DNA from: an uncultured Bacteroidales bacterium
Lineage (GTDB): Bacteria; Bacteroidota; Bacteroidia; Bacteroidales; UBA7960
Reading direction: 5' to 3'
Length of the DNA: 64,000 nucleotides
NCBI GenBank assembly: GCA_964601515.1
Contig: CAZRNU010000001.1
Span: 9,534 to 73,533 of the forward strand
Shown here piece after piece: positions 1-64,000 of this stretch. Numbering within the stretch: the first letter of the stretch is position 1; each line of letters begins with the position of its first letter. The translations under genes were made by a program, and so were the position numbers. The notes below the pieces were generated by a model. It saw only the letters and a program-made list of their open reading frames with translations. It did not search any database and was not told where the DNA came from.

Positions 1-131
1 ATAATGAATGAATTGTTTCAAAATCATCATAAAAATAACCTAAAGAAATTGAATATCAAAGTTTTATTATAAAAAGTTTCGTTCACTAAATCCGTCTACG
101 ATAGTTTTTTTATTCTTGTCTTATTTGTTTA

Positions 132-139
132 TATCTTTG
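132..139 (+). promoter_or_regulatory. Bacteroidota-type -7 promoter box (TAnnTTTG) upstream of rbfA
   Basis: TATCTTTG at 132-139 lies only 5 nt before the ATG at 145 and matches the known Bacteroidetes -7 consensus TAnnTTTG. This implies a very short or absent leader. Confidence 0.4.
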
Positions 140-144
140 CAAAT

Positions 145-480
145 ATGGAATCAAATCGTCAAAAACGCATTTCACGACTTCTTCAGAAAGACCTCGGTGA
201 AATATTTCAGATTGAAGCCAAAAGTTGGTTTCAAAGTGCAATGATTACTGTAACCAAGGTTAATGTTACAGCTGATATGTCATTAGCCCGAGTTTATATA
301 AGTATATTTGGCAAAGATGCTAATGCTGTATTAGGAATTATTGAAATTAATAATAAGCAGATTAGGAAAAAACTTGGAGATCGAGTAAAGAACCAAATTA
401 GGAAAGTTCCTGAACTGAGGTTTTCTATTGACGACAGTCTTGATTATCTTGAAAACATTGAGAAGCTGCTTAAAGAATAA
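145..480 (+). CDS. rbfA: ribosome-binding factor A
   Basis: 111-aa ORF. The N-terminal RISRLLQKDLGEIF, ARVYISIFG and VPELRFSIDDSLDY motifs are typical of RbfA, and the size is right. Confidence 0.9.
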   Translation: MESNRQKRISRLLQKDLGEIFQIEAKSWFQSAMITVTKVNVTADMSLARVYISIFGKDANAVLGIIEINNKQIRKKLGDRVKNQIRKVPELRFSIDDSLDYLENIEKLLKE

Positions 481-485
481 ATATT

Positions 486-1301
486 ATGGAGTATGACCCT
501 ATAAAAACATATCTTGGTATAATATTTAAACGTAATATATTCACATTAAGAATATTTTACTTCATTCTCGATGTTCTTTTTCTTCGTTCATGGTATATTC
601 ATCGTGAAATTAAAAAAATAGCAGCGTCATTTAGCGGTGCAGAAAGAATAACTGTGCTGGATGCAGGTAGTGGATTTGGTCAGTATTCATGGTATATTTC
701 AAGGAAATATAAATCATGGATAATAAAGGGAATTGACATAAAAGAAAAAGAAGTAAAAGAATGCTCAGAGTTCTTTTCTAAAGCAGGGGTCAACAATGTC
801 AGCTTTGACATAGAAGATTTAATAGAATTTTCTGATCCTCAGGCTTTTAATATGATTTTATCTGTTGACGTTTTTGAACATATTTTGGATGATATTAAGG
901 TAATGGAGAATGCATATAAAAGTCTTAAGTCCGGAGGTGTTCTGATTATCTCTACGCCATCGGATCAGGGAGGTTCTGATATTCACTCGGAAGATGACAG
1001 TTCTTTCATTTCGGAACATGTTAGAGATGGATATTCTATAAAAGACATTCATGAAAAGCTTGAAAAAGCGGGGTTTAATGAAATAAATTCGAAGTATTCC
1101 TATGGGAAATTCGGTAGTTTATCATGGAGATTATCGATTAAGTATCCATTGAGCATGCTGAATTTATCTAAACTATTCCTTGTTGTTTTACCTGTATATT
1201 ATCTGTTATTCTTCCCTTTTTGTTTTTGGCTAAATATTCTTGATTTAAACATTAAGAATTCAAAAGGAACTGGTTTAATTGTTGTAGCAAGAAAAAATTA
1301 A
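486..1301 (+). CDS. class I SAM-dependent methyltransferase with hydrophobic C-terminal tail
   Basis: 271-aa ORF with SAM-binding motif I (VLDAGSGFGQYS) and post-I/II motifs (ILSVDVFEHI, GGVLIISTP). The C-terminal ~50 aa are hydrophobic. The gap from rbfA is 5 nt. Confidence 0.75.
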   Translation: MEYDPIKTYLGIIFKRNIFTLRIFYFILDVLFLRSWYIHREIKKIAASFSGAERITVLDAGSGFGQYSWYISRKYKSWIIKGIDIKEKEVKECSEFFSKAGVNNVSFDIEDLIEFSDPQAFNMILSVDVFEHILDDIKVMENAYKSLKSGGVLIISTPSDQGGSDIHSEDDSSFISEHVRDGYSIKDIHEKLEKAGFNEINSKYSYGKFGSLSWRLSIKYPLSMLNLSKLFLVVLPVYYLLFFPFCFWLNILDLNIKNSKGTGLIVVARKN

Positions 1302-1308
1302 TCAGATA

Positions 1309-2532
1309 ATGAAACTTCCATTCTTTATAGCCAGGCGTTATTTGTTCGCAAAGAAGTCCCATAACATTATCAATATAGTTTCATTAATTTCTGTTGCAGG
1401 AGTGGGGGTTGGAGCCATGGCATTAATTATTGTTCTATCTGTTTTTAATGGTTTCGAAAAACTGATTCTTTCTTTATTCGATGCATTTAACCCTGATATT
1501 GAAATCACTGTTATTGAAGGCAAAAGCTTCAGTATGTCTGATATCCCAGTCGAGGAAATTAAGAATATACCCGGGGTGTTGTATATTGGTGAAATTGTTG
1601 AGGAGTCTGCTATGATTTCATATAGAAATCGCCAGCATTTAGTAAAGATGAGAGGTGTTAGCAATGATTATTTCAATATTACCGGAATAGATACCATGAT
1701 TGTTGAAGGAGATATCGTTCTTGAAGAAGGAAACAGGGATTATATTCTTTTAGGCCAAGGAGTGGCATATATGTTAAACTCAAGTATTCATGACATTAGG
1801 AATTTTCATACTATATATGTTCCCAAAAGAGGAAGGCAAGCAATAATAAATCCTGCACAGGCATTTAATGCCAGTTCTAATTTTGCATCAGGAGTTTTTG
1901 GCATTCAGTCTGAGTTTGACATGGAATACATCATAGTTCCTATAAGGCTTGCAAGATCTTTATTAGAGTATGATGAAGAAATCACTTCATTGTTTATTTC
2001 GCTTGAATCAAAAGCAAATCATAACAGAATACAAAAGAGCATCGTAAAGATGGTTGGAGATAAATATGTTGTGAAAAACAGGCTTCAACAACAGGATTTT
2101 CTTTATAAAATTATGAGATCTGAAAAGTGGGCAATTTTTTTGATTTTGTCTTTTATATTATTAATTGCTGCTTTTAATGTTTTAGGGTCATTAACCATGT
2201 TGGTTTTAGAGAAAAGTAAGGATGTGAAAACACTCTGGTTTCTGGGCGCAGATAAAAAACTGCTTAAAAGGATTTTCTTAATTGAAGGAATATTGATTAG
2301 CATTGGAGGTGCATTTATAGGGTTGCTTTTAGGGGCATTGTTCTGTTGGATACAAATGAAGTTTGGGATTATTTCGCTTTATTCAGAAGGGTCATTCATA
2401 ATAGAAGCTTATCCTGTTGCGATGAATTATACGGACTTCATTTTAGTATCTGCTACTGTAATTATTATAGGAGTAATAACTTCATTATTCCCGGTCAAAA
2501 ACATTTCAGCTCTTATCTCCAAAAAGTCTTAA
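1309..2532 (+). CDS. FtsX-like ABC transporter permease (LolC/E-like)
   Basis: 407-aa ORF. The N-terminus FIARRYLFAKKSHNIINIVSLISVAGVGVGAMALIIVLSVFNGF is typical of the LolC/E / FtsX permease family, and there is a C-terminal 3-TM FtsX domain. Confidence 0.85.
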   Translation: MKLPFFIARRYLFAKKSHNIINIVSLISVAGVGVGAMALIIVLSVFNGFEKLILSLFDAFNPDIEITVIEGKSFSMSDIPVEEIKNIPGVLYIGEIVEESAMISYRNRQHLVKMRGVSNDYFNITGIDTMIVEGDIVLEEGNRDYILLGQGVAYMLNSSIHDIRNFHTIYVPKRGRQAIINPAQAFNASSNFASGVFGIQSEFDMEYIIVPIRLARSLLEYDEEITSLFISLESKANHNRIQKSIVKMVGDKYVVKNRLQQQDFLYKIMRSEKWAIFLILSFILLIAAFNVLGSLTMLVLEKSKDVKTLWFLGADKKLLKRIFLIEGILISIGGAFIGLLLGALFCWIQMKFGIISLYSEGSFIIEAYPVAMNYTDFILVSATVIIIGVITSLFPVKNISALISKKS

Positions 2533-2731
2533 AAAAACACAAAAAAACAAGGATTAAACAATTGTTTCTTCCGTCTTCCTATATTTTATAGTAGTTTCTG
2601 AGGTTTTCCCATTGCTGCCAAGTTAGGGGTACATTTCTTGTTCCTTTAAATCGAAATGCTTAAATTTACAAGTTATTATATAACAGTAAATTACAGTTAA
2701 AAAAGAACATTATAAAAAACATCTTACTTAT

Positions 2732-2739
2732 TACATTTG
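2732..2739 (+). promoter_or_regulatory. candidate -7 promoter box for the first C25 peptidase gene
   Basis: TACATTTG matches TAnnTTTG and lies 56 nt upstream of the ATG at 2795, inside a 262-bp AT-rich intergenic region. Confidence 0.35.
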
Positions 2740-2794
2740 TTATTTAGTGTTAAAATAAACCCTTTTTATATTAGAAAGTTAAATAAAAAATTTA

Positions 2795-5700
2795 ATGAAG
2801 CAATCAAATTTACCAAACAAAACCAAGATTAAAATGTTAGAAAAAAAATTACTTTTTGGAAAAAGCAAACTAATATCATTAATTATAATGCTCTTAGTTT
2901 GTGCATCAACAAATCTTTATTCACAAACTACAAGAATTGAGTTTGCTGAAAGCAAGAGTTTGCTTGAAGTTAAGTCAAATACAATTACTTCGACCAGAGT
3001 TAATTATGTGTTTGATGGACTAAATGTGCTGGATGTTAAATCAGACAAGGGGACCTTTACTGAGCTTATTATGCCCGAAGGTTATAGTATTGGAAACATT
3101 GGTACTCCCAAGCTTCCCGCTGCAAAAAATCTTATCGAGATTCCATTCGGAGCAGAAGTAACAGTTAAGATTTTGAGCTACACTACTGAGGAGTATAAGC
3201 TTAAAGACTTAGGAATAGTTAATATGTTGATGCCTGTTCAGCCTTCAATTCGCAAGGACCAGGATATTGACAAGATTAAATTTGAATTTGAAAAGGATGT
3301 TTATTTAAAAAACACTTTTATTCAACCTGAAATTGCAACGGTTGAGATATTAGGTGTTTTAAGAGATATGAGATTGGCAAGGCTCACAGTGGCGCCAGTT
3401 TCTTACAATCCTGTAGAAGGAGTTATTAGAGTTGTTAATAATATTGATTTAGAAATTGTTTACACTAACTCTGATGTGGCGTTAACCAATTATATTAAGG
3501 CATCTACATATTCTCCATATTTTGATATAATTAAAAGAACGGTTATAAATCCGATATCAAATAGAGGAGCATTCGAAGATCATCCTGATTTGACAAAAAA
3601 TCCTATAAAGATGCTGATAGTGTCTCACAGAGACTTTGAAGCAACACTTTCTTCATTCATTGAATGGAAAACACAGCAAGGAATTTTTGTAACAGTGGCA
3701 TATACAGATGTTATCGGAACAACAGCCAATGCAGTGAAAACATACATACAAGGCGTTTATAACGAAGCCACTCCGGAAAACCCTGCTCCTTCTTTTGTAG
3801 TAATAGTGGGTGATCCTGGGAAAGTTCCAGCTTCAGCAACCGGAAGTTCTTCAGGACAAGTAACAGACCTTTACTATGCAAGTATAGATGGAGATATGTT
3901 TCCTGATATATATTATGGTAGGCTTTCTGCGAGAAATACGGGAGAGCTTCAAAACCAATTAGACAAAATTTTGTATTATCAAAAATATGAATTTACGGAT
4001 CCAACTTATCTTAATGATGTAACTCTTATTGCCGGATCAGATAGTTATTGGAACCCTGCCGTTGGTCAGCCAACAGTTCATTATGGGACTCAGAACTATT
4101 TTAATACTGCACATGGATTTACAAATGTTAATGCATACTTAAGTACATACACAGGATGCTACGATAATGCAAGAATTTCAGTTGGTTTTATCAATTTTAC
4201 GGCTCATTGTTCGCCAACAAGCTGGGCAGGGCCAACTCTTACAGTGTCAGATGTTCACGCTATGACAAATACAGGTAAATATCCATTAGCTGTTGGTAAC
4301 TGCTGCCAGAGTGGCATGTTTAGTCAGGCTGAATGCATAGGTGAGGCTTGGGTTAGGGCTCAGAATAAAGGTGGAGTTGCATATATTGGTTCCGCACCTA
4401 ATACATATTGGTTTGAAGATTTTTATTGGTCGGTTGGGGCTTTCCCAATTTCAGGCAATAATAATGGATATGTACCAACTGTAGCGGAAACTTCTTTGGG
4501 AGCTTATGATGCACCCTATGCTTCTGAATATTTTTCAGTAGATGCACTAAAATTTGTTGGGAATCTTGCTGTTACTGAAGCACATCTGCAAAGTTATGCG
4601 ACACATTCAAGCCCTTTATATTATTGGCAAGCATACCAAACATTCGGAGACCCTTCCACGGTTATATATTTAACTGAAGGAGAGGAAAATACTGTATCGC
4701 ATATGCCTATACTACCTATTGGTATGGAGTTTTATACTGTAAATGCACTTCCCGGTTCATATGTTGGTATTTCAAAGGATGGAGTTCTTCACGGGGCCTC
4801 ATTTGTTGGGGAATCAGGAGAAGTTAATGTTCCTATTACACCGGTTTTGGATGGGGGAGATGTGATGATTGTTGTAACAAAACCACAACATATACCATAT
4901 ATTCAACTTATACCTGCTGCTGCTTTGGAAGGACCGTTTATTGTAATAGATTCATTTGTTGTAAATGATGATGAAGGAAATAACAATGGACTTATTGACT
5001 ACAATGAAACAATAAAGTTGGACGTAACTGTTAAGAATGTTGGGGCAGATGATGGAATTGGTATTACAGGTACAATTATAGTAGATGATCTTTATTTTAC
5101 TTTGTCAGGAAATAACACTGCCGATTTTGGAAATGTTAATGCAGGAGAAGACAATACAGCAACTGTTTTAAATGCATTTACAATTATTGTTGCAAATAAT
5201 GTCCCGGATCAATATAAAGCATCGTTTGACCTTGCCCTTACTGATGGCGAAAATGATTGGGTTTCAAAAATTAATCTTACTGCTAATGCTCCAAATTTAG
5301 TGTTTCAGACAGTTGTTGTTGATGATGAAGGAGAAGGAATTCCCGGAGTATTAGACCCGGGTGAAACGGCTGACATTGTAGTTACAATTAAAAATACAGG
5401 AGCATCATCAACACTAGACATTGAAGCTATAGCAGAGACCATCAGTCCTTGGGTTACTATAAATACAACGGATGTGGTTGAGCTTACTCAATTGGCTCCG
5501 GGCGAATCTGCTGATGCAATTTTTAATGTTACAGCTTCTATAGATACACCGCTAGAGCAGCCTGTAGAATTTGATTTTACGGCAGCAACCGGTGAGTATG
5601 TGTTTGAAGATACAAAAACTATAATTGTAGGATTAATACCTGTTTATATAATGGGACAAACTGCTACTGTCGAGGCTTGTATTGGGAAATTCTATGATAC

Positions 5701-8311
5701 AGGTGGTCCTTCGGGAGAGTATGGTAATAGCCAAAACATTATTATGACTTTTTATCCTGCTCAACTAGGACGAGTGTTAGAGTTCGAATTTACAAGTTTT
5801 GCGGTGGAAAATCATACATCTTGTAATTATGATTTTCTAAAAATTTATAACGGAGAAAGCACATCAGCTCCTTTGATTGGGACTTACTGCGGCACTAATT
5901 CGCCCGGTACATTCTTAGCCACTAATGATGCAGGAGCAATAACATTCCATTTTTCTTCTGATGGTTCTGTAACTGCAGCAGGATGGGAAGCATTATTTAG
6001 ATGTGTTAATATTAGCGAACCACCTGTTTGCGCTCAAAACCCAATTCCTGCTGATGGAGCTAATAATATTGCTCTTCTTCAGGATGGAAAACTAAGATGG
6101 GGTAGCGTACCTGCTGCTTTTTCTTATGATGTTTATATTGGAGTGAATACATTGCCTGCTGAAGTTACTGCTAATGTGGCAACAAATTCTTACGATTTCG
6201 TTATAAGTCCAAACACAGATTACGTTTGGAAAGTCGTTGCGAAAAATTCGGCTGGTGAAGCTATTGATTGTCCTACATGGACATTCTCTACCGGTGATTT
6301 ACCTGATATTGTAAATATGCAAAATGGAAGTATGGCAACGTGCAATGCATTGTTTTACGATTCTGGGGGGCCTTCCTCAAGTTATAACAATAGTGAGAGT
6401 TTTGTTTATACATTTTTGCCAAACAAGGATAATTATTTTATAAAAACTGAATTTTTAAGTTTTGATGTTGAAGCTAATACTACTTGCGCTTGGGATTATT
6501 TAGAAATTTTTAATGGTCCAAACACAAGTTCGCCTCTAATTGGAAAGTATTGTGGAACAAATTCTCCGGGGGTTGTTATTGCCGATAACACGCAAGGAGC
6601 ATTAACATTCAGATTTGTTTCTGATGGTTCTGTTGTAAAACCCGGTTGGTCTGCAGTTGTTTCATGCGAAACTAATGCTTTAGAGGTTATTGAAGTAATT
6701 GCTTTAAGCGATATTCAGGTATTCATTGGAACTGAGATTGACAATATCAATTTACCTGAACATGTAGTTGTTAAGCTTTCTGATGAATCTTATGCAGATG
6801 TTCCTGTAATATGGGATGGAGGAACTCCTGCTTATGATGGTAATGTAACTGATACTTATGTTTTTGAAGGAGCTCTTGTTGAAACCCCTGAGGTTATCAA
6901 TCCATCAAACTTCATAGCAACAATAAATGTTGTTGTATTCGACTCTGAAAAACAACTTGCATCTTCCGAGACTCTTGAAAACATATCAGCGTTCTATGGT
7001 ACTACTTTAGGTCAGTTAGAATTACCAACCGAAGTAATGGTAACAACTGACGATGACTATTCATTATATCTCGAAGTAGTATGGGACGAAGGTACTCCTG
7101 AATATAATGGAACTACTCTTGATTCTTATTTGTTTGAAGGAGAAATCCAACTTATCCCGGGCTTCCTAAACGATGAGGATATTAAAGCATATGTAACAGT
7201 AATAGTTGTAAATAAAAACATTACCTCAGTTGCCGGATTTGCACCTATAGGAGTGAATTATAACACAGCATTGATAGACTTGAATCTTCCGGCAGATGTT
7301 TTGGTTACACTGGAAGATGCAACAACTGTAACTTTGGATATTGACTGGGATAATGGCACTCCGGCTTATGATGGAAGTGTTCCGGGAGTGTATGAGTTTG
7401 AGGGCTCACTAGAGTTGATAGACGGCTTATCGAATTTAAGCGAATTGCATGCATATATTACTGTAACAGTAAATTTCATATCAGCCACAATAAGTCCTGA
7501 TGAGATAGATATGTATCTTAACTGGCCAAACGAAGACAAGGAGATAGAGATTTTATGGCATGATGCAGTAAGTTTATCGGGCTTTAAATTCCAGGATGGC
7601 GAAGAATGGACAGACGTTCCATCGGAGTGGTATGAATTAGAAGATCATGGAGATGGAACAGCCACTCTAACCATATTTGCATCAGAGATTGACATGAATA
7701 AAGCAGATCATAATGTATCTGATGATAATCCATGGAGAATAGAATTTAATATGGGCAATCATGCATATGGCAATACAAACATGATTGTAAAAACCTTCAC
7801 TGTTACTTTCGTTGTGAAAGATGAAGACAGTAATGTAATTACAGGTGCTTCAGTTGAATTTGACACTTATGATGGCAATGACAATGCAGGAGAAATATGG
7901 AGTGGAAGTGGATTAGTATATGAAGTATGGGCAAGTGGAGATTATGAATATACAGTATCAGCCGAAGGCTTCAAGCCAGCCAGTGACATTATTTCATCAG
8001 TTGTTGAAGATCTTACAATAAATGTAGTTTTAGAAGATGAAACAATTGGAATTACTGAAATTGACAGTAATGTTAAAATCTATCCAAATCCGTCTAGAGG
8101 AGTATTTAATGTTGAAATATTTGATATTTCAGGGCAGATTGAGCTAATAGTAGTAAATTACCAAGGACAACTTGTTCAGACTCAAACTATTGAGAGCAAT
8201 GGTTTAGGCAGCAGATACAAACTTAATCTGCAACACTTGTCAAAAGGTATTTATTATCTGAAAATACAATCAGGAAGTAATACAATAATAAGAAAGATTG
8301 TTATACAATAA
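2795..8311 (+). CDS. giant T9SS-secreted peptidase, family C25 (gingipain-like), with CARDB-like, CUB-like, FN3-like and Big_4-like modules
   Basis: 1838-aa ORF with a signal-like segment (LISLIIMLLVCASTNLYSQ). Gingipain-type catalytic contexts are FINFTAHCSPTSW (His) and AVGNCCQSGMF (Cys). There are two CUB-like modules (nt ~5678-6004 and 6341-6667) and three ~90-aa W-D-x-G-T-P-x-Y-[DN]-G repeats. The T9SS type-A C-terminal domain reads KIYPNPSRGVFNV...GIYYLKIQ. The true start could be the Met at 2834. Confidence 0.85.
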   Translation: MKQSNLPNKTKIKMLEKKLLFGKSKLISLIIMLLVCASTNLYSQTTRIEFAESKSLLEVKSNTITSTRVNYVFDGLNVLDVKSDKGTFTELIMPEGYSIGNIGTPKLPAAKNLIEIPFGAEVTVKILSYTTEEYKLKDLGIVNMLMPVQPSIRKDQDIDKIKFEFEKDVYLKNTFIQPEIATVEILGVLRDMRLARLTVAPVSYNPVEGVIRVVNNIDLEIVYTNSDVALTNYIKASTYSPYFDIIKRTVINPISNRGAFEDHPDLTKNPIKMLIVSHRDFEATLSSFIEWKTQQGIFVTVAYTDVIGTTANAVKTYIQGVYNEATPENPAPSFVVIVGDPGKVPASATGSSSGQVTDLYYASIDGDMFPDIYYGRLSARNTGELQNQLDKILYYQKYEFTDPTYLNDVTLIAGSDSYWNPAVGQPTVHYGTQNYFNTAHGFTNVNAYLSTYTGCYDNARISVGFINFTAHCSPTSWAGPTLTVSDVHAMTNTGKYPLAVGNCCQSGMFSQAECIGEAWVRAQNKGGVAYIGSAPNTYWFEDFYWSVGAFPISGNNNGYVPTVAETSLGAYDAPYASEYFSVDALKFVGNLAVTEAHLQSYATHSSPLYYWQAYQTFGDPSTVIYLTEGEENTVSHMPILPIGMEFYTVNALPGSYVGISKDGVLHGASFVGESGEVNVPITPVLDGGDVMIVVTKPQHIPYIQLIPAAALEGPFIVIDSFVVNDDEGNNNGLIDYNETIKLDVTVKNVGADDGIGITGTIIVDDLYFTLSGNNTADFGNVNAGEDNTATVLNAFTIIVANNVPDQYKASFDLALTDGENDWVSKINLTANAPNLVFQTVVVDDEGEGIPGVLDPGETADIVVTIKNTGASSTLDIEAIAETISPWVTINTTDVVELTQLAPGESADAIFNVTASIDTPLEQPVEFDFTAATGEYVFEDTKTIIVGLIPVYIMGQTATVEACIGKFYDTGGPSGEYGNSQNIIMTFYPAQLGRVLEFEFTSFAVENHTSCNYDFLKIYNGESTSAPLIGTYCGTNSPGTFLATNDAGAITFHFSSDGSVTAAGWEALFRCVNISEPPVCAQNPIPADGANNIALLQDGKLRWGSVPAAFSYDVYIGVNTLPAEVTANVATNSYDFVISPNTDYVWKVVAKNSAGEAIDCPTWTFSTGDLPDIVNMQNGSMATCNALFYDSGGPSSSYNNSESFVYTFLPNKDNYFIKTEFLSFDVEANTTCAWDYLEIFNGPNTSSPLIGKYCGTNSPGVVIADNTQGALTFRFVSDGSVVKPGWSAVVSCETNALEVIEVIALSDIQVFIGTEIDNINLPEHVVVKLSDESYADVPVIWDGGTPAYDGNVTDTYVFEGALVETPEVINPSNFIATINVVVFDSEKQLASSETLENISAFYGTTLGQLELPTEVMVTTDDDYSLYLEVVWDEGTPEYNGTTLDSYLFEGEIQLIPGFLNDEDIKAYVTVIVVNKNITSVAGFAPIGVNYNTALIDLNLPADVLVTLEDATTVTLDIDWDNGTPAYDGSVPGVYEFEGSLELIDGLSNLSELHAYITVTVNFISATISPDEIDMYLNWPNEDKEIEILWHDAVSLSGFKFQDGEEWTDVPSEWYELEDHGDGTATLTIFASEIDMNKADHNVSDDNPWRIEFNMGNHAYGNTNMIVKTFTVTFVVKDEDSNVITGASVEFDTYDGNDNAGEIWSGSGLVYEVWASGDYEYTVSAEGFKPASDIISSVVEDLTINVVLEDETIGITEIDSNVKIYPNPSRGVFNVEIFDISGQIELIVVNYQGQLVQTQTIESNGLGSRYKLNLQHLSKGIYYLKIQSGSNTIIRKIVIQ
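6894..8094 (+). repeat. copy 1 of a 1201-bp perfect direct repeat (inside C25 gene 1)
   Basis: Compared by eye, block by block, with 12385-13585 (offset 5491) and found no mismatch. Flanking bases differ on both sides (g/a on the left, t/a on the right). Confidence 0.9.
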
Positions 8312-8330
8312 GAGATAAAAGCATAAGCAT

Positions 8331-8359
8331 GAAGGTCGAAAATTATTTTTTCGACCTTC
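8331..8359 (+). terminator. hairpin between the two C25 genes (weak terminator or processing site)
   Basis: GAAGGTCGA (8331-8339) pairs with TCGACCTTC (8351-8359) as a 9-bp stem. It lies 20 nt after the stop codon, and no strong T-run follows. Confidence 0.35.
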
Positions 8360-8399
8360 TGTTGCTTGTATTAACCAAACATTAACCAAATTATTTAAA

Positions 8400-11300
8400 A
8401 TGAAAAAACTATTCTTAACAATTGTATTAATGGCATCGATTATTGTCGTTAATGCTCAAACAAATTGGGTTGGAATTAGCAGTTCAAAGAAAAAAGCCGC
8501 TGAAACAAACCTTGTAAAAAGTGATATTCAAAGTAGTCAGGTTAAATTTTCTCTTGAAGGCTTTGTTGAATCAATGGTTTCAACTCCAAAAGGAATTGAG
8601 AAAACATTAAGCTTATATGATGGTGTGCAAATTATGGAGAAGGGGGCGCCAGATTTAGGTAAGGAGTTCTTTTCAATAATTATTCCCGACACTGATGAAA
8701 TGGCAATTAAAATTGTTAATTCTCAATTTGTTGATTATAAGGGAATTGATATTGCTCCTTCAAAAGGACATTTATACAGAAATGTAAACCCTGAAGATGT
8801 GCCATTTGAATATAGTGATGTCTATTCAAAAGATGCTTTTTGGCCGGGCAACATTGCGCAGCTTGAAGACCCTTTTATTATGCGTGATGTAAGAGGTCAA
8901 ACAGTTACAATTTTTCCTTTTCAATATAATGCTGTAACAAAAACTCTTCGTGTTTATTATGATATTGAACTTGAAATATATAGCACCGGAAACATAGGGA
9001 AAAATACTCTTTCCAGACGTGATAATGTTGTTAAAATCGACCCGGAATTCAATCATATTTATAACAGAATGTTTCTTAACAATAAATCATTTGATAAAAG
9101 CTTTACTATTATCGAGGAAGAAGGAAGCATGCTGATTATTTGTTTTGATGATTATATGAATGCAATGAAACCTTTCGTTGATTGGAAAAGAACCATTGGA
9201 AGAAAAACAACGATAGTTCCTAAGTCAACCGCCGGGACTACCGCTGCCGCAATTAAAACCTTCGTAACGAATTATTATAATGAAAATGATGACTTTACAT
9301 ATCTGCTTATAGTTGGTGATGCTCCTCAAATTCCTACAAACAGCACAAGCTGGGGACATTCTGATAATGCTTATGGTTTTATAGTTGGAGCTGATCAATA
9401 TAATGAGATTATTGTTGGACGTTTTTCTGCTGAAAGTGTTGCCCAAGTTCAAACTCAGGTTCAAAGAATGATACATTATGAAAGAGATATCACAGCTGCG
9501 GATACTTGGTTAAATGTTGGCATGGGTGTAGCCAGAAATGAAGGCGCCGGAAATGGTCATAATGGCGGAGAAGCTGATTATGTTCATGCCGATTTTATAA
9601 GAGATACTTTACTAAATTATACATATTCTGCAGTTCATAGGGAATATGACGGAAATGTACCCGGACTTCCTAATACTACAGCCTCAAGTATTTCTTCGAA
9701 AATTAACAGTGGTGTTTCTATAATTAATTATATTAATCACGGCTCAGACACCGGATGGAGCGTTGCTGATTATAACTCAAGCCATGTAAATGCTCTTACT
9801 AATATTGGGAAACTACCTTTTATTTGGGCTGTTGCTTGTGTGAATGGAAACTTTAATTCTATAACATGTTTTGCGGAAGCATGGATGAGAGCTACACATA
9901 ATGGTGAGCCTACCGGTGCAATTGGAACTTTGATGTCTACAATAAATCAGGCATGGCAACCTCCTATGACAGGTCAGGATGAAATGGTTACTATTCTTGC
10001 TGAAAAAAGAGGTCACATCAAAAGAACTTATGGTGGCCTTTCTATTAATGGAAGTATGGTAATGATTGCTGCTCACGGTGCTTCAGGTACTGAAACACAT
10101 GTTACTTGGAACCTTTTCGGAGATCCTTCTCTAATGGTTAGAACAGATGTACCTCAAGTTATTTCAGCATCCTACAATCCGGTTATTTTGCTGGGATTAA
10201 GCACATTTCAAGTAAATGTTGATAATGCGGAAGGTGCAGTTGTTTCTATTACAAGGCGTAATGAAGATACTCAGGAAGTTGTTATTTTAGGAACTGCTGT
10301 TGTTAATGGCGGTACAGCTCTGGTTGAATTTGTTGAACCAATAGAATCTCCTGGTGTTGCTACATTGGCAATTACTGCTTACAACAAAGTAACGTACATT
10401 AATGATGAACTTGGAATTATTCCTCCGGAAGGTCCTTATGTGGTTTTCAAAAGCCTTACAATAGACGACTCTGCAGAAAATAATAACGGATTGGCTGATT
10501 ACAGCGAAACAGTTTTACTTAATGTAACCTTAGAAAATGTTGGAGTTGAAAATGCTGAAAACATAACAGCTACTTTAACTTCTGAAAACGAATATGTCAA
10601 TATTATTGATGGTAATAGCGCTTGGGGTGATATTGAAGCCGGCGAATTGTCACTGTTGGACGCTGCTTTTACAGTTTCTTTTGCTGATAATACCCCTGAT
10701 CAAGAGAGAGTAAGATTTACAATTGAAATGACCGACGGAAATGAAGTTTGGGAATCTACTTTTAATATTACTGTTAATGCTCCTGTTTTAGTTTTTCAGG
10801 GATTAGTAATTGATGATGGTGGTATGGGTATTCCGGGAATTCTTGACCCGGGCGAAACTGCTGATATAATTACAAATGTTAAAAATATCGGACATGCAAC
10901 AAGTTTGGAAATTATAGTTACTCTTGATACTGAAAGTCCTTGGGTAACGGTTAATACTCTTGAAGCTGTTGAATTAGGCTCTTTGGCTCCAGGAGAAGCT
11001 GCTGAAGCCAATTTTAATGTTACAGCTTTAGAAGAAACCCCTATTGAACAAGCAGTTGAATTATTATATACTGCTGCAACAGGGGAGTATACATTTGAAG
11101 ACTCAAAACAAATTGTGATAGGTCTTATTCCTGTTTATCTGATGGGACAGTCTGCTACAGTTACTGCTCCTATTGGACGTTTTTACGATACAGGCGGCCC
11201 AACAGCAAACTATTCAAACAATGAAAACATCATTATGACATTCTACCCTATGAATCCGGGCTCGGTTCTTGAGTTTGAGTTTTTACATTTTGATGTTGAA

Positions 11301-13802
11301 GCCAATGCCACTTGTGCTTGGGATTACCTGAAAATATACAACGGAACAAGTACAACAGCGCCTCTAATTGGTACATATTGTGGTACTAACTCTCCGGGTA
11401 CATTTATGGCAACAAATGACGACGGTGCTATTACTTTCCATTTTTACTCAGATGGAATTATCGCAAACTCCGGATGGGAAGCTATTTTTAGAGCAGTGAA
11501 TATTAGCGAACCTCCTGATTGTGCAGAAACTCCAAACCCTGCTAATGGTGCTTCAAATATTGTGATTTTACCCGGCGGAAAAGTAAGTTGGGCGCATACA
11601 TCCGGCTCTTTCGGATATGACGTGTATTTTGGCGAGAATGAATTGCCTGCTGAGGTTACAGAAACAGTTGATGTAAATAACTTTGCTGTTGAAATTAATT
11701 CCAATAGTGATTATTCTTGGAAAGTTGTTCCTTATAACAGTGCAGGGCATGCAGATGGTTGTCCAACTTGGAACTTCTCAACCGGCGAAATGCCTGATAT
11801 TGTTAATATGTCTAATGGTAGCAAAACAACTTGTAATGCTATTTTCTATGATTCAGGTGGCCCTGATGCTAATTATAACAATAACGAAGAATTCACATTT
11901 ACTTTCTTCCCCGGTGTTGAAAATGCAAATGTAATTGTAGAGTTTTTAAGTTTTGATGTAGAGTTTAATGCCACGTGTGCATGGGATTGGCTTAAAATAT
12001 ATAACGGTCCTAATATTAGTTCGCCGCTTTTAGGTACCTTCTGCGGAACAACTTCGCCAGGTACTATAACTGCTGACAATGAACAGGGAGCTCTAACATT
12101 CCAATTTAAAGCTGATATTACCGTTACTAGACCAGGATGGGAAGCTCTTGTTTCTTGTGATATTACAGAAGTTGAGATAGTTTCTGTAAATGAAATTAGC
12201 GATATTCAAGTATTTATTGGAACCACAATAGATAATGTTCCTCTTCCTGATAAGGTTAAGGTTTCATTAGCAGATGAAACGGAAGCTGAACTAACTGTAG
12301 TTTGGGATAGTGGTACTCCTTCTTATGATGGTGGCGTCACTGGATTATATGTGTTTGAAGGTGAAATTGAAATTGAAGGCAACATTATCAATCCATCAAA
12401 CTTCATAGCAACAATAAATGTTGTTGTATTCGACTCTGAAAAACAACTTGCATCTTCCGAGACTCTTGAAAACATATCAGCGTTCTATGGTACTACTTTA
12501 GGTCAGTTAGAATTACCAACCGAAGTAATGGTAACAACTGACGATGACTATTCATTATATCTCGAAGTAGTATGGGACGAAGGTACTCCTGAATATAATG
12601 GAACTACTCTTGATTCTTATTTGTTTGAAGGAGAAATCCAACTTATCCCGGGCTTCCTAAACGATGAGGATATTAAAGCATATGTAACAGTAATAGTTGT
12701 AAATAAAAACATTACCTCAGTTGCCGGATTTGCACCTATAGGAGTGAATTATAACACAGCATTGATAGACTTGAATCTTCCGGCAGATGTTTTGGTTACA
12801 CTGGAAGATGCAACAACTGTAACTTTGGATATTGACTGGGATAATGGCACTCCGGCTTATGATGGAAGTGTTCCGGGAGTGTATGAGTTTGAGGGCTCAC
12901 TAGAGTTGATAGACGGCTTATCGAATTTAAGCGAATTGCATGCATATATTACTGTAACAGTAAATTTCATATCAGCCACAATAAGTCCTGATGAGATAGA
13001 TATGTATCTTAACTGGCCAAACGAAGACAAGGAGATAGAGATTTTATGGCATGATGCAGTAAGTTTATCGGGCTTTAAATTCCAGGATGGCGAAGAATGG
13101 ACAGACGTTCCATCGGAGTGGTATGAATTAGAAGATCATGGAGATGGAACAGCCACTCTAACCATATTTGCATCAGAGATTGACATGAATAAAGCAGATC
13201 ATAATGTATCTGATGATAATCCATGGAGAATAGAATTTAATATGGGCAATCATGCATATGGCAATACAAACATGATTGTAAAAACCTTCACTGTTACTTT
13301 CGTTGTGAAAGATGAAGACAGTAATGTAATTACAGGTGCTTCAGTTGAATTTGACACTTATGATGGCAATGACAATGCAGGAGAAATATGGAGTGGAAGT
13401 GGATTAGTATATGAAGTATGGGCAAGTGGAGATTATGAATATACAGTATCAGCCGAAGGCTTCAAGCCAGCCAGTGACATTATTTCATCAGTTGTTGAAG
13501 ATCTTACAATAAATGTAGTTTTAGAAGATGAAACAATTGGAATTACTGAAATTGACAGTAATGTTAAAATCTATCCAAATCCGTCAACGGGTTTGTTTAA
13601 TATAGAATTTAATGGAATAAAGGGTATTGTAAATATGACAATACTAAACTATCAAGGACAGGTTGTACTATCTCAAACCTTTAACAGTGATGGAGCAGGA
13701 GTGAGCCAAAAATTGAATCTGGGTGAATTTGCAAAAGGCATTTATTATGTCAGAATTCAATCGGGTGATATAATTAAGGTTGAAAAATTGATTCTTCAGT
13801 AA
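8400..13802 (+). CDS. giant T9SS-secreted peptidase, family C25 (gingipain-like), paralog of the upstream gene
   Basis: 1800-aa ORF with a signal peptide (MKKLFLTIVLMASIIVVNAQ) and a gingipain propeptide-like N-terminal region. Catalytic contexts are INYINHGSDTGW (His) and FIWAVACVNGNF (Cys). The downstream module order matches gene 1, including CUB-like modules (~11164-11490 and 11832-12158). The T9SS C-terminal domain reads KIYPNPSTGLFNI...GIYYVRIQ. Confidence 0.9.
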   Translation: MKKLFLTIVLMASIIVVNAQTNWVGISSSKKKAAETNLVKSDIQSSQVKFSLEGFVESMVSTPKGIEKTLSLYDGVQIMEKGAPDLGKEFFSIIIPDTDEMAIKIVNSQFVDYKGIDIAPSKGHLYRNVNPEDVPFEYSDVYSKDAFWPGNIAQLEDPFIMRDVRGQTVTIFPFQYNAVTKTLRVYYDIELEIYSTGNIGKNTLSRRDNVVKIDPEFNHIYNRMFLNNKSFDKSFTIIEEEGSMLIICFDDYMNAMKPFVDWKRTIGRKTTIVPKSTAGTTAAAIKTFVTNYYNENDDFTYLLIVGDAPQIPTNSTSWGHSDNAYGFIVGADQYNEIIVGRFSAESVAQVQTQVQRMIHYERDITAADTWLNVGMGVARNEGAGNGHNGGEADYVHADFIRDTLLNYTYSAVHREYDGNVPGLPNTTASSISSKINSGVSIINYINHGSDTGWSVADYNSSHVNALTNIGKLPFIWAVACVNGNFNSITCFAEAWMRATHNGEPTGAIGTLMSTINQAWQPPMTGQDEMVTILAEKRGHIKRTYGGLSINGSMVMIAAHGASGTETHVTWNLFGDPSLMVRTDVPQVISASYNPVILLGLSTFQVNVDNAEGAVVSITRRNEDTQEVVILGTAVVNGGTALVEFVEPIESPGVATLAITAYNKVTYINDELGIIPPEGPYVVFKSLTIDDSAENNNGLADYSETVLLNVTLENVGVENAENITATLTSENEYVNIIDGNSAWGDIEAGELSLLDAAFTVSFADNTPDQERVRFTIEMTDGNEVWESTFNITVNAPVLVFQGLVIDDGGMGIPGILDPGETADIITNVKNIGHATSLEIIVTLDTESPWVTVNTLEAVELGSLAPGEAAEANFNVTALEETPIEQAVELLYTAATGEYTFEDSKQIVIGLIPVYLMGQSATVTAPIGRFYDTGGPTANYSNNENIIMTFYPMNPGSVLEFEFLHFDVEANATCAWDYLKIYNGTSTTAPLIGTYCGTNSPGTFMATNDDGAITFHFYSDGIIANSGWEAIFRAVNISEPPDCAETPNPANGASNIVILPGGKVSWAHTSGSFGYDVYFGENELPAEVTETVDVNNFAVEINSNSDYSWKVVPYNSAGHADGCPTWNFSTGEMPDIVNMSNGSKTTCNAIFYDSGGPDANYNNNEEFTFTFFPGVENANVIVEFLSFDVEFNATCAWDWLKIYNGPNISSPLLGTFCGTTSPGTITADNEQGALTFQFKADITVTRPGWEALVSCDITEVEIVSVNEISDIQVFIGTTIDNVPLPDKVKVSLADETEAELTVVWDSGTPSYDGGVTGLYVFEGEIEIEGNIINPSNFIATINVVVFDSEKQLASSETLENISAFYGTTLGQLELPTEVMVTTDDDYSLYLEVVWDEGTPEYNGTTLDSYLFEGEIQLIPGFLNDEDIKAYVTVIVVNKNITSVAGFAPIGVNYNTALIDLNLPADVLVTLEDATTVTLDIDWDNGTPAYDGSVPGVYEFEGSLELIDGLSNLSELHAYITVTVNFISATISPDEIDMYLNWPNEDKEIEILWHDAVSLSGFKFQDGEEWTDVPSEWYELEDHGDGTATLTIFASEIDMNKADHNVSDDNPWRIEFNMGNHAYGNTNMIVKTFTVTFVVKDEDSNVITGASVEFDTYDGNDNAGEIWSGSGLVYEVWASGDYEYTVSAEGFKPASDIISSVVEDLTINVVLEDETIGITEIDSNVKIYPNPSTGLFNIEFNGIKGIVNMTILNYQGQVVLSQTFNSDGAGVSQKLNLGEFAKGIYYVRIQSGDIIKVEKLILQ
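12385..13585 (+). repeat. copy 2 of the 1201-bp perfect direct repeat (inside C25 gene 2)
   Basis: Identical to 6894-8094. It encodes the same 400 aa in the same frame (INPSNFIATINVV...KIYPNPS). Confidence 0.9.
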
Positions 13803-13822
13803 TCATAGTTAATCAATAAAAA

Positions 13823-13851
13823 AGCCGGAAAAAATTTTTCCGGCTTTTTTT
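13823..13851. terminator. bidirectional rho-independent terminator shared by C25 gene 2 and pheT
   Basis: The sequence is AAAAAAGCCGG-aaaaaattttt-CCGGCTTTTTTT. The GC stem is flanked by an A-run and a T-run, so it can terminate either strand. It sits between convergent stops and touches the pheT stop codon. Confidence 0.75.
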
Positions 13852-16318
13852 ATCTGATTGATGCGCCTAATTCAGACTGGAAACTCTTTAGTAAATTATC
13901 CATCGCTTTATCTATTTCCCTGTCTGTAAGAGTTTTAGATTCATCCTGAAGAATAAAACTTACCGCATATGACTTCTTGTCCTTTCCTATTTTATTATCA
14001 TCTTGGTAAACATCAAACAAGCCAACTTTTTTAAGTAGTTTCTTCTCTGTTTTATAAGCTAGAGATTCAATTTGAGCAAAATTCACAGATTTGTCAATTA
14101 TAAGAGCAAGGTCTCTTCTAACTTCAGGGAATTTTGATATTTCTTTATATAATATTTGAGCTTTTCCGGCAAGTTTTACAATATTATCCCATTCAAAAAC
14201 TGCATAATATACATCACCTTTAATGTCAAATCTTTTCAAAAATGATTTATTTACATATCCAGCTTTTACAATTTGTTTTTCATTTATATAAAATGTAAGA
14301 CCATATGAGAATGTTGAATCATTGATAATCTCTTCAGTTTTAATATTTCTTTCATAAATACAAAGTTTTGACAGTATTGAAACAGCATATCCTTTTAATT
14401 CAAAGAAATCTGCTTTTGATGATGCTGAGTACCAACTTTCAGGTTGTTGATCGCCTGTAAGAAACAATGAAAGCAGAGCTTTTTCATTGTACTTGCTCAA
14501 TCCTTGATTATCCTGTGATATGTTGTTTTTTAATGAATATACATTTCCAAACTCAAATATTTTGAGGTCGTTAACTTTCCTGTTTTGATTGTAAGCAATT
14601 ACTTCGAGGCCTCCATAAAGCAAATCCTGACGCAGTACATTAAGATCCTGACTTAATGGGTTGAGCATTTTTACAGCTGATTCAAGTCCTTCGTTTTTGT
14701 AATAATCTATCTTGGTTAGAGAATTATTCATAATTTCAACGAACCCTTTGCTGCATAGCATGTCAGAAATAGCGTTTTGCAAAAGTTCTTTATCCGGCTT
14801 TGGAGAAAGAACTATTGATGATGTAAACTTATCCGGAATTTCAATATTATTATACCCATAAATTCTTAAGATCTCTTCAATTACGTCGGCTTCCCTTAAA
14901 ACATCAACCTTAAAAGCCGGAATTTCCAAACTTAAGCCTTGCTCATTTTCTGAAAGTATTTTTATTTCAAGTGATTCAAGGATATTTTTAATTATGTTTC
15001 TATCAATCTTTTTACCTATTAAAGAATCTGTGTTTTTATAGTTTAAAGAAACATTATTGCATTTAATTTCTGTTGGATAATTATCAACAACGTCGGAAGA
15101 AATGCTTCCTCCGGCTATTTTCTTTATCAGCATTGCAGCTCTTTTTAGAGCATAAACAGTAATATGAGGGTCTGTTCCTCTCTCAAATCGGAATGAAGCA
15201 TCAGTTTTTATGTCGTGATGCTTAGAAGATTTTCTAATTGAAGCCGCCTGGAAATATGCACTTTCCAAAAATATGTTTTTAGTTTTTTCTGTCACGCCAG
15301 ACTCCAATCCACCCAGAATACCTGCCATACACATAGCTTCTTCAACATTGCAAATCATAAGATTTTCACCTGTAAGTTCAATTTCTTTCTCATCGAGAGT
15401 AATAAACTTGGTGCCTTTTGGTGGTTTTTTTACAAAAACTTTGTCGCCTTTAATTTTATCAGCGTCAAAAGCATGTAAAGGTTGCCCTGTTTCATGTAGT
15501 ACAAAATTGGTAATATCTACGATATTATTAATTGGTTTTAATCCTATTGATTTAAGTCTATTTTGAAGCCATTCAGGCGATTCGTTAACTTTTACGCCAG
15601 ATATAGTAATACCCGAATATCTTGGGCAGGCTAACAAGTCATCAATAATTACTTCAATGAATCTTGAATTATTGTCGGTTTTAAAACTGTCTAAAGATGG
15701 TTTGCTGATACTAATAAAATCTTTTTTGTTGCTTTTAGTTGCATTAATAACAGCAACAATATCTCTGGCAACGCCAATGTGCGACGATGCATCTACTCTG
15801 TTTGGGGTAAGTCCTATCTCAAAGACGACATCCTCAGTAACGTTGTAATACTTAGAGGCAGGTGTTCCAATTTTTGCAGATTCAGGCAAAACAATAATCC
15901 CGTCATGAGAAGTTCCAATTCCAATTTCATCTTCAGCGCAAATCATACCGAAGCTTTCCTGACCACGTATTTTAGCCTTTTTTATTTCAAACTGTTCGCC
16001 TTTGATAGTATGTAATGTTGTGCCTACTGTTGCAACAACAACTTTTTGGTTTTCTCTAACATTTGGAGCGCCGCATACAATTTGCAATAAATTATCTTGT
16101 CCGATATCAACATGTGTAAGTGATAGCTTATCTGCTTCAGGATGTTTAATACATTGTTTAACCTGTCCTACCACAATACCCTTCAAACCTCCTTTAATAC
16201 TTTCGGTTTTTTCTAGCCCTTCCACTTCGAGTCCGCAAGATGTAAGTATCTCGGATAGTTTTTCTGCTTCAATGTCTATGTTAATGTATTCTTTGAGCCA
16301 ATTATAGGAAATCTTCAT
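13850..16318 (-). CDS. pheT: phenylalanine--tRNA ligase beta subunit
   Basis: The canonical N-terminus MKISYNWLKEYI begins at the ATG at 16318. The tRNA-binding, B3/4 and B5 regions and the C-terminal anticodon-binding-like domain are recognisable. The ORF-track start at 16348 adds 10 aa and would leave the -7 box only a few nt upstream of the start codon. Confidence 0.92.
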   Translation of the reverse strand: MKISYNWLKEYINIDIEAEKLSEILTSCGLEVEGLEKTESIKGGLKGIVVGQVKQCIKHPEADKLSLTHVDIGQDNLLQIVCGAPNVRENQKVVVATVGTTLHTIKGEQFEIKKAKIRGQESFGMICAEDEIGIGTSHDGIIVLPESAKIGTPASKYYNVTEDVVFEIGLTPNRVDASSHIGVARDIVAVINATKSNKKDFISISKPSLDSFKTDNNSRFIEVIIDDLLACPRYSGITISGVKVNESPEWLQNRLKSIGLKPINNIVDITNFVLHETGQPLHAFDADKIKGDKVFVKKPPKGTKFITLDEKEIELTGENLMICNVEEAMCMAGILGGLESGVTEKTKNIFLESAYFQAASIRKSSKHHDIKTDASFRFERGTDPHITVYALKRAAMLIKKIAGGSISSDVVDNYPTEIKCNNVSLNYKNTDSLIGKKIDRNIIKNILESLEIKILSENEQGLSLEIPAFKVDVLREADVIEEILRIYGYNNIEIPDKFTSSIVLSPKPDKELLQNAISDMLCSKGFVEIMNNSLTKIDYYKNEGLESAVKMLNPLSQDLNVLRQDLLYGGLEVIAYNQNRKVNDLKIFEFGNVYSLKNNISQDNQGLSKYNEKALLSLFLTGDQQPESWYSASSKADFFELKGYAVSILSKLCIYERNIKTEEIINDSTFSYGLTFYINEKQIVKAGYVNKSFLKRFDIKGDVYYAVFEWDNIVKLAGKAQILYKEISKFPEVRRDLALIIDKSVNFAQIESLAYKTEKKLLKKVGLFDVYQDDNKIGKDKKSYAVSFILQDESKTLTDREIDKAMDNLLKSFQSELGASIR

Positions 16319-16345
16319 AATAAATGTTTTATAAAATGACAATTG

Positions 16346-16353
16346 CAAAAGTA
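16346..16353 (-). promoter_or_regulatory. -7 promoter box for pheT
   Basis: The minus strand reads TACTTTTG (TAnnTTTG), 27 nt upstream of the ATG at 16318. Confidence 0.45.
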
Positions 16354-16379
16354 ATAAAATTGAGTATAGAATTACTCCT

Positions 16380-16416
16380 AAAAAAAGAGGCCGGCATTGA
16401 AATCAGTGCCGGCCTC
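16380..16416 (-). terminator. rho-independent terminator after the coiled-coil gene pair
   Basis: A perfect 10-bp GC-rich stem forms between GAGGCCGGCA (16387-16396) and TGCCGGCCTC (16407-16416). On the minus strand it is followed by TTTTTTT, and it lies 20 nt after the stop of the 16436-17386 gene. Confidence 0.75.
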
Positions 16417-16435
16417 CAATTAATATTGTTAAGTA

Positions 16436-17386
16436 TTATTTCAACTCCATTAGTTTGTAGCCAAGCTCATATCCTTCAGAAAATATTACAATGTTGTAAT
16501 ATCCTTTAGTGAATTTGTCATTTTGGCTGTAAATCATGCAAATATCTTGAGCATTGTTTTGGAAATTAACGGTTCTCTGGACAGAGAAAGATAATTCATC
16601 ACCCTGATAGTTGAATGTATCGTCAGGGAAAGCAGTAAGTACTTTGTTGCCCGGATCAATAATTCTAACGTAGAAATCACGGTTGCCTGGAGTAGCAACG
16701 AGGTTTTGATTAATAGTAAAGCATACTTGAACTTTGCTGGTTTTTTTAGCTTTATTTGTTGGTTCGTCACCTTTACGTTTTACGCGCACTCCATTAGCTT
16801 CTATGCTGGAAATAGAAAGAATTGATGCTTTTTTTAGCTGTTCTTCAATTTCTCTTTTCTCTCTTTCAAGTTGCGAATTGCGTGCAGTTGTTTGGTTCAG
16901 CGAATTCTGAATTTGAGACTTTTCTCCTGCCAACATTTGATTTTCACTTTTTAGAGATTCAGCTTCTTCTTGATATCCCGCAAGAAGTCTTTCAAGTTCA
17001 TCTATTTTTGCTTGTAATGAAGGATCTCCAACACCACCTGTTCCATGAAGTTGTGTTCTAAGTCTGGCAATTTTTGTTCTTTCTGAGCCAAGATCTTTTT
17101 CCATATCGGTAAATTCAAGGCTGAGTTTTTGGAATTCTGCTTCAAGAGCGTCAAGTTGCTTAAGAAGCTCATCTCTTTCTTTTGCTATTAGCTGATTTTG
17201 TTTTTTTGCGTTTTCTGCTTCATGGCGAACTTCTAAAACTTCACGTAATAACAACCCTCCGCCTACTGCAAGAATAAGGGCAAATATTGACAAAAAGATT
17301 ATTGCGCCAACACCTTTAGTTTTTTGCTTATTTGGTGATTGGTTAGGTGTGGCAGTTGTTGTAGCTGGTTTGTTTACTTTTTCCAT
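16436..17386 (-). CDS. single-pass membrane coiled-coil protein with conserved C-terminal beta-rich domain (unknown function), paralog B
   Basis: 316-aa ORF. It has a polar N-terminus, one TM (GAIIFLSIFALILAVGGGLLL) and ~150 aa of heptad-rich E/K/Q/L sequence. The C-terminal domain contains KVQVCFTINQNLVATPGNRDFYVRIIDPGNKVL. Confidence 0.7.
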   Translation of the reverse strand: MEKVNKPATTTATPNQSPNKQKTKGVGAIIFLSIFALILAVGGGLLLREVLEVRHEAENAKKQNQLIAKERDELLKQLDALEAEFQKLSLEFTDMEKDLGSERTKIARLRTQLHGTGGVGDPSLQAKIDELERLLAGYQEEAESLKSENQMLAGEKSQIQNSLNQTTARNSQLEREKREIEEQLKKASILSISSIEANGVRVKRKGDEPTNKAKKTSKVQVCFTINQNLVATPGNRDFYVRIIDPGNKVLTAFPDDTFNYQGDELSFSVQRTVNFQNNAQDICMIYSQNDKFTKGYYNIVIFSEGYELGYKLMELK

Positions 17387-17414
17387 AGTAATAATTTATT
17401 AGTGGGTAAAAATG

Positions 17415-18353
17415 TTAATTCAAAGTTAAGGATGTTTCTCCCATAAGGGCATCATCTGTGAAAATTGAAATTAAATACTGACCGGGATCAAAATCTTTGT
17501 TTTTATCCCATGTCAGGCACATATCAATGTTTTTATTGTTGTAATCAAAATGACTTTTTATAGAATATTGAAGAGTATCTTCTCTGAAAATAAAAGAATA
17601 AGAATCATCATCACTTATTCTTAGTATTTCAGTATTTGGAGCAGCTATGCGCATATAAACATTTTTTCTTCCGGGTTGAGTTATTGGATTTTCCGCAATC
17701 ATAAAGCAAACTTTAATTTTCTCAACTCTTTTGGCTTTATCTGTTTCTCTTTCAGTATTTCTGAATCCTGCTGTTCGTGTGCCAATAGCAGACATCTGAA
17801 ATGCTCTTAATCCGGCTGCAATTTCAACTTTTTCCTCAAGTTGCTGCTTTGTTTGAGTTAAAGCTTCAGTTTGTTTCACAACAGTACGAATTTCATCCTG
17901 CATTCTAACATTCTCGGCTTTTAAAACTTTATTTTCTGTATGCAAGCTGTCAATTTCGCGAACATAATTTTGAGTTATATCCCTTAACAAATCAAGTTGT
18001 CTTCTAATTCTATGGTAGTCTGCTTGCTGAGCAATAAGTTTATTGATCTCCTTTGCCTTTTCCTGAATAATTTGATCTTTATCATATAATACGCTGTCAT
18101 ATTCTAATTTTACGGCAGTATATTCAAATATCATTGAATCGAGCTCATTTTTGAGCTGTAAGTTTTCTTCTTGTGATAATGTTTTCTCTGTAGATGTAGT
18201 CTCTAGTGATTGCCTTGTTTCAATCAGCATATAAGTTAGCACTCCTATTATTAATAGCATTACAATTGATGCCCATTGAAAAAGTATTAATTTGTTTTTC
18301 ATTTCTTGATTTGTGCTTTCCATTCCTGAATTTGTATTCACTCTATCTTCCAT
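17415..18353 (-). CDS. single-pass membrane coiled-coil protein with conserved C-terminal beta-rich domain (unknown function), paralog A
   Basis: 312-aa ORF with the same architecture as its neighbour. The TM is LILFQWASIVMLLIIGVLTYMLI. The C-terminal KIKVCFMIAENPITQPGRKNVYMRIAAPNTEIL aligns with the neighbour. Confidence 0.7.
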   Translation of the reverse strand: MEDRVNTNSGMESTNQEMKNKLILFQWASIVMLLIIGVLTYMLIETRQSLETTSTEKTLSQEENLQLKNELDSMIFEYTAVKLEYDSVLYDKDQIIQEKAKEINKLIAQQADYHRIRRQLDLLRDITQNYVREIDSLHTENKVLKAENVRMQDEIRTVVKQTEALTQTKQQLEEKVEIAAGLRAFQMSAIGTRTAGFRNTERETDKAKRVEKIKVCFMIAENPITQPGRKNVYMRIAAPNTEILRISDDDSYSFIFREDTLQYSIKSHFDYNNKNIDMCLTWDKNKDFDPGQYLISIFTDDALMGETSLTLN

Positions 18354-18562
18354 TGTTGGTTTTAATTTCGATTTTAATTATTTACTAATATGTCAAGCCG
18401 TTTATGAACTATTACGATAATTCAATACAAAATGTTTCTTTTTTTTAAAAAAAGTGTTCAAAATCAGCTTTTCTATCTGTTTTTTTTGTTTTTTTGAACA
18501 ACATTTGATTTCATACAACGTGCAAAGGTATTTTTTTTATACATCTATAACAAACAAAAATC

Positions 18563-19255
18563 ATGTTAATGAATTTGTTAAGAAGCTTTTTAGGTTTGAT
18601 TTTTCCTGATTTGTGTCTTTGCTGCAATGTGTCTTTAACAGGAAATGAAAAGATAATTTGCACAAGCTGTATTTACAGCTTGCCCAAAACATACTTTCAT
18701 AATGATATTGATAATCCTATGGAAAAAATATTTCGAGGTAGGATTCCTGTTGAATCAACAGCTGCTTATTTATATTTTCATAAAGGAGGAAGAGTGCAAG
18801 AGCTTATGCATAAACTGAAATACAGGGGAAAACAACAGATTGGATATTATTTGGGTAAGTTATATGGTAATGAGTTGGCAAATTCACCTTATTTTTCCAA
18901 TATTGACCTTATTGTGCCAGTCCCAATGCATCCTGCGAAGCAAAGAAAGCGCGGATATAATCAAAGTGAGGTTATTGCAAAAGGAATTGCAGAGACATTA
19001 AATAAACCCCTAGACATTAAAGGTCTGGCAAAAGTTGAAAAAACTCAAACACAAACGCGGAAGGCGAGATTTGTGCGCTGGGAAAATGTTGAAACTGTTT
19101 TTGCAGTTAGAGATTTATCAAAATTTGAGAACAAACATATTTTGATAGTTGATGATGTTTTAACAACAGGAGCCACTATTGAATCCTGTTGCCAAAAACT
19201 CCTTGAAATAAAAGGAGTCAAAATTAGTGTAGTAACTCTTGCTATTGCCTCTTGA
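18563..19255 (+). CDS. ComF family protein (phosphoribosyltransferase domain)
   Basis: 230-aa ORF with N-terminal Cys pairs (CLCC...CTSC) and a C-terminal PRTase motif (ILIVDDVLTTGATIESC). Confidence 0.85.
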   Translation: MLMNLLRSFLGLIFPDLCLCCNVSLTGNEKIICTSCIYSLPKTYFHNDIDNPMEKIFRGRIPVESTAAYLYFHKGGRVQELMHKLKYRGKQQIGYYLGKLYGNELANSPYFSNIDLIVPVPMHPAKQRKRGYNQSEVIAKGIAETLNKPLDIKGLAKVEKTQTQTRKARFVRWENVETVFAVRDLSKFENKHILIVDDVLTTGATIESCCQKLLEIKGVKISVVTLAIAS

Positions 19256-19258
19256 CAG

Positions 19259-21874
19259 TTACAATCGGCTGGCCAACACTGCAGTTTTTTTGTAGTGCTT
19301 TACATTGCCTTTCGTATCGAAAATTTCAACATGAATTATGTATATTCCAATGTAGGCCTTCTGATTATCATCTGTTGTACCGTCCCATGTGATTACTCCT
19401 TTTGTTGCAAGTAAATAGCTTCTTGTTAGTGTTCTTACGGTTCTTCCCTTAGTGTCAAAAACTGTTATATTTGCAACAAATCCCGGCTCAGGAAACTCAT
19501 AAGCAATATTTAACACATCGTTATGACCTGTATTGTCGGGGGAAAATATCTCCGGATATACAACAATTGGGTCTTCTTGTGTGGCAATGTTGTTTGTAAA
19601 TTGCGAATTCTTAAGCCCCGGTGTTCCAAAGCCAAAACCTTCGGATGCAGAATGCCAGTTAAAAACATCGTTTGATGGTCTGTCGGGGTTAAGCCTTTCA
19701 AGGGCTATCCCTTTTTTATCGGTCAGCAAAGGAAGATGCATACCATCAGTATATACAAGCTGATCTATGATTTTCATGCTTATATGCGATAGAACTACAA
19801 TTCCACTAGTTGTTGTCATGCTAGACATTGTACCTGTTTGGATAAATGTATACTTGTCATGAAATGGATATGTGTTTATTACACTTTCAATGTCAGTTGT
19901 AATTACAGCGTATTCCTGAGGAAATAATAAATAACTGCTTTGGCTAATTTCCTGTATGCTTGTAAGGATGTTTGCAATTGTATCTCTGGAGCTTACTCTG
20001 TATTTGGATAGGTCTATTACTTTTTGAGATCTGTTATATAGTTCAATATAACGAGAAACACCTGTTGGAGCATTAAATAGCAACTCATTTATTACTATAT
20101 CCAAACTATCTGCTATCACAGGAATTGCAACATTTGCATTTTGCTTACCTATAAGATTTCCTGCACAGTCGGCTAATGTGCTTGCTACTGTTACATTATA
20201 TATTGTTCCATTTTGTAATGGAGATGAAAGAATTAACCTAACTGACTGGAAGTCCGGAGAAACAGGGTTTACTTCTGCCGGATTACCTATTCCATTATCG
20301 ATTTCATAATAATTTTTCGAAGCTAAAGTTGCCTCGTCCATAGGTTCACTAAAAAACAATGTAATATTATAAGCATCGTCAAAACCTGCCCTAAGGAGTT
20401 CGGGTTGTGTTGTATCAGAATTGTTCGCGTTTACTGAATTAACCTCTCCCGGAGTTCCTCCTTTTGGAGAAATAGAAGCCTTCCAATTGTTTTTACCTCC
20501 ACAATAGTTATAGGGGTCTATTTGTTCAATCGACCAACCTCCGTCGTCTTTTGAAGTGTCGTTATACCATTTATCTGTATATGAGATTGTATGGATTATT
20601 TCTCCATTTAAATCGTTTAATATAAGCGTTCTTCCGGTGCTTGTAAGAAAATTGACGCCAAGCTCTGCTCCAATTACATTATTTATGGAGCTGAAAAAAG
20701 GCAGGTCTGCTGAATTTACTAAAGTCAAATAGCCTTTGGGAGGTATCAGGCCAAAAGGCAAATCTTTAACCGGGTCTGAGCCTGATTTAAACGTCCAGCC
20801 TTCAATATTGATTTGGTAATTACTGGTGTTGTATAGTTCTATATATTTATATGCAGGCAAATCAACAGCAGGAGAAGGTTTAGGCATTATCTCATTAAAT
20901 ACAACATCATATTTTTGAGGATAGTATAATGAGAAATCACCGGAAAAATCGTTCATTACATTTCCAAAAACATCCTGAACATTTGATATAGAAATATTAT
21001 AAACTGATTGAGGAACAAATTCTTGAGAAAATATTAACCTTGCAATATATGGCTTATTGTCAAGTCTCTCTGCAATTGAAGGCGCGCCAATTCCATTATT
21101 TACAAAATAGTTTGTGGGAATTTCAGCAGTAACTTCATCAATTGCTTTGCTGAAATGAATTTCCAGTGTTGTTGAATTTATTGGAACTAAGTACTTTACA
21201 ACAGGCTTTGTAACATCCGGAACAATATCACCAACTTTTATGTCGTCGAAATAGAATCTATTGATATTGCTTACTGTATAAACGCATTTAACTCCAAAAA
21301 AAGAAGTTGCATTGTATGTATTGTCAGTAACACTGCCTTGTGGAAGAAAAAGATCAGAGCCACTGGGGTCTGCGTAAAAATCCCATTTTCCGTTCAAATC
21401 TCTGGTTACTCTAACCCGAATAACATTATTACTTGTGGCTGCAATATTTGTTGAGCCTTGTAATAATTGCTCTACAGTTTCTCCGTCTTGCCTAAAAAAG
21501 TAAAGCCTTTTATTATCAGTGCCGGTTTTCCCAATTCTAACATAGTACCCGTTTAGTCCTTCATTTAGGTTATTGCTGTTTGACGCTAAATAAATAAGCG
21601 GATAATTATTGTCGGACGGTTCAAAAGTAATTCTTACCCAGAAATCCCATTGGGTATTTATTATTGATTCTGATGCACGAACAAGATATGATGTGCCCGC
21701 GTCCATGGCATTTAATCGGAGAATTTCATCTTCAACACGGAAACTCGCTCTGTCTCCTACCCATGCAGGATCTAAAGCTCCTGAACTAAAATTATCCGAA
21801 AATTGTGCGTTTAATATTGCATTTTGGCTCAGTAAAAACAAGGCCAGAAAAAAAACTCTTTTCATGATGAACAT
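19259..21874 (-). CDS. secreted lamin-tail-domain (LTD) protein with C-terminal sorting-type domain
   Basis: 871-aa ORF with a signal peptide (FFLALFLLSQNAILNAQ). Two LTD-like modules are present (VVFNEIMPKPSP...YIELYNTS and IVINELLFNAPTG..YIELYNRS). The C-terminal FSPDNTGHNDVLNIAYEF...ITVFDTKGRTV resembles FlgD-Ig / gliding-motility C-terminal domains. Confidence 0.75.
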   Translation of the reverse strand: MFIMKRVFFLALFLLSQNAILNAQFSDNFSSGALDPAWVGDRASFRVEDEILRLNAMDAGTSYLVRASESIINTQWDFWVRITFEPSDNNYPLIYLASNSNNLNEGLNGYYVRIGKTGTDNKRLYFFRQDGETVEQLLQGSTNIAATSNNVIRVRVTRDLNGKWDFYADPSGSDLFLPQGSVTDNTYNATSFFGVKCVYTVSNINRFYFDDIKVGDIVPDVTKPVVKYLVPINSTTLEIHFSKAIDEVTAEIPTNYFVNNGIGAPSIAERLDNKPYIARLIFSQEFVPQSVYNISISNVQDVFGNVMNDFSGDFSLYYPQKYDVVFNEIMPKPSPAVDLPAYKYIELYNTSNYQINIEGWTFKSGSDPVKDLPFGLIPPKGYLTLVNSADLPFFSSINNVIGAELGVNFLTSTGRTLILNDLNGEIIHTISYTDKWYNDTSKDDGGWSIEQIDPYNYCGGKNNWKASISPKGGTPGEVNSVNANNSDTTQPELLRAGFDDAYNITLFFSEPMDEATLASKNYYEIDNGIGNPAEVNPVSPDFQSVRLILSSPLQNGTIYNVTVASTLADCAGNLIGKQNANVAIPVIADSLDIVINELLFNAPTGVSRYIELYNRSQKVIDLSKYRVSSRDTIANILTSIQEISQSSYLLFPQEYAVITTDIESVINTYPFHDKYTFIQTGTMSSMTTTSGIVVLSHISMKIIDQLVYTDGMHLPLLTDKKGIALERLNPDRPSNDVFNWHSASEGFGFGTPGLKNSQFTNNIATQEDPIVVYPEIFSPDNTGHNDVLNIAYEFPEPGFVANITVFDTKGRTVRTLTRSYLLATKGVITWDGTTDDNQKAYIGIYIIHVEIFDTKGNVKHYKKTAVLASRL

Positions 21875-21912
21875 AATTTTTTATTTATTTTCCTTAGGGC
21901 TGTAAATATAAG

Positions 21913-21920
21913 TATTTTTG
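21913..21920 (+). promoter_or_regulatory. -7 promoter box for asd
   Basis: TATTTTTG matches TAnnTTTG and lies 43 nt upstream of the ATG at 21964. Confidence 0.45.
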
Positions 21921-21963
21921 CGAGAAAGTTTTTGGTATTTAACAACATTAAACAATCAGCAAA

Positions 21964-22947
21964 ATGAAAATTGCATTAGTAGGAGCAACAGGACTTGTTG
22001 GTAGTGTTATGATTAAAGTTCTGGAGGAGCAAAATGTAAATGTATCTGAATTTTTTCCGGCCGCCTCACAGAGGTCTGTTGGTAAAAAAGTTGTTTTCAA
22101 AGGGAAAGAATACAATGTTTTAACCATTGATAATGCAATTGCTGAAATCCCCGATGTGGCAATTTTTTCAGCAGGTGGCAGTGTTTCTAAAGAATATGCT
22201 CCAAAATTTGCAGAAAAGGGCTGCTTCGTAATTGACAACTCATCGGCATGGAGAATGGATAATAATGTTCCTCTTGTTGTTCCGGAAATAAATCTGCATG
22301 CTATTAATAGCAACACTAAAATAATTGCAAACCCTAATTGTAGCACCATTCAAATGGTTGTTGCACTTGCTCCTCTTCATAAATTATATAAGATAAAGAG
22401 ATTAGTAGTTGCAACTTATCAGTCAGTTACCGGCACAGGCGTAGCTGCTGTTGACCAACTCATGAAAGAACGAAAAGGAGAAGCTTCTGAAAAAGTTTAT
22501 CCTTATCAGATTGACTTAAACTGTTTTCCACATGGAGGCGATTTTCTTGAAAATGGATATACTTCCGAAGAAATGAAGCTTGTTAATGAAACCAGAAAAA
22601 TACTTGAAGCACCGGAAATTATGGTAACTGCAACTGTAGTTAGAATTCCTGTTCTAGGTGGACATTCCGAGGCAGTAAATGTTGAGTTTGAAAAAGATTT
22701 TGATATTGAGGATGTAAAGAATATTTTAAAAGCTTCTCCGGGAATTACCATTCAGGATGATGTTGCTAACAAAGTATATCCAATGCCACTTTTTTCAGAA
22801 GGTAAAGATGATGTTTTTGTTGGTAGGATTAGACGCGACGAATCATGTAAAAATGCATTGAATATGTGGATTGTGTCTGATAATCTTAGAAAGGGCGCCG
22901 CTACAAATGCAGTGCAGATTGCAATGTATTTGGAAAAATTTTTATAA
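21964..22947 (+). CDS. asd: aspartate-semialdehyde dehydrogenase
   Basis: 327-aa ORF with the NAD-binding N-terminus MKIALVGATGLVGS, the active-site context IANPNCSTI, and SDNLRKGAA near the C-terminus. Confidence 0.92.
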   Translation: MKIALVGATGLVGSVMIKVLEEQNVNVSEFFPAASQRSVGKKVVFKGKEYNVLTIDNAIAEIPDVAIFSAGGSVSKEYAPKFAEKGCFVIDNSSAWRMDNNVPLVVPEINLHAINSNTKIIANPNCSTIQMVVALAPLHKLYKIKRLVVATYQSVTGTGVAAVDQLMKERKGEASEKVYPYQIDLNCFPHGGDFLENGYTSEEMKLVNETRKILEAPEIMVTATVVRIPVLGGHSEAVNVEFEKDFDIEDVKNILKASPGITIQDDVANKVYPMPLFSEGKDDVFVGRIRRDESCKNALNMWIVSDNLRKGAATNAVQIAMYLEKFL

Positions 22948-23005
22948 CAAGGTTGGTTGCAGGTTATTTGGTTTTTTTCAGATTTATATGCCAAATAAAC
23001 CATAT

Positions 23006-23107
23006 AGAGACGCCATGCTTGGCGTCTCTGTTCTTGGCGTCTCTGTTGTTTTGCGTCTCTTTTCTTGGCGTCTCTTTTTTACCGGAGACGCCAAGCATGG
23101 CGTCTCT
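23006..23107. repeat. hairpin/half-site array of the AGAGACGCC..GGCGTCTCT family (probable asd terminator region)
   Basis: Hairpin 1 is AGAGACGCCA-tgct-TGGCGTCTCT (23006-23029). Three further half-sites follow at 15-16-nt spacing (TTGGCGTCTCT twice, TTGCGTCTCT once). A second hairpin, GGAGACGCCA-agca-TGGCGTCTCT, occupies 23084-23107. Confidence 0.8.
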
Positions 23108-23256
23108 ACGGATTATTCGGTTTACAAAAATTTTTACCTATTTTTCAGATTTGTTTCATAATTTTGCACACTCCTGAATTGTCAAAATACATTATTTAAT
23201 CAAACAAATCAGGTAGTTTTTGCTTATAATATTAAGCATTCATTTAAAATCATTTT

Positions 23257-24201
23257 ATGACAAACAGCATAAAAAAAGAGTGGTTAATATTGGTAAACCC
23301 CAACGCCGGTGTCGGTAAAGGAATTAAAGATTGGGAAGGTATTTCAAAATTACTTAACGATAATAATTTCGAATATGAAGCCATTTTTACCGAAAGGAAG
23401 ATGCATGCGATTGATTTAGTTAAGGAAAAAATCGCGCAAGGATTTCGAAAGATTATTGTTGTTGGTGGTGATGGTACTATGAATGAAGTTGTAAATGGGA
23501 TTTTTCATCAGGAAATAGTTCCAACAACTGAAATTACACTTGGAATGATCTCCGTTGGTACAGGTAATGACTGGGTAAAAACATTCAATATGCCGCTTGA
23601 TTATGCTGAAGCTATTAGCATTATTAAAGAAGAGCAAACTTTACTTCAGGATGCCGGTATAGTTAAGTTTTATCATGAAACCATACAGAAAATAAGATAC
23701 TTTGTAAATATGGCAGGACTTGGTTTTGATGCAATGGTTGCCAATAAAACTAATGCCGACAAAGAAAAAGGGAAGTCAAACCCCCTGCTTTATATCAAAA
23801 ACCTTTTAACTGTTTTGTTTTCTTATAAATCTACAAACGCTAAGGTTACAGTTGACAATCATGTTGTGAATGACAGAATTTTCAGCATTGGAATTGGTAT
23901 CGGCCAGTATAATGGTGGCGGAATGCAACAAACACCAAATGCAATTCCCGACGATGGGTTATTAGATGTTACTCTAATAAAACATATGAGTCCGCTTAGA
24001 GTAATTGCAGGAGTCAGGAGACTTTATAACGGAACTATAGCTAAACATAAAAGAGTTGAAACCTTTGTTGGCAAAAGCATTTTTATAGAATCTAAAGTGC
24101 CAATTATGCTTGAAGCAGATGGCGAATCTTTGGGTCATTCACCTTTGGAATTCGGTATTGTTCCAAGAAGCGTGAAAGTGATTGTGAATAGAAGGGCTTA
24201 G
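23257..24201 (+). CDS. diacylglycerol/lipid kinase family protein (YegS/BmrU-like)
   Basis: 314-aa ORF with the DAGK catalytic motif VVGGDGTMNEVVNG and GTGNDW. The size and order of motifs are typical. Confidence 0.85.
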   Translation: MTNSIKKEWLILVNPNAGVGKGIKDWEGISKLLNDNNFEYEAIFTERKMHAIDLVKEKIAQGFRKIIVVGGDGTMNEVVNGIFHQEIVPTTEITLGMISVGTGNDWVKTFNMPLDYAEAISIIKEEQTLLQDAGIVKFYHETIQKIRYFVNMAGLGFDAMVANKTNADKEKGKSNPLLYIKNLLTVLFSYKSTNAKVTVDNHVVNDRIFSIGIGIGQYNGGGMQQTPNAIPDDGLLDVTLIKHMSPLRVIAGVRRLYNGTIAKHKRVETFVGKSIFIESKVPIMLEADGESLGHSPLEFGIVPRSVKVIVNRRA

Positions 24202-24268
24202 GGCGTGGGGCAAAGTGCGTGGAGCATAGGGGCTTAGAGCGGAGAGCAGAGTGCGTTGGGCTTGGGAT

Positions 24269-24323
24269 GGGGGTATAAGGTATAAGGTATAAGGTATAAG
24301 GTATAAGGGTGCAGGGTATAGTG
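24269..24323 (+). repeat. GGTATAAG tandem array (solo arm) within a G-rich island following the kinase stop
   Basis: The sequence GGGGGTATAAGGTATAAGGTATAAGGTATAAGGGTGCAGGGTATAGTG has an 8-nt period. It is preceded (24202-24268) by G-rich sequence containing AGTGCGTGGAGC and AGTGCGTTGGGC. Confidence 0.85.
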
Positions 24324-24358
24324 TTAATGAAATTCATATTTAAAACAAACATAAGAAC

Positions 24359-25897
24359 ATGAGTACAAAAGGAGAAGACGTATTTAAGAAAATCATTGCG
24401 CATTGCAAGGAGTATGGTTTTATTTTTCAATCAAGCGAGATTTATGACGGCTTAAGTGCTGTGTATGACTACGGACAAACCGGCTCTGAGCTGAAGAAAA
24501 ATATTATGGATTATTGGTGGAAATCAATGGTTCAATATCACGAAAATATTGTTGGTATTGATGCGGCAATTTTTATGCATCCTACTGTTTGGAAAGCTTC
24601 AGGTCACGTTGATGCATTTAATGACCCGCTTATTGACAATAAAGATTCTAAAAAACGCTATCGTGCAGATGTTCTTATTGAAGATTTTATTGCAAAAATT
24701 GAAGATAAGATTGAGAAAGAGGTTGAAAAAGCTGCTTCAAGGTTTGGTGACTCGTTTGATAGAAAAATGTTTGTTGAAACTAACCCAAGAGTTGTTGAAA
24801 ATCAACAAAAGATTAATAACATTAAAACTCGCTTTGTTAAAGCTCTTGAAGAAAACGACTTGAAGGATGTCAAAGCATTAATTGAAGAGCTTGGCATTGT
24901 TTGCCCTATATCGGGTTCGCGCAACTGGACTGACGTAAGACAATTTAATCTTATGTTCAACACTCAGATGGGTTCTCTAAGTGAAGATGCATCTATGGTT
25001 TATTTGAGACCGGAAACAGCGCAGGGAATTTTTGTGAACTACCTTAATGTGCAAAAAACAGGCAGAATGAAACTTCCATTTGGTATTGCTCAAATTGGCA
25101 AGGCTTTCCGTAATGAAATTATTGCAAGGCAATTTATTTTCAGAATGAGAGAATTTGAACAAATGGAAATGCAGTTCTTTGTTAAGCCGGGAGAAGAAAA
25201 GAAATGGTACGAATACTGGAAAACTGAACGTATGCGTTGGCATACTGCTTTAGGAATTCCTTCCGAAAAATATCGCTTCCACGATCATGATAAACTTGCT
25301 CACTATGCAAATGCTGCTGCAGATATAGAGTTTGAGTTTCCTTTCGGATTTAAAGAACTTGAAGGAATTCACTCCCGCACAGATTTTGACCTTTCATCTC
25401 ATCAAAAATACTCAGGCAAGAAGCTGCAATTTTTTGACCCAGTTACAAATGAAAGTTATGTTCCTTACGTCGTTGAAACTTCAATTGGCCTCGACAGAAT
25501 GTTCCTTGCAATTGTAAGTAACTCATATAACGAGGAAAAACTAGAAGACGGCACAGAAAGAGTTGTTATGAACATTCCACCGGCTCTTGCACCTGTTAAA
25601 ATTGCCGTTCTGCCGCTTGTTAAGAAAGATGGACTTAACGACAAAGCAAGAGAATTATTTGACTATCTCAAGTACGATTTTATGTGTCAGTATGATGAAA
25701 AAGATGCTATTGGAAGAAGATACAGACGTCAGGATGCTATCGGAACACCATACTGTATAACTGTTGACTACGATACTATGCAAGATAATACCGTTACTAT
25801 CAGAGAAAGAGATTCTATGCAACAAGACAGAATTCCAATTGAAAAGATTTCGGAAGTTGTTGCTAAGAGGATTGATATTAGGAAGAGGCAAGGGTAA
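24359..25897 (+). CDS. glyQS: glycine--tRNA ligase (dimeric class II type)
   Basis: 512-aa ORF. The N-terminus FKKIIAHCKEYGFIFQSSEIYDGLSAVYDYGQTG, the class II motifs (FRNEI..R..FIFRMREFEQMEMQFF) and the C-terminal anticodon-binding domain are recognisable. Confidence 0.92.
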   Translation: MSTKGEDVFKKIIAHCKEYGFIFQSSEIYDGLSAVYDYGQTGSELKKNIMDYWWKSMVQYHENIVGIDAAIFMHPTVWKASGHVDAFNDPLIDNKDSKKRYRADVLIEDFIAKIEDKIEKEVEKAASRFGDSFDRKMFVETNPRVVENQQKINNIKTRFVKALEENDLKDVKALIEELGIVCPISGSRNWTDVRQFNLMFNTQMGSLSEDASMVYLRPETAQGIFVNYLNVQKTGRMKLPFGIAQIGKAFRNEIIARQFIFRMREFEQMEMQFFVKPGEEKKWYEYWKTERMRWHTALGIPSEKYRFHDHDKLAHYANAAADIEFEFPFGFKELEGIHSRTDFDLSSHQKYSGKKLQFFDPVTNESYVPYVVETSIGLDRMFLAIVSNSYNEEKLEDGTERVVMNIPPALAPVKIAVLPLVKKDGLNDKARELFDYLKYDFMCQYDEKDAIGRRYRRQDAIGTPYCITVDYDTMQDNTVTIRERDSMQQDRIPIEKISEVVAKRIDIRKRQG

Positions 25898-25937
25898 GTT
25901 GTAAGTCGGCAGTCGGCAGTCGGCAGTCGAAAGTCAA
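25896..25937 (+). repeat. heptamer tandem array (CAGTCGG-type), starting inside the glyQS stop codon
   Basis: Six 7-nt units are present: AAGTTGT AAGTCGG CAGTCGG CAGTCGG CAGTCGA AAGTCAA. The core units are perfect and the edges are degenerate. Confidence 0.8.
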
Positions 25938-25958
25938 TAAGTATAGAAAATCTTATTA

Positions 25959-26930
25959 ATGACTCTTAAGGAAATACAAGCACCGCTCAATGAGCATCTC
26001 GACAAATTCAATGTCTTGTTTCGTGAGACAATGAAGAGCAGGGCTCCTTTGCTAAATACAATCACCAGATATATTGTAAAACGCAAGGGAAAGCAAATGC
26101 GTCCTCTTTTTGTATTTTTCTCAGCTGAGTTGTGTGGTGAAATATCTGAAAAAACATACAGAGCTGCAGCTTTGATAGAACTTCTGCATACTGCTACGCT
26201 TATTCACGATGACGTTGTAGACGATTCAAACGAAAGAAGGGGTTTCTTTTCACTTAACGCGTTATGGAAAAATAAAATTTCCGTTCTGGTTGGAGACTAT
26301 CTTCTCTCAAGAGGTATGCTGCTTTCAGTAGAAAATAACGATCATGACCTTCTTAAAATAGTTTCCAATAGCGTTAAAGTAATGAGCGAAGGGGAGTTGT
26401 TGCAAATGGAGAAAGCTCGCAAACTCGACATCAAAGAAGAGATTTACTTTGAAATAATTCGTCAGAAAACAGCATCCCTAATCGCTTCTTGCTTTGCCTG
26501 TGGAGCGGCTTCAGCCGGCGCAAATGAAGAGATTATTTCCAAACTTTACAATATAGGAGAAAACATTGGAATGGCATTTCAGATTAAAGATGATTTAATT
26601 GATTTAGAAAACACAAAAAAATCCGGCAAGCCTTCAGGTGTTGATATTAAAGAAAGAAAGCTAACTCTGCCTCTGATTTTTCTTCTTAACAATTCATCAT
26701 ACCTGGAAAAAAGAAAAATACTCAAGATTGTTAAAAAGCATAATCATAATGAAGAAAAAGTTGAAGGACTCATTGCTTTAGTAAAAGATAAAGGCGGAAT
26801 AGATTATGCAAAACAAAAAATGGCCGAATATAAGAATATAGCAATGTCAGAATTGAATCTGATGCCTGAATGTAATGCCAGAGAATCTCTTAAAGAATTA
26901 GTGGAATTTACTATTGCCAGATCGAGTTAA
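25959..26930 (+). CDS. polyprenyl diphosphate synthase (IspB-like)
   Basis: 323-aa ORF with two Asp-rich motifs (LIHDDVVDDS and FQIKDDLID) at trans-prenyltransferase spacing. Confidence 0.88.
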   Translation: MTLKEIQAPLNEHLDKFNVLFRETMKSRAPLLNTITRYIVKRKGKQMRPLFVFFSAELCGEISEKTYRAAALIELLHTATLIHDDVVDDSNERRGFFSLNALWKNKISVLVGDYLLSRGMLLSVENNDHDLLKIVSNSVKVMSEGELLQMEKARKLDIKEEIYFEIIRQKTASLIASCFACGAASAGANEEIISKLYNIGENIGMAFQIKDDLIDLENTKKSGKPSGVDIKERKLTLPLIFLLNNSSYLEKRKILKIVKKHNHNEEKVEGLIALVKDKGGIDYAKQKMAEYKNIAMSELNLMPECNARESLKELVEFTIARSS

Positions 26931-27045
26931 ATTATTTCTTTCTGCTTTTTCTCAACAAGGTTTTTGTTAATTTTGCGTTTGATTTAATGTGATATTAGCA
27001 TTGTTATTTCTTATACAAGACTGTTATAATTCAAACCCTAATAAA

Positions 27046-28785
27046 ATGAAGAAAGCAACTAATTATTTGATTTGTTTTGCCTTAACTCTTTCTGTTTTTT
27101 CAACAGGAGTTTTGTATTCTCAGGAAGTTTCTGTAAGAGCGGAAGATGGTGAACTTAAAGGTTTTGGTGAGTTCAGCGAAGGAGAGAAACATGGTATTTG
27201 GAAATACTATAATCAGGATGAGGTTTTGCGCGAAACAGGTAATTATGAATATGGAGTTAGAACTGAGGAATGGACTTTCTATAATTCTGAAGGAGTTAAA
27301 TCACATACAATAAATTATTCAAATAATGTTTTTACTTCATTCTATGATTCCGGAATTACAGAAAAAAGCGGAAGAATAGTTGATGGTGCCAAGCAAGGTT
27401 TATGGAAATATTATTATTCCGACGGAGAAAAACAAATGGAAGGTGATTTTAAAGATGGTGAAAAAACCGGCGTTTGGAAGTATTGGTCAAATATTGGATT
27501 ATTAAGCTTTACAATAAATCAGGCGACAGGAATACATACTTATTATTATCACGATGGAACCAAAAGCGAAGAAGGGGTTAAAGTTGATAATGTAAAAACC
27601 GGAAAATGGGCTTATTGGTATCTAAACGGAAATAAATGGTCGGAAGGAAATTATAAAAATGGTGAAAAAACCGGCCTCTGGGAATACTGGTACGACGATG
27701 GAGTAAAATGGGCTGAAGTGCAAATTGAAGAAGGAACTTCAAAAAGCTGGTACCCCGATGGAAAAATTGAAAAAACAGGCAGCGTTAAAAATTCATTAAT
27801 GCATGGACTTTGGACTTTCTATTATGAAAATGGAAATATTAAAGAAAAATCAAACTATGTTGCTGGAAAGAAGCAAGGTGAAAGTGAACAGTTTTATGAA
27901 AGTGGTAAAATAGAATTCAAAGGAGTATATTTTGAAGGCCGCCTTAATGGATATGCATACTGGTGGTATGAAAATGAAAATCCTGAAATGGAAGGAGGTC
28001 TGAAGAATGACCTACAAGACAGTACCTGGGTTTTTTATCAAAGAAACGGGATAAAAGCCAGTACAGGAAATTTTAAAGAAGGAGTGCAGCATGGTAAGTG
28101 GGTATATTTTTATTTTACCGGAGAAAAGCTTAGAGAAGGAAGCTTTGTTGAAGGCAAAAGACAGGGTTTATGGACAACATATTACGAAGATGGAAAGAAA
28201 AGCCACGAAGGACATTTTCTCGATGGGAAAGAAAATGGTGTGTGGGAAAGCTGGTATGAAAACGGCAGAATGAAAGACCGCGGAACTTTTTCTATGGGCG
28301 TTATGGATGCATTATGGGAAGGCTGGTACGAAGATGGAAAGAAAAGATATTTAGTTAACTATGTAGTAAAAGAAATTGACGGAGAACGTCAAAGTTTAAG
28401 ACACGGATTGTCGCAACATTGGTATGAAAACGGCAATATGCGCTCCAAAGGCGACTTTGCCGAAGGTCTTGAAAATGGTTTTTGGAAACAATGGTATGCC
28501 AATAATAAACTTATGGAAGAAGGCCCTTATGTGAATGGCAAAAAACAAGGCGACTGGTATTTTTATGACGATGCGGGCTGGAAAATTCGTCAACAACAGT
28601 TTATTGATAACAAACCTGAAGGGCATTTTATCGTTTTCTACAAGCATGGAGTGAAAAAACAGGAAGGATACTATCGCAATAGCGAAAAGCACGGGAATTG
28701 GGCAACATGGGATCCTGATGGAAAGTTGTTGCAAAAAATGAAGTTCAAAAACGGAAGATTGGTTAAGGAGAAAACCTATAATTAG
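27046..28785 (+). CDS. MORN-repeat-variant (YwqK-like) repeat protein, secreted
   Basis: The start is taken at the ATG (MKKATNYLICFALTLSVFSTGVLYSQ, a signal peptide); the ORF-track GTG at 26989 adds 19 aa. There are more than 20 repeats of the G-x-W-x-x-[YW]-Y-x-[ND]-G-x-K-x-x-E-G-x-[YF]-x-x-G-K-x-x-G type. Confidence 0.8.
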   Translation: MKKATNYLICFALTLSVFSTGVLYSQEVSVRAEDGELKGFGEFSEGEKHGIWKYYNQDEVLRETGNYEYGVRTEEWTFYNSEGVKSHTINYSNNVFTSFYDSGITEKSGRIVDGAKQGLWKYYYSDGEKQMEGDFKDGEKTGVWKYWSNIGLLSFTINQATGIHTYYYHDGTKSEEGVKVDNVKTGKWAYWYLNGNKWSEGNYKNGEKTGLWEYWYDDGVKWAEVQIEEGTSKSWYPDGKIEKTGSVKNSLMHGLWTFYYENGNIKEKSNYVAGKKQGESEQFYESGKIEFKGVYFEGRLNGYAYWWYENENPEMEGGLKNDLQDSTWVFYQRNGIKASTGNFKEGVQHGKWVYFYFTGEKLREGSFVEGKRQGLWTTYYEDGKKSHEGHFLDGKENGVWESWYENGRMKDRGTFSMGVMDALWEGWYEDGKKRYLVNYVVKEIDGERQSLRHGLSQHWYENGNMRSKGDFAEGLENGFWKQWYANNKLMEEGPYVNGKKQGDWYFYDDAGWKIRQQQFIDNKPEGHFIVFYKHGVKKQEGYYRNSEKHGNWATWDPDGKLLQKMKFKNGRLVKEKTYN

Positions 28786-28864
28786 GCTAAAAATTTTTTT
28801 AAGCCTCATTCCAACCATTCTGTTATATATTACGTCTTATAAATGAATTATAATTGGTTGAGGC

Positions 28865-29584
28865 ATGAAACGGTCCATTATCCTACTACTAATAACAATT
28901 ATCTTCTTCTACTCTTGTAAAAAAGACGAACTTACTTTGCCTTCTCCGGTTCTATTTAAATTCGGAATGGTTTCGGCATATAATGATAGCGAAGCAAAAA
29001 ATTATCATTATTATCAAAACGCGTATTCTCCTTATTTTTTAATTGAAAGTGGAGTGTTTGTTGTTGATGCTATTGAGTTTGATGGAAAAAGAGAAGAAGG
29101 CAAGGATATTTACTTCATTTCAGATTTTTCCGAGCCGGTTGTTGCCGCATTATCAGACCAGAAAACAAACTTTGATGTTGAGTTTGATATACCACAAGGT
29201 GTTTATAAAAAAATAGACATAGTTTTTCACATAAATAATTCTGAAAATATTCCGCTTATTCTTGAAGGTGTTTATAAAGGTGGAAATATTGAAAAGAAAA
29301 TACGTTTCGAATATAATCATTCTGAGCAAATTTCTGTAAGAGCTTCAAACAAACAAGAAGGTCAGAATAACATTATCCTTAGAAAAGATAAACAATCGAT
29401 TGCATTTGCAATTGTTGATGCTGATTATATTTTTAGATTTATAGGTGTAGGACAAATACTTAATGCCCAAACATCTATTATTGATGGAGAACCTTTTGTT
29501 ATAATTAACTCTCAAAACAATATAGACATTTACAATAATGTTGCATCAAGACTAAATAAGAGCATTACTGTGGTTTTTGAATAA
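28865..29584 (+). CDS. hypothetical lipoprotein (possibly distant DUF4382-like)
   Basis: 239-aa ORF with a lipoprotein signal (LLLITIIFFYSCKKD). VFVVDAIEFDG...IPQGVYKKIDIVF loosely parallels the DUF4382 protein four genes downstream. Confidence 0.6.
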   Translation: MKRSIILLLITIIFFYSCKKDELTLPSPVLFKFGMVSAYNDSEAKNYHYYQNAYSPYFLIESGVFVVDAIEFDGKREEGKDIYFISDFSEPVVAALSDQKTNFDVEFDIPQGVYKKIDIVFHINNSENIPLILEGVYKGGNIEKKIRFEYNHSEQISVRASNKQEGQNNIILRKDKQSIAFAIVDADYIFRFIGVGQILNAQTSIIDGEPFVIINSQNNIDIYNNVASRLNKSITVVFE

Positions 29585-29589
29585 ATCTT

Positions 29590-30144
29590 ATGAGCATAGA
29601 GATATATAGCGATGAAGATTTGATTGTTGGATGCCGTAAAAGTAAAAGACTTTATCAGGAAATCCTTTACCGTAGGTATGCAAAAAAAATGTATGGCGTA
29701 TGTTTGAGTTACGCAGGAGATAGAGATTTTGCCATGGATATTTTACAAGAGAGCTTTATAAAAGTATTTAACAAAATAGATTACTTCAAAAATGAAGGCT
29801 CTCTTGAGGGATTGATTAGAATTATTGTTGTTAATACAGCCATTGACTTGATTACGCAAAGAAAAAATATTAATATGCATCTCAAAGAAGAAGTTTTAGA
29901 GAATCAGGGATATAACGATAATAATTTATTGCCAAGATTACAACTTCAAGAGTTGGTTGAGTTTATAAAAAAACTACCAGAGGGAGCAAGATTGATTTTT
30001 AATCTTTTTGCTATGGAAGGCTATACTCACAAGGAAATTGCAAAAGAATTACAAATATCTGAAGGAACATCCAAATCTCAATACAACAGAGCTAAAGGGT
30101 TGTTAATAAACTGGTTGGCCGATTTATATGAAAGAAGAGAATAA
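29590..30144 (+). CDS. ECF-type RNA polymerase sigma-70 factor
   Basis: 184-aa ORF with region 2 (DILQESFIKVFNKIDYFKNEGSLEGLIRIIVVNTAIDL) and a region 4 HTH (FAMEGYTHKEIAKELQISEGTSKSQYNRAK). Confidence 0.88.
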   Translation: MSIEIYSDEDLIVGCRKSKRLYQEILYRRYAKKMYGVCLSYAGDRDFAMDILQESFIKVFNKIDYFKNEGSLEGLIRIIVVNTAIDLITQRKNINMHLKEEVLENQGYNDNNLLPRLQLQELVEFIKKLPEGARLIFNLFAMEGYTHKEIAKELQISEGTSKSQYNRAKGLLINWLADLYERRE

Positions 30145-31315
30145 CATAGAGCAATGGTATAAGTCAATTGTTGACAGCAATGATGAGTTTCCTCCTGATG
30201 AAGTTTGGACTTCTGTTCAGGACGAATTGGATATAAGCATTGTTTGGCCCAAAATTACTGAAGCTTTAGATGTTCAGAAGAGAAAAAGTAAGGTGTTCTA
30301 TATTGGTATAGCAGCATCAATAGCTATTCTTATTGGTATTAGCGGAATTATATTTTATTTTGCAAACAAATCATCTATAGATAATGACGTAAATGTGTCT
30401 GAAAACATTGATACTGCTAGAGAATTTGAAAATATTATTATTTCAACACCTAAGGCCTATCAGTCAGAAATTGTAATAATCGACAAAGAAGAGTATAACG
30501 AGCCCGAATCTGTTAATATTGCTAAATTGCCGGCTAATACAGAGGCTGTTATAATTGAGCCTAAGCAGAATGTTGAGGAATTTATTGTAGAGCCAATTTT
30601 ATTAGCTAATAATTCAATTGAAATAAGTAATCAAAGCATTATAGAAATAGGTAGTCAGTCTAATAATCAGTCATTGCAAAATATGATAGGTGATAAGAAA
30701 AGCAAAAGTGCTTTTTCGGATTTATATGTTGGGATAACAGGACAATTTGCAAATACCTGGATGTTAAACAATAAAACATATACAGGACTTAAAAGCGATG
30801 AACTTACAACAACAAATCTTTCGTTTGGAAAAAATTTTGGAGTTTTATTAGGAACCAATATTTCTGATAACATTACAATTAACACCAATTTGTTTTGGCA
30901 AAATGAACAGAAGCAGAGTTACAATGAGTATATAAATGGCAGGTATGTTTCAAACACAATAACGCTCGATTATTATTCTATCTTATTGCAATTGAATTAT
31001 ACTATAAAACATAATACCAGCAAACACAATCTCTCCTTAGGTGCTTTTACAGATATTAAGAAAGAAGCATATCAGGATGTTGACGGCATACTTAAAGACG
31101 TAAAAAATGAATATAGCAATTTTGATTATGGAATTTTGCTTGGATATGAATATCCAATAAAAATCACTCCTAATCTGCAATTTAATCCCGGCATAGCCGG
31201 CAGGATAGGCTTTAATAACATTTTCTCCGGGAATGATATTATTCCTGACTATCTCAACAAAACCCACAACGCTTCTTTAAATCTCACATTCTCGCTGATT
31301 TATTCCGTATTTTAA
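30128..31315 (+). CDS. putative anti-sigma factor fused to an outer-membrane beta-barrel-type domain
   Basis: 395-aa ORF overlapping the sigma gene by 17 nt. It has a short N-terminal cytoplasmic segment and one TM (VFYIGIAASIAILIGISGIIFYF). The C-terminal ~200 aa show alternating beta-strand patterns (LYVGITGQF.., FGVLLGTN.., YGILLGYEY.., NLTFSLIYSVF) and end in Phe. Confidence 0.6.
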   Translation: MKEENNIEQWYKSIVDSNDEFPPDEVWTSVQDELDISIVWPKITEALDVQKRKSKVFYIGIAASIAILIGISGIIFYFANKSSIDNDVNVSENIDTAREFENIIISTPKAYQSEIVIIDKEEYNEPESVNIAKLPANTEAVIIEPKQNVEEFIVEPILLANNSIEISNQSIIEIGSQSNNQSLQNMIGDKKSKSAFSDLYVGITGQFANTWMLNNKTYTGLKSDELTTTNLSFGKNFGVLLGTNISDNITINTNLFWQNEQKQSYNEYINGRYVSNTITLDYYSILLQLNYTIKHNTSKHNLSLGAFTDIKKEAYQDVDGILKDVKNEYSNFDYGILLGYEYPIKITPNLQFNPGIAGRIGFNNIFSGNDIIPDYLNKTHNASLNLTFSLIYSVF

Positions 31316-31412
31316 ACAAATTCCAACCTTTTTATAATTTATTTCGTCTTATGGGTAAGACAACCATTTAGGATTGTTGAAACAGAATTTATCAAATTTA
31401 AATACTAAAATT

Positions 31413-32309
31413 ATGAAACGGATATTATTGATAATGGCAATGCTGGTAACGGTAGCCATTATGTTCGCAGGATGCGATAAAGACACAAACACCGGAACTC
31501 TTAAACTTTCAATCACTGATTCACCTATTGATTCAGATGGAATTACAGGTGTGTTTATTACAGTAACAGAAATTCAATATCATTCAAACAGAGGAGCAAA
31601 TGATTGGCAGATTTTTGAAGATTTTGAAGGACCGCAAACGTACAATTTACTAGACCTTACAAGAGGAGAATCATCACTTCTCGGAAATTTAGAACTCGAA
31701 GCCGGAACATACACTCAATTGAGGTTTATTCTTGATGCTCCTGAATATGGAATGGGAACTCCTTCAAATCCGGGATGTTATTTAGAGTTTGAAAATGGCA
31801 ATACTGAACCTTTATTTGTTCCAAGTGGTAGTCAATCAGGATTTAAGGGTGTTGGCGCATTTACAGTTCCTCTAAATGGTGAAGTAGAAGTAACAGCAGA
31901 TTTTGATGTTCGCAAGTCTGTTGTACACGCGGGTAATTCAGGAATGTACATTTTAAAACCAACAATCAGACTCATTGTTAATGATCAGGCAGGGAAAATT
32001 TGTGGAGGCGTAACTCAGATCCCTGAAGGTGCTCAAATAGCTATTTATGCTTATTCAGAAGGGGTATATTCTTCTGATGAGGCTAACGATCCGGAAGTTG
32101 AGATGCCTCGCTTCCCAAATGCTATTAGCAGCGATGTAGTTGATGAAGAAGGGAATTATTGTATAGCATATCTTGCCCCTGTAACATATGATTTGGTTGT
32201 GGTAAAATTAATTGACGGAGAATTTGTAGAAGTTCTTGGAATTGTTTCAGATGTTGTTGTTGAAAGCAAAAAAACAACAACCGTAAATATTAATATTGAC
32301 GAATTATAA
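31413..32309 (+). CDS. DUF4382-like lipoprotein
   Basis: The start is taken at the ATG (MKRILLIMAMLVTVAIMFAGCDKD, a lipobox); the ORF-track TTG at 31374 adds 13 aa. GTLKLSITDSPIDSDGITGVFITVTEIQYH and AGTYTQLRFIL are as I recall for DUF4382. Confidence 0.7.
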   Translation: MKRILLIMAMLVTVAIMFAGCDKDTNTGTLKLSITDSPIDSDGITGVFITVTEIQYHSNRGANDWQIFEDFEGPQTYNLLDLTRGESSLLGNLELEAGTYTQLRFILDAPEYGMGTPSNPGCYLEFENGNTEPLFVPSGSQSGFKGVGAFTVPLNGEVEVTADFDVRKSVVHAGNSGMYILKPTIRLIVNDQAGKICGGVTQIPEGAQIAIYAYSEGVYSSDEANDPEVEMPRFPNAISSDVVDEEGNYCIAYLAPVTYDLVVVKLIDGEFVEVLGIVSDVVVESKKTTTVNINIDEL

Positions 32310-32312
32310 CAT

Positions 32313-33026
32313 TTAACTCGGAAAATTCTCTGAACAGAATTCTTTTAAATATCTTTTTAAATTGTTAGAATGTTCATCTGAAAATGTCACAAACCGTATT
32401 TCTATCGTTAATTGATTGTTGTTTTTAGAAGAAATAATTATTTCCGGATTGCGACTGTAGATTACCCAGGGCGTTGAATTAATCGCCCGGGTAATCTTCG
32501 TTTTTATTTCGGAATGATTGTAATTGCCCGGTATTTCTATAGTTATTGAAGCAAATTTATTTACACTCTCCTTTTTCGGACGAACAAGCACCTGATTAGC
32601 AAGCTTAGAATATGGAATTTTTATAATTTCTCCACTTGAAGTTTCGAGCTCAAGAGAAAGATATCCTATCTTTTTAATCATACCCTCTGAAAAATTAGTT
32701 TTTAAGTACTGGCCGTTCTCAAAGGCATTTTCTGACTTTAAAATCATGCCGGAAATCAAATCTCTTATTATATACCAACCAATTGCTAAGCAGAGTATTA
32801 ATCCCATCACAGTAAGTAATGATGGCATAAATGAATGTTCTTCAAATAAAACAAAAGCTGCCCAAAAGAGAAACAAAGCCCAAAGCGAAAACTCTACAAC
32901 AGGAATAACCCTGATAATAGTTTTATGTAATAGCGTTCCTTTTATAGCGATTCCGGTGAAATAAATAATTACCCTCATTGCAATGAAAAGAACGATACCA
33001 AGAAAAACAACGACTAACAACTTCAT
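32313..33026 (-). CDS. small MscS-family mechanosensitive channel-like protein
   Basis: 237-aa ORF with three N-terminal TM helices, then a pore-helix-to-beta-domain transition (IIRDLISGMILKSENAFENGQYLK...GMIKKIGYLSLELETSSGEIIKIPYSKL). Its ATG overlaps the stop of the upstream gene (ATGA at 33023-33026). Confidence 0.75.
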   Translation of the reverse strand: MKLLVVVFLGIVLFIAMRVIIYFTGIAIKGTLLHKTIIRVIPVVEFSLWALFLFWAAFVLFEEHSFMPSLLTVMGLILCLAIGWYIIRDLISGMILKSENAFENGQYLKTNFSEGMIKKIGYLSLELETSSGEIIKIPYSKLANQVLVRPKKESVNKFASITIEIPGNYNHSEIKTKITRAINSTPWVIYSRNPEIIISSKNNNQLTIEIRFVTFSDEHSNNLKRYLKEFCSENFPS

Positions 33027-36000
33027 AATAATTTCATGTTTTGAAACTTCTCAATAATATGATGTTCTATGACAGGATTGATAGAATAAATTCCGTTAAA
33101 TTTTTCGAAGATTACCCCCCATCTAATAAGGCTATTCCAATTCTCAAATATTATATCTTCGTTAGTTTGTAATATAGATGCAATGTTAGTAAATGAAAAT
33201 CTTCTCTGTAGTAATAATTGCAATAAAATGAATTTTTGATCCTGATTTAAATTGTCTATAACTAAAAGGTCAGCATTTTTTGGGTAGTGCATATAAATAG
33301 TTTTGCCATTTACCTTTTCTATGCACGACAACCATCCCTGAATTGCAGCCCCCGGATTTCCGTAAGACAAATTGAATAATTTATTAAACAGTTTTGCATA
33401 ATCCCACTCAGTAAATTGTCTTTCTTCTTTATTGCCGACAGTAAATTTTAGCCCGCTAGCCCTGTGTCTTAACATTATCGTTTCTTTAAGTTGCTTGGAA
33501 TCAAACGGGTGACATTCAATATTGCATAAAGAATAGGCAGATAAAGATGTTTGTTGCTCAATAATCTTATAAGCATAACTATTTACATTAACCATAAACA
33601 GCACGTTTTTACCAACTTTGTTTATAAGCAACTCAATATACCTTATAACTGCATCTCCTCCCGGCTTTCTTTCCCACCATAGCCCAAGGTCGTTAATCAC
33701 TACAACTTTTTTACCGCCTTCTTTTAGCGTTTCTATTAGATATTTTTCGTCTGTTTCAAAAGCTTTTGCCAACTCACTTATGAACAGTTCCGGATCGCAT
33801 GTTGGTTCTTTGGGGGCTCTTAAAAATGCAGAGTTTTCATTTTTAAAATGTCTACGTGCTAAGAGTTTTGACAAACTAGATTTTCCTGAGGAGCGCTTTC
33901 CAGTGATTAAAATTATACCCGAAGACCCCTTGAAAAATCTATTAATTCCATCTTCTCCGGTTTTAATCTCTTCTTTCATCCCAACCCAAAAATCCTCTCC
34001 AATACCCGAAAACCCGGAGAATAAGTTCGTATAATAAAAAGGAAGAGTTTTCATTACCTCTTTCGAAGGCGATAAGCTTGAAATTAATGAATGAATTTTT
34101 TCGTAATTATTTATTGATGCAGGTGCTTCATCTTCAAGTTTTTCTGTCCACAGTATTCCTTCACTTCTAGTATAAAGTAATTTTACAAGCTGTTTCTGCC
34201 CTATATTATTAATCCGGTCAATTAAATTTCTTATTCTTTTTGATCGCTTTTTGCTTTCTGCTTCTTGTATCTTTTTCTTTAGTGACCTTGAAGTTTGAAT
34301 AATAACTGACGATGATAGAGGTTCAAATGATTTTTTTAGTCCTATGTTAAGATTGCTTTCAAGTCCTTTTATAATAAATAATATCTTTTGCTCTTCTGCT
34401 TCAAGTGTTTTAATATATTCTTCAAGAACACCCTTTAAGTTTATCTTTGTTGCATTATCTTCTTCAATAATAGTTTCCTTATTAGCCTGAATATTGAAAT
34501 TTGCCAGCCGTATTACATCTTTCAGGTTTGCAACAGCTTCACTTAGATTTTCTGATGCACTCCTGCTTTTTGTTTTTACAAAGTCAATAAACTCATTGCT
34601 TATATAAAACTCAACTGTTTTTCTTATGCCAAGTACATAAGTTTCAGATTCGTTAAGTTTTTGAAGATCTTTTGGTTCAGCAATATTTAATCCGCTAATC
34701 TCCATCGATTCAGGCAGCTCTTTTATTGCGTTAAATATTTCATTATAAAGATTTTGGTAATAAGTTTCAATTGTGGGTGTTTTTATCTGACTGTATTCTA
34801 TATATGGAAATTCCTTATTCTTTGATGGTTTTGAATTAATAAATTTCTGAGCTTGCTCTCTTAGAGTAGAAATATTGTTTAAAATGGTATAATCAATATA
34901 GTTGTCAAGCTCATTGTTGTATTTCAGAATTTTTGAGGCAATTCTAGAATTTAATGATAGGAACAGATAGTCAAGATATCCCTTGTTTATTGAAGTCTTT
35001 AATCCTTTTCTCCAAGATTCTGGGAAAGAATCAATTTTTGCTCTTAACTTAGGCTCATGTTTGAACGCCTTTTTGTATTTCCTACTAAAAAATGAACTTT
35101 TTTGTCCTTCAATTATAAAGCTTAAATTATCAATATCTTTCAATAACTCATCAAACAACTCGTGCGAAGCAATCTGATAAAATCTTTTAGATTTTTCTTC
35201 AAACTCTTCAAGACTAAACTTGATTTTTTGTCTCTCCATCTGAAGAATAGAGGATGCGCTTGACTCTTCCTCGTTTCTCAATTTTCCTATTAGCTCATGC
35301 ACATTATTATATATTTTTCGCAAATGTGAAAAAGTTGAGAATGAATGTTGTATGTATGTCTCTTGAAGTTTCTGCAAAAACGTAAGTCTGTTATAATATA
35401 GCAGGTACCTTGCAGTGTTATAAAATCTTACTTTCTTTCTTTTTTTATTATCGAGCTTAACTATTATGGAATTAGGCAACCCGGTAGTAATTTTGTTCAA
35501 TTCATTAATATACTCTTGTATGCTTTTATTTAAAAACACTTTCTCTTTTTCAATGATATCATCAGAGTATTTTAAAAACTGTTTCTTAGAATGAAATGCA
35601 AAATCATTTAAACTGTTTAGGAATGCTTTGTTTTTGTCTTCTACATCCTGAATATGGATATCCCTTTCGAGAGATGATAATGTTTTTTGAATAACGTTAT
35701 TAAGTTCTTTGGAAAATTGTATGTACAACTTCTGAATGTTGAAATACCCATCCTGAATATACTTATTGGATATTTGGTCTGTAAGTTTTGTAATGTTAAA
35801 TATCTGATTAGAAATAATTTCTCTTGATGGAATTTTGATTCTTCCTATCAGGCTTTCCGGATAGCCTTCCGGAATCTTTCCTGCTGCTATTTCATCCTGA
35901 GTGGCCGATAAATGGTGAGATATTGAAACTTCGTCAAAGCTGTTAGATGCCTTTATTATCACACAAGTTTTAAGGGCTTCACACAAGATATTTAACTTGG

Positions 36001-38080
36001 AATAAACATCACCAACATCCTTACTGCCAAAGTCATGCATGTCAAGAATAGTCAAATCAGTATTATATGATTCTGATTTAATAATTTGCAGTTCGGGAAG
36101 CTGTTCTATATTGTTGTTAATAACCCTTATTTCAACCTGAACTCTATTATCTTCAATGATTTGTCTTAATAACGAATAATACGACTCAGTATGTTGAGTT
36201 TCATAGTTGATAAAAACTATGCGAATACAGGCTTGTCTCCATCCCGGCGAAGCAGTTATGAATTTCAATAATGTAATTCCGAAAGATATGTTTCTTCCTT
36301 TTCCATTCCACCATAAATCAATGGTTTTTTGCCTCCCAAAGCCAACTTCTTTATCGTACTTTAAAAAAACTTGGTTATAATCAAGTTTTTTTAGCTGGTA
36401 TAATAAGTTTGTGAATTTTTCCGGACTTTTTGTATTCTTTGCCCAGCCCATCAAAATTGTGTTAGGTTCAAATCCGGAAAAACCGTAAACCCTGGCTATG
36501 TTGTCAATTCCATCGTAAATGTTCTGACATATATGTTTTCTGGTTATAATGTCTCTGGATCCATTTAGTTCTTCAGCCGTAATATCTTCACCTCGGCTCA
36601 AAATCATACTTTTTGAAGGGTCTTCAATTAGTTGGAAACTTGTAAATATACCAAGATGACCAACTAAAGTCTGTGCAAATTCTAATAGGTGTGGTCTTGA
36701 AGCTGTTCCTCCACTGAATACTATAATATTAGGCCTCCATCTACTGGCTTTTGTGTTAGAAAGCATAAGTTTACGCAGCCCGGTTTTTACCAGAGAAGTC
36801 CAAATCCCATTCCATGTATCGCCCGATTGAAGAATAAGCTCTTTTTTCTTTAAAAACAAAAATACGCCTAATAGTACAATAGATGCTCCGATCATCGCAA
36901 GCAGATCTAGTTGTATCATTACAATTATACAAGCAAAGGCCCCAATTATACTTACAATTCTTGGTATCTTAAAACTTGGCCTAAAGTCGCTTCCTGCCCA
37001 GTTTTCAACTGTGTATGTAATATTTAAAAATCCATAAGTAATGATGAAAAATATAGTTACTATTCTCGCAATTAAGTTTAGTTCACCAATTAAAATTCCA
37101 ATTTGAGCAATAAGATATGTAAAAATTAGTGCGTTACGGGGTTCGTTTGAAGCTCCGTACCCTTTTGCAAATATAGAGGGAGTAATTCTGTCTGATGAAA
37201 TTGCTTGCAAAATTCTAGGTGCTCCCAAAATGCTTCCTAGTGCTGAGGAAAGAGTGGCTCCAAGAATTCCGGCAACCACCAATTGTGGAATCCAAGCTAT
37301 ATCAAATAATGCGTAAGGGTTGTTTACTAATAGGTCTCTGTCAACAGTATAAGAAAAGAAGAAAGCAAGTCCGATATATACCAGTAAACCAAAAAGAATA
37401 GCGGAAATTGTTCCAAAAGGTATATCTTTTTTTGGATCTTTTAAATCTCCCGACATTGAGACTCCTGCTTCAAAGCCTGTAACTGCAGGAAAAAATATAG
37501 CAAACAAAACAATCCAAGACATTGCGCCCGGCATTGAATTTAACTGTGGAGCTGATGGAACGAAATCATGCTTCCCTAAAAATACTGAAAGAAGAGATAA
37601 CGCCATTATGGTCATTATCAGGTATTGTGTTTTTATTGCTAGAGAAGTGCTAATAAATGTCACAACCATCACAGCAAAAAGGATAATTGACCCGGCAATT
37701 CTAATATTATTGATGGTTGCATCATATCCGAAATAAGTTAAAAAAGTTTCCGAAAACCCTATCAAATATAAACTAACACTAAATGACAAGCCTACAAATA
37801 GAGCTAAACCCAAAGTACCCCCGATAGGAAGCCCCAAACTTCTTGAAATCATAAAATAACTTCCGCCGGGGCCTACCTTTTTATCTGTTGCAATTGAAGC
37901 AACGCTAAGTCCGGTTGTTAATGAAATTATGTGAGCAACAAGTATAATTCCCAATGTAGAAATTAATCCGGCTTGGCCAACTATCCATGGTAGGCGCAAA
38001 TACATTATTACACCCAATATTGTTAATATTGAAGGAGTAAAAACACCACCAAAAGCATTGAATTTTTTACTCTTTGTCAA
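33023..38080 (-). CDS. fusion protein: SLC12/CCC-type cation-chloride cotransporter + long helical linker + P-loop (ORC/Cdc6-like AAA+) ATPase with winged helix
   Basis: A single uninterrupted 1685-aa ORF with a TTG start; there is no in-frame ATG before TM1. The domain evidence is given in the sub-features below. Confidence 0.8.
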   Translation of the reverse strand: MTKSKKFNAFGGVFTPSILTILGVIMYLRLPWIVGQAGLISTLGIILVAHIISLTTGLSVASIATDKKVGPGGSYFMISRSLGLPIGGTLGLALFVGLSFSVSLYLIGFSETFLTYFGYDATINNIRIAGSIILFAVMVVTFISTSLAIKTQYLIMTIMALSLLSVFLGKHDFVPSAPQLNSMPGAMSWIVLFAIFFPAVTGFEAGVSMSGDLKDPKKDIPFGTISAILFGLLVYIGLAFFFSYTVDRDLLVNNPYALFDIAWIPQLVVAGILGATLSSALGSILGAPRILQAISSDRITPSIFAKGYGASNEPRNALIFTYLIAQIGILIGELNLIARIVTIFFIITYGFLNITYTVENWAGSDFRPSFKIPRIVSIIGAFACIIVMIQLDLLAMIGASIVLLGVFLFLKKKELILQSGDTWNGIWTSLVKTGLRKLMLSNTKASRWRPNIIVFSGGTASRPHLLEFAQTLVGHLGIFTSFQLIEDPSKSMILSRGEDITAEELNGSRDIITRKHICQNIYDGIDNIARVYGFSGFEPNTILMGWAKNTKSPEKFTNLLYQLKKLDYNQVFLKYDKEVGFGRQKTIDLWWNGKGRNISFGITLLKFITASPGWRQACIRIVFINYETQHTESYYSLLRQIIEDNRVQVEIRVINNNIEQLPELQIIKSESYNTDLTILDMHDFGSKDVGDVYSKLNILCEALKTCVIIKASNSFDEVSISHHLSATQDEIAAGKIPEGYPESLIGRIKIPSREIISNQIFNITKLTDQISNKYIQDGYFNIQKLYIQFSKELNNVIQKTLSSLERDIHIQDVEDKNKAFLNSLNDFAFHSKKQFLKYSDDIIEKEKVFLNKSIQEYINELNKITTGLPNSIIVKLDNKKRKKVRFYNTARYLLYYNRLTFLQKLQETYIQHSFSTFSHLRKIYNNVHELIGKLRNEEESSASSILQMERQKIKFSLEEFEEKSKRFYQIASHELFDELLKDIDNLSFIIEGQKSSFFSRKYKKAFKHEPKLRAKIDSFPESWRKGLKTSINKGYLDYLFLSLNSRIASKILKYNNELDNYIDYTILNNISTLREQAQKFINSKPSKNKEFPYIEYSQIKTPTIETYYQNLYNEIFNAIKELPESMEISGLNIAEPKDLQKLNESETYVLGIRKTVEFYISNEFIDFVKTKSRSASENLSEAVANLKDVIRLANFNIQANKETIIEEDNATKINLKGVLEEYIKTLEAEEQKILFIIKGLESNLNIGLKKSFEPLSSSVIIQTSRSLKKKIQEAESKKRSKRIRNLIDRINNIGQKQLVKLLYTRSEGILWTEKLEDEAPASINNYEKIHSLISSLSPSKEVMKTLPFYYTNLFSGFSGIGEDFWVGMKEEIKTGEDGINRFFKGSSGIILITGKRSSGKSSLSKLLARRHFKNENSAFLRAPKEPTCDPELFISELAKAFETDEKYLIETLKEGGKKVVVINDLGLWWERKPGGDAVIRYIELLINKVGKNVLFMVNVNSYAYKIIEQQTSLSAYSLCNIECHPFDSKQLKETIMLRHRASGLKFTVGNKEERQFTEWDYAKLFNKLFNLSYGNPGAAIQGWLSCIEKVNGKTIYMHYPKNADLLVIDNLNQDQKFILLQLLLQRRFSFTNIASILQTNEDIIFENWNSLIRWGVIFEKFNGIYSINPVIEHHIIEKFQNMKLL
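33026..33973 (-). other. domain: P-loop NTPase plus C-terminal winged-helix-like region (aa ~1370-1685)
   Basis: Walker A is GKRSSGKS (aa 1394-1401, nt 33878-33901) and Walker B-like is KKVVVINDLGLWW. IECHPFDSKQL and LSYGNPGAAIQ resemble the L-x-P-[LF] and G-x-P motifs of ATPase_2 / ORC-Cdc6-type AAA+ proteins. The terminal ~80 aa look like a wHTH. Confidence 0.6.
33974..35935 (-). other. domain: ~650-aa K/E/N/I-rich predicted helical linker with no motif I recognise (aa ~716-1369)
   Basis: The composition and heptad-like patterning suggest helices. There are no Cys/His clusters and no nucleotide-binding motifs. Confidence 0.4.
35936..36748 (-). other. domain: SLC12-type cytoplasmic C-terminal domain (aa ~445-715)
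   Basis: WRPNIIVFSGG, FEPNTILMGWAKN and IDLWWNGKGRN...LLKFI resemble the conserved strands of the CCC C-terminal domain. Confidence 0.6.
36845..38080 (-). other. domain: APC-superfamily permease core of SLC12 type (aa 1-412)
   Basis: FGGVFTPSILTILGVIMYLRLPWIVGQAG, GPGGSYFMISRSLG and AVTGFEAGVSMSGDLKDPKKDIPFGT are hallmark CCC/SLC12 TM1, TM3 and TM6 contexts. About 12 hydrophobic segments are present. Confidence 0.8.
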
Positions 38081-38136
38081 AACTATTTATTTTATAATTC
38101 AATAAAATGTTAGATAATCATATTATAATATCTACC

Positions 38137-38144
38137 CAAAGGTA
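38137..38144 (-). promoter_or_regulatory. -7 promoter box for the transporter-ATPase / MscS operon
   Basis: The minus strand reads TACCTTTG (TAnnTTTG), 57 nt upstream of the TTG start at 38080, in the 149-bp divergent intergenic region. Confidence 0.4.
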
Positions 38145-38229
38145 AAAAAAAGAATAAAGAGTATTGATATTAAACCTAATCATTGTAATATTTTTTAACT
38201 TTTTCTTTTTTGATTAAGTAGTATAAACA

Positions 38230-39462
38230 ATGGGTATTGAAATTACTTTAGCAGTTGTATTTGTCGGGTTTCTCATATTTGCTGCTTATTTATTTGCGGA
38301 ATTCTTTCGCAGTAAAAACATTCCCGATGTTTTACTTCTAATAATTATAGGTCTTGTTGTTGGTCCTTTAACAGGGCTTTTAAATCAGTCAATGTTTGGG
38401 CACATAGGGAGTGTTTTTTCAAATATTACTCTTGTCATTATTCTTTTTGAGGGGGGAACTAATTTAAAAGCAGAAATAATTAAACAAGCACTAAGAGGTA
38501 CAGCAAAAATTACACTGATTAATTTTTTAACAAGCACATTTCTTACAGGGTTTATTACTTATTATTTTTTCGACTTCGATCCTATTTTGTCATTTATGCT
38601 TGGTGCATTTTTGGGTGGAACAGCATCAGCTATAGTAATTCCCATGGTTGGACAGTTAAAAATGGAACACAACAGCAAAACAATCCTTATTCTGGAATCT
38701 GCGGTTACTGACGTTTTATGTGTAGTAGTGGGGCTTGCCTTTTTTGAGGCATTTAAATTGGGTGAGGTTAGAGTAGCCTCATTGTTTGGAAGCCTCGTAT
38801 CAGGGTTTTTATTGTCTATTATTGTCGGATTTTTAGGTGGATTAGTTTGGTCTTTTTTGCTCAATAAAGTTAGAACAATCAACAACTCAATTTTTACAAC
38901 GCCGGCATTCGTTTTTATTTTGTTTGGAATATCTGAACTTCTTGGGTTCAATGGCGTAATTACTTCATTAATGTTTGGAATTACACTTGCAAACATAGAG
39001 TTGCTTCCTTTAAATCTGATACAGAAATATACCAGATTTACCCCTAATACTCTTAATGAAACTGAAAAGGTTTTCTTTTCTGAAGTAGTTTTTCTGTTGA
39101 AAACTTTCTTCTTTGTTTATATAGGAATATCAATGGTCTTAACTGATTATTTTTCTATGTCGATGGGAGTGCTGCTAACCTGTGTATATTATTTCATTAG
39201 AGTTTTTATAGTGAAAGTGTCTGTTAGCAATAGAATTCCAAAACCTGACAGAATAATTATGGCTATGATGGTTCCAAAAGGTTTGGCTGCTGCTGTATTA
39301 GCATCTCTGCCATATCAGGCAGGGATTGAAGGGGGCGAATTAATTCAGAATATTACTTATTCTACAGTGCTATTTTCAATTGTTGCAAACTCCCTGCTTA
39401 TATTTGCCAACTCGCGTGTGCCGGCAGTAGGAGGTGTTTATGGATTATTTTTTAAATCATAA
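38230..39462 (+). CDS. cation:proton antiporter (Na+/H+ exchanger family, CPA1-like)
   Basis: 410-aa ORF, all membrane, with ~11-12 TM segments. LFEGGTNL, ESAVTDVL and similar contexts are typical of the Na_H_Exchanger family. Confidence 0.8.
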   Translation: MGIEITLAVVFVGFLIFAAYLFAEFFRSKNIPDVLLLIIIGLVVGPLTGLLNQSMFGHIGSVFSNITLVIILFEGGTNLKAEIIKQALRGTAKITLINFLTSTFLTGFITYYFFDFDPILSFMLGAFLGGTASAIVIPMVGQLKMEHNSKTILILESAVTDVLCVVVGLAFFEAFKLGEVRVASLFGSLVSGFLLSIIVGFLGGLVWSFLLNKVRTINNSIFTTPAFVFILFGISELLGFNGVITSLMFGITLANIELLPLNLIQKYTRFTPNTLNETEKVFFSEVVFLLKTFFFVYIGISMVLTDYFSMSMGVLLTCVYYFIRVFIVKVSVSNRIPKPDRIIMAMMVPKGLAAAVLASLPYQAGIEGGELIQNITYSTVLFSIVANSLLIFANSRVPAVGGVYGLFFKS

Positions 39463-39463
39463 T

Positions 39464-40003
39464 ATGAAATTTTTCGATTTAGCCCAGCTTAGGCAAAGTA
39501 CACGAAGATATTCTTCAATGCCCGTTGAACGAGAAAAAATTGATAGAATTATTGAAAGTTGCAGAATAGCTCCGTCGGCCTGTAATTCTCAGCCTTGGAA
39601 GTTTATTGTAATTGATAATCCTGATCTGAAGAAACAAATATCAGACTCTTCTTATGGTTCAGTTTTAAGATTTAATAGGTTTGCTAAAGAATGCCCTGTA
39701 ATGGTAGCTCTAATTATTGAACCTCCAAAGTTCTTGGCAAAGATAGGTGGAGCAATAAAAGACAAGGATTTTTATTTTATGGATATTGGAATTGTTGCCT
39801 CTTATTTCTGTCTTCAGGCTGCCGAACTTGGGCTTGGAACATGTATGCTTGGTTGGTTTGACGAACCTAAGGTGAAAAAGACTTTAGGAATTCCGGCAGG
39901 GAAAAGAGTTGCTCTCTTATTTACTGTTGGGTATGAAGCAGGAAAGCAAAGAACTAAAATCAGAAAAAACATTAAAGATATACTGTCTTATAATAAGTAT
40001 TAA
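39464..40003 (+). CDS. nitroreductase family protein
   Basis: The start is taken at the ATG (MKFFDLAQLRQSTRRY), 1 nt after the antiporter stop. RQSTRRY, APSACNSQPWKFIV and the C-terminal GY motif are typical. Confidence 0.85.
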   Translation: MKFFDLAQLRQSTRRYSSMPVEREKIDRIIESCRIAPSACNSQPWKFIVIDNPDLKKQISDSSYGSVLRFNRFAKECPVMVALIIEPPKFLAKIGGAIKDKDFYFMDIGIVASYFCLQAAELGLGTCMLGWFDEPKVKKTLGIPAGKRVALLFTVGYEAGKQRTKIRKNIKDILSYNKY

Positions 40004-40187
40004 GATTTTGCTTTATTTTGCACTGATTTCTATTGTATTACGTAAAAATAATTGATACATCAGTTTTTTACATCATTTTTGTGTCATTTAAAATTGTTGT
40101 TAATTTAACGAGCATGATTCGTTAATCACAAATACGGATGAAAATCATCATGCGAATTCCATCCGACACATAAAAAATTATTTACGG

Positions 40188-42227
40188 ATGAAAAAGCTAT
40201 TATTAACACTAACTGCATTGGTTATTATGTTATCAGGATGTGATGAAAAAGTTGTTCAAGACAAAATGGGCGTTGTCCCACAGGCTGTAATCGACGAAAC
40301 TATAAATGAATTAGTTGCTGCGAATGGCGAGGAGTCTAAAGAATTAATTTTTAAAGGAGTATCTCAGGTTGCTGCACTATGGAAAAACTCAGACGGCAGC
40401 TCAGACGATTTTAAAGGTTTTTGTATTTCTAATTTTGCAGGTAAGAATGAAGATAAGCAAATACTATTTGAAAAACTTTCAACAAGTTTTGAGTCTATTT
40501 GGGGGTTCTCAAACAGAATGAGTCTTGAACTTATGAAGCCGCTACATCTAGATCAGGGGCCTGTATTGCCGATTGATATGATGTTTGGCAGCTATTCTCC
40601 ATTAGCTCATTTTTATGACGATTTCTTTAGCAATAAAATTGCATTTCTAACTGTTCTAAATTTTCCTTTTTATTCTCTCGACGAGAAAGCTGCTTTATCC
40701 GGCAATTGGGATAGGCTGGATTGGGCTTATGCTAGAATGGGAGATATTTTCACATCAAGAGTTCCTGGAGAAATTAATCAGGAAGCATCTCGTATAGCAA
40801 CTGAATCTGATGCATATATTTCAGAATATAATATTGTTATGGGAAATCTTATAAATGATGAGGGCGAAAAGCTTTTCCCGGATAATATGAACTTGATTAC
40901 ACATTGGGGTTTGCGCGACCAACTTAAAGCTAATTATGGAACTGAAGATGGATTAAAAAAGCAATTGATGATATATCAGGTTATGCAAAGAATAATATCG
41001 CAGGAAATCCCGGAAATGGTTATTAATAATCAGGAAGTTCATTGGAATCCTTATAGCAATGTTGTTTATAAGAATGGCACTGTAATCTCTTCAACTCCTG
41101 AACCAAATACACGTTATAAACATCTTTTAAATAACTTCAAAATTAGCAAAGAAGCTGATGCTTATTCTCCAAGTTATCCAACAGCTATTCATAGAGCTTA
41201 CGACCAGAACCTTGAACTTACCAGAGAAGAAGTTGAGGCATTATTTGTTAACCTTGTCAGCTCTCCTTTGTTGAAAGAAGTTGGGCAGTTAATTAAAAGC
41301 AGATTAGGTCGCGATTTGCAGCCATTTGATATTTGGTACGATGGATTTAAGGCTCGCAGCGGTATTTCTGAAGAGAAACTTAATGATATTACCAGAGCCA
41401 AATATCCAAATGCTGAGGCTTTTGAAAAAGATATCCCAAGAATACTTATTAAACTGGGCTATTCTAAAGATAGAGCCAATTATATTGCTTCAAAAATTAC
41501 TGTTGAAGGTTCCAGAGGCGCAGGACATGCCTGGGGCGCTCAAATGAAATCTCAATTGTCGCATCTCAGAACCAGAATAGTTGAAGGCGGCTTAAACTAT
41601 AATGGCTACAATATTGCAATGCACGAACTAGGCCATAATGTTGAACAAACAATAAGCCTATACGATGTAGATTATTATATGCTTAAAGGAGTTCCTAATA
41701 CGGCATTTACTGAGGCATTGGCATTTATTTTTCAGGTAAGAGATCTTGATATTTTGGGAATGCAAAGTCAAAACCCGGATCTTGAACACCTTCAGGCACT
41801 TGATGTATTTTGGGGTAGTTATGAGATAATGGGCGTTTCGCTTGTTGATATGTATGTTTGGCAGTGGATGTATGAGAATCCTAATGCTACTGAAAAAGAA
41901 TTGAAAGAACAAACAATTAAGATAGCTATTCAGGTTTGGAATGATTATTACGCACCTGTTTTTGGCGTCAATGATTCTCCAATTCTAGCAATATATTCTC
42001 ATATGATAAGCTATCCTCTTTATTTGGCAGCATATCCACTTGGTCATCTTATTGAGTTTCAACTCGAAGGTCAGATGAAAGGAAAAAATGTTGCAAATGA
42101 AATTGATAGGGCTTTTACAACCGGAAAAATAATACCTCAGGAATGGATGAAGGTAGCAGTTGGCGAACCAATATCAAACCAACCAATGTTTGATGCTATT
42201 GAAAAGGCATTAAAACACATCAAATAA
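40188..42227 (+). CDS. lipoprotein, putative zinc metallopeptidase (HEXXH)
   Basis: 679-aa ORF with a lipobox (LTALVIMLSGCDEK) and a single HEXXH (IAMHELGHNVEQ), with a downstream E in TEALAFIFQ. I cannot assign the family by eye. Confidence 0.6.
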   Translation: MKKLLLTLTALVIMLSGCDEKVVQDKMGVVPQAVIDETINELVAANGEESKELIFKGVSQVAALWKNSDGSSDDFKGFCISNFAGKNEDKQILFEKLSTSFESIWGFSNRMSLELMKPLHLDQGPVLPIDMMFGSYSPLAHFYDDFFSNKIAFLTVLNFPFYSLDEKAALSGNWDRLDWAYARMGDIFTSRVPGEINQEASRIATESDAYISEYNIVMGNLINDEGEKLFPDNMNLITHWGLRDQLKANYGTEDGLKKQLMIYQVMQRIISQEIPEMVINNQEVHWNPYSNVVYKNGTVISSTPEPNTRYKHLLNNFKISKEADAYSPSYPTAIHRAYDQNLELTREEVEALFVNLVSSPLLKEVGQLIKSRLGRDLQPFDIWYDGFKARSGISEEKLNDITRAKYPNAEAFEKDIPRILIKLGYSKDRANYIASKITVEGSRGAGHAWGAQMKSQLSHLRTRIVEGGLNYNGYNIAMHELGHNVEQTISLYDVDYYMLKGVPNTAFTEALAFIFQVRDLDILGMQSQNPDLEHLQALDVFWGSYEIMGVSLVDMYVWQWMYENPNATEKELKEQTIKIAIQVWNDYYAPVFGVNDSPILAIYSHMISYPLYLAAYPLGHLIEFQLEGQMKGKNVANEIDRAFTTGKIIPQEWMKVAVGEPISNQPMFDAIEKALKHIK

Positions 42228-42232
42228 TATAA

Positions 42233-42349
42233 CTGTAGAGACGCCATGCTGGCGTCTCTACAGTTTATTATCACATGGGAGACGCTAACATGTTATCTCC
42301 CTGGGTTTTTAAAAAATAAGAGACGCCAGCATGACGTCTCTTATTTTTT
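42233..42349. repeat. three hairpins of the AGAGACGCC..GGCGTCTCT family between convergent genes (probable bidirectional terminators)
   Basis: Hairpin 42233-42263 is CTGTAGAGACGCCA-tgc-TGGCGTCTCTACAG. Hairpin 42277-42301 is a degenerate copy (GGGAGACGCTAACATGTTATCTCCC). Hairpin 42311-42349 is AAAAAATAAGAGACG-ccagcatga-CGTCTCTTATTTTTT. Confidence 0.75.
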
Positions 42350-42374
42350 ATATTTACCAAATCCAAGAAATATT

Positions 42375-42953
42375 CTACATCAACCCTTCAACCACCCTTG
42401 GGTAATTTAGTAATTCTAGTTTTCTAACTTTTTTCTCTAAAGATTCCGGAGTGTCTTCAGCAAATATTTTACATGCTGCCTGAAAAATAACTCTTCCTTG
42501 GTCATATTCTTCATTCACATAATGTATGCTTATTCCACTTTTTGAATCTCCTGACTCCATCACAGCTTTGTGAACATTCATCCCGTACATTCCTTTACCA
42601 CCGTATTTTGGCAAAAGTGCAGGATGAATGTTTACTATCTTTTTTGAATATGCTTTGATAAAATATGGAGGTATTAGGGATAAATATCCTGCTAAAACAA
42701 CGAAAGTAATGCCATGTTCTTTGAAAACCCCAAGTACATATTCTTCGTCTTTCCATTTGTTTTTATCAATTACAATGTTTGGTATTTGCGCAATTTCAGC
42801 CCTTTTTAGAGCATATGCGAATGGATTATCACTAACAACCAAAGCAATAGTTATATCATAATGAATTCTGAAATAATTTATAAAGTTTTGAACATTAGTT
42901 CCATTGCCCGATGCAAGCAGAGCTATTCTGTTTTTGGGATTGTAAGTGGTCAT
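42375..42953 (-). CDS. purN: phosphoribosylglycinamide formyltransferase
   Basis: The start is taken at the ATG at 42953 (MTTYNPKNRIALLASGNGTN); the ORF-track TTG adds 12 aa. NIHPALLPKYGGKGMYG and the formyltransferase core are recognisable. Confidence 0.88.
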   Translation of the reverse strand: MTTYNPKNRIALLASGNGTNVQNFINYFRIHYDITIALVVSDNPFAYALKRAEIAQIPNIVIDKNKWKDEEYVLGVFKEHGITFVVLAGYLSLIPPYFIKAYSKKIVNIHPALLPKYGGKGMYGMNVHKAVMESGDSKSGISIHYVNEEYDQGRVIFQAACKIFAEDTPESLEKKVRKLELLNYPRVVEGLM

Positions 42954-43146
42954 GTCAATTTTGTTAGGGTTGTCAAATTTGATAGTCAAAAGACAAATAT
43001 AGTTAAAATCAGTGATTGTTTTTTATTGTAAAATAAAAAGTTTGAACTAATAAATTAGTTAGATATAATTTACAGTATAACAAATTCTTACGTATTAAAA
43101 ATCAAAATTGAACTTAAAAAAGTTGTTTGTGTAGTAATTAATATTT

Positions 43147-43154
43147 TATCTTTG
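43147..43154 (+). promoter_or_regulatory. -7 promoter box for acpP-fabF-rnc
   Basis: TATCTTTG matches TAnnTTTG and lies 32 nt upstream of the acpP ATG. An AAGGAGA purine tract at 43174-43180 precedes the start. Confidence 0.5.
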
Positions 43155-43186
43155 CACACTGTAAAACAAAAAAAAGGAGAAATACT

Positions 43187-43423
43187 ATGTCTGACATTAC
43201 ATCAAGAGTTAAAGCTATTATCGTTGATAAGCTTGGCGTAGACGAAAAAGAAGTAACCCCAGAAGCTAGCTTCACAAATGATTTAGGGGCAGATTCACTA
43301 GATACAGTGGAGCTGATTATGGAATTTGAAAAGGAATTTAACATTGCTATTCCTGACGACCAAGCAGAAAAGATTAACACCGTTGGTGATGCTATATCTT
43401 ACATTCAAAACAACAACAAGTAA
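43187..43423 (+). CDS. acpP: acyl carrier protein
   Basis: 78-aa ORF with the phosphopantetheine attachment motif [17 protein letters not shown]. Confidence 0.95.
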
Positions 43424-43440
43424 AACTTAAGTAGCTTTAC

Positions 43441-44694
43441 ATGAACTTTAGAAGAGTAGTCGTAACAGGATTAGGCGCTCTTACCCCAATAGGCAATACC
43501 GTTCCTGAGTATTGGAACGGATTGCTTAATGGTGTTAGTGGAGCCGGCCCGATCACAAGGTTTGATGCGTCAAAATTTAAAACCCGAATAGCTTGTGAAG
43601 TAAAAAATTACAATTGGGAAAATTATTTTGACCGTAAAGACGTTCGTAAGTACGACCGTTTCACTCAGTATGCCATGATAGTAGCCGACGAGGCCATTGC
43701 CGATGCAAAATTAGATGTAAGCAAATTGGACTTGGATCGTGCCGGTGTTATTTGGGGTAGTGGAATTGGCGGTTTGGAAACTTTATTGCAAGAAGTAACT
43801 GACTTTATTAAAGGTGACAGCATCCCAAGATTTAGTCCTTTCTTTATACCAAAAATGATTGCAGATATTCCTGCCGGTCATATTTCTATTAAGTATGGCT
43901 TTAGAGGGCCAAACTTTACAACAACTTCTGCTTGTGCATCCGCAGCAAATGCTCTAATAGATGCGTTGAATTTTATCAGACTTAATAAAGCTGATATTTT
44001 TGTTACCGGTGGTTCTGAAGCTGCCGTTGTTGAACCTGGTATAGGTGGCTTTAGTGCAATGAAAGCTGTTTCTGAGAGAAATGATGACCCAAAAACTGCC
44101 TCTCGACCATTTGATAAAGACCGTGATGGCTTTGTTCTTGGAGAAGGTGGTGGCGCAATTATTTTTGAAGAATTAGAACACGCTAAGAAACGTGGTGCAA
44201 AAATTTATTGTGAAGTTGCCGGTGGTGGTTTGTCTGCTGATGCAAGTCATATGACTGCCCCTCATCCGGAAGGACTTGGAGCAAGAAATGTTATGAAATA
44301 TGCACTGGAAGATGGCGGTTTAAAAACTACTGATGTTGATCATATAAATACACATGGAACCTCAACTCCTGTGGGAGACATCGCAGAGCCAAAAGCAATT
44401 GTTAGCCTATTTGGCGAACATGCATACAAGATTGCAATAAATTCTACTAAATCAATGACCGGTCACTTACTTGGTGCTGCAGGTGTTGTTGAAGCTATTG
44501 CTGCAATTCTTGCAACTGTTAATGATATTGTTCCACCAACAATAAATCACTTTACCGACGATCCGGAGATTGATAGTAAACTTAACTTTACATACAATAA
44601 AGCGGTTAAAAGAACTATTAATGTTGCGCTTAGCAATACCTTCGGTTTTGGTGGCCATAATGCATGTTTGGCATTTAAAAAGTATGTTGAATAG
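43441..44694 (+). CDS. fabF: beta-ketoacyl-ACP synthase II
   Basis: 417-aa ORF with RRVVVTGLGALTPIG, the active-site context TTTSACASAANAL, the HGTSTPVGD and SMTGHLLGAAG His contexts, and the C-terminal NTFGFGGHN. Confidence 0.95.
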   Translation: MNFRRVVVTGLGALTPIGNTVPEYWNGLLNGVSGAGPITRFDASKFKTRIACEVKNYNWENYFDRKDVRKYDRFTQYAMIVADEAIADAKLDVSKLDLDRAGVIWGSGIGGLETLLQEVTDFIKGDSIPRFSPFFIPKMIADIPAGHISIKYGFRGPNFTTTSACASAANALIDALNFIRLNKADIFVTGGSEAAVVEPGIGGFSAMKAVSERNDDPKTASRPFDKDRDGFVLGEGGGAIIFEELEHAKKRGAKIYCEVAGGGLSADASHMTAPHPEGLGARNVMKYALEDGGLKTTDVDHINTHGTSTPVGDIAEPKAIVSLFGEHAYKIAINSTKSMTGHLLGAAGVVEAIAAILATVNDIVPPTINHFTDDPEIDSKLNFTYNKAVKRTINVALSNTFGFGGHNACLAFKKYVE

Positions 44695-44699
44695 ACTTT

Positions 44700-45440
44700 T
44701 TGATTGATTTGACTTTTTTAAGAATATTCAAAAAAAAAATTACAGCCTCCGACAGAAAACTTTCGGAGGCTGTTAAAAATATATTCGGGTATAAACCTAG
44801 AAATATTGCATTATATAAACTTGCATTTCGTCATAAATCTGCAGCAATTGAAATTATTAATGGAGTAAAACACTGTAATGAAAGGCTTGAATATTTGGGC
44901 GATGCAGTGTTAAGCTCTATAGTTGCAGATTTTCTTTTTAAAAAATTTCCATATAAAGACGAAGGGTTCCTAACAGAAATAAGATCGAGATTGGTTAATC
45001 GAAATAATTTAAACAATCTTTCCAGAAAACTTGGGCTTGATAAGCTTGTTTTGTCATCTGTTGATAATGGTTTTATGGGGTCTTCTATCACGGGTGATGC
45101 TTTTGAAGCCTTTGTTGGCGCACTTTATCTTGATAAAGGCTATGTGTTTACTCAAAAAATTATTATCAATAAGGTATTGAATACTTATATGGACATAGAT
45201 GATATTGTTCAGAAGGAAGTAAACTTCAAAAGTAAAATAATTGAATATACTCAAAAAGAGAAAAGACAAATGGAGTTTGTAATTGCTGAAGAGTCTGAAA
45301 ATGGCAAAAAGCAAAAAATATACGAAGTTAATCTGATTATCGACGGTAAAATAGTTGCCTCAGGCAAAGATTATTCAATTAAAAAAGCCGAACAAAATGC
45401 AGCTGCGTCTGCTTGGGCAAAGCTTTTCCCTTGTGTTTAA
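44700..45440 (+). CDS. rnc: ribonuclease III
   Basis: 246-aa ORF with the RNase III signature ERLEYLGDAVL, the catalytic EAFVGALYLD and a C-terminal dsRBD (KSKIIEYTQKE...AEQNAAASAW). It has an apparent TTG start 5 nt after fabF, with no upstream in-frame ATG. Confidence 0.88.
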   Translation: MIDLTFLRIFKKKITASDRKLSEAVKNIFGYKPRNIALYKLAFRHKSAAIEIINGVKHCNERLEYLGDAVLSSIVADFLFKKFPYKDEGFLTEIRSRLVNRNNLNNLSRKLGLDKLVLSSVDNGFMGSSITGDAFEAFVGALYLDKGYVFTQKIIINKVLNTYMDIDDIVQKEVNFKSKIIEYTQKEKRQMEFVIAEESENGKKQKIYEVNLIIDGKIVASGKDYSIKKAEQNAAASAWAKLFPCV

Positions 45441-45525
45441 CACTTTTATTAAGGTTTTTGTTAATCCGCTAATTTATTTTTAACTTTAATGCCTGAATTC
45501 CAATTAATTCCGGCAAGATATTCTT

Positions 45526-46020
45526 ATGGCAAAAAAGCTATCACTTAATGTATTATATAGGCCTGAATATAAGGTAATTGGAGTATTTTGTCCGGTAAAA
45601 GATTATAGGTTTTGCTGGATGATTAATGAAAGTCTTGGCTATTCTTTTAATCATTTTGGTATATTTCCAACATCGTTTTCGGAAGAAAAAAATCCTCATT
45701 TTTTTAACGTTTTTGAATATTATAATGAGCTGTTAAACTTGCGATTGTTTATTGTAAACAACAGGAATTCTTCACGCAGTATATTTCAAAGTCCTCCTTT
45801 ACTAGACTATCTTTTAATAATTGATGCAAATGAATCACGCCACAATCTAAATAAAATTCTTTCCGATATTAGATCTATAAATTCTGTGAATGCAGCTTAT
45901 TTTCTTGATAATCTACTTGGCAAGCAGTCTGATCAGGTATTTTATGATTTTGAACTTTTTGTTACTGATACAGATAATGCTTTAAGGATAAAGCAGATTA
46001 AGTATAATGAGGCAATTTAA
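45526..46020 (+). CDS. conserved hypothetical protein (possibly IPExxxVDY-family, which I recall sitting next to rnc in Bacteroidota)
   Basis: 164-aa ORF with no recognisable catalytic motif. The family guess rests only on position after rnc and a weak match (FQSPPLLDY) to the name motif. Confidence 0.5.
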   Translation: MAKKLSLNVLYRPEYKVIGVFCPVKDYRFCWMINESLGYSFNHFGIFPTSFSEEKNPHFFNVFEYYNELLNLRLFIVNNRNSSRSIFQSPPLLDYLLIIDANESRHNLNKILSDIRSINSVNAAYFLDNLLGKQSDQVFYDFELFVTDTDNALRIKQIKYNEAI

Positions 46021-46730
46021 AAAGTTAGTATCATTGATAATGTTGCCGAATTATTTGAATAAGAAGGTGATATAAATAAAATATCAGGCATTTTATTTAT
46101 AGCATAACCCGTTAAAAGACCTATTATACAACCGACAAACATATCAGATGCCCAATGCTGACTCCGATACACTCTTGAAAAAGAAGATATTGTTGCAAAT
46201 GAATATGCCACCGGAGCAACCCACGGATAGTCGTTAAATTCTTTTGATGCAACTACTGCCAATGCGAATGCAGAAGAAGCATGACCACTAGGAAAAGATG
46301 CATTTTCCGAATTAAAAGAAAAGCCATGCCATACATTTTTGTCAAGTTCTTGCTGTTCGTAAGGCCTTTCTCTATGAAGCATATATTTGGGGATATATGC
46401 TATTGTTCTTGAAAGTAAGAATGCTTTTGTGCCTTGAATTGCAAAATCTGAAAATTCGTTTCTTTCCTTATTTTTCCCATAAACATAACTTATTGCTAAA
46501 AGGGGTAGTGAAGCATAACCACCGCCTACGGGTTCAAAAAAATACTTCCCCGTTGAATATAAATATGCATTGTTGTTTTCTGCTAGATAAGAACTGACTT
46601 CTTCGTCATAGTAAAAAGACAAAACGCCTGCTCCTGCAGCTATACCGGCGGCAATTAATTCCTGTGGGTATGCCTTTTTAATAGAAGATAGTAATACTAT
46701 AAGGCATAAAATGATTATTCGGGAACTCAT
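46017..46730 (-). CDS. PAP2-family phosphatase (membrane)
   Basis: 237-aa ORF with PAP2 motifs KxxxxxxRP (HRERP), SFPSGHAS and SRVYRSQHWASD. Its stop overlaps the convergent gene's stop (TTAA at 46017-46020). Confidence 0.85.
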   Translation of the reverse strand: MSSRIIILCLIVLLSSIKKAYPQELIAAGIAAGAGVLSFYYDEEVSSYLAENNNAYLYSTGKYFFEPVGGGYASLPLLAISYVYGKNKERNEFSDFAIQGTKAFLLSRTIAYIPKYMLHRERPYEQQELDKNVWHGFSFNSENASFPSGHASSAFALAVVASKEFNDYPWVAPVAYSFATISSFSRVYRSQHWASDMFVGCIIGLLTGYAINKMPDILFISPSYSNNSATLSMILTF

Positions 46731-47506
46731 TTTCCGGGTTTAAGTTTTTTAGCTTCATTCCAAAACACATCCATCTCTGCCAGAGTCATCCTTTTCAAAT
46801 CTTTGCCGTTCTTATTTGCATTCTCCTCAAGGTACTCAAATCTTTGAATAAACTTTTTGTTTGTTTTTTCAAGAGCATTTTCGGGATTAACATTTATAAA
46901 CCTACTGTAATTAATAAGTGCAAACATTAAATCTCCAAACTCCTCTTCAATTTTTTCATGACTGGCCCCTGAATCAACTTCATCCTTTAATTCCTGTAGT
47001 TCTTCCGTAACTTTATTCCATACCTGTTCAGGTTTTTCCCAATCAAATCCAACTCCTCTGGCTTTTTCCTGAATTCTGTATGCTTTCACCATTGATGGCA
47101 AAGATTTTGGCACTCCTGACAGAACCTTTTTCTTTCCCTCCCCAAGTTTAATTTTTTCCCAGTTTTCCTTCACCTGCTCATCATTGTCAACTTTCACATC
47201 GCTGTATATATGAGGATGCCTCCTTATAAGCTTACTATTTATGTCGTTTAGAACATCAGTTATATTGAAATCATCGGTTTCTGAGGCTATTTTAGCATAG
47301 AAAACTACGTGCAGAATTAAATCACCAAGTTCCTTTTTAATTTCGGGGATATCTTTCTCTATAATAGCATCCGCTAATTCATAAGTTTCTTCAATTGTAA
47401 GATGTCGCAAGCTTTCAAATGTCTGTTTTTTATCCCAGGGGCAGTTTTCCCTAAGTTCATCCATTATTTCCAGCAATTTTTTAAATGCCTCCAGTGATTC
47501 GTTCAT
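46727..47506 (-). CDS. mazG: nucleoside triphosphate pyrophosphohydrolase MazG
   Basis: The start is taken at the ATG at 47506 (MNESLEAFKKLLEIMDELRENCPWDKKQT). It has tandem MazG domains (EETYELADAI..ELGDLILHVVFY and EEFGDLMFALINYSRF). The longer ORF-track start would overlap the upstream gene. Confidence 0.88.
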   Translation of the reverse strand: MNESLEAFKKLLEIMDELRENCPWDKKQTFESLRHLTIEETYELADAIIEKDIPEIKKELGDLILHVVFYAKIASETDDFNITDVLNDINSKLIRRHPHIYSDVKVDNDEQVKENWEKIKLGEGKKKVLSGVPKSLPSMVKAYRIQEKARGVGFDWEKPEQVWNKVTEELQELKDEVDSGASHEKIEEEFGDLMFALINYSRFINVNPENALEKTNKKFIQRFEYLEENANKNGKDLKRMTLAEMDVFWNEAKKLKPGK

Positions 47507-47520
47507 TTTTTTGTTTTTTG

Positions 47521-47528
47521 CAAAGGTA
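47521..47528 (-). promoter_or_regulatory. -7 promoter box for mazG
   Basis: The minus strand reads TACCTTTG, 15 nt upstream of the ATG at 47506 and downstream of the stop of the methyltransferase gene at 47548. Confidence 0.4.
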
Positions 47529-47547
47529 AAAACAAAACTATCTTTAT

Positions 47548-48252
47548 TTACTTTATTCTGCCGTGATATTTTTTCAAATAATACTTGCAAAATGAATGAA
47601 ACAGATTAATGTCATCTTTATCCATAGACATTAATCTTTCCATTATTCTGGGGTAAATTATACCTTCTGTTTTTATACCTACATCACTGAGAATTTGGCT
47701 TGCCTTACCTTTAACAATTTTAAATTCATCTTCAGTAGCAGTGTGCTTTTTTTTCTTAGAATGATTTAAAGTAAGTTTTGATAAGTAGGTTGCGTAAACC
47801 ATTACAGCCTGACCCAAATTCAGAGAAGGATATTTGTTAATCATAGGGATTGTAGATAATAGGTCACAAACGGCTAGTTGACTGTTGCTCATGCCCGATT
47901 CTTCTCCTCCGAATGCAATCCCAACCTTACTTATTGTATCTCCCTTCGATATAATAATATCACTTAAATTTTCTACTGTATGATAGTTTAAGGAAACAGT
48001 TCTCTTTTTAGCTGCTGATCCAATTAGAAATGTAATGTCAGATCTTGCAGATTCAAGGCTAGTAAAAACCTCAATATTTTCTAAAATGTCATTTGACCCA
48101 TGAGCAATTGCCCTGGCTTTTTCGCCCAAATGATTGCAAAGAGGAGCTACAAGGCGAAGTTTCTTTATCCCCATTGTTTTTAAAGCCCTTGCAGCTGCAC
48201 CAATGTTCTCTTCTCTTGCCGAATCGCACAAAATGAATATTATTTCAGGCAT
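47548..48252 (-). CDS. SpoU/TrmH-family RNA 2'-O-methyltransferase (TrmJ-like)
   Basis: The start is taken at the ATG at 48252 (MPEIIFILCDSAREENIGAAARALKTMG). SPOUT motifs are present (AFGGEESGMSN, IPMINKYPSLNLGQAVMVYAY), followed by a ~70-aa C-terminal extension as in TrmJ. Confidence 0.8.
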   Translation of the reverse strand: MPEIIFILCDSAREENIGAAARALKTMGIKKLRLVAPLCNHLGEKARAIAHGSNDILENIEVFTSLESARSDITFLIGSAAKKRTVSLNYHTVENLSDIIISKGDTISKVGIAFGGEESGMSNSQLAVCDLLSTIPMINKYPSLNLGQAVMVYATYLSKLTLNHSKKKKHTATEDEFKIVKGKASQILSDVGIKTEGIIYPRIMERLMSMDKDDINLFHSFCKYYLKKYHGRIK

Positions 48253-48269
48253 TTTTTCTATTGTTTTTG

Positions 48270-48277
48270 CAAAAATA
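48270..48277 (-). promoter_or_regulatory. -7 promoter box for the SpoU-family methyltransferase gene
   Basis: The minus strand reads TATTTTTG, 18 nt upstream of the ATG at 48252. The box lies inside the longer ORF-track start, which argues for the shorter start. Confidence 0.45.
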
Positions 48278-48433
48278 CAAAACATTGTTAATGACTAAAT
48301 TTAATTATTTTTTAAGAATATTTTGCATATGTTGTTTTTTTTTATATTTTCGGACAATAAATTGAATTGCGCGTATTACAAAACTTGATTTTTTATAATT
48401 TCAATCAAAACATTTTTAACTAAAACCACAAAA

Positions 48434-50410
48434 ATGAAAAAAGTATTAATTAGCAAATTTGCTTATTGCATATTGTTCTTGTCAATTGTAATGATTGCTA
48501 CCGGGCAGAAAGCTCCGATGAAATACGGCAAAGTTGATGAATCTCTTATCAGAATGCAGAAATTTGAAGCAGATACTTCTGCAAATGCTGTGATATTAGG
48601 TGATTATGGCGTTGTTGAGATAAGGCTTGAATCAGAAGGATGGACTGCCTTTTACACCCGACATCTTAGAGTTAAGATTTTTAATCGCGATGCTTTTGAT
48701 CTTGCAAATTTTCGCTTAGGATTGCGAAATAGTGCATATGGTGGAGAAAGAATCGGGAAATTGCAGGCAACAGTCTTTAACTTGGAAGATGAGAAAATCA
48801 CAAAAACAAAATTCAACAGAAAAAGTACTTTTGAGGAGGTCGTTAGCAATTATTATAAATACGTAATTTTTACTTTGCCAAATATAAGAGAAGGGTCTGT
48901 TTTTGATCTTGAATATACTATCGTTATGCCGGGAAGATTTCTTGGATCTTTGCCCGACTGGTATTTTCAAAGTGAATATCCTACAGTTTTGAGTGAGTTC
49001 AGGACATCCATCCCGGAATATTTTTCTTATAAAACACTTATGCATGGCTATGTAGTATTGAAATCTAGAGAGGTTAATGCTCTTAGAAATAGTAAGTTTA
49101 ATTTTTCCGAGACTTATACCAGATACTTGGCAGAGAATATTCCGGCTTTTAAAACAGAACCACATATGAATTCTCTGGTTAATTATATATCAAGATTAGA
49201 GCATGAAATAGCAGCGTATAAAGCACCATTTGGAGGAACTACTGATTACTCCAGCTCCTGGCCTAAAATAAACAAAGAATTGATGGAGTCTGATGACTTC
49301 GGTAAGCAATTGCAAAGATCTGGTTTTTTGAAGGCTGAAGTTGATAAAATTAAAGCTGAGCATGAAACACAACTTGATAGGATGATTGCAGCTCATAAGC
49401 TTATTCAGAATGAAATGACATGGACAGAAAGAAATAGTATTTATGTAAACTCGACTCTTAGAAAAGCATGGAGCGAAAAGAAAGGAAATTCAGCTGATAT
49501 AAATATGATGTTGGTTTTACTTCTTAATGAGATGGAAATAGATGCTCACCCTGTTATACTTAGTACTCGAAGAAACGGCATTATTAATCCTATTCAACTT
49601 ATGTTGAGTAAATACAATTATGTTGTTGCTTATGCGGAAATTGATGGAAAAGGATATGTTATGGATGCAACGGAGAAGAGGATTCCTTATTTTCTTCTGC
49701 CGGAGCGTTGTTTAAACGGACAAGGCAGGTTAATATCAGAAACAAGAGGGAAATGGGTAAATCTTGAATCAACAGGATCTAATCTAATGCATACTGAAAA
49801 AACAATTATAGTTAAGCCATGCGGTTCTTTGAGTGTAGCTCTTACAAGAAATTTGGAAAACTATTATAGGTATAGTTTGCAAGAAGGGTATAGGAAGTTT
49901 GACAATGAAGAAGAGTATATGGATAGCTTTGAGGCAGCAAATAAGGGTATTGTATTGAATTCGTTTAATATGGAAAATCAAGATGACTGGGGAAGGCCGT
50001 TAATTAGTAAATATGAATTTGATATACCTGATGCAGACAGCAATCCAAAAGATATTATATATTTTAATCCTTTTACAATAGACAGAATTGAAAGTAATCC
50101 TTTCAGGCTCGAAGAAAGGCAATATCCTGTTGACTTTATCTATCCTACAAAAAGAACATATTCCATTAAGGTTGAATTACCTGAAGGATATATTGTTGAA
50201 GAACTTCCTCGCGATTCAAGAGTTAATCTTCCGCAAAGAGGGGGTAGTTTTTCATGCAGGTATAAGAAATCTGATTCTTCAATAGAATTAACTGTTGAGA
50301 TTGATTTAAGGAAGGCAATTTATTTATCAGAAGAATATAAAACGTTAAAAGAGTTTTATGCAAAGATAGTTGAAGAACAAGCCAGGCAAATAGTTTTAAA
50401 AAAGACTTAA
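48434..50410 (+). CDS. DUF3857-like / transglutaminase-fold protein with substituted catalytic residues
   Basis: 658-aa ORF with a signal peptide, colinear with the downstream paralog. The position equivalent to the catalytic Cys reads KKGNSADINMMLVLLL (Ser) and the His position reads YNYVVAYAEIDG (Tyr). Confidence 0.7.
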   Translation: MKKVLISKFAYCILFLSIVMIATGQKAPMKYGKVDESLIRMQKFEADTSANAVILGDYGVVEIRLESEGWTAFYTRHLRVKIFNRDAFDLANFRLGLRNSAYGGERIGKLQATVFNLEDEKITKTKFNRKSTFEEVVSNYYKYVIFTLPNIREGSVFDLEYTIVMPGRFLGSLPDWYFQSEYPTVLSEFRTSIPEYFSYKTLMHGYVVLKSREVNALRNSKFNFSETYTRYLAENIPAFKTEPHMNSLVNYISRLEHEIAAYKAPFGGTTDYSSSWPKINKELMESDDFGKQLQRSGFLKAEVDKIKAEHETQLDRMIAAHKLIQNEMTWTERNSIYVNSTLRKAWSEKKGNSADINMMLVLLLNEMEIDAHPVILSTRRNGIINPIQLMLSKYNYVVAYAEIDGKGYVMDATEKRIPYFLLPERCLNGQGRLISETRGKWVNLESTGSNLMHTEKTIIVKPCGSLSVALTRNLENYYRYSLQEGYRKFDNEEEYMDSFEAANKGIVLNSFNMENQDDWGRPLISKYEFDIPDADSNPKDIIYFNPFTIDRIESNPFRLEERQYPVDFIYPTKRTYSIKVELPEGYIVEELPRDSRVNLPQRGGSFSCRYKKSDSSIELTVEIDLRKAIYLSEEYKTLKEFYAKIVEEQARQIVLKKT

Positions 50411-50420
50411 TCTAACTGAT

Positions 50421-52355
50421 ATGCAGAAAATAAAGTATTTTCCAATAGCAACAATAGCGGTTATATTATCTGCTTTTTTGTTGCTCCCAACAAATGTTTT
50501 TGCTAATAAATATGCTGCATCCTCTATTTCAGAAGAGCTAAAAAAGGATGCAAATAGCGTGTTCCGTGTTAATAATCGTGATTACATTTTTCATGGACCA
50601 AATTCGTATACAGAAAGAATTGAAACTGTTGTTACAATCCTAAAGGAAGCAGGCAATGACTTTGGATATTTGTTTATTCCTTACGATAGCCATTCAAGAG
50701 CAAGATTTATAGAAGGTGAAATTATTGATGAATCCGGAAGAATCATAAAAAAAATAAGGCAAAAAGATCTTTCTGATTATAGTGCTATGCAAGGATTTTC
50801 ATTGTACGAAGACAACAGAGTATTAACATACGATCCAAAAATATATCAATATCCTTACACTGTGAGGTATGTGTATGAAATAACCTACAGAAGAGGGATG
50901 TATTATAGCAACACCTTTTTCCCTGTAGAATCATTCAATAGCTCTGCTGAGAATGCAACACTTTCGATATTATTTCCCGAAAATTTAACAGTCAAGTACG
51001 AAGAATTCAATATAGATAAAGGTTTAAAAACCAAAACATCGGATAAGAATTACATTCAATGGCAATGGAAGTTTAAAAACATCCCGGCTGTAAAACATGA
51101 GCATTTGGCTCCTTCTCTAAGAGAAATTTCTTATGCTATAATGTTTGCATGTAATGAATTTGCTTTTGACTCATATCAGGGCTCAAATTCTTCCTGGTTA
51201 GATTATGGGAAATGGATATGGGAAATGAACAAAGGCAGAGATAAACTTCCTCAGGCAACCATTGATATGCTCAGGAATATGGTTAAAGATATAGATGATG
51301 ATAAAGAAAAAGTTAAGGCTATTTATCAATATTTGCAGTCGAGAACCAGATATGTTAACATTGTTTTGGGAATTGGAGGTATGCAGCCTTTCGATGCGCA
51401 AACAGTTGATAGAAATGGATATGGTGATTGCAAGGCACTGTCAAACTATATGGTTGCTATGCTTAAGGAGGTTGGCATAGAATCTCATTATACATTGGTA
51501 AGGGCAGGCAGTCAAAGACGTGACTATAGGTTTTCTCCTGATTTTGTTGCAAGTCAGTTTAATCATGTCATTGTTTGTGTCCCTTTAAATGGCGATACCA
51601 TTTATTTGGAGTGCACAAGCCAGGTTAACCCGTTTGGACATCAAGGAGATTTTACTGACAATCGATATGTGTTAATTATAAGAGAAGATGGAGGGCATCT
51701 TAGAAGAACTCCTGCTATTCCTATTACCGAGAATGCTTTAAATGGGAGCGCTTTGGTAAAATTAGATGCTCAGGGTAATGGTAACGCAAATGTTACAATG
51801 ACCTTCGGTGGTCATTTTTTTAGTCCGCTTAATGCTGCCAGCAGGCAAAATGAAGAAGATCAAAAGAAGTGGTTGTATAGCAGAGATTATTTGCCTAATA
51901 GTGTATTAGAAAAGCATTCAATACAAATAGATAATAGTAGGCCGGCTATTGCCAGATTAGAAATGCAGGCATTGTTAAAAACATACGCAAATGTGAGCAG
52001 AAATAGAATATTTATTCCGGTAAACCTTCTTTCAGCTTCAAAATCAACACCTCCAAGGATTAGGAACCGAGTACATCCTTTTGAACTTGCATTTGAGAGG
52101 AGTTATTGTGATACAATTACGTATATAGTTCCGGAAGGTTTTGTTGTTGAATCAATACCTCAGAATACAGTTTTAGAATCTGAATTTGGGAAATACGTTT
52201 CAACAATTGTTGTGGAAGGAAACGTGGTTAAATACACAATGTATTATGAAAGCAAGTCCGGGCGTTTTCCTCCTGAAAAATACCCGGAATACTTTGAGTT
52301 TTGGCAGAGCATTGTTAGAGCCGATAATCAAAATGTGACATTCCTAAAGGAATAG
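50421..52355 (+). CDS. DUF3857-like / transglutaminase-like cysteine peptidase-fold protein
   Basis: 644-aa ORF with a signal peptide. The transglutaminase core is NGYGDCKALSNYMVAMLKEVGI (Cys codon at 51429-51431), followed by FNHVIVCVPLNGDTIYLECT (His). Confidence 0.75.
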   Translation: MQKIKYFPIATIAVILSAFLLLPTNVFANKYAASSISEELKKDANSVFRVNNRDYIFHGPNSYTERIETVVTILKEAGNDFGYLFIPYDSHSRARFIEGEIIDESGRIIKKIRQKDLSDYSAMQGFSLYEDNRVLTYDPKIYQYPYTVRYVYEITYRRGMYYSNTFFPVESFNSSAENATLSILFPENLTVKYEEFNIDKGLKTKTSDKNYIQWQWKFKNIPAVKHEHLAPSLREISYAIMFACNEFAFDSYQGSNSSWLDYGKWIWEMNKGRDKLPQATIDMLRNMVKDIDDDKEKVKAIYQYLQSRTRYVNIVLGIGGMQPFDAQTVDRNGYGDCKALSNYMVAMLKEVGIESHYTLVRAGSQRRDYRFSPDFVASQFNHVIVCVPLNGDTIYLECTSQVNPFGHQGDFTDNRYVLIIREDGGHLRRTPAIPITENALNGSALVKLDAQGNGNANVTMTFGGHFFSPLNAASRQNEEDQKKWLYSRDYLPNSVLEKHSIQIDNSRPAIARLEMQALLKTYANVSRNRIFIPVNLLSASKSTPPRIRNRVHPFELAFERSYCDTITYIVPEGFVVESIPQNTVLESEFGKYVSTIVVEGNVVKYTMYYESKSGRFPPEKYPEYFEFWQSIVRADNQNVTFLKE

Positions 52356-52359
52356 ATGA

Positions 52360-55300
52360 TTATCTTGCAATAATTAGCTTTTTTCTAAGTTGTTTTGAAT
52401 TTGCTTCTATACTAATAATGTAAATGCCGGGCAATAAACTGCTGATGTCAATTCTTTCAACTATCAGTGCTTGTTGTTCGGCATTTACTTTTTTGTCATA
52501 AACAACTTGTCCGCTAAGATTTGCCATCTTAATGTCGGCTAGCCCATTAATGTTTTCTAAATCAATAAACAGATAGTTTGATGCCGGTATAGGATATACA
52601 TTAAAATTGGGTTGAAAATAATCTGCATGCTCCATGTTGGTTAGAGATTCAAATACAGCTACAAAAATCTTATCTGCATTTACTGTAAAAGTGTATGTGC
52701 TTTCTTCTGTTAATATTGTTGACCCGTCCATCCAGTATAAGAAATTCCAGCCTTCATTTGGTTCTGCATATATGCTAACTTCTGCACCATATTCTTTTGT
52801 CCCACTGCCATATACTTTACCACCATCAGCAGGACTGGCAAAAAGTTTTATTGAGTATTGACTTAATGCGAAGCATGCAGTGATTCTTGAATCTTTTTCA
52901 ATATTCCATTGAAATGATTGTTTGGTTGAAATAACCTTTTCTTCATCTTTCCAATAAAGAAAATCATATCCAAAAGGAACAGTTGTGTTTAGATATATTG
53001 TTTGCCATGCATAGTATAAGCCGCCTCCTGTTTGAATGCCTGTATCTTCAGGATTAGAAGTAAGAATTAATTCATATTCCTTAGGATTGAAAACAGCAAC
53101 TATTCTTCTACTTGATGTTAATGTTATAAAGATTTCTTCTTCTGTAGAAAATACAGTAGAATTTTCCTCAAAATGCGAGAAAGTCCAATGATTATCGGCT
53201 TGCGCTGAAATTTTCACTAAAGCTCCTGAGTTGTAGAAGTGTTCTCCTATGCCGGGATTTAATAATCCATTTCCTTCAGCCTCCAAAATTAATACAACGG
53301 GGTTGCTTGATAATATTTCTGTATATACGGTATCTGATGGCAAAGATTCACCAAATGGATTGTTATACAAAGCGGTAACAAAATATTCATATTCACCAAT
53401 CGGAAGTCCGGTGTCAGTATATTCATTTTCAGTAATTACATTTCCTGTATTTATGCCGTTTCTGTATAGTTTGTATCCTACAAGTTCGGGGATTACTCTG
53501 ATGGGTTCTTCCCATGTAAGGCTAATGCTGTGGAGGTTAGTTTCAACAATAACTAAGTTTGAAGGCTGAGGATATAAAGCTTTATAATGAGCTTTTAAGC
53601 TGACGTAATCTATACATATGCCATGTCCACCCAAAGAAGTAGCTTCAAATGCAATTTGAGTGTTTTTTGATACAATTGGAATAAGTACTTCAGATAATGT
53701 CCATTTAGTAACATTTGAAAAGTATGTTTCCAGCAATATCCATTCAGAAAACTCATCATTGCGATAATATATTTTCAGCCTGTCTTGTGTGCATGTGGAT
53801 CCGTTTGTATAATAAAAACTTAGCACAGCATAATCAAATCCTGCAAAATTAAGGCTTGGTATTATTAGTTTTGTTGTGTTTTGTTGATTTTCAGATTTAA
53901 AATAGATATTGAAAAAACCTGAATATGACTCTTCGGGGGAATCGTTTTCATTTCCTTTCCCAACCTGCCAATATGTATTACCTTCTATTAATTCCTGTTT
54001 CCAGCATGTTGGTATAATGTTTTCTTCGAAGTCTTCCAGTAATGGGAAGTCTGTTATTGTTTCACAGAAAGTAGTTGCTGAAGCAATTATTCCTTCTGAA
54101 TAATTTAGTTGATTGTCAAACGACCATATTTTATAAAAGTACCCTGTGTTGCTTTCTAAGTATTGATGAAAGAAATTCTTGTCATCACCAAAATAAATAA
54201 TTTTTCCGCCTCCTGAAATCTCCTCTCCGAGTACGTAAGGACCTGTGGGTTGCCCAAAGCTGTTTATGTGAGAAACAGCAATTAAAACATTATTATTGTC
54301 GGAGTTTGGTAACCAGGTGAGCATTATTTCATCATCTGCCACTGCATTTGCATTGAATGTTAAGGGGTTTTTTACTGTTTCTGAATAGTAATATGTTCCT
54401 TCAAGTGTTTCTAAATTGATGTTGTCGGGGTCGAGCCAAACGCTTAGTCTAGAAGACTCTGCTCCTCCTCCTGTCCATGATTTTCCAAAAACGCCATACC
54501 AGTCGGGTTGGGTATTGCCGCATGCTGCATATCCACCATGAAGCTGACCAATAATCCTTCCTTCTGAGTCATACAAAGGCGAGCCTGATGACCCGGGTTC
54601 AGTTGTTGTTCCTCCGCTCCACACTATTCGCCAATGACTTGTCCCAGAGCCAATATTGCCAAGATATGCTGCTGTGTTTATGCCTGAAGTTGAGTAGCTG
54701 AATTTTTTTATATCACCTCTTGGATGATGAACTCCAACAATAAACTCATCTAGTCTGTTTTCCAGAGTTCTGTTCCAGCCTGCAAAATAGGGATTATACT
54801 CTTGAGGTATTTGCTGATTGAGTTCAAACAGCCAAAAGTCTGTTGAAGAATACTTAGCTTTGTGAGTTGCTCCACTCATAGACTGATATGAAGGAGACGT
54901 TGTAGGGTTGCTGCATGATTGACTTTGCCAGTTAAACCATACAACTACTGTTGATGGTGTTTTATAACAGTGATTTGCTGATAAAATGTAAGGAGTAAAA
55001 TCTTGTTGTACATTGTTAATTAAAGCGCCTGTGCAAAAAGCATTGCCTCCAACCAGAAGTAATACTGTAGAATTAACCTGATCTTGCCAATCGTTTGCTT
55101 GAGGGCAGGCAACATTCAAATTGCAACTACCCGAGTGTCCGAATCCTTTTATTAAATCGAAGGGGCTTCTATATCCATGAGTTACTGTCTCAATTTCTAG
55201 AACACCATTAAAGCTAACATTTACAGGCTCATAATAGTCGACAAAGATTTTTTCTCCATTCACAAGAGTAGTGGCGAAGTACTCATCCTTCTGGTTGTTT

Positions 55301-55719
55301 AAGTTTGTGAAAGCACCTATAATACTTGTGCGGTCTTCATTATAAATAAACAATTCTGCTCCTTCAGGAAGGATGTATTTGTTAAATGTTAGGTTAATGG
55401 ATAATGCCCCTTTGGAGTAAATTCCAAGTTGCCATATTTTGTCGCCATTTTCCAGAACTCTCCATTTTCCTGAGTTTTCCATTGTAAGATTTACGTCAAT
55501 ATTTTCTCCAAATCTCCACGGAGTATCAGCAAGATTATCAAAAACAAGATCTTCTTCATACAAATTTTCAAGATCTAATTCAGGCACTGAAATAAAAGGA
55601 ATATCAGAAGAGCTTTTCTCTAATAAAAAGCTTTTTGGAATACCCGGCTTGCTTATTTGGCTTTGCGCTATATTGCAGGCAAAAAGAGTAATAACTATTA
55701 TAAAAAGTATTTTTTTCAT
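52360..55719 (-). CDS. T9SS-secreted trypsin-fold (S1) serine endopeptidase with accessory domains
   Basis: 1119-aa ORF with a signal peptide. The triad contexts are LSANHCY (His), TDFWLFEL (Asp) and EPGSSGSPLYD (Ser). Downstream are a choice-of-anchor-J-like module (FEENIIPTCWKQE..), an FN3-like module, and three ~70-aa InlB-B-repeat-like units. The T9SS C-terminal domain reads NVYPIPASNYLFI...GIYIISIE. Confidence 0.85.
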   Translation of the reverse strand: MKKILFIIVITLFACNIAQSQISKPGIPKSFLLEKSSSDIPFISVPELDLENLYEEDLVFDNLADTPWRFGENIDVNLTMENSGKWRVLENGDKIWQLGIYSKGALSINLTFNKYILPEGAELFIYNEDRTSIIGAFTNLNNQKDEYFATTLVNGEKIFVDYYEPVNVSFNGVLEIETVTHGYRSPFDLIKGFGHSGSCNLNVACPQANDWQDQVNSTVLLLVGGNAFCTGALINNVQQDFTPYILSANHCYKTPSTVVVWFNWQSQSCSNPTTSPSYQSMSGATHKAKYSSTDFWLFELNQQIPQEYNPYFAGWNRTLENRLDEFIVGVHHPRGDIKKFSYSTSGINTAAYLGNIGSGTSHWRIVWSGGTTTEPGSSGSPLYDSEGRIIGQLHGGYAACGNTQPDWYGVFGKSWTGGGAESSRLSVWLDPDNINLETLEGTYYYSETVKNPLTFNANAVADDEIMLTWLPNSDNNNVLIAVSHINSFGQPTGPYVLGEEISGGGKIIYFGDDKNFFHQYLESNTGYFYKIWSFDNQLNYSEGIIASATTFCETITDFPLLEDFEENIIPTCWKQELIEGNTYWQVGKGNENDSPEESYSGFFNIYFKSENQQNTTKLIIPSLNFAGFDYAVLSFYYTNGSTCTQDRLKIYYRNDEFSEWILLETYFSNVTKWTLSEVLIPIVSKNTQIAFEATSLGGHGICIDYVSLKAHYKALYPQPSNLVIVETNLHSISLTWEEPIRVIPELVGYKLYRNGINTGNVITENEYTDTGLPIGEYEYFVTALYNNPFGESLPSDTVYTEILSSNPVVLILEAEGNGLLNPGIGEHFYNSGALVKISAQADNHWTFSHFEENSTVFSTEEEIFITLTSSRRIVAVFNPKEYELILTSNPEDTGIQTGGGLYYAWQTIYLNTTVPFGYDFLYWKDEEKVISTKQSFQWNIEKDSRITACFALSQYSIKLFASPADGGKVYGSGTKEYGAEVSIYAEPNEGWNFLYWMDGSTILTEESTYTFTVNADKIFVAVFESLTNMEHADYFQPNFNVYPIPASNYLFIDLENINGLADIKMANLSGQVVYDKKVNAEQQALIVERIDISSLLPGIYIISIEANSKQLRKKLIIAR

Positions 55720-55804
55720 GACTAAATAGTTTTAAAATTTCCGCGCAAAGATCGGAAATATTTTTTAATGTGCAAGAAAAAAATAATATATATGCAAAAA
55801 AAGA

Positions 55805-56572
55805 TTACACTAAACGCAAAAAATCACTTACTAAAGCAAAAAAAACATCAGGTTTGTCTGAGTGCAACCAATGTGTAGCACCATTAATAGTTTTTATTTC
55901 TGCATGGGGAAACTGCATTTTGATTTGATGCATCTCTTTTAAAGTAACATAATCAGATCTCCCTCCTCTGACAAACAAAGCAGGTCCCATGTATGGTTTG
56001 TCAGACGGAATAGCTTCACCGATTTTGTCCATATTTTCAAGAACCGCTCGCATATTTGTTTTCCATCCCAAATTATTTTTATCTTTCCAGTATAAATTCT
56101 TCATCAAAAACTGTAATAGTCTATTACTCTTGATTGTTTTAGACAATAATTCTTCAACATCCTGTCTGGTTTTTTGTTTTGAAAAATCTACTGAAAGCAT
56201 TGCATTTATAATCATCTCGTGCTTATTTTCATATTGCACCGGGCTAATATCTGCAACAATAAGTTTATTTACTCGTTCAGGATAGTCGAATGCAAATTGC
56301 ATTATTGTTTTTCCACCCATAGAATGACCAATCAAATGCGAATTTTTGATATTATGAGTATCCATAAACTCTAAAAGGTCATCGCTCATTGCCTGATAAT
56401 TAAACACATCGCTATGTCCGGATTTTCCGTGATTCCTTTGGTCAACAAGGTAAACTGTATAGTCAGCTTCAAACTTTTTGGCTATTGTAATCCAATTGTC
56501 TAGCATGCCAAAAAGACCGTGTAAGATAATTATAGGTGGTCCGCTACCGATGGATTTATAGTTTAGTTTCAT
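55805..56572 (-). CDS. alpha/beta hydrolase
   Basis: 255-aa ORF with HGLFG near the N-terminus, the nucleophile elbow GHSMGG and a C-terminal His context (GATHWLHSDKP). Confidence 0.85.
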   Translation of the reverse strand: MKLNYKSIGSGPPIIILHGLFGMLDNWITIAKKFEADYTVYLVDQRNHGKSGHSDVFNYQAMSDDLLEFMDTHNIKNSHLIGHSMGGKTIMQFAFDYPERVNKLIVADISPVQYENKHEMIINAMLSVDFSKQKTRQDVEELLSKTIKSNRLLQFLMKNLYWKDKNNLGWKTNMRAVLENMDKIGEAIPSDKPYMGPALFVRGGRSDYVTLKEMHQIKMQFPHAEIKTINGATHWLHSDKPDVFFALVSDFLRLV

Positions 56573-56574
56573 GA

Positions 56575-56652
56575 GGAAGGGGGTAAAGGTTTAGGGGTAT
56601 AAGGGTATAGGGGTATAGGGGTATTGGGGTATAGGGGTATAAGGGTATAAGG
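56575..56652 (+). repeat. left arm: GGGGTATA 8-nt tandem array (G-quadruplex-capable), inverted relative to 57135-57169
   Basis: The sequence is GGAAGGGGGTAAAGGTTTAGGGGTATAAGGGTATAGGGGTATAGGGGTATTGGGGTATAGGGGTATAAGGGTATAAGG. It starts 3 nt from the hydrolase start codon and ends 24 nt before the four-helix-bundle gene stop. Confidence 0.9.
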
Positions 56653-56676
56653 AAATATTGGGATCTATAGATTTTG

Positions 56677-57117
56677 CTATTTTTCATTTTGCAGTTGGGC
56701 TTTTACAAAATTAATATATCCATTTATTGTAATTTTTGCGTCTTCAATTAGACTGACTGCTTTATCAAAATGTGCTCTATTAATATAATGCATATCAAAA
56801 CAAGATATGGTGTGATCTTTCAATTCGAATAAAGACCCTCTTGAAATGCGATAAAATTGAATTCCTTCTTTAAAATGAAATCGCCCATATCCTTCTGCAA
56901 TATTAGCAGTAATGCTAACTGATGCTTTTCTTATCTGGAATGCAAGATTGTGCTTTTCTTCATTTGGAAGTAAAGGAATAATCTCCTGATAAAAAAACAA
57001 CCTAACGACTCTTGCTTTTTTCCAGGCTTCTAAGGTCGTGAAATCCTTGTTTGCATTATACTTTATTGATGCTTCTTCAACACAATCGTCTTCGAAACTG
57101 TGGTTGTCAATTTCCAT
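56677..57117 (-). CDS. four-helix-bundle protein (23S rRNA intervening-sequence protein family)
   Basis: 146-aa ORF. LEAWKKA, QIRKASVSITANIAEGYGRF and FYRISRGSLFELKDH match the signature pattern of this family (W-x-x-A; R-A-x-x-S-I-x-x-N-I-A-E-G; G-S-x-x-E-L). Confidence 0.85.
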   Translation of the reverse strand: MEIDNHSFEDDCVEEASIKYNANKDFTTLEAWKKARVVRLFFYQEIIPLLPNEEKHNLAFQIRKASVSITANIAEGYGRFHFKEGIQFYRISRGSLFELKDHTISCFDMHYINRAHFDKAVSLIEDAKITINGYINFVKAQLQNEK

Positions 57118-57134
57118 ATGGTTAAAAATAATTT

Positions 57135-57169
57135 CCCTATACCTTATACCTCTATACCCTATACCCCTA
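57135..57169 (+). repeat. right arm: C-rich complement of the GGGTATA array, overlapping the pdxJ stop codon
   Basis: The sequence is CCCTATACCTTATACCTCTATACCCTATACCCCTA. Its reverse complement, TAGGGGTATAGGGTATAGAGGTATAAGGTATAGGG, matches the unit of the left arm. Confidence 0.9.
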
Positions 57170-57880
57170 TTTCAACTCCCTCAAATACATCTGAATTGTA
57201 TTCTCTAAACCGAAATACAAGGCATCGCTAATCAATGCATGTCCAATAGAAACTTCTAAAAGATTTGGTATGTTTTGTGCAAAATATTTAAGGTTTTCAA
57301 GGCTAAGGTCGTGTCCTGCATTTATTCCTAATTGTGCATCATTTGCTGCTTTTGCTGCTTCAATAAATGGGGCAATAGCTTTTTCTCTCCCAGATGGGTA
57401 ATCTGCTGCATATGGCTCGGTATATAATTCAATTCTGTCTGTACCTATTTCAGCAGCCTTAAAAATAAATTCAGGTTTTGTTTCAATAAAAATGGAAGTA
57501 CGTATCCCAAGATTTTTAAGTTCAGCAATTACGTCAGTTAAGAAGTCTTTATGCTTTATGGTGTCCCATCCTGCATTTGAAGTAAGTGCATTGGGTGGGT
57601 CCGGAACAAGAGTTGCCTGTGCCGGTTTTATTTCAGCAAGCATATTTAAGAATTTTCTCGTCGGATAACCTTCAATATTAAATTCAGTGCTAACTACCTT
57701 TTTAAGATCATATACATCTTGTAATCTGATATGCCTCTCGTCCGGTCTAGGATGTACTGTAATTCCCTGCGCACCGAATCTTTCACAGTCAATAGCTGCT
57801 TTTACCACATTTGGAATATTACCGCCTCTTGCATTTCGTATTGTAGCAATCTTATTAATGTTAACGCTTAATCTAGTCAT
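57167..57880 (-). CDS. pdxJ: pyridoxine 5'-phosphate synthase
   Basis: 237-aa [44 protein letters not shown] and NAGHDL are all canonical PdxJ motifs. Confidence 0.93.
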
Positions 57881-57893
57881 AGTTTTTTTATTG

Positions 57894-57901
57894 CAAAGCT
57901 A
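57894..57901 (-). promoter_or_regulatory. -7 promoter box for pdxJ
   Basis: The minus strand reads TAGCTTTG, 14 nt upstream of the ATG at 57880. Confidence 0.4.
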
Positions 57902-57979
57902 AGCAAAATGGGAGAGTAAAGCTTTGTATTTTAGATATTTTACAATTTAAAAAAATCTAATCCGTTTCTGATTTATGAG

Positions 57980-57987
57980 TATTTTTG
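57980..57987 (+). promoter_or_regulatory. -7 promoter box for the CBS-domain gene
   Basis: TATTTTTG lies 31 nt upstream of the ATG at 58018. The ORF-track TTG start (57985) lies inside this box and is therefore unlikely. Confidence 0.4.
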
Positions 57988-58017
57988 TTAAATAAAAATT
58001 ACACAATTTCAGGCAAT

Positions 58018-58683
58018 ATGCAAGCTAAAGATTTATTGACTGACAATATTGTTACGCTTAAAACATCAGATAAGGCTGAAACGGCTTTGTCTCTAATGGA
58101 AGAGCTAAGAGTATCTCATTTGCCAATTGTTAATAATGAGGTTTTTTTAGGGCTCATCTCCGATGATGATATTTACGAAATTAATGACATGGAATTGCCA
58201 ATAGGCAATCATACTTTATCTCTAAATAAACCATACGTACATCTTAATCATCATATTTTTGATGTTATTAGGCTTGTAGCCGAGCAATCGCTTACTCTTG
58301 TTCCTGTGCTTGACAACAAAAGCAATTATCTTGGATGCATTACTCTGGAAACTTTGGTTGATAATTTTGTAAAAATAACAAGTGTTAATCACCCGGGAGG
58401 AATAATTGTGCTTGAAGTTAATACACACGCATACTCTCTAAGTCAAATCGCCGGAATAGTGGAAGCAAATGACGCTAAAGTATTGTGCTCTTATTTGTCA
58501 ACTTTCGAGGATAGTAATAAACTGGAGGTTACTATTAAAGTTAATAAGATAGATATATCAGGCATTATTCAAACTTTCAACCGATATGATTATATTATTA
58601 AAGGGTTCTATTCAGAAGAGAGCCGATATGGTGATTTGCTTGATGATAGATTCCAGTCGCTTATGAATTGGTTGAATATATAA
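58018..58683 (+). CDS. CBS domain-containing protein
   Basis: A CBS pair is present (LMEELRVSHLPIVNNEVFLGLISDDDI and AEQSLTLVPVLDNKSNYLGCITLETL), followed by a ~90-aa C-terminal domain. Confidence 0.8.
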   Translation: MQAKDLLTDNIVTLKTSDKAETALSLMEELRVSHLPIVNNEVFLGLISDDDIYEINDMELPIGNHTLSLNKPYVHLNHHIFDVIRLVAEQSLTLVPVLDNKSNYLGCITLETLVDNFVKITSVNHPGGIIVLEVNTHAYSLSQIAGIVEANDAKVLCSYLSTFEDSNKLEVTIKVNKIDISGIIQTFNRYDYIIKGFYSEESRYGDLLDDRFQSLMNWLNI

Positions 58684-58716
58684 GGGGGTAAGGTATAAGG
58701 GTATAAGGTAATAGGG
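58684..58716 (+). repeat. solo GGTATAAG-type array immediately after the CBS gene stop
   Basis: GGGGGTAAGGTATAAGGGTATAAGGTAATAGGG has the same unit family as 24269-24323 and 56575-56652. Confidence 0.8.
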
Positions 58717-58740
58717 TTTTTCTATAATAATATACGAATA

Positions 58741-60201
58741 GTGAGAGTTCGGTTCGAAATTTTGTTTTTTGCATTTTTGTTATTTCTCCCATTTTGGTGT
58801 ATTTCAAACATTATTGAATCAGCTTCCGCCGGAGTAAAAATTAATTATTTATATAAAACAGAAGAAACTCCTTTGCAGTACATTGTTATTGAAGATATTT
58901 TGTTGGATGGAAATACTATTACCAAGTCCCACATTATAAAAAGAGAATTACTTTTCAACGAGGGAGATACTATTTCAGTGTCTGAGTTTGAAAAAGTTCT
59001 GGCAGGTAGTCGTGAAAATCTTCTCAATACTTCTCTGTTTAATTTCGTTGAATTTACTGCCAACCTTCATCCAAACAATGGATCAACAATAAATATTCTC
59101 TTCGTAGAAAGATGGTATTTGTGGCCGTTCCCAACTCTAGATATACACGAAAGAAACATTAACTCATGGATGGAATCTCCCGATTTTGCAAGGGTTAGCT
59201 ATGGCTTTTATTTAGTGTTTGAAAACTTCAGAGGAAGAAAAGAACGATTAAGATTTAATTTAAGAGCCGGATATAATCAGAGATATGCTTTCTCTTATAC
59301 TATCCCATACATCAACAATAAGCAAACAATTGGAATGTCGTTATCTGCAGGATATGTGCGTGCAAAGGAAATTAATTTTATAACAATCGACAATAAACAG
59401 ATTTTTTTTAAGAATCCACTAGATTTTGTAAGAACAGATATTTATGCTCAGGCAAATTTTACATATAGAAAAAACTTCTATCATACTCATAAACTTAATG
59501 TCAGGTATAATAATGTTGATTTTGCTGATACTGTGCAGTTGCTAAATCCACTGTTCATAAATTCAGACAACTCTCATATTCAATATTTTACATTAAAGTA
59601 TGAGTATATATCAGATTTCAGAGACCTCAAAGCATACCCACTAAATGGATACTTTAATAAATTATCAGTAACTCAACATGGTTTTAATATTTTTAATAAT
59701 GACATCACACCATTGTTGGCAGTTGAAAACTCTTATCGCAGGTACTTAGCATTAAGCCCAAGGTGGTTTTTTGCTGCAGGGATAAATACAAAAATCTCTT
59801 TTTCTGAAAAGTATCCATACTTTATTGAAAGAGGACTTGGGTTTAACGACAATTTTGTTAGAGGATATGAAAATTATATTGTTGATGCACAGCATTTTGG
59901 GGTGTTGAAAACTAATCTTAAGTATAATATTCTACCACAAAGAGTTAAAAGAATTAGTTTTATTACAAATGAAAAATTCGGGCTTATGCATTATGCAATA
60001 TTTATTAATGCCTTTGCTGATATTGGCTATGCCTATGATAATGTATTCTTCGACAGAAATCCTTATAGTAACGAATTCCTTGGCGGTGTTGGACTAGGTG
60101 TTGATTTTGTGACCTACTATGATAAAGTTTTTAGAACTGAATTTACAATAAATCGCCACGGCAAGCCCGGATTGTATTTCCATATTGTTGCCCCAATTTA
60201 A
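58741..60201 (+). CDS. Omp85/BamA-family outer membrane protein (single POTRA + beta-barrel)
   Basis: 486-aa ORF with a GTG start. It has a POTRA-like segment (IEDILLDGNTITKSHIIKRELLFNEGDTIS) and a long alternating-strand region, and ends in an aromatic-rich beta-signal-like tail (GLYFHIVAPI). Confidence 0.7.
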   Translation: MRVRFEILFFAFLLFLPFWCISNIIESASAGVKINYLYKTEETPLQYIVIEDILLDGNTITKSHIIKRELLFNEGDTISVSEFEKVLAGSRENLLNTSLFNFVEFTANLHPNNGSTINILFVERWYLWPFPTLDIHERNINSWMESPDFARVSYGFYLVFENFRGRKERLRFNLRAGYNQRYAFSYTIPYINNKQTIGMSLSAGYVRAKEINFITIDNKQIFFKNPLDFVRTDIYAQANFTYRKNFYHTHKLNVRYNNVDFADTVQLLNPLFINSDNSHIQYFTLKYEYISDFRDLKAYPLNGYFNKLSVTQHGFNIFNNDITPLLAVENSYRRYLALSPRWFFAAGINTKISFSEKYPYFIERGLGFNDNFVRGYENYIVDAQHFGVLKTNLKYNILPQRVKRISFITNEKFGLMHYAIFINAFADIGYAYDNVFFDRNPYSNEFLGGVGLGVDFVTYYDKVFRTEFTINRHGKPGLYFHIVAPI

Positions 60202-60392
60202 GCGGATTAAAGATTGAAGATTATAAGGTTTCGGTTAAATTACCAGGATTTTTTATAACTCTTTTAGAAAGTATTTGCTTCTTATTATTCTTCAAAACAA
60301 AAAAATCCCTTAATTTTAAACTTCATTTTCAGGTAACGGAAAATACCTGCAATATTTTGGAACTAAAGGATTATTAACGAAATTATTTTCTA

Positions 60393-61754
60393 ATGAAAAC
60401 AAAACCCACTCTAAGTTTTTGGCAGATATGGAATCTCAGTTTTGGATTTCTTGGAGTTCAGTTTGGATTTGCTTTGCAAAATGCAAATGCAAGCAGGATT
60501 TTAACCAGTCTTGGAGCTGACCCCCACTCTCTTTCTCTTTTTTGGTTAGTAGCTCCTGTTATGGGGCTTCTTGTTCAGCCGGTTGTAGGCGCGGCAAGTG
60601 ACAGAACATGGAACCGCCTTGGCAGAAGGTCTCCTTACATTTTTATCGGAGCCCTAATATCTATGATTGCAATGTTTTTTATGCCAAATGCTCCATTGGT
60701 TATAAAAGCCGGTGGCGCAGCTGCTCTTGCTTTTGGTGTAATCATGCTTGCTTTAATGGATGGTGCTTTTAATGTCACATTCCAACCTTTCAGGGCTTTG
60801 GTTGCCGACATGACTCCTGACCAGCAAAGAAATTTGGGATATTCAGTGCAAAGCTTTTTAATTAATGTCGGTGCTGTTATTGGCTCTGCACTTCCATTTA
60901 TCCTCACAGCTTCAGGAGTAGCAAATGAAGCCGAAGCCGGGAAAGTTGCACCTTCGGTAATCTGGTCCTTCTATATTGGTGGTTCTCTTTTGCTTCTGAG
61001 TGTTTTGGTTACAGTATTTAAAACCAAGGAGTATCCTCCAAAAGAATTCGAAGAGTATAATAATATTACAGAGGAAGATAAATCTAAGAAAGAGGGCTTT
61101 TTCAAGCTGCTTAGAAATATGCCGGTAACTATGCGGCAACTTGCTATTGTTCAGTTCTTTTCTTGGTTTTCGCTGTTTTTAATGTGGGTTTATTCTACAA
61201 CAGCATTCTCCCAACATTACTTCGGAGTTCCTGTTGGATATAATCCGGAAACTAACACAGATGATACCATCAGATTAGCTTTTGAAAAAGCCGGAAACTG
61301 GGTTGGGATATGCTTTGCTGCATACAGCCTGGTAGCCGCTGTTTTTTCAGTTCTTATGACTAAGTTCATAAACATGTCGAGCAGAAAAACTGTTTACGCA
61401 TTTGCTCTTTTTATTGGTGGTCTTGGATATATTTCCACAATGCTGTTCACAAACCAATATATGCTTCTGATTTCTATGGTTGGAATAGGAATAGCATGGG
61501 CAGGAATACTGGCTCTTCCTTACGCAATACTATCTGGAACATTACCGGCCAAAAGAATTGGAATTTATATGGGGCTATTTAACTTAACGGTAGTAGTACC
61601 TCAGATTCTCAGCGGTTTGATAGGTGGATCTATTCTAAAATATCTCTTTAACGGACATGCAATTTATATTCTGGTTTTTGCCGGTGTTTGTATGATTATT
61701 GGGGGCTTGTTTGTTTATCGCGTTAAGGATAATCCCGTTGACGTTAAAGAATAA
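60393..61754 (+). CDS. MFS transporter, GPH/SLC45-like sugar:cation symporter
   Basis: 453-aa ORF with 12 TM segments. GAASDRTWNRLGRRSPYIFIGA is the characteristic loop 2-3 motif of sucrose/maltose-type SLC45/GPH carriers. It is adjacent to malQ. Confidence 0.8.
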   Translation: MKTKPTLSFWQIWNLSFGFLGVQFGFALQNANASRILTSLGADPHSLSLFWLVAPVMGLLVQPVVGAASDRTWNRLGRRSPYIFIGALISMIAMFFMPNAPLVIKAGGAAALAFGVIMLALMDGAFNVTFQPFRALVADMTPDQQRNLGYSVQSFLINVGAVIGSALPFILTASGVANEAEAGKVAPSVIWSFYIGGSLLLLSVLVTVFKTKEYPPKEFEEYNNITEEDKSKKEGFFKLLRNMPVTMRQLAIVQFFSWFSLFLMWVYSTTAFSQHYFGVPVGYNPETNTDDTIRLAFEKAGNWVGICFAAYSLVAAVFSVLMTKFINMSSRKTVYAFALFIGGLGYISTMLFTNQYMLLISMVGIGIAWAGILALPYAILSGTLPAKRIGIYMGLFNLTVVVPQILSGLIGGSILKYLFNGHAIYILVFAGVCMIIGGLFVYRVKDNPVDVKE

Positions 61755-61779
61755 AACCGGCAATATGCTTTATAAACTT

Positions 61780-61816
61780 TTGCACAGATGATAAAAGTCT
61801 GTGCAAGGTTTTATTT
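61780..61816 (+). terminator. rho-independent terminator after the MFS gene
   Basis: TTGCACAGA (61780-61788) pairs with TCTGTGCAA (61798-61806) as a 9-bp stem around a 9-nt loop, followed by GGTTTTATTT. Confidence 0.5.
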
Positions 61817-61852
61817 ATAATTGGAAAATAAGGATAATTAAAATTTAAAAAA

Positions 61853-63343
61853 ATGAAAACAGAACGTTCAAGTGGAATCTTATTGCATATTACATCTTTA
61901 CCGGGGAATTATGGCATTGGTACTATGGGTAAAGAAGCATATGAATTTGTAGATTTTTTGGTAGAAAGTGGTCAAAAATTGTGGCAGATATTACCTCTGG
62001 GTCATACAGGATACGGCGATTCTCCATATCAATGCTTTTCTGCTTTTGCCGGAAATCCATCACTAATAGACCTTGACAAACTAGTTGAAAATAATCTTCT
62101 TAACACAACTGATTTGCCTTCAAAAATTGAATTTAATGATGATGAAGTGGATTTTGGGCTTATTTATAACTATAAGAGAGATGTTCTGAAAGATTCTTTC
62201 AATAAGTTTAATGAAAACAATTGCAAGGTTACTAAAATAAGATTTAAAAATTTCTGCAATAACAATAAAAAATGGCTAAACGACTATGCCTTTTTTATGG
62301 CTTTGAAAGATTATTATCATGGAAAGCCATGGTCGGAGTGGTCTCATGATATAAAGTTAAGACACCAGCATGCAGTTGACAAGTACAAACATGACCTTAA
62401 AGAGCAGATTGAATATTATAAATACATTCAGTTTTTGTTTTACTGGCAATGGCTTGAGCTTAAATCATATGCTAACCTGAATGATATAAAAGTTATCGGA
62501 GATATCCCTCTTTATGTTGCATTTGATAGTGCTGATGCATGGGCAAATCCTGAAATATTTGATTTTGACGGTGATATGAACCCCAAAACTGTAGCAGGTG
62601 TGCCACCGGATTACTTCAGCGCAACCGGACAGCTTTGGGGAAACCCAATTTATAACTGGGAAAAACTTTCCGAAACAGGTTTTAAGTGGTGGATAGACAG
62701 AATTGAAGCAAATTTCAGATTGTATGATATTCTGAGAATAGATCATTTTCGTGGACTAGCTGCATATTGGGCAGTTCCATTCGGTCATAAAACCGCTGAA
62801 AAAGGAGAATGGAAACCTGCTATGGGAAAAGAAATGATGGATGCGGTTTATGCTGCTCTCGGTAATTTACCAATCATTGCAGAAGATCTCGGTGTTATAA
62901 CTCCTGATGTTGAAGCTCTAAGAGATGGGTTTGAACTTCCGGGAATGAAAATTCTTCAGTTTGCATTCGATACAGGCGAAGATAATGATTTCATACCTCA
63001 CTCTTATGTTAAAAACTGCGTGGTTTATACAGGCACACACGACAATGATACTACTTTAGGTAGATATATCGAAAGCACTGAGGAAGAAAAACAATTGATG
63101 AGAGATTATTTCCGTATTGATGAATCTGATCCTGCATGGTCGTTTATAAGACTAGCATGGTCAACAGTAGCAAATATTGCAATTGCTCCTTTACAGGATA
63201 TCTTAAGACTAGATACATCTGCAAGATTTAACTTCCCCGGAAAAGCTTCAGGATACTGGAAGTGGAGATATAAAAAGGGACAACTTACATCTAAACATGC
63301 AGATGATTTACTGAAATTGACGGAGGTGTTTGGTAGAAGATAA
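61853..63343 (+). CDS. malQ: 4-alpha-glucanotransferase (amylomaltase, GH77)
   Basis: 496-aa ORF. SSGILLHITSLPG, GDSPYQCFSAFAGNP, RIDHFRG, IAEDLG and YTGTHDN are canonical GH77 motifs. Confidence 0.93.
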   Translation: MKTERSSGILLHITSLPGNYGIGTMGKEAYEFVDFLVESGQKLWQILPLGHTGYGDSPYQCFSAFAGNPSLIDLDKLVENNLLNTTDLPSKIEFNDDEVDFGLIYNYKRDVLKDSFNKFNENNCKVTKIRFKNFCNNNKKWLNDYAFFMALKDYYHGKPWSEWSHDIKLRHQHAVDKYKHDLKEQIEYYKYIQFLFYWQWLELKSYANLNDIKVIGDIPLYVAFDSADAWANPEIFDFDGDMNPKTVAGVPPDYFSATGQLWGNPIYNWEKLSETGFKWWIDRIEANFRLYDILRIDHFRGLAAYWAVPFGHKTAEKGEWKPAMGKEMMDAVYAALGNLPIIAEDLGVITPDVEALRDGFELPGMKILQFAFDTGEDNDFIPHSYVKNCVVYTGTHDNDTTLGRYIESTEEEKQLMRDYFRIDESDPAWSFIRLAWSTVANIAIAPLQDILRLDTSARFNFPGKASGYWKWRYKKGQLTSKHADDLLKLTEVFGRR

Positions 63344-63350
63344 AAGATTT

Positions 63351-63382
63351 AACCACAAAGTACGCAGAGATGTTACACAGAG
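63351..63382 (+). repeat. left inverted repeat bracketing the GxxExxY cassette
   Basis: AACCACAAAGTACGCAGAGATGTTACACAGAG matches the reverse complement of 63931-63962 (AACCACAAAGTACACAGAGATGTTACACAAAG) at 30 of 32 positions. Confidence 0.9.
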
Positions 63383-63464
63383 AGCACAGAGAAGAGAAAT
63401 GTGGCTTTGTTAGTTTAAGATTAGTATTAGATGTTGGATAATTTATTGACTAATTAAATCTACT

Positions 63465-63850
63465 ATGAATTTGACTGAGAATGAATTAGCCGGAAAAATC
63501 ATAGGTCTGGCAATAGATGTTCATAAATCTTTAGGACCTGGCCTTCTTGAAAGTGCATATAAAGAATGTTTATTTTATAAGATATCTCAGGCCGGATTAC
63601 TTGTGGAGAAAGAAAAGGCCATGCCTTTAGTTTTGAAGAGGTTAAACTGGATTGTGGGTATCGGTTGGATTTATTGGTTGAAAAGAAAGTAGTTGTTGAA
63701 ATTAAAAGTGTTGAAAGCCTCAATGATATTCATCTTGCACAGACATTGACATACTTAAAATTAGGAAACTATAAACTTGGTTTATTAATAAACTTTAATG
63801 TTGTACTGCTGAAGGCTGGTATTAAAAGGGTTATTAATGGATCTTTGTGA
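63465..63850 (+). pseudogene. GxxExxY protein (PD-(D/E)XK-like family), disrupted by a 1-nt frameshift
   Basis: ORF 63465-63692 gives the N-terminal half (AIDVHKSLGPGLLESAYKECL carries G-x-x-E-x-x-Y). The +1 frame continues as FEEVKLDCGYRLDLLVEKKVVVEIKSVESL...LINFN to 63850. The frames rejoin if one T is added to the T4 run at ~63630-63634 (GTTTTG). Confidence 0.8.
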
Positions 63851-63930
63851 TTTTGGTAATAGAATATTGAAATATAATGAGCTGTAAATCATTATGAATA
63901 AACTTCAATATAAAGAGACTGCTCAGTGAA

Positions 63931-63962
63931 CTTTGTGTAACATCTCTGTGTACTTTGTGGTT
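63931..63962 (-). repeat. right inverted repeat bracketing the GxxExxY cassette
   Basis: CTTTGTGTAACATCTCTGTGTACTTTGTGGTT is the reverse complement partner of 63351-63382. Confidence 0.9.
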
Positions 63963-64000
63963 AAAAAAAAGAATATGAAAAAAGTATGATTAATCAGTTC

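What the first reader, a model, noticed from the sequence alone, without database searches (positions are those of the whole stretch)
6894..13585. 1201-bp, 100% identical tract shared by two otherwise diverged tandem C25 peptidase genes, with razor-sharp boundaries
Seen directly: 6894-8094 and 12385-13585 are identical at every block I compared (offset 5491), and both encode the same 400 aa in frame. Immediately upstream the paralogs drop to roughly three-quarters nucleotide identity (by eye). Immediately downstream, the last ~70 aa (the T9SS C-terminal sorting domains) are only about half identical. The N-terminal catalytic domains are barely alignable. Inference: this points to a very recent gene-conversion or recombination tract that homogenised the distal Big_4-like/adhesin-like region but stopped exactly at the start of the sorting signal. 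Alternatively it is a collapsed or chimeric assembly of a repeat. A 1.2-kb direct repeat 5.5 kb apart is also a substrate for deletion or amplification, and so for possible phase-variation-like switching of surface protease content.
Basis: partly seen in the sequence, partly recalled or inferred. Interest (0 to 1): 0.6.

Follow-up and report, generated by a model that had tools for sequence, protein, structure and literature searches.

The report
Gene-conversion island in tandem gingipain-like genes
Two neighbouring surface-protease genes of an uncultured Bacteroidota bacterium, one Kgp-like and one Rgp-like, keep a 1.2-kb stretch of their tails identical by repeatedly copying it from one gene to the other; this is a clean but ordinary case of gene conversion that mirrors what is known for the gingipain genes of Porphyromonas gingivalis.

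Summary
Window 6894-8094 and 12385-13585 are identical at all 1201 bases and in the same codon phase. They lie inside two tandem C25 peptidase genes (2795-8311 and 8400-13802). The flanks at the same offset are about 63% identical and saturated at synonymous sites.

The two-copy structure is not an assembly artefact. An independent k=31 read-graph assembly branches exactly at three of the four junctions. A relative with about 86% nucleotide identity, assembled separately, carries both genes with the same tract. There the copies are 98% identical (a perfect 824-bp core, 24 differences at the edges).

Four-sequence site patterns switch from orthology outside the tract to paralogue grouping inside it (190 sites against 2). 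Conversion therefore occurred in both lineages after they split, within boundaries that match to 0-6 nt.

More distant syntenic relatives have the gene pair but share no C-terminal sequence. An older gene-1-to-gene-2 transfer of about 3.1 kb made the shared tail, and the tract is its still-active remnant.

The closest precedent is P. gingivalis rgpA/kgp/hagA. I rate it a new member of a known kind, of modest interest. Perfect interior identity and deletion-based switching remain untested.

The parts
2795..8311 (+). Gene 1: a 1838-aa T9SS-secreted C25 cysteine peptidase with a Kgp-like catalytic domain. Architecture: propeptide, C25 domain, C25 C-terminal Ig domain, CARDB-like region, 2 CUB, 3 Big_4, an unassigned ~100-aa region, a CarboxypepD_reg-like domain, and a type A sorting domain.
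   Evidence: Pfam. TIGR04183. PDB match to Lys-gingipain 4tkx/4rbm, E 5e-112, with the AH..GNCC His/Cys motifs aligned.
8400..13802 (+). Gene 2: a 1800-aa T9SS-secreted C25 cysteine peptidase with an RgpB-like catalytic domain. Its C-terminal architecture matches that of gene 1.
   Evidence: Pfam. TIGR04183. PDB match to gingipain R 1cvr, E 5e-100, with the HG..ACVNG motifs aligned.
6894..8094 (+). Conversion tract, copy 1 (gene 1 codons 1367-1767). It covers the last strand of Big_4 unit 1, Big_4 units 2 and 3, the unassigned ~100-aa region, the CarboxypepD_reg-like domain, a linker, and the first motif (KIYPNPS) of the sorting domain.
   Evidence: Exact identity with 12385-13585. Domain content.
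12385..13585 (+). Conversion tract, copy 2 (gene 2 codons 1329-1729).
   Evidence: Logan contigs L014 and L013 overlap its first and last 30 nt exactly.
5195..8311 (+). Older zone of gene-1/gene-2 homology, gene 1 side. It is collinear with 10686-13802 at offset 5491 with no indel, at about 63% nucleotide identity outside the tract. It is the remnant of an earlier transfer of a gene-1-type C-terminal extension into gene 2. The left limit is approximate (5160-5290).
   Evidence: Identity profile at constant offset. W2 switches from gene-2-type to gene-1-type affinity at about aa 750-790 when compared with the syntenic outgroups L006/L007.
10686..13802 (+). Older zone of homology, gene 2 side. 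This is the recipient of the earlier transfer.
8078..8308 (+). T9SS type A sorting domain of gene 1. It is diverged from that of gene 2 (dN 0.46, dS saturated) but conserved with its orthologue (dN 0.047).
13569..13799 (+). T9SS type A sorting domain of gene 2. It is conserved with its orthologue (dN 0.015).
8331..8359 (+). A 12-bp-stem hairpin 20 nt after the gene 1 stop codon. It is terminator-like, although the T run lies within the stem rather than after it. It suggests the two genes are transcribed separately.
   Evidence: This is a consensus scan only; function is not shown.

Best explanation
The tract is an island of ongoing interlocus gene conversion (partial concerted evolution) between two tandem, anciently diverged gingipain-type peptidase genes.

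History (inferred from comparisons). A Kgp-like and an Rgp-like C25 gene have long sat side by side between an FtsX-type permease gene and pheT. In the ancestor of this genome (W) and its relative (R), about 3.1 kb encoding the gene-1 C-terminal extension was copied into gene 2. That shared region then diverged to saturation, except for 1.2 kb. In that 1.2 kb, non-reciprocal homologous recombination between the two copies keeps resetting them to identity.

Why the edges are sharp and shared by both lineages (inferred). The flanks are about 63% identical and have no identical run longer than 17 nt. That is below the roughly 25-nt minimum that RecA-type recombination needs (E. coli figure, recalled from memory). 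Strand exchange starting in the tract therefore cannot extend past these 'homology cliffs'. Each event ends at or before the same nucleotides.

In W the latest event or events covered the whole island. In R the latest event covered only an 824-bp core, and the edges have begun to erode.

Consequence (inferred). If the sorting domain is removed during secretion, as in P. gingivalis, the two enzymes would carry different catalytic heads on an identical ~390-residue C-terminal stalk. Their cleaved sorting signals stay distinct.
For: 1. Exact 1201-nt identity with flanks saturated at synonymous sites (dS > 1).

2. A relative at about 86% nucleotide identity, contiguous contig L004, has both genes. 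Informative sites outside the tract support (w1,r1)(w2,r2) almost exclusively. Across the ten 40-codon windows from w1 codon 1366 to 1765, 190 sites support (w1,w2)(r1,r2) against 2.

3. r1 and r2 differ at 24 tract sites, all at the edges. The core, 7151-7974 in window coordinates, is identical. The left boundary is at the same nucleotide as in W and the right boundary is within 6 nt.

4. Divergence between W and R in the tract (dS 0.74) is at or slightly above the level of neighbouring genes (0.28-0.69). Within-genome divergence is below 0.012 in W and 0.054 in R. Conversion therefore post-dates the split in both lineages.

5. The independent read-graph assembly (Logan, k=31) of run SRR5581382 gives contig L014, which equals window 8065-12414. 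Contig L013 starts at 13556. Both overlap the tract ends by exactly k-1 = 30 nt.

6. The short-read MAG of R breaks inside both copies, as expected of a near-exact repeat.

7. More distant syntenic loci, L006 and L007, have the pair with about 26% amino-acid identity and no nucleotide similarity. W2 is orthologous to their gene 2 only up to about aa 790 and is gene-1-like thereafter.

8. The tract has no foreign composition (GC 0.37-0.38, GC3 0.26 against 0.20-0.25) and no embedded element or long alternative ORF.
Against: No reads were available. The perfect identity of the tract interior in W could be partly produced by an assembler that walks one collapsed graph node twice and pops small bubbles. 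The junction evidence proves only that the terminal 30 nt are shared.

Only one related lineage carries the tract: one homologue among 5.8 billion proteins. 'Recurrent' therefore rests on two lineages.

The homology-cliff mechanism is inferred. Selection against conversion of the flanks would give the same picture.

Synonymous divergence between W and R is uneven within the tract (1.2-1.3 in the left half, 0.4 in the right). The simple model explains this only by assuming opposite donor choice or an older paralogue difference.
Confidence: 0.85

Rival explanations
1. Assembly artefact. The tract exists once, or its two copies differ, and the assembler duplicated or homogenised it (collapsed or chimeric repeat).
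For: The Logan k=31 graph necessarily holds the tract once. Any short-read assembly that spans it must traverse one node twice, which would make the copies identical by construction. The MAG of the relative breaks inside the tract.
Against: Three junctions are present in an independent read-based assembly: tract to CTD1, gene-2 body to tract, and tract to CTD2. The 4350-nt segment between the copies is attached to the tract at both ends. That requires at least two passes through the tract.

The relative's contiguous contig carries both copies with 24 real differences at the edges and the same boundaries. Both hybrid-free full-length genes are under purifying selection in both lineages.
Confidence: 0.04
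2. Selection, not just recombination mechanics, maintains the island. The two proteases would need an identical C-terminal stalk, for example for a shared partner, anchoring or co-assembly, while their heads and sorting domains must stay different. Only conversions confined to this segment would then survive.
For: The boundaries are conserved to 0-6 nt in two lineages. The CTDs are strongly conserved between orthologues (dN 0.015-0.047) yet very different between paralogues (dN 0.45). There is a parallel with P. gingivalis, where RgpA, Kgp and HagA share adhesin modules that associate on the cell surface (PMC5266723).
Against: The edge erosion seen in the relative (19 differences in the left 260 nt) is what neutral decay of a conversion island predicts. 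dN/dS of the tract between species (0.11-0.12) is no lower than that of the unconverted middle region (0.11). More distant relatives do without any shared tail. No functional data exist.
Confidence: 0.2
3. The repeat serves as a switch. Recombination between the direct repeats deletes or amplifies the 5491-bp unit. The deletion product is an in-frame hybrid (gene-1 head and stalk with the gene-2 sorting domain), changing surface protease content in a phase-variation-like way.
For: The copies are direct, in the same codon phase and 5.5 kb apart. Spontaneous in-frame deletions by homologous recombination remove kgp at the tandem hagA-kgp locus of P. gingivalis (PMC9328147).
Against: No deletion or amplification variant was found. 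The one metagenome contig, the MAG and the Logan graph all contain the inter-copy segment. Such events are an unavoidable by-product of any direct repeat and need not be functional.
Confidence: 0.07
4. The tract is a module acquired from outside, by horizontal transfer or from a third gene, and inserted separately into both genes.
For: The tract protein has almost no homologues in public data. Its right edge lies at the widely conserved YPNP motif of sorting domains.
Against: There is no third copy in the window and no donor in the searched collections. Composition matches the flanks. Both genes are collinear without indels across the whole 3.1-kb zone. The pattern recurs independently in the relative.
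Confidence: 0.03

Closest known systems
Porphyromonas gingivalis rgpA / kgp / hagA shared adhesin-domain repeats (PMC5266723; PMC9328147)
   Same: Both involve T9SS-secreted C25 (gingipain) genes with different catalytic heads. Here the heads are a Kgp-like one and an Rgp-like one. The genes share identical blocks in their non-catalytic C-terminal regions. The blocks break short-read assemblies. The tandem arrangement resembles hagA-kgp. The blocks are attributed to homologous recombination or gene conversion and are substrates for in-frame deletion.
   Different: The shared modules here are Big_4, an unassigned domain and a CarboxypepD_reg-like domain, not Cleaved_Adhesin/DUF2436. In P. gingivalis the 3' ends of hagA and kgp are reported to be virtually identical. 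Here the sorting domains are excluded and strongly diverged. Only two copies are present, and no strain-level domain shuffling or deletion variant was observed. The organism is an uncultured environmental Bacteroidota.
Concerted evolution of bacterial duplicate genes by gene conversion (rRNA operons, PMC6002687; tufA/tufB, from memory; M. tuberculosis PE/PPE and other paralogues, PMC13061034, PMC12046097)
   Same: Paralogues within a genome are more alike than orthologues between genomes. Exchange is by non-reciprocal patches between dispersed or tandem copies.
   Different: Here only a 1.2-kb internal segment of 5.4-kb genes is homogenised, between genes whose remaining parts are saturated. 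In rRNA and tuf the whole gene is kept alike.
Mosaic divergence of tandem paralogues under interlocus gene conversion (HMA4 of Arabidopsis halleri, PMC3749932; bioRxiv 10.1101/2025.10.29.685298)
   Same: Tandem copies have sharply bounded converted and escaped segments. Boundaries are set by divergence and/or selection.
   Different: That system is eukaryotic and meiotic, and the duplicates are much younger.
Cassette-type antigenic variation by gene conversion (Neisseria pilE/pilS; from memory)
   Same: Segmental, non-reciprocal copying occurs into a surface-protein gene.
   Different: That system uses silent donor cassettes and generates diversity. Here both partners are complete, conserved genes and the outcome is uniformity.

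Membership tests
Interlocus gene conversion / partial concerted evolution | In the segment, paralogues within a genome are more similar than orthologues between genomes. | tested here: met
   190 informative sites group (w1,w2)(r1,r2) against 2 for orthology. Identity is w1-w2 1.00 and r1-r2 0.90-1.00, against 0.62-0.93 between W and R.
Interlocus gene conversion / partial concerted evolution | Flanks on both sides keep the orthologous relationship. The exchange is a patch, not a crossover or a recent whole-gene duplication. | tested here: met
   windows outside the tract support orthology by 8-63 sites each, against 0-5 for the concerted pattern; paralogue dS > 1 on both sides.
Interlocus gene conversion / partial concerted evolution | Both copies physically exist in one genome. 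| tested here: met
   the inter-copy segment joins the tract at both ends in a read-based graph; the relative's contiguous contig has two distinguishable copies. Copy number from read depth could not be measured.
Interlocus gene conversion / partial concerted evolution | Perfect identity of the interior of the tract in this genome. | not testable with these tools
   No reads or k-mer depths are accessible.
Peptidase family C25 (gingipain-type), T9SS cargo | Peptidase_C25 and Propeptide_C25 domains score above the curated thresholds. | tested here: met
   Peptidase_C25 scores 178.9 and 185.5 bits (cut-off 23). Propeptide_C25 scores 80.6 and 119.5 bits (cut-off 22).
Peptidase family C25 (gingipain-type), T9SS cargo | Catalytic His/Cys dyad is conserved. 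| tested here: met
   alignments to Kgp (4tkx) and RgpB (1cvr) keep the H of the [AG]H[GC]S motif and the C of GNCC / ACVNG. Which residues are catalytic is taken from memory of the gingipain literature. Activity was not tested.
Peptidase family C25 (gingipain-type), T9SS cargo | Type A C-terminal sorting domain (TIGR04183 / PF18962). | tested here: met
   gldL, gldM and gldN lie just upstream of the window in contig L012.
P. gingivalis-type haemagglutinin/adhesin (Cleaved_Adhesin, DUF2436) gingipain extension | Cleaved_Adhesin (PF07675) or DUF2436 modules occur in the shared region. | tested here: not met
   the shared region has Big_4 and CarboxypepD_reg-like matches only. This is an analogue, not a member.
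Recombination-based phase variation (deletion/amplification between direct repeats) | Both arrangements coexist in a population. | not testable with these tools
   Only the two-gene arrangement was seen in the few assemblies found. No read-level data are available.

The most novel reading that the evidence does not exclude
The identity may be selected rather than incidental. An environmental Bacteroidota may have arrived, convergently with P. gingivalis, at the same design: a Kgp-type and an Rgp-type protease mounted on one common C-terminal module. The two would then co-assemble or anchor through the same partner. Gene conversion would act as the co-evolution mechanism, and the conversion boundaries would be held in place because the heads and the sorting signals must stay different.
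Probability: 0.2. Interest if true: 0.55.

Novelty: new member of a known kind. Interest (0 to 1): 0.35.

Why it matters
This is a very clean natural example of how gene conversion persists as a sharply bounded island long after the rest of two paralogues has escaped. The same boundaries are inherited in two lineages, and one lineage shows visible erosion at the edges.

It also shows that sharing a C-terminal module between a Kgp-like and an Rgp-like gingipain homologue is not peculiar to P. gingivalis, although different modules are used here.

In practice, such tracts break or mislead short-read assemblies of T9SS cargo genes. They also make tree-based orthology calls for these proteins unreliable.

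Tried and rejected
- **Exact look-ups of both full-length proteins** found nothing on record. Neighbouring genes identified the source assemblies instead.
- **Structure prediction of the 401-aa tract** from a single sequence gave mean pLDDT 36. It was too poor for a fold search and was abandoned. The ~100-aa region between Big_4 unit 3 and the CarboxypepD_reg-like domain stays unassigned.
- **Homologue search with the tract** returned only the relative's partial protein, so no alignment could be built.
- **L005**, a 2961-aa protein with 40% identity to part of the tract, is not an orthologue and was set aside.
- **Retrieving the Logan contigs for the gene-1 body and for the tract itself** failed. 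My guess for the contig after L012 was not on record.
- **The sigma-70 promoter scan** was no better than shuffles (51 found against 46 expected) and is not suited to Bacteroidota.
- **GC-biased conversion:** GC3 of the tract (0.26) is at most slightly above the flanks (0.20-0.25). This is not convincing.
- **Microhomology with other sorting-domain starts** in the window: the 20-mer at the right boundary occurs only in the two copies.
Full report
**1. The observation**

A repeat search and a base-by-base comparison at offset 5491 confirm an exact direct repeat of 1201 nt, window 6894-8094 = 12385-13585. The alignment at both edges shows identity collapsing within one or two bases.

- Over the 1.7 kb upstream, identity at the same offset is 0.55-0.71 per 100 nt. 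Downstream it is 0.57-0.60.
- The mean flank identity is 0.635 and the longest identical run in the flanks is 17 nt.
- A 1201-nt run has a chance probability near 1e-237.
- The window holds no third copy at DNA or protein level.
- The tract carries no long alternative ORF.
- Its G+C content is the same as its surroundings.

**2. The genes**

The repeat lies in two tandem genes on the + strand, 2795-8311 (1838 aa) and 8400-13802 (1800 aa).

- Both genes have Propeptide_C25, Peptidase_C25, the C25 Ig-like domain, a CARDB-like region, two CUB domains, three Big_4 units, a CarboxypepD_reg-like domain and a T9SS type A sorting domain.
- The catalytic domain of gene 1 matches Lys-gingipain Kgp (4tkx/4rbm, E 5e-112).
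- The catalytic domain of gene 2 matches Arg-gingipain RgpB (1cvr, E 5e-100).
- The His and Cys motifs are aligned in both. Which residues are catalytic is taken from my memory of the gingipain literature.
- A 12-bp-stem hairpin at 8331-8359 follows gene 1.
- The surroundings are ordinary chromosome: rbfA, a methyltransferase gene and an FtsX-type permease gene upstream, and pheT downstream. gldL-gldM-gldN lie just beyond the window start (L012).

In a codon alignment the paralogues show three tiers.

| Region (gene 1 codons) | Amino-acid identity | Synonymous divergence |
|---|---|---|
| about 1-711 | about 0.2-0.4 | saturated |
| about 812-1366, and the sorting domain | about 0.5-0.8 | saturated (pS 0.6-0.86) |
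| 1367-1767 (the tract) | identical | none |

The tract starts inside Big_4 unit 1, before its last strand. It ends after KIYPNPS, six codons into the sorting-domain model. The edges therefore do not coincide with domain borders.

**3. Is it an assembly artefact?**

Three lines of evidence say the structure is real.

(a) Neighbouring proteins of the window occur in a 74.5-kb NCBI/ENA contig and in Logan assemblies of run SRR5581382.

- Logan contigs come from a k=31 de Bruijn graph in which every 31-mer occurs once (PMC12424806).
- Logan contig L014 is exactly window 8065-12414. Its first 30 nt are the last 30 nt of the tract, and its last 30 nt are the first 30 nt of the tract.
- Contig L013 starts at 13556, 30 nt before the tract end.
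- I predicted the 4350-nt length of L014 from the repeat coordinates before fetching it.
- The read graph therefore branches at three of the four junctions exactly. The inter-copy segment is joined to the tract at both ends, which requires two passes through the tract.

(b) A related MAG ('Bacteroidetes bacterium CROMO_A_117') is syntenic at 85-89% nucleotide identity. Its contigs break inside both copies.

(c) A 126.8-kb JGI metagenome contig of the same population (L004) spans both genes without a break. It is 100% identical to two of the MAG contigs and differs by a single mismatch (99.98%) from the third.

What cannot be checked is whether the interior of the tract in this genome is truly free of differences. 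A short-read assembler that walks one node twice would make it so by construction.

**4. What the relative shows**

I aligned the four genes: w1 and w2 from the window, r1 and r2 from L004. I then counted informative sites in 40-codon windows.

- Outside the tract, nearly all informative sites group orthologues. Each window gives 8-63 sites for orthology against 0-5 for the concerted pattern.
- Across the ten windows from w1 codon 1366 to 1765, 190 sites group the paralogues of each genome against 2 for orthology.
- r1 and r2 differ at only 24 tract positions. Nineteen lie in the first 260 nt and five in the last 120 nt. The 824-nt core, 7151-7974 in window coordinates, is identical.
- The left boundary falls at the same nucleotide as in the window, and the right boundary within 6 nt.

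Synonymous divergence points the same way.

| Comparison | dS |
|---|---|
| W-R, tract | 0.74 |
| W-R, neighbouring genes | 0.28-0.69 |
| w1-w2, tract | below 0.012 (0 differences at 260 synonymous sites) |
| r1-r2, tract | 0.054 |

Identity inherited from before the split would have decayed to the between-species level. Conversion must therefore have happened after the split in both lineages. dN/dS is about 0.1 in every region of both genes, so both are maintained by purifying selection.

**5. Deeper history**

Two more distant metagenomic relatives, L006 and L007, keep the same neighbourhood: gldM-gldN ... rbfA - methyltransferase - FtsX - C25 - C25 - pheT. Gene 1 is about 58% identical to theirs in amino acids. 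Their two C25 genes share only about 26% amino-acid identity and no detectable nucleotide similarity.

- W1 is orthologous to their gene 1 through the CUB domains.
- W2 is orthologous to their gene 2 only up to about residue 750-790. From there on it resembles gene 1.
- This point matches the position, near window 5195, where nucleotide identity at offset 5491 rises from about 0.3 to about 0.63. The offset then stays constant with no indel to the end of the genes.

The simplest reading is an older copy of about 3.1 kb from gene 1 into gene 2 in the W/R ancestor, followed by divergence everywhere except the present tract.

**6. Mechanism**

Shown:

- segmental, non-reciprocal homogenisation in two lineages;
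- inherited boundaries;
- erosion from the edges in one lineage.

Inferred:

- The exchange is RecA-type homologous recombination between the direct copies.
- It cannot extend into the flanks, because these offer no identical run longer than 17 nt. The usual minimum of about 25 nt is an E. coli figure recalled from memory.
- Each event therefore stops at or before the same 'cliffs'.

Selection for an identical stalk, or against conversion of the heads and sorting domains, would produce the same pattern and cannot be separated from mechanics with these data.

If the sorting domain is cleaved off during secretion, as in P. gingivalis (PMC4560394, abstract seen), the mature proteins would end in the same ~390 residues.

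The uneven W-R divergence inside the tract is not explained by the basic model. dS is 1.2-1.3 in the left half and 0.4 in the right. Opposite donor choice in the two lineages is one possibility.

**7. Comparison with known systems**

The nearest precedent is in the same protein family. In P. gingivalis, hagA, rgpA and kgp contain identical repeats in their adhesin-encoding regions that defeat automated assembly (PMC5266723). At the tandem hagA-kgp locus, whose 3' ends are virtually identical, homologous recombination produces spontaneous in-frame deletions that remove kgp (PMC9328147).

Shared features:

- a Kgp-type and an Rgp-type head;
- a common C-terminal module;
- tandem arrangement.

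Differences:

- The module types differ. No Cleaved_Adhesin domain is present here.
- The sorting domains are excluded from the identical block here.
- No rearranged variants were observed here.

More generally this is partial concerted evolution, as known for bacterial duplicates and for tandem paralogues with mosaic divergence.

**8. Verdict**

It is extended in two ways: the conversion is recurrent and confined to an inherited island, and that island is nested in an older transfer.

I rate it a new member of a known kind, of modest interest. The switching idea and a selected function of the shared stalk remain open.

Noticed in passing
L012:1231-4766 (upstream of window position 1); also L006 and L007:1-2466: The T9SS core genes gldL, gldM and gldN lie about 2-5 kb upstream of the window start. 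The two C25 cargo genes therefore sit within about 10 kb of the secretion-system operon. This neighbourhood is conserved in more distant relatives.
   Followed up: partly
L010:8001-16254 and L011:8001-16129: In another Bacteroidales lineage, a C25 peptidase and the adjacent trypsin-like peptidase share a ~480-aa C-terminal region (CUB ... sorting domain) at 53-55% amino-acid identity. These are different catalytic classes. Transfer of C-terminal modules between neighbouring T9SS protease genes therefore seems recurrent.
   Followed up: partly
window 6893-7489 versus 7490-8095: Synonymous divergence from the relative is 1.2-1.3 in the left half of the tract but about 0.4 in the right half. The genome baseline is 0.3-0.7. 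The codon window 7370-7489 is only 62% identical between the lineages. This is unexplained.
   Followed up: partly
window 16436-17386 and 17415-18353 (- strand): Two tandem paralogous coiled-coil proteins lie downstream of pheT. Their counterparts in related loci are annotated DUF8429/DUF8428. The pair is conserved in all syntenic relatives.
   Followed up: no
window 8331-8359: A perfect 12-bp-stem hairpin (GAAGGTCGAAAA/TTTTCGACCTTC) lies 20 nt after the gene 1 stop codon. It is probably a terminator between the two peptidase genes.
   Followed up: no
window 5785-6570 and 11276-12061: There are internal 123-nt repeats spaced 663 nt apart in each gene, at 67-77% identity. They correspond to the two CUB domains.
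   Followed up: no
window 52360-55719 (- strand) and 19259-21874 (- strand): The window holds further T9SS cargo genes. One is a trypsin-like peptidase with MAM, fn3 and a type A sorting domain. The other is an LTD/Big_5 protein with a CHU_C-type sorting signal. Neither shares the tract.
   Followed up: partly
window 33023-38080 (- strand): This 1685-aa ORF has an amino-acid permease domain at the N-terminus, followed by more than 1200 residues with only a weak AAA_18 hit. This is an unusual fusion and it was not examined.
   Followed up: no
L005:17-1251 and 10979-11262: Five copies of a ~107-nt repeat flank a 2961-aa gene on a metagenome contig. That gene's product is 40% identical to part of the tract. 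The nature of the repeats is unknown.
   Followed up: no
window 2795-8311 and 8400-13802: Neither full-length peptidase is on record in the protein collection, although their neighbours on the same 74.5-kb contig are. The gene calls or the sequence of the deposited contig may differ here.
   Followed up: partly

Follow-up and report, generated by a model that had tools for sequence, protein, structure and literature searches.

We found that a small gene for a four-helix-bundle (4HB) protein is bracketed by two inverted arrays of tandem 7-8-nt units, and that the resulting cassette is lodged between pdxJ and an alpha/beta hydrolase gene. The same layout recurs in three bacterial phyla at dozens of unrelated sites, and the pdxJ-hydrolase junction is empty in many related genomes. 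We read the locus as a selfish cassette of the intervening-sequence (IVS) type that resides in an mRNA operon and whose paired arms would form an RNA stem open to cutting by RNase III; this reading, stem model included, has in our estimate a probability of roughly 0.55. The features of the analysed 64,000-nt stretch (hereafter the window) on which the argument draws are as follows.

57167..57880, minus strand: pdxJ, the upstream host gene, which normally adjoins the hydrolase gene in Bacteroidota
57135..57169, minus strand: 5' arm, a G-rich 7-8-nt tandem array (GGGTATA type) upstream of the 4HB gene, sense ATAGGGGTATAGGGTATAGAGGTATAAGGTATAGGG
57118..57134, minus strand: short, A/T-rich leader (AAATTATTTTTAACCAT) that joins the 5' arm to the 4HB start codon
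56677..57117, minus strand: 4HB protein gene, 146 aa, PF05635 23S_rRNA_IVP / TIGR02436
56653..56676, minus strand: trailer, from the 4HB stop codon to the 3' arm
56573..56652, minus strand: 3' arm, C-rich in the sense direction (CCTTATACCC / CCCTATACC units), downstream of the 4HB gene
55805..56572, minus strand: alpha/beta hydrolase gene (esterase-like), the downstream host gene
58684..58717, plus strand: solo array of the same unit family as the arms (GGGGTAAGGTATAAGGGTATAAGGTAATAGGG), in sense orientation, between a CBS-domain gene and a POTRA/BamA-like gene
44700..45440, plus strand: rnc, the RNase III gene (Ribonuclease_3 and dsrm domains), downstream of fabF
24272..24308, plus strand: solo array (GGTATAA x5) whose units belong to the family found in the arms, upstream of the glycyl-tRNA synthetase gene

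Both host genes were identified with Pfam/NCBIfam models, PdxJ at E = 7.5e-91 and the hydrolase by a match to Abhydrolase_1, and the neighbourhood also encodes a CBS-domain protein, a POTRA protein and a T9SS protease. Read in the sense direction, the cassette runs from a purine/G-rich tandem array through a short leader, the PF05635 ORF and a trailer to the complementary, pyrimidine-rich array. The sequence, the ORF list and Tandem Repeats Finder all bear out the first-pass annotation in that inverted arrays flank the 146-aa gene and nothing else, the 4HB ORF being the sole ORF between the arms. Its ATG lies 13 nt from the aligned end of the 5' arm, and the aligned 3' arm is found 20 nt past its stop codon. 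The right array does overlap the pdxJ stop, as had been proposed, with the TAG (57167-57169; 'cta' on the plus strand) forming part of the first unit of the 5' arm. At the other end, the hydrolase ATG (56570-56572) lies 0-2 nt from the end of the 3' arm and 2-3 nt from the first degenerate unit, in line with the spacing of about 3 nt given earlier.

Tandem Repeats Finder describes the left array as 7.8 copies of an 8/16-nt period with 88% matches (56580-56652) and the right array as complementary units with a 7/15-nt period (57135-57170). With a period of 7-8 nt and 4.4-7.8 copies, the arms fit the definition of long simple-sequence repeats or STRR-type heptamer arrays. When up to two mismatches are allowed, GGGTATARGGGTATA has 11 matches in the window, where shuffled sequence leads one to expect 0.11; the left array holds seven of them, and the right array holds one on the opposite strand. 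A repeat search returned complementary arm pairs of up to 27 nt, with shorter pairs 89-100% complementary, and an arm-to-arm alignment matched 37 of 40 positions. The arms are unequal in length, the 3' arm (78 nt) being about twice as long as the 5' arm (35 nt). As for the solo arrays, the one at 58684..58717 has no complementary partner nearby and keeps its position in a relative (L002/L101), and the one at 24272..24308, which is preceded by irregular G-rich sequence (24202-24271), has no partner arm. An array of another type, AGTCGGC, is present at 25903-25935.

The 4HB protein belongs to both PF05635 (E 5.8e-25, 88 bits against a cut-off of 33.8) and TIGR02436 'four helix bundle protein' (E 1.5e-21, 76.6 bits against a cut-off of 24), scoring above the curated cut-offs of the two models. 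PF05635, a family originally discovered within rRNA intervening sequences, ranks among the more common small protein families that are still uncharacterised in Bacteroidota, Cyanobacteria and Xanthomonadales; it is homologous to the retroelement cofactor Avd. In a Pfam scan PF05635 was the sole match, with no known catalytic motif, and scans of the protein against PADLOC and PHROGs returned no match, which leaves a defence or phage label unsupported. No second copy was found in the window by tblastn. The ORF is intact, with 39 invariant columns across 26 homologues and a conserved core of S68, N72, E75, G76, Y77 and R79. The nearest solved structure is XCC0516 (PDB 2GSC, E 9e-10), which PMC4990558, citing Lin 2006, describes as a homopentamer of four-helix bundles.

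Comparison with related genomes shows the junction in both empty and filled states. Among 80 related Bacteroidota genomes, 59 carry pdxJ and the hydrolase gene as neighbours with neither a 4HB gene nor such arrays between them, and the empty sites sought at first pass thus exist. The gap is 30 nt or less in about 32 of these 59, and in some the stop and start codons overlap; the closest empty-site representatives, whose PdxJ is 79-81% identical, have spacers of 47-232 nt that lack GGGTATA arrays. Neither a target-site duplication nor an exact boundary is definable from filled and empty sites, because the nearest empty-site genomes are too diverged (PdxJ ~80%) and their spacers unrelated. L002/L101 represents an orthologous filled site, and there the gene is accompanied by its arms. 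Amino-acid identity to the window is 83% for the 4HB protein, 88% for PdxJ and 92% for the hydrolase, and the arms consist of the same units in different numbers. Unit number also varies among L008, L009 and L010.

A census of 61 non-redundant metagenomic loci with close 4HB homologues, with 42 neighbouring genes as controls, shows that inverted flanks are shared by other members of the family. Complementarity between the flanks exceeded the 99th percentile of shuffles at 46 of the 61 loci and at none of the 42 control genes (0/42); the other 15 lacked significant complementarity within 150 nt. With the filled site of L002/L101, this means that the first-pass reading withstands the two refuting conditions that sequence comparison can address, namely a related gene without arms and family members without inverted flanks. 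The two arms of a locus co-evolve: each arm fits its own partner better than it fits arms taken from other loci (mean percentile 0.71, p = 9e-7). Arrays of the GGNATA type occupy canonical cassette positions in 83 of 100 cases; non-canonical ones number about 17 per 280 kb near cassettes, and background Bacteroidota DNA holds only 2 per 547 kb. Of the 67 inverted array pairs in all DNA analysed, 48 surround a catalogued 4HB gene, and a further six surround additional PF05635 genes or a pseudogene. One non-4HB gene, dtd in L056, is bracketed by inverted CAGTCGG arrays.

Homologues 65-76% identical occupy independent sites, one between prfA and pyrF and another between an enoyl-CoA hydratase gene and a CNNM gene; in both cases the arrays that precede the 4HB gene are G-rich and those that follow it are C-rich. 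In 43 of 50 instances the cassette runs in the same direction as both of its neighbours. No transposase or integrase gene was found next to a cassette at the loci examined, and paralogues within a genome are only 54-66% identical and give no sign of recent transposition. A decay series is also apparent, from the intact cassette through a frameshifted one (L114) to an ORF-less hairpin (L112 367-588); this last derivative looks MITE-like. The suggestion that the cassette is a mobilisable module without a recombinase of its own is borne out in that many different sites are occupied, but no mechanism of movement is visible.

More distant 4HB genes, L141 and L173 among them, show the same layout with other repeat units. 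Cassettes on cyanobacterial plasmids use GGAGATAA, CAGGAGT and GGCAGAA, and they include 4HB genes inside cas operons, one insertion falling between cmr2 and cmr3. In one Pseudanabaena cassette the arrays are direct, not inverted. GGGAATC/GGGATTC arrays flank the Xanthomonas and Rhodanobacter orthologues of XCC0516, which are situated between accB and accC. From one lineage to the next the repeat unit is an entirely different one and the protein core remains fixed, and the purine-rich arm is upstream in most or all informative loci of each phylum examined. As a rule, then, the PF05635 gene is embedded between inverted 7-8-nt arrays, be it in rRNA, accBC, cas operons or at pdxJ/hydrolase.

At the RNA level, the predicted minimum-free-energy fold of the sense transcript pairs both arms in a stem of at least 20 bp (dG -152.3 kcal/mol, z = -4.9). 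In a G.U-asymmetry test meant to tell selection on RNA from selection on DNA, transition mismatches between arms favour G.U pairing in the sense RNA weakly and without significance (58 vs 41, p = 0.11). The predicted fold also pairs the last codons of pdxJ (GAGGGAG) with CCCCCTTCCTC just upstream of the hydrolase ATG; this extra pairing is not conserved in L002 and carries no weight in our reading.

In the mechanism we favour, the cassette would have inserted between the pdxJ stop and the hydrolase start, which abut or overlap in most Bacteroidota, and would since have been inherited vertically, with purifying selection maintaining the protein and with units being added to and lost from the arrays. 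Given that no recombinase is recognisable and that orientation follows the host genes, read-through transcription from pdxJ is most likely. In such a transcript, pairing of the arms would yield a stem of about 40 bp with the entire 4HB ORF in its loop; since the arms are unequal (35 vs 78 nt), much of the 3' arm would remain unpaired. Host RNase III would then cut the stem, as it does in the Coxiella and Leptospira IVS; the prerequisites of this step that are seen at this locus are the predicted stem and the rnc gene in the window. If the stem forms in vivo and is cleaved, the expected consequences for expression are a separate 4HB mRNA and a host message split at a harmless place. Several findings do not sit easily with this RNA model, namely the weakness of the G.U preference, the 15 of 61 loci whose flanks show no significant complementarity, the direct arrays in Pseudanabaena, the bracketed dtd gene in L056, the partnerless solo arrays, the unequal length of the arms and the low identity of within-genome paralogues.

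The closest known counterpart is the 23S rRNA IVS, and the link to that family drawn at first pass proves apt. The Coxiella 23S rRNA IVS has an ORF of the same family (S23p), a 28-bp terminal stem with mapped RNase III cuts, and tandem heptamers of variable number upstream of the ORF, the unit GACAGAT being present in two or three copies that vary between strains (PMC4990558). The 23S rRNA IVSs of Leptospira, Coxiella burnetii and Brucella share with the cassette the PF05635 ORF family, the size class (428-759 nt, and ~600 nt here), terminal inverted repeats predicted to form a long stem around the ORF, and arms that hold tandem 7-8-nt units of strain-variable number. In both, a recombinase gene is absent, orientation follows the host transcript, and ORF-containing, decaying and ORF-less forms exist. 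The cassette differs in lying between two protein-coding genes and not in helix 25 or 45 of 23S rRNA, and in the greater length of its arrays (35 and 78 nt). It carries an intact, strongly conserved ORF, unlike the Coxiella IVS, whose ORF is in decay and probably not translated, and RNase III cleavage is demonstrated for the IVS but only predicted for the cassette. The terminal inverted repeats that form a long enclosing stem in an IVS are present here (37/40; fold z = -4.9). We nevertheless reject an rRNA IVS in the strict sense on location, the flanks being pdxJ and the hydrolase gene and not a 23S/16S rRNA helix; a scan of the whole window at Rfam gathering thresholds matched no family, rRNA included.

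Other known classes of element were considered and rejected. A diversity-generating retroelement (DGR) would bring an adjacent reverse transcriptase and template and variable repeats, none of which accompanies the 4HB gene or its homologues, and 56450-57300 contains no long direct repeat pair. The cassette resembles an integron gene cassette as a single promoterless, co-directional ORF that depends on outside transcription and carries a structured imperfect inverted repeat. Integron cassettes, however, have attC on one side only, with defined R/L boxes, and are arrayed next to intI, whereas here two separate arms of tandem units flank scattered single insertions with no integrase among the neighbours. 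A MITE or REP-type non-autonomous element does not fit a conserved ORF, nor is a target-site duplication definable at the pdxJ/hydrolase junction. A CRISPR array, with repeats of 23-50 nt and unique spacers, does not match contiguous 7-8-nt units without spacers.

Selection may also act on pairing in DNA, or on the binding of the repeats by protein, as an alternative to selection on RNA. One rival reading, which we hold to be possible but doubtful, would have the arms serve in DNA as the ends of a mobile element. A trans-acting recombinase, or the 4HB protein, would recognise them as single-stranded hairpins or as repeats, much as inverted REPs flank the RAYT gene that disperses them; solo arrays and ORF-less hairpins would derive from the element as non-autonomous forms, with the RNA stem a mere by-product. 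The occupation of many unrelated sites, the empty sites without arrays, the solo arrays of arm-type unit in the same genome, the pseudogene cassette and ORF-less hairpin, and the excess of non-canonical GGNATA arrays near cassettes over background all fit this proposal, as does the lack of significance of the G.U asymmetry. Further, the Xanthomonas flanking unit GGGAATC is the unit of ~186 arrays genome-wide, 70-75 of them in convergent pairs (PMC4692102). The proposal is weakened by the absence of a known catalytic motif, or of any Pfam match besides PF05635 or any PADLOC or PHROGs match, in the 4HB protein, by the absence of an adjoining transposase or integrase at any locus examined, by the undefinable target-site duplication and by the age of within-genome paralogues. 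Co-orientation and the upstream position of the purine-rich arm fit an RNA role better.

A wider conjecture, which we rate as rather unlikely, would make PF05635 proteins the trans-acting partners of genome-wide heptamer/octamer arrays (cyanobacterial STRR, Xanthomonas GGGAATC, GGGTATA here) in the manner of RAYT and REP. The array-bracketed gene would be the autonomous master, and solo arrays and ORF-less hairpins its non-autonomous offspring. RNase III might free a stem-loop RNA through which the cassette spreads, a reverse transcriptase being brought in by the Avd-like protein, and rRNA IVSs would be insertions that happened to land in rRNA. A RAYT gene reportedly lies between inverted REPs, with REPs found elsewhere as solo or hairpin copies (Nunvar 2010, Bertels & Rainey 2011), and the cassette likewise is a single small gene bracketed by inverted copies of a genome-dispersed repeat. 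RAYT belongs to the HUH/Y1 transposases, whose catalytic mechanism is known, and REPs are palindromes; the 4HB protein has no known catalytic mechanism and its arms are tandem arrays. The likeness to Avd, a DGR accessory protein, lies in a homologous family or fold and a pentameric four-helix bundle, although we know of no description of Avd genes in DGRs as flanked by inverted arrays.

It is less probable still that the arrays are primarily binding sites, in DNA or RNA, for a pentameric 4HB protein that regulates itself or protects its message, with the inverted symmetry secondary. Runs of three to 14 near-identical 7-8-nt units are typical of sites that an oligomer binds cooperatively, XCC0516 offers a pentameric precedent, the DGR reverse transcriptase has in the homologue Avd an accessory protein that is essential for retrohoming, and the arms of each locus co-evolve. 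Yet the unit changes wholly between lineages while the six core residues stay fixed, and what is conserved is complementarity between arms, not their identity.

The G-quadruplex (G4) emphasis of the first-pass annotation fares worse. Its textbook motif, (G3+N1-7)x4, is indeed present at 56594-56621, the only canonical match in 64 kb, on the plus-strand complement of the 3' arm, and Xanthomonas GGGAATC arrays have been studied as quadruplex-forming repeats (PMC4692102). The description of a G-rich left array on the plus strand is correct as to the arrays themselves, but the units from 56575 to ~56591 are degenerate, and because the cassette genes are on the minus strand, the mRNA carries the long left array in its C-rich form, 3' of the 4HB gene, and the G-rich strand of that array is the template. 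The 5' arm, which is G-rich in the sense direction, does not offer four G3 tracts separated by loops of up to 7 nt. Among related cassettes the motif occurs in 17/61 upstream and 16/61 downstream arms (~27% of arms), many arms being built of GGTATAA units with two Gs each, and the cyanobacterial CAGGAGT and GGAGATAA cannot form a G4. G4 potential is present in this arm and is not conserved across the family, which largely refutes it as a family property; that the left array is a G4 regulatory element and its inverted arrangement incidental is very improbable. Finally, heptamer/octamer arrays of many sequences do occur in Bacteroidota intergenic DNA (83 in 547 kb), the AGTCGGC array in the window being of another such type, but chance placement of slippage-prone repeats on both sides of an ordinary small gene is refuted by the census (complementary flanks, canonical positions, enclosed PF05635 genes, three phyla) and by the excess of GGGTATARGGGTATA in the window, and has next to no probability.

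The layout unites two old puzzles, the PF05635 gene and the heptamer tandem arrays (STRR/LSSR, Xanthomonas GGGAATC), in one object. Such arrays (cyanobacterial STRR, Xanthomonas GGGAATC, Nostoc GGGGA(C/T)T, Beggiatoaceae TAACTGA) resemble the arms here as intergenic tandem 7-nt units that are often G-rich, differ in copy number between relatives and in some cases abut start codons; in Xanthomonas they often form convergent inverted pairs, and GGGAATC units form the arms of XCC0516 orthologues. Earlier work listed them and suggested a role as G-quadruplex or translational elements, to our knowledge with no function agreed. The arms here are the paired ends of a gene cassette, whereas the two accounts consulted, PMC4692102 among them, describe the arrays without a link to PF05635 genes, of which a text search found no mention. 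Our literature search, in which subscription journals were thinly covered so that absence is not proof, found no earlier account of PF05635 genes with flanking tandem arrays outside rRNA.

The IVS would accordingly come to be seen as one of the places where a general cassette lands, a cassette able to tolerate, and maybe exploit, residence in any transcript. The accB-XCC0516-accC locus of Xanthomonas campestris offers a tractable model for RNase III processing, protein-repeat binding and mobility, as the organism can be cultured and the protein has a crystal structure. Such cassettes split operons and rewrite gene ends, as where the array supplies the pdxJ stop codon, and they put PF05635 genes into cas loci, which has led to the inclusion of such genes in sets of candidate cas-associated functions.

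The four-helix-bundle (4HB) gene lies between pdxJ and an alpha/beta hydrolase gene, and is bracketed by inverted tandem arrays of 7–8-nt units. We refer to the ORF together with these two arms as the cassette.

Features of the site and of the encoded RNase III (window coordinates; the sense strand is minus)
57167–57880, minus: pdxJ (Pfam PdxJ, E 7.5e-91)
57169 down to 57135, sense (minus): 5' arm of GGGTATA-type units, the first of which supplies the pdxJ stop codon
Between 5' arm and 4HB ORF, minus: A/T-rich leader, 17 nt
56677–57117, minus: 4HB ORF, 146 aa (PF05635 '23S rRNA-intervening sequence protein', 88 bits, cut-off 33.8; TIGR02436 'four helix bundle protein')
Between 4HB ORF and 3' arm, minus: trailer, 24 nt
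56652 down to 56573, sense (minus): 3' arm, about 80 nt of complementary CCCTATAC/CCTTATAC units
55805–56572, minus: alpha/beta hydrolase gene
44700–45440: RNase III gene

Both arrays were called by Tandem Repeats Finder, a two-unit pattern has 11 matches in the window versus 0.11 expected, and alignment of the 5' with the 3' arm gave 37 matches in 40 positions. The window (34.7% G+C) contains one 4HB gene and one canonical G-quadruplex (G4) motif, at 56594 on the plus strand. Together with the gene calls, these results show that the first-pass annotation was right in placing a 4HB gene between inverted arrays at this junction. Its account of the arrays and their position holds with one correction: the long G-rich array belongs to the template strand, and its mRNA version is C-rich and lies downstream of the 4HB gene, with the hydrolase ATG immediately 3' of it.

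Other repeats were also seen in the window. G+C-rich palindrome copies (AGAGACGCCAKGCWKGGCGTCTCT), several per intergenic region and partly tandem with a 15-nt period (CTTGGCGTCTCTGTT x3.8), are located at 22990–23130 and 42230–42350, and look like a REP-type hairpin family in this 35% G+C genome. An AGTCGGC x4 heptamer array (25903–25935) directly follows the glycyl-tRNA synthetase stop codon, and related CAGTCGG/CAGTCAG arrays were found in another Bacteroidota genome (locus L056). At 24202–24271, an irregular G-rich stretch (GGCGTGGGGCAAAGTGCGTGGAGCATAGGGGCTTAGAGCGGAGAGCAGAGTGCGTTGGGCTTGGGATGGGGG; 45% G+C versus A/T-rich intergenic surroundings) runs into a solo GGTATAA array.

Using species-representative genomes, we fetched 80 genomic loci with close PdxJ relatives. 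In 59 of the 80, pdxJ is followed in the same orientation by this hydrolase gene, and the window-type 4HB gene is absent from all 59; the gap is ≤30 nt in about 32 of these, with overlapping stop and start codons in some. The closest representatives (PdxJ 79–81% identical) have unrelated spacers of 47–232 nt, in which GGGTATA arrays were not found. A filled site exists in a closer relative (L002–L004/L101; amino acid identity to the window 88% for PdxJ, 92% for the hydrolase and 83% for 4HB), which also carries the repeat arms, built from the window's units in other copy numbers. The 59 empty sites have neither gene nor arms and the filled relative has both; gene and arms are thus either both there or both missing. 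In both filled sites the pdxJ stop codon is supplied by the array, as the TAG of a TATAGGGG unit (L002 3900–3917; window 57167–57185). In L002 the last two pdxJ codons are also replaced, so that the PdxJ C-terminus ...YLREIGV-stop is read from array units; it is ...YLRELK-stop in the window and the empty-site genomes. The array has encroached on pdxJ, and after insertion the 4HB protein stayed intact and the array lengths shifted.

Other material was observed at the same junction. In other genomes (L032 5216–5518, 5741–5778; L033 5050–5117) it holds an inserted membrane-protein gene, joined in L032 by a small GIY-YIG nuclease gene, and short arrays of other units (CACACCC, TTCCATG) sit ahead of the hydrolase start; insertions seem to have landed at this junction repeatedly. 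The spacer in Algoriphagus and in one other genome (L073 4212–4339; L067 4212–4489) contains gene-less inverted repeats with units GTCAACGGTCGACAGACC... and AAGTGCCTAAAGT..., which may be relics of other cassettes. PdxJ and 4HB proteins 73% and 76% identical to those of the window are encoded in a MAG labelled Thiohalospira sp. (Gammaproteobacteria; P0010, L034), a bin that is probably mislabelled or contaminated.

The layout recurs at other sites. Close homologues (65–76% identical) lie between prfA and pyrF and between the genes for an enoyl-CoA hydratase and a CNNM protein; each has a G-rich array upstream and a complementary array downstream, and unit number varies among near-identical strains. 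For a census, 80 metagenomic loci were chosen by protein alone, giving 61 non-redundant loci with both flanks, and the complementarity of 150 nt upstream and 150 nt downstream was scored against the 99th percentile of shuffled controls. This threshold was exceeded at 46 of the 61 4HB loci versus 0/42 neighbouring control genes (median scores 34 and 17); at the other 15, complementarity within 150 nt was not significant. The 5' arm of a locus is matched better by its own 3' arm than by the 3' arms of other loci (mean percentile 0.71, p = 9e-7), indicating that the two arms evolve together. GGNATA-type arrays in the census loci are in canonical positions in 83 of 100 cases, and 547 kb of background Bacteroidota DNA contained only two, both weak. 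Among 50 cassettes with two assignable neighbours, 43 are co-directional with both. An unbiased search through all DNA collected in the analysis returned 67 inverted array pairs: 48 enclose a catalogued 4HB gene, and another six surround additional PF05635 genes or a pseudogene, two of them (L141 and L173) from a different PF05635 subfamily with very different repeat units. A frameshifted 4HB pseudogene retaining both arrays (L114 139–687) and an ORF-less hairpin of G-type array, 67-nt loop and C-type array (L112 367–588) each adjoin an intact cassette, and complete a decay series.

The arrangement extends beyond Bacteroidota. Cyanobacterial plasmid 4HB genes, only 30–35% identical to the window's, are flanked by GGAGATAA/TTATCTCC arrays in Picosynechococcus (between cmr2 and cmr3), CAGGAGT/ACTCCTG heptamers in Nostoc punctiforme and GGCAGAA/TTCTGCC in Stanieria. 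Among solved structures the closest is Xanthomonas campestris XCC0516, whose orthologues in Xanthomonas and Rhodanobacter (L187 1924–2372; L190 1984–2436) split the accB–accC operon and lie between arrays of GGGAATC or GGGATTC heptamers and the complementary units, the 3' arm stopping at the accC ATG. Compared with the PDB sequence, the start of the XCC0516-type protein seems to be read from the GGGAATC array, which would supply its first few codons. Despite complete turnover of the unit sequence, the ORF is preceded on the sense strand by the purine-rich arm in the informative cases. Rehm and colleagues catalogued about 186 GGGAATC arrays per Xanthomonas genome, 70–75 in convergent pairs; their paper examines the arrays as G4 formers, and its text leaves the PF05635 family unmentioned (PMC4692102).

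Exceptions were also found. In Pseudanabaena, the 4HB gene between cas6 and cas4 has long direct arrays (L186 1050–1197, about 15 AAAAGCT units upstream; 1558–1662, about 9 AAAAGCC downstream). At L056, a D-Tyr-tRNA(Tyr) deacylase gene, not a 4HB gene, is enclosed by strong inverted CAGTCGG/CAGTCAG arrays (score 84), followed after 146 nt by a third array in direct orientation (2619–2656, 2803–2882, 3362–3422); inverted arrays thus also occur around genes outside PF05635. The G4 potential noted in the first-pass annotation is present in the window's array but does not extend to the family: a canonical motif occurs in only about 27% of arms, many arms consist of GGTATAA units, and the cyanobacterial units are incapable of forming G4. 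It is a local feature.

The cassette fits the structural definition of an ORF-carrying intervening sequence (IVS) of 23S rRNA, yet lies outside rRNA, the location that defines an IVS. The Coxiella burnetii IVS has a 28-bp terminal stem around its S23p ORF, RNase III cuts mapped within that stem, and strain-variable numbers of tandem GACAGAT heptamers upstream of the ORF (PMC4990558). We infer that the cassette works like an IVS without being one, with RNase III as the presumed processing enzyme. Its IVS-like anatomy, its co-orientation with host transcription and its lack of any promoter-like or recombinase component suggest an element living inside host transcripts. In the predicted fold of the sense RNA (57190 to 56550), the arms pair around the entire ORF (dG -152.3 kcal/mol versus -119 +/- 7 for shuffles, z = -4.9). 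Given this fold and the RNase III gene in the window, we favour a model in which a pdxJ–4HB–hydrolase read-through transcript would be processed by RNase III; cleavage would release the 4HB mRNA and let the host operon tolerate the insertion. The excess of G.U-compatible mismatches between arms in sense RNA has the predicted direction and is not significant (58 versus 41, p = 0.11).

The main rival is that the arms act on DNA and delimit a mobilisable unit, with the 4HB protein as a possible partner. Solo arrays of the cassette's unit in the window (24272–24308, and 58684–58717, the latter conserved in L002), the genome-wide spread of the arm unit in Xanthomonas and the ORF-less hairpin are consistent with this; within-genome paralogues are 54–66% identical, so no recent transposition is seen. 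The two readings are compatible. Although PF05635 is also the family of Avd, the accessory protein of diversity-generating retroelements, the cassette is not part of one, as it lacks both a reverse transcriptase and a template or variable repeat; the integron-cassette, MITE and CRISPR-array readings were each rejected as well.

PF05635 genes are known wedged within cas operons (PMC3936711) and inside rRNA insertions of CPR bacteria, and heptamer arrays have been described repeatedly. Our literature search, incomplete in coverage, found no paper linking PF05635 genes with heptamer arrays outside rRNA, a link of which the family's curators may already be aware. Taken together, these results are of general reach: they suggest a single phenomenon behind IVSs, 4HB genes embedded in operons and some of the heptamer repeats of bacteria.
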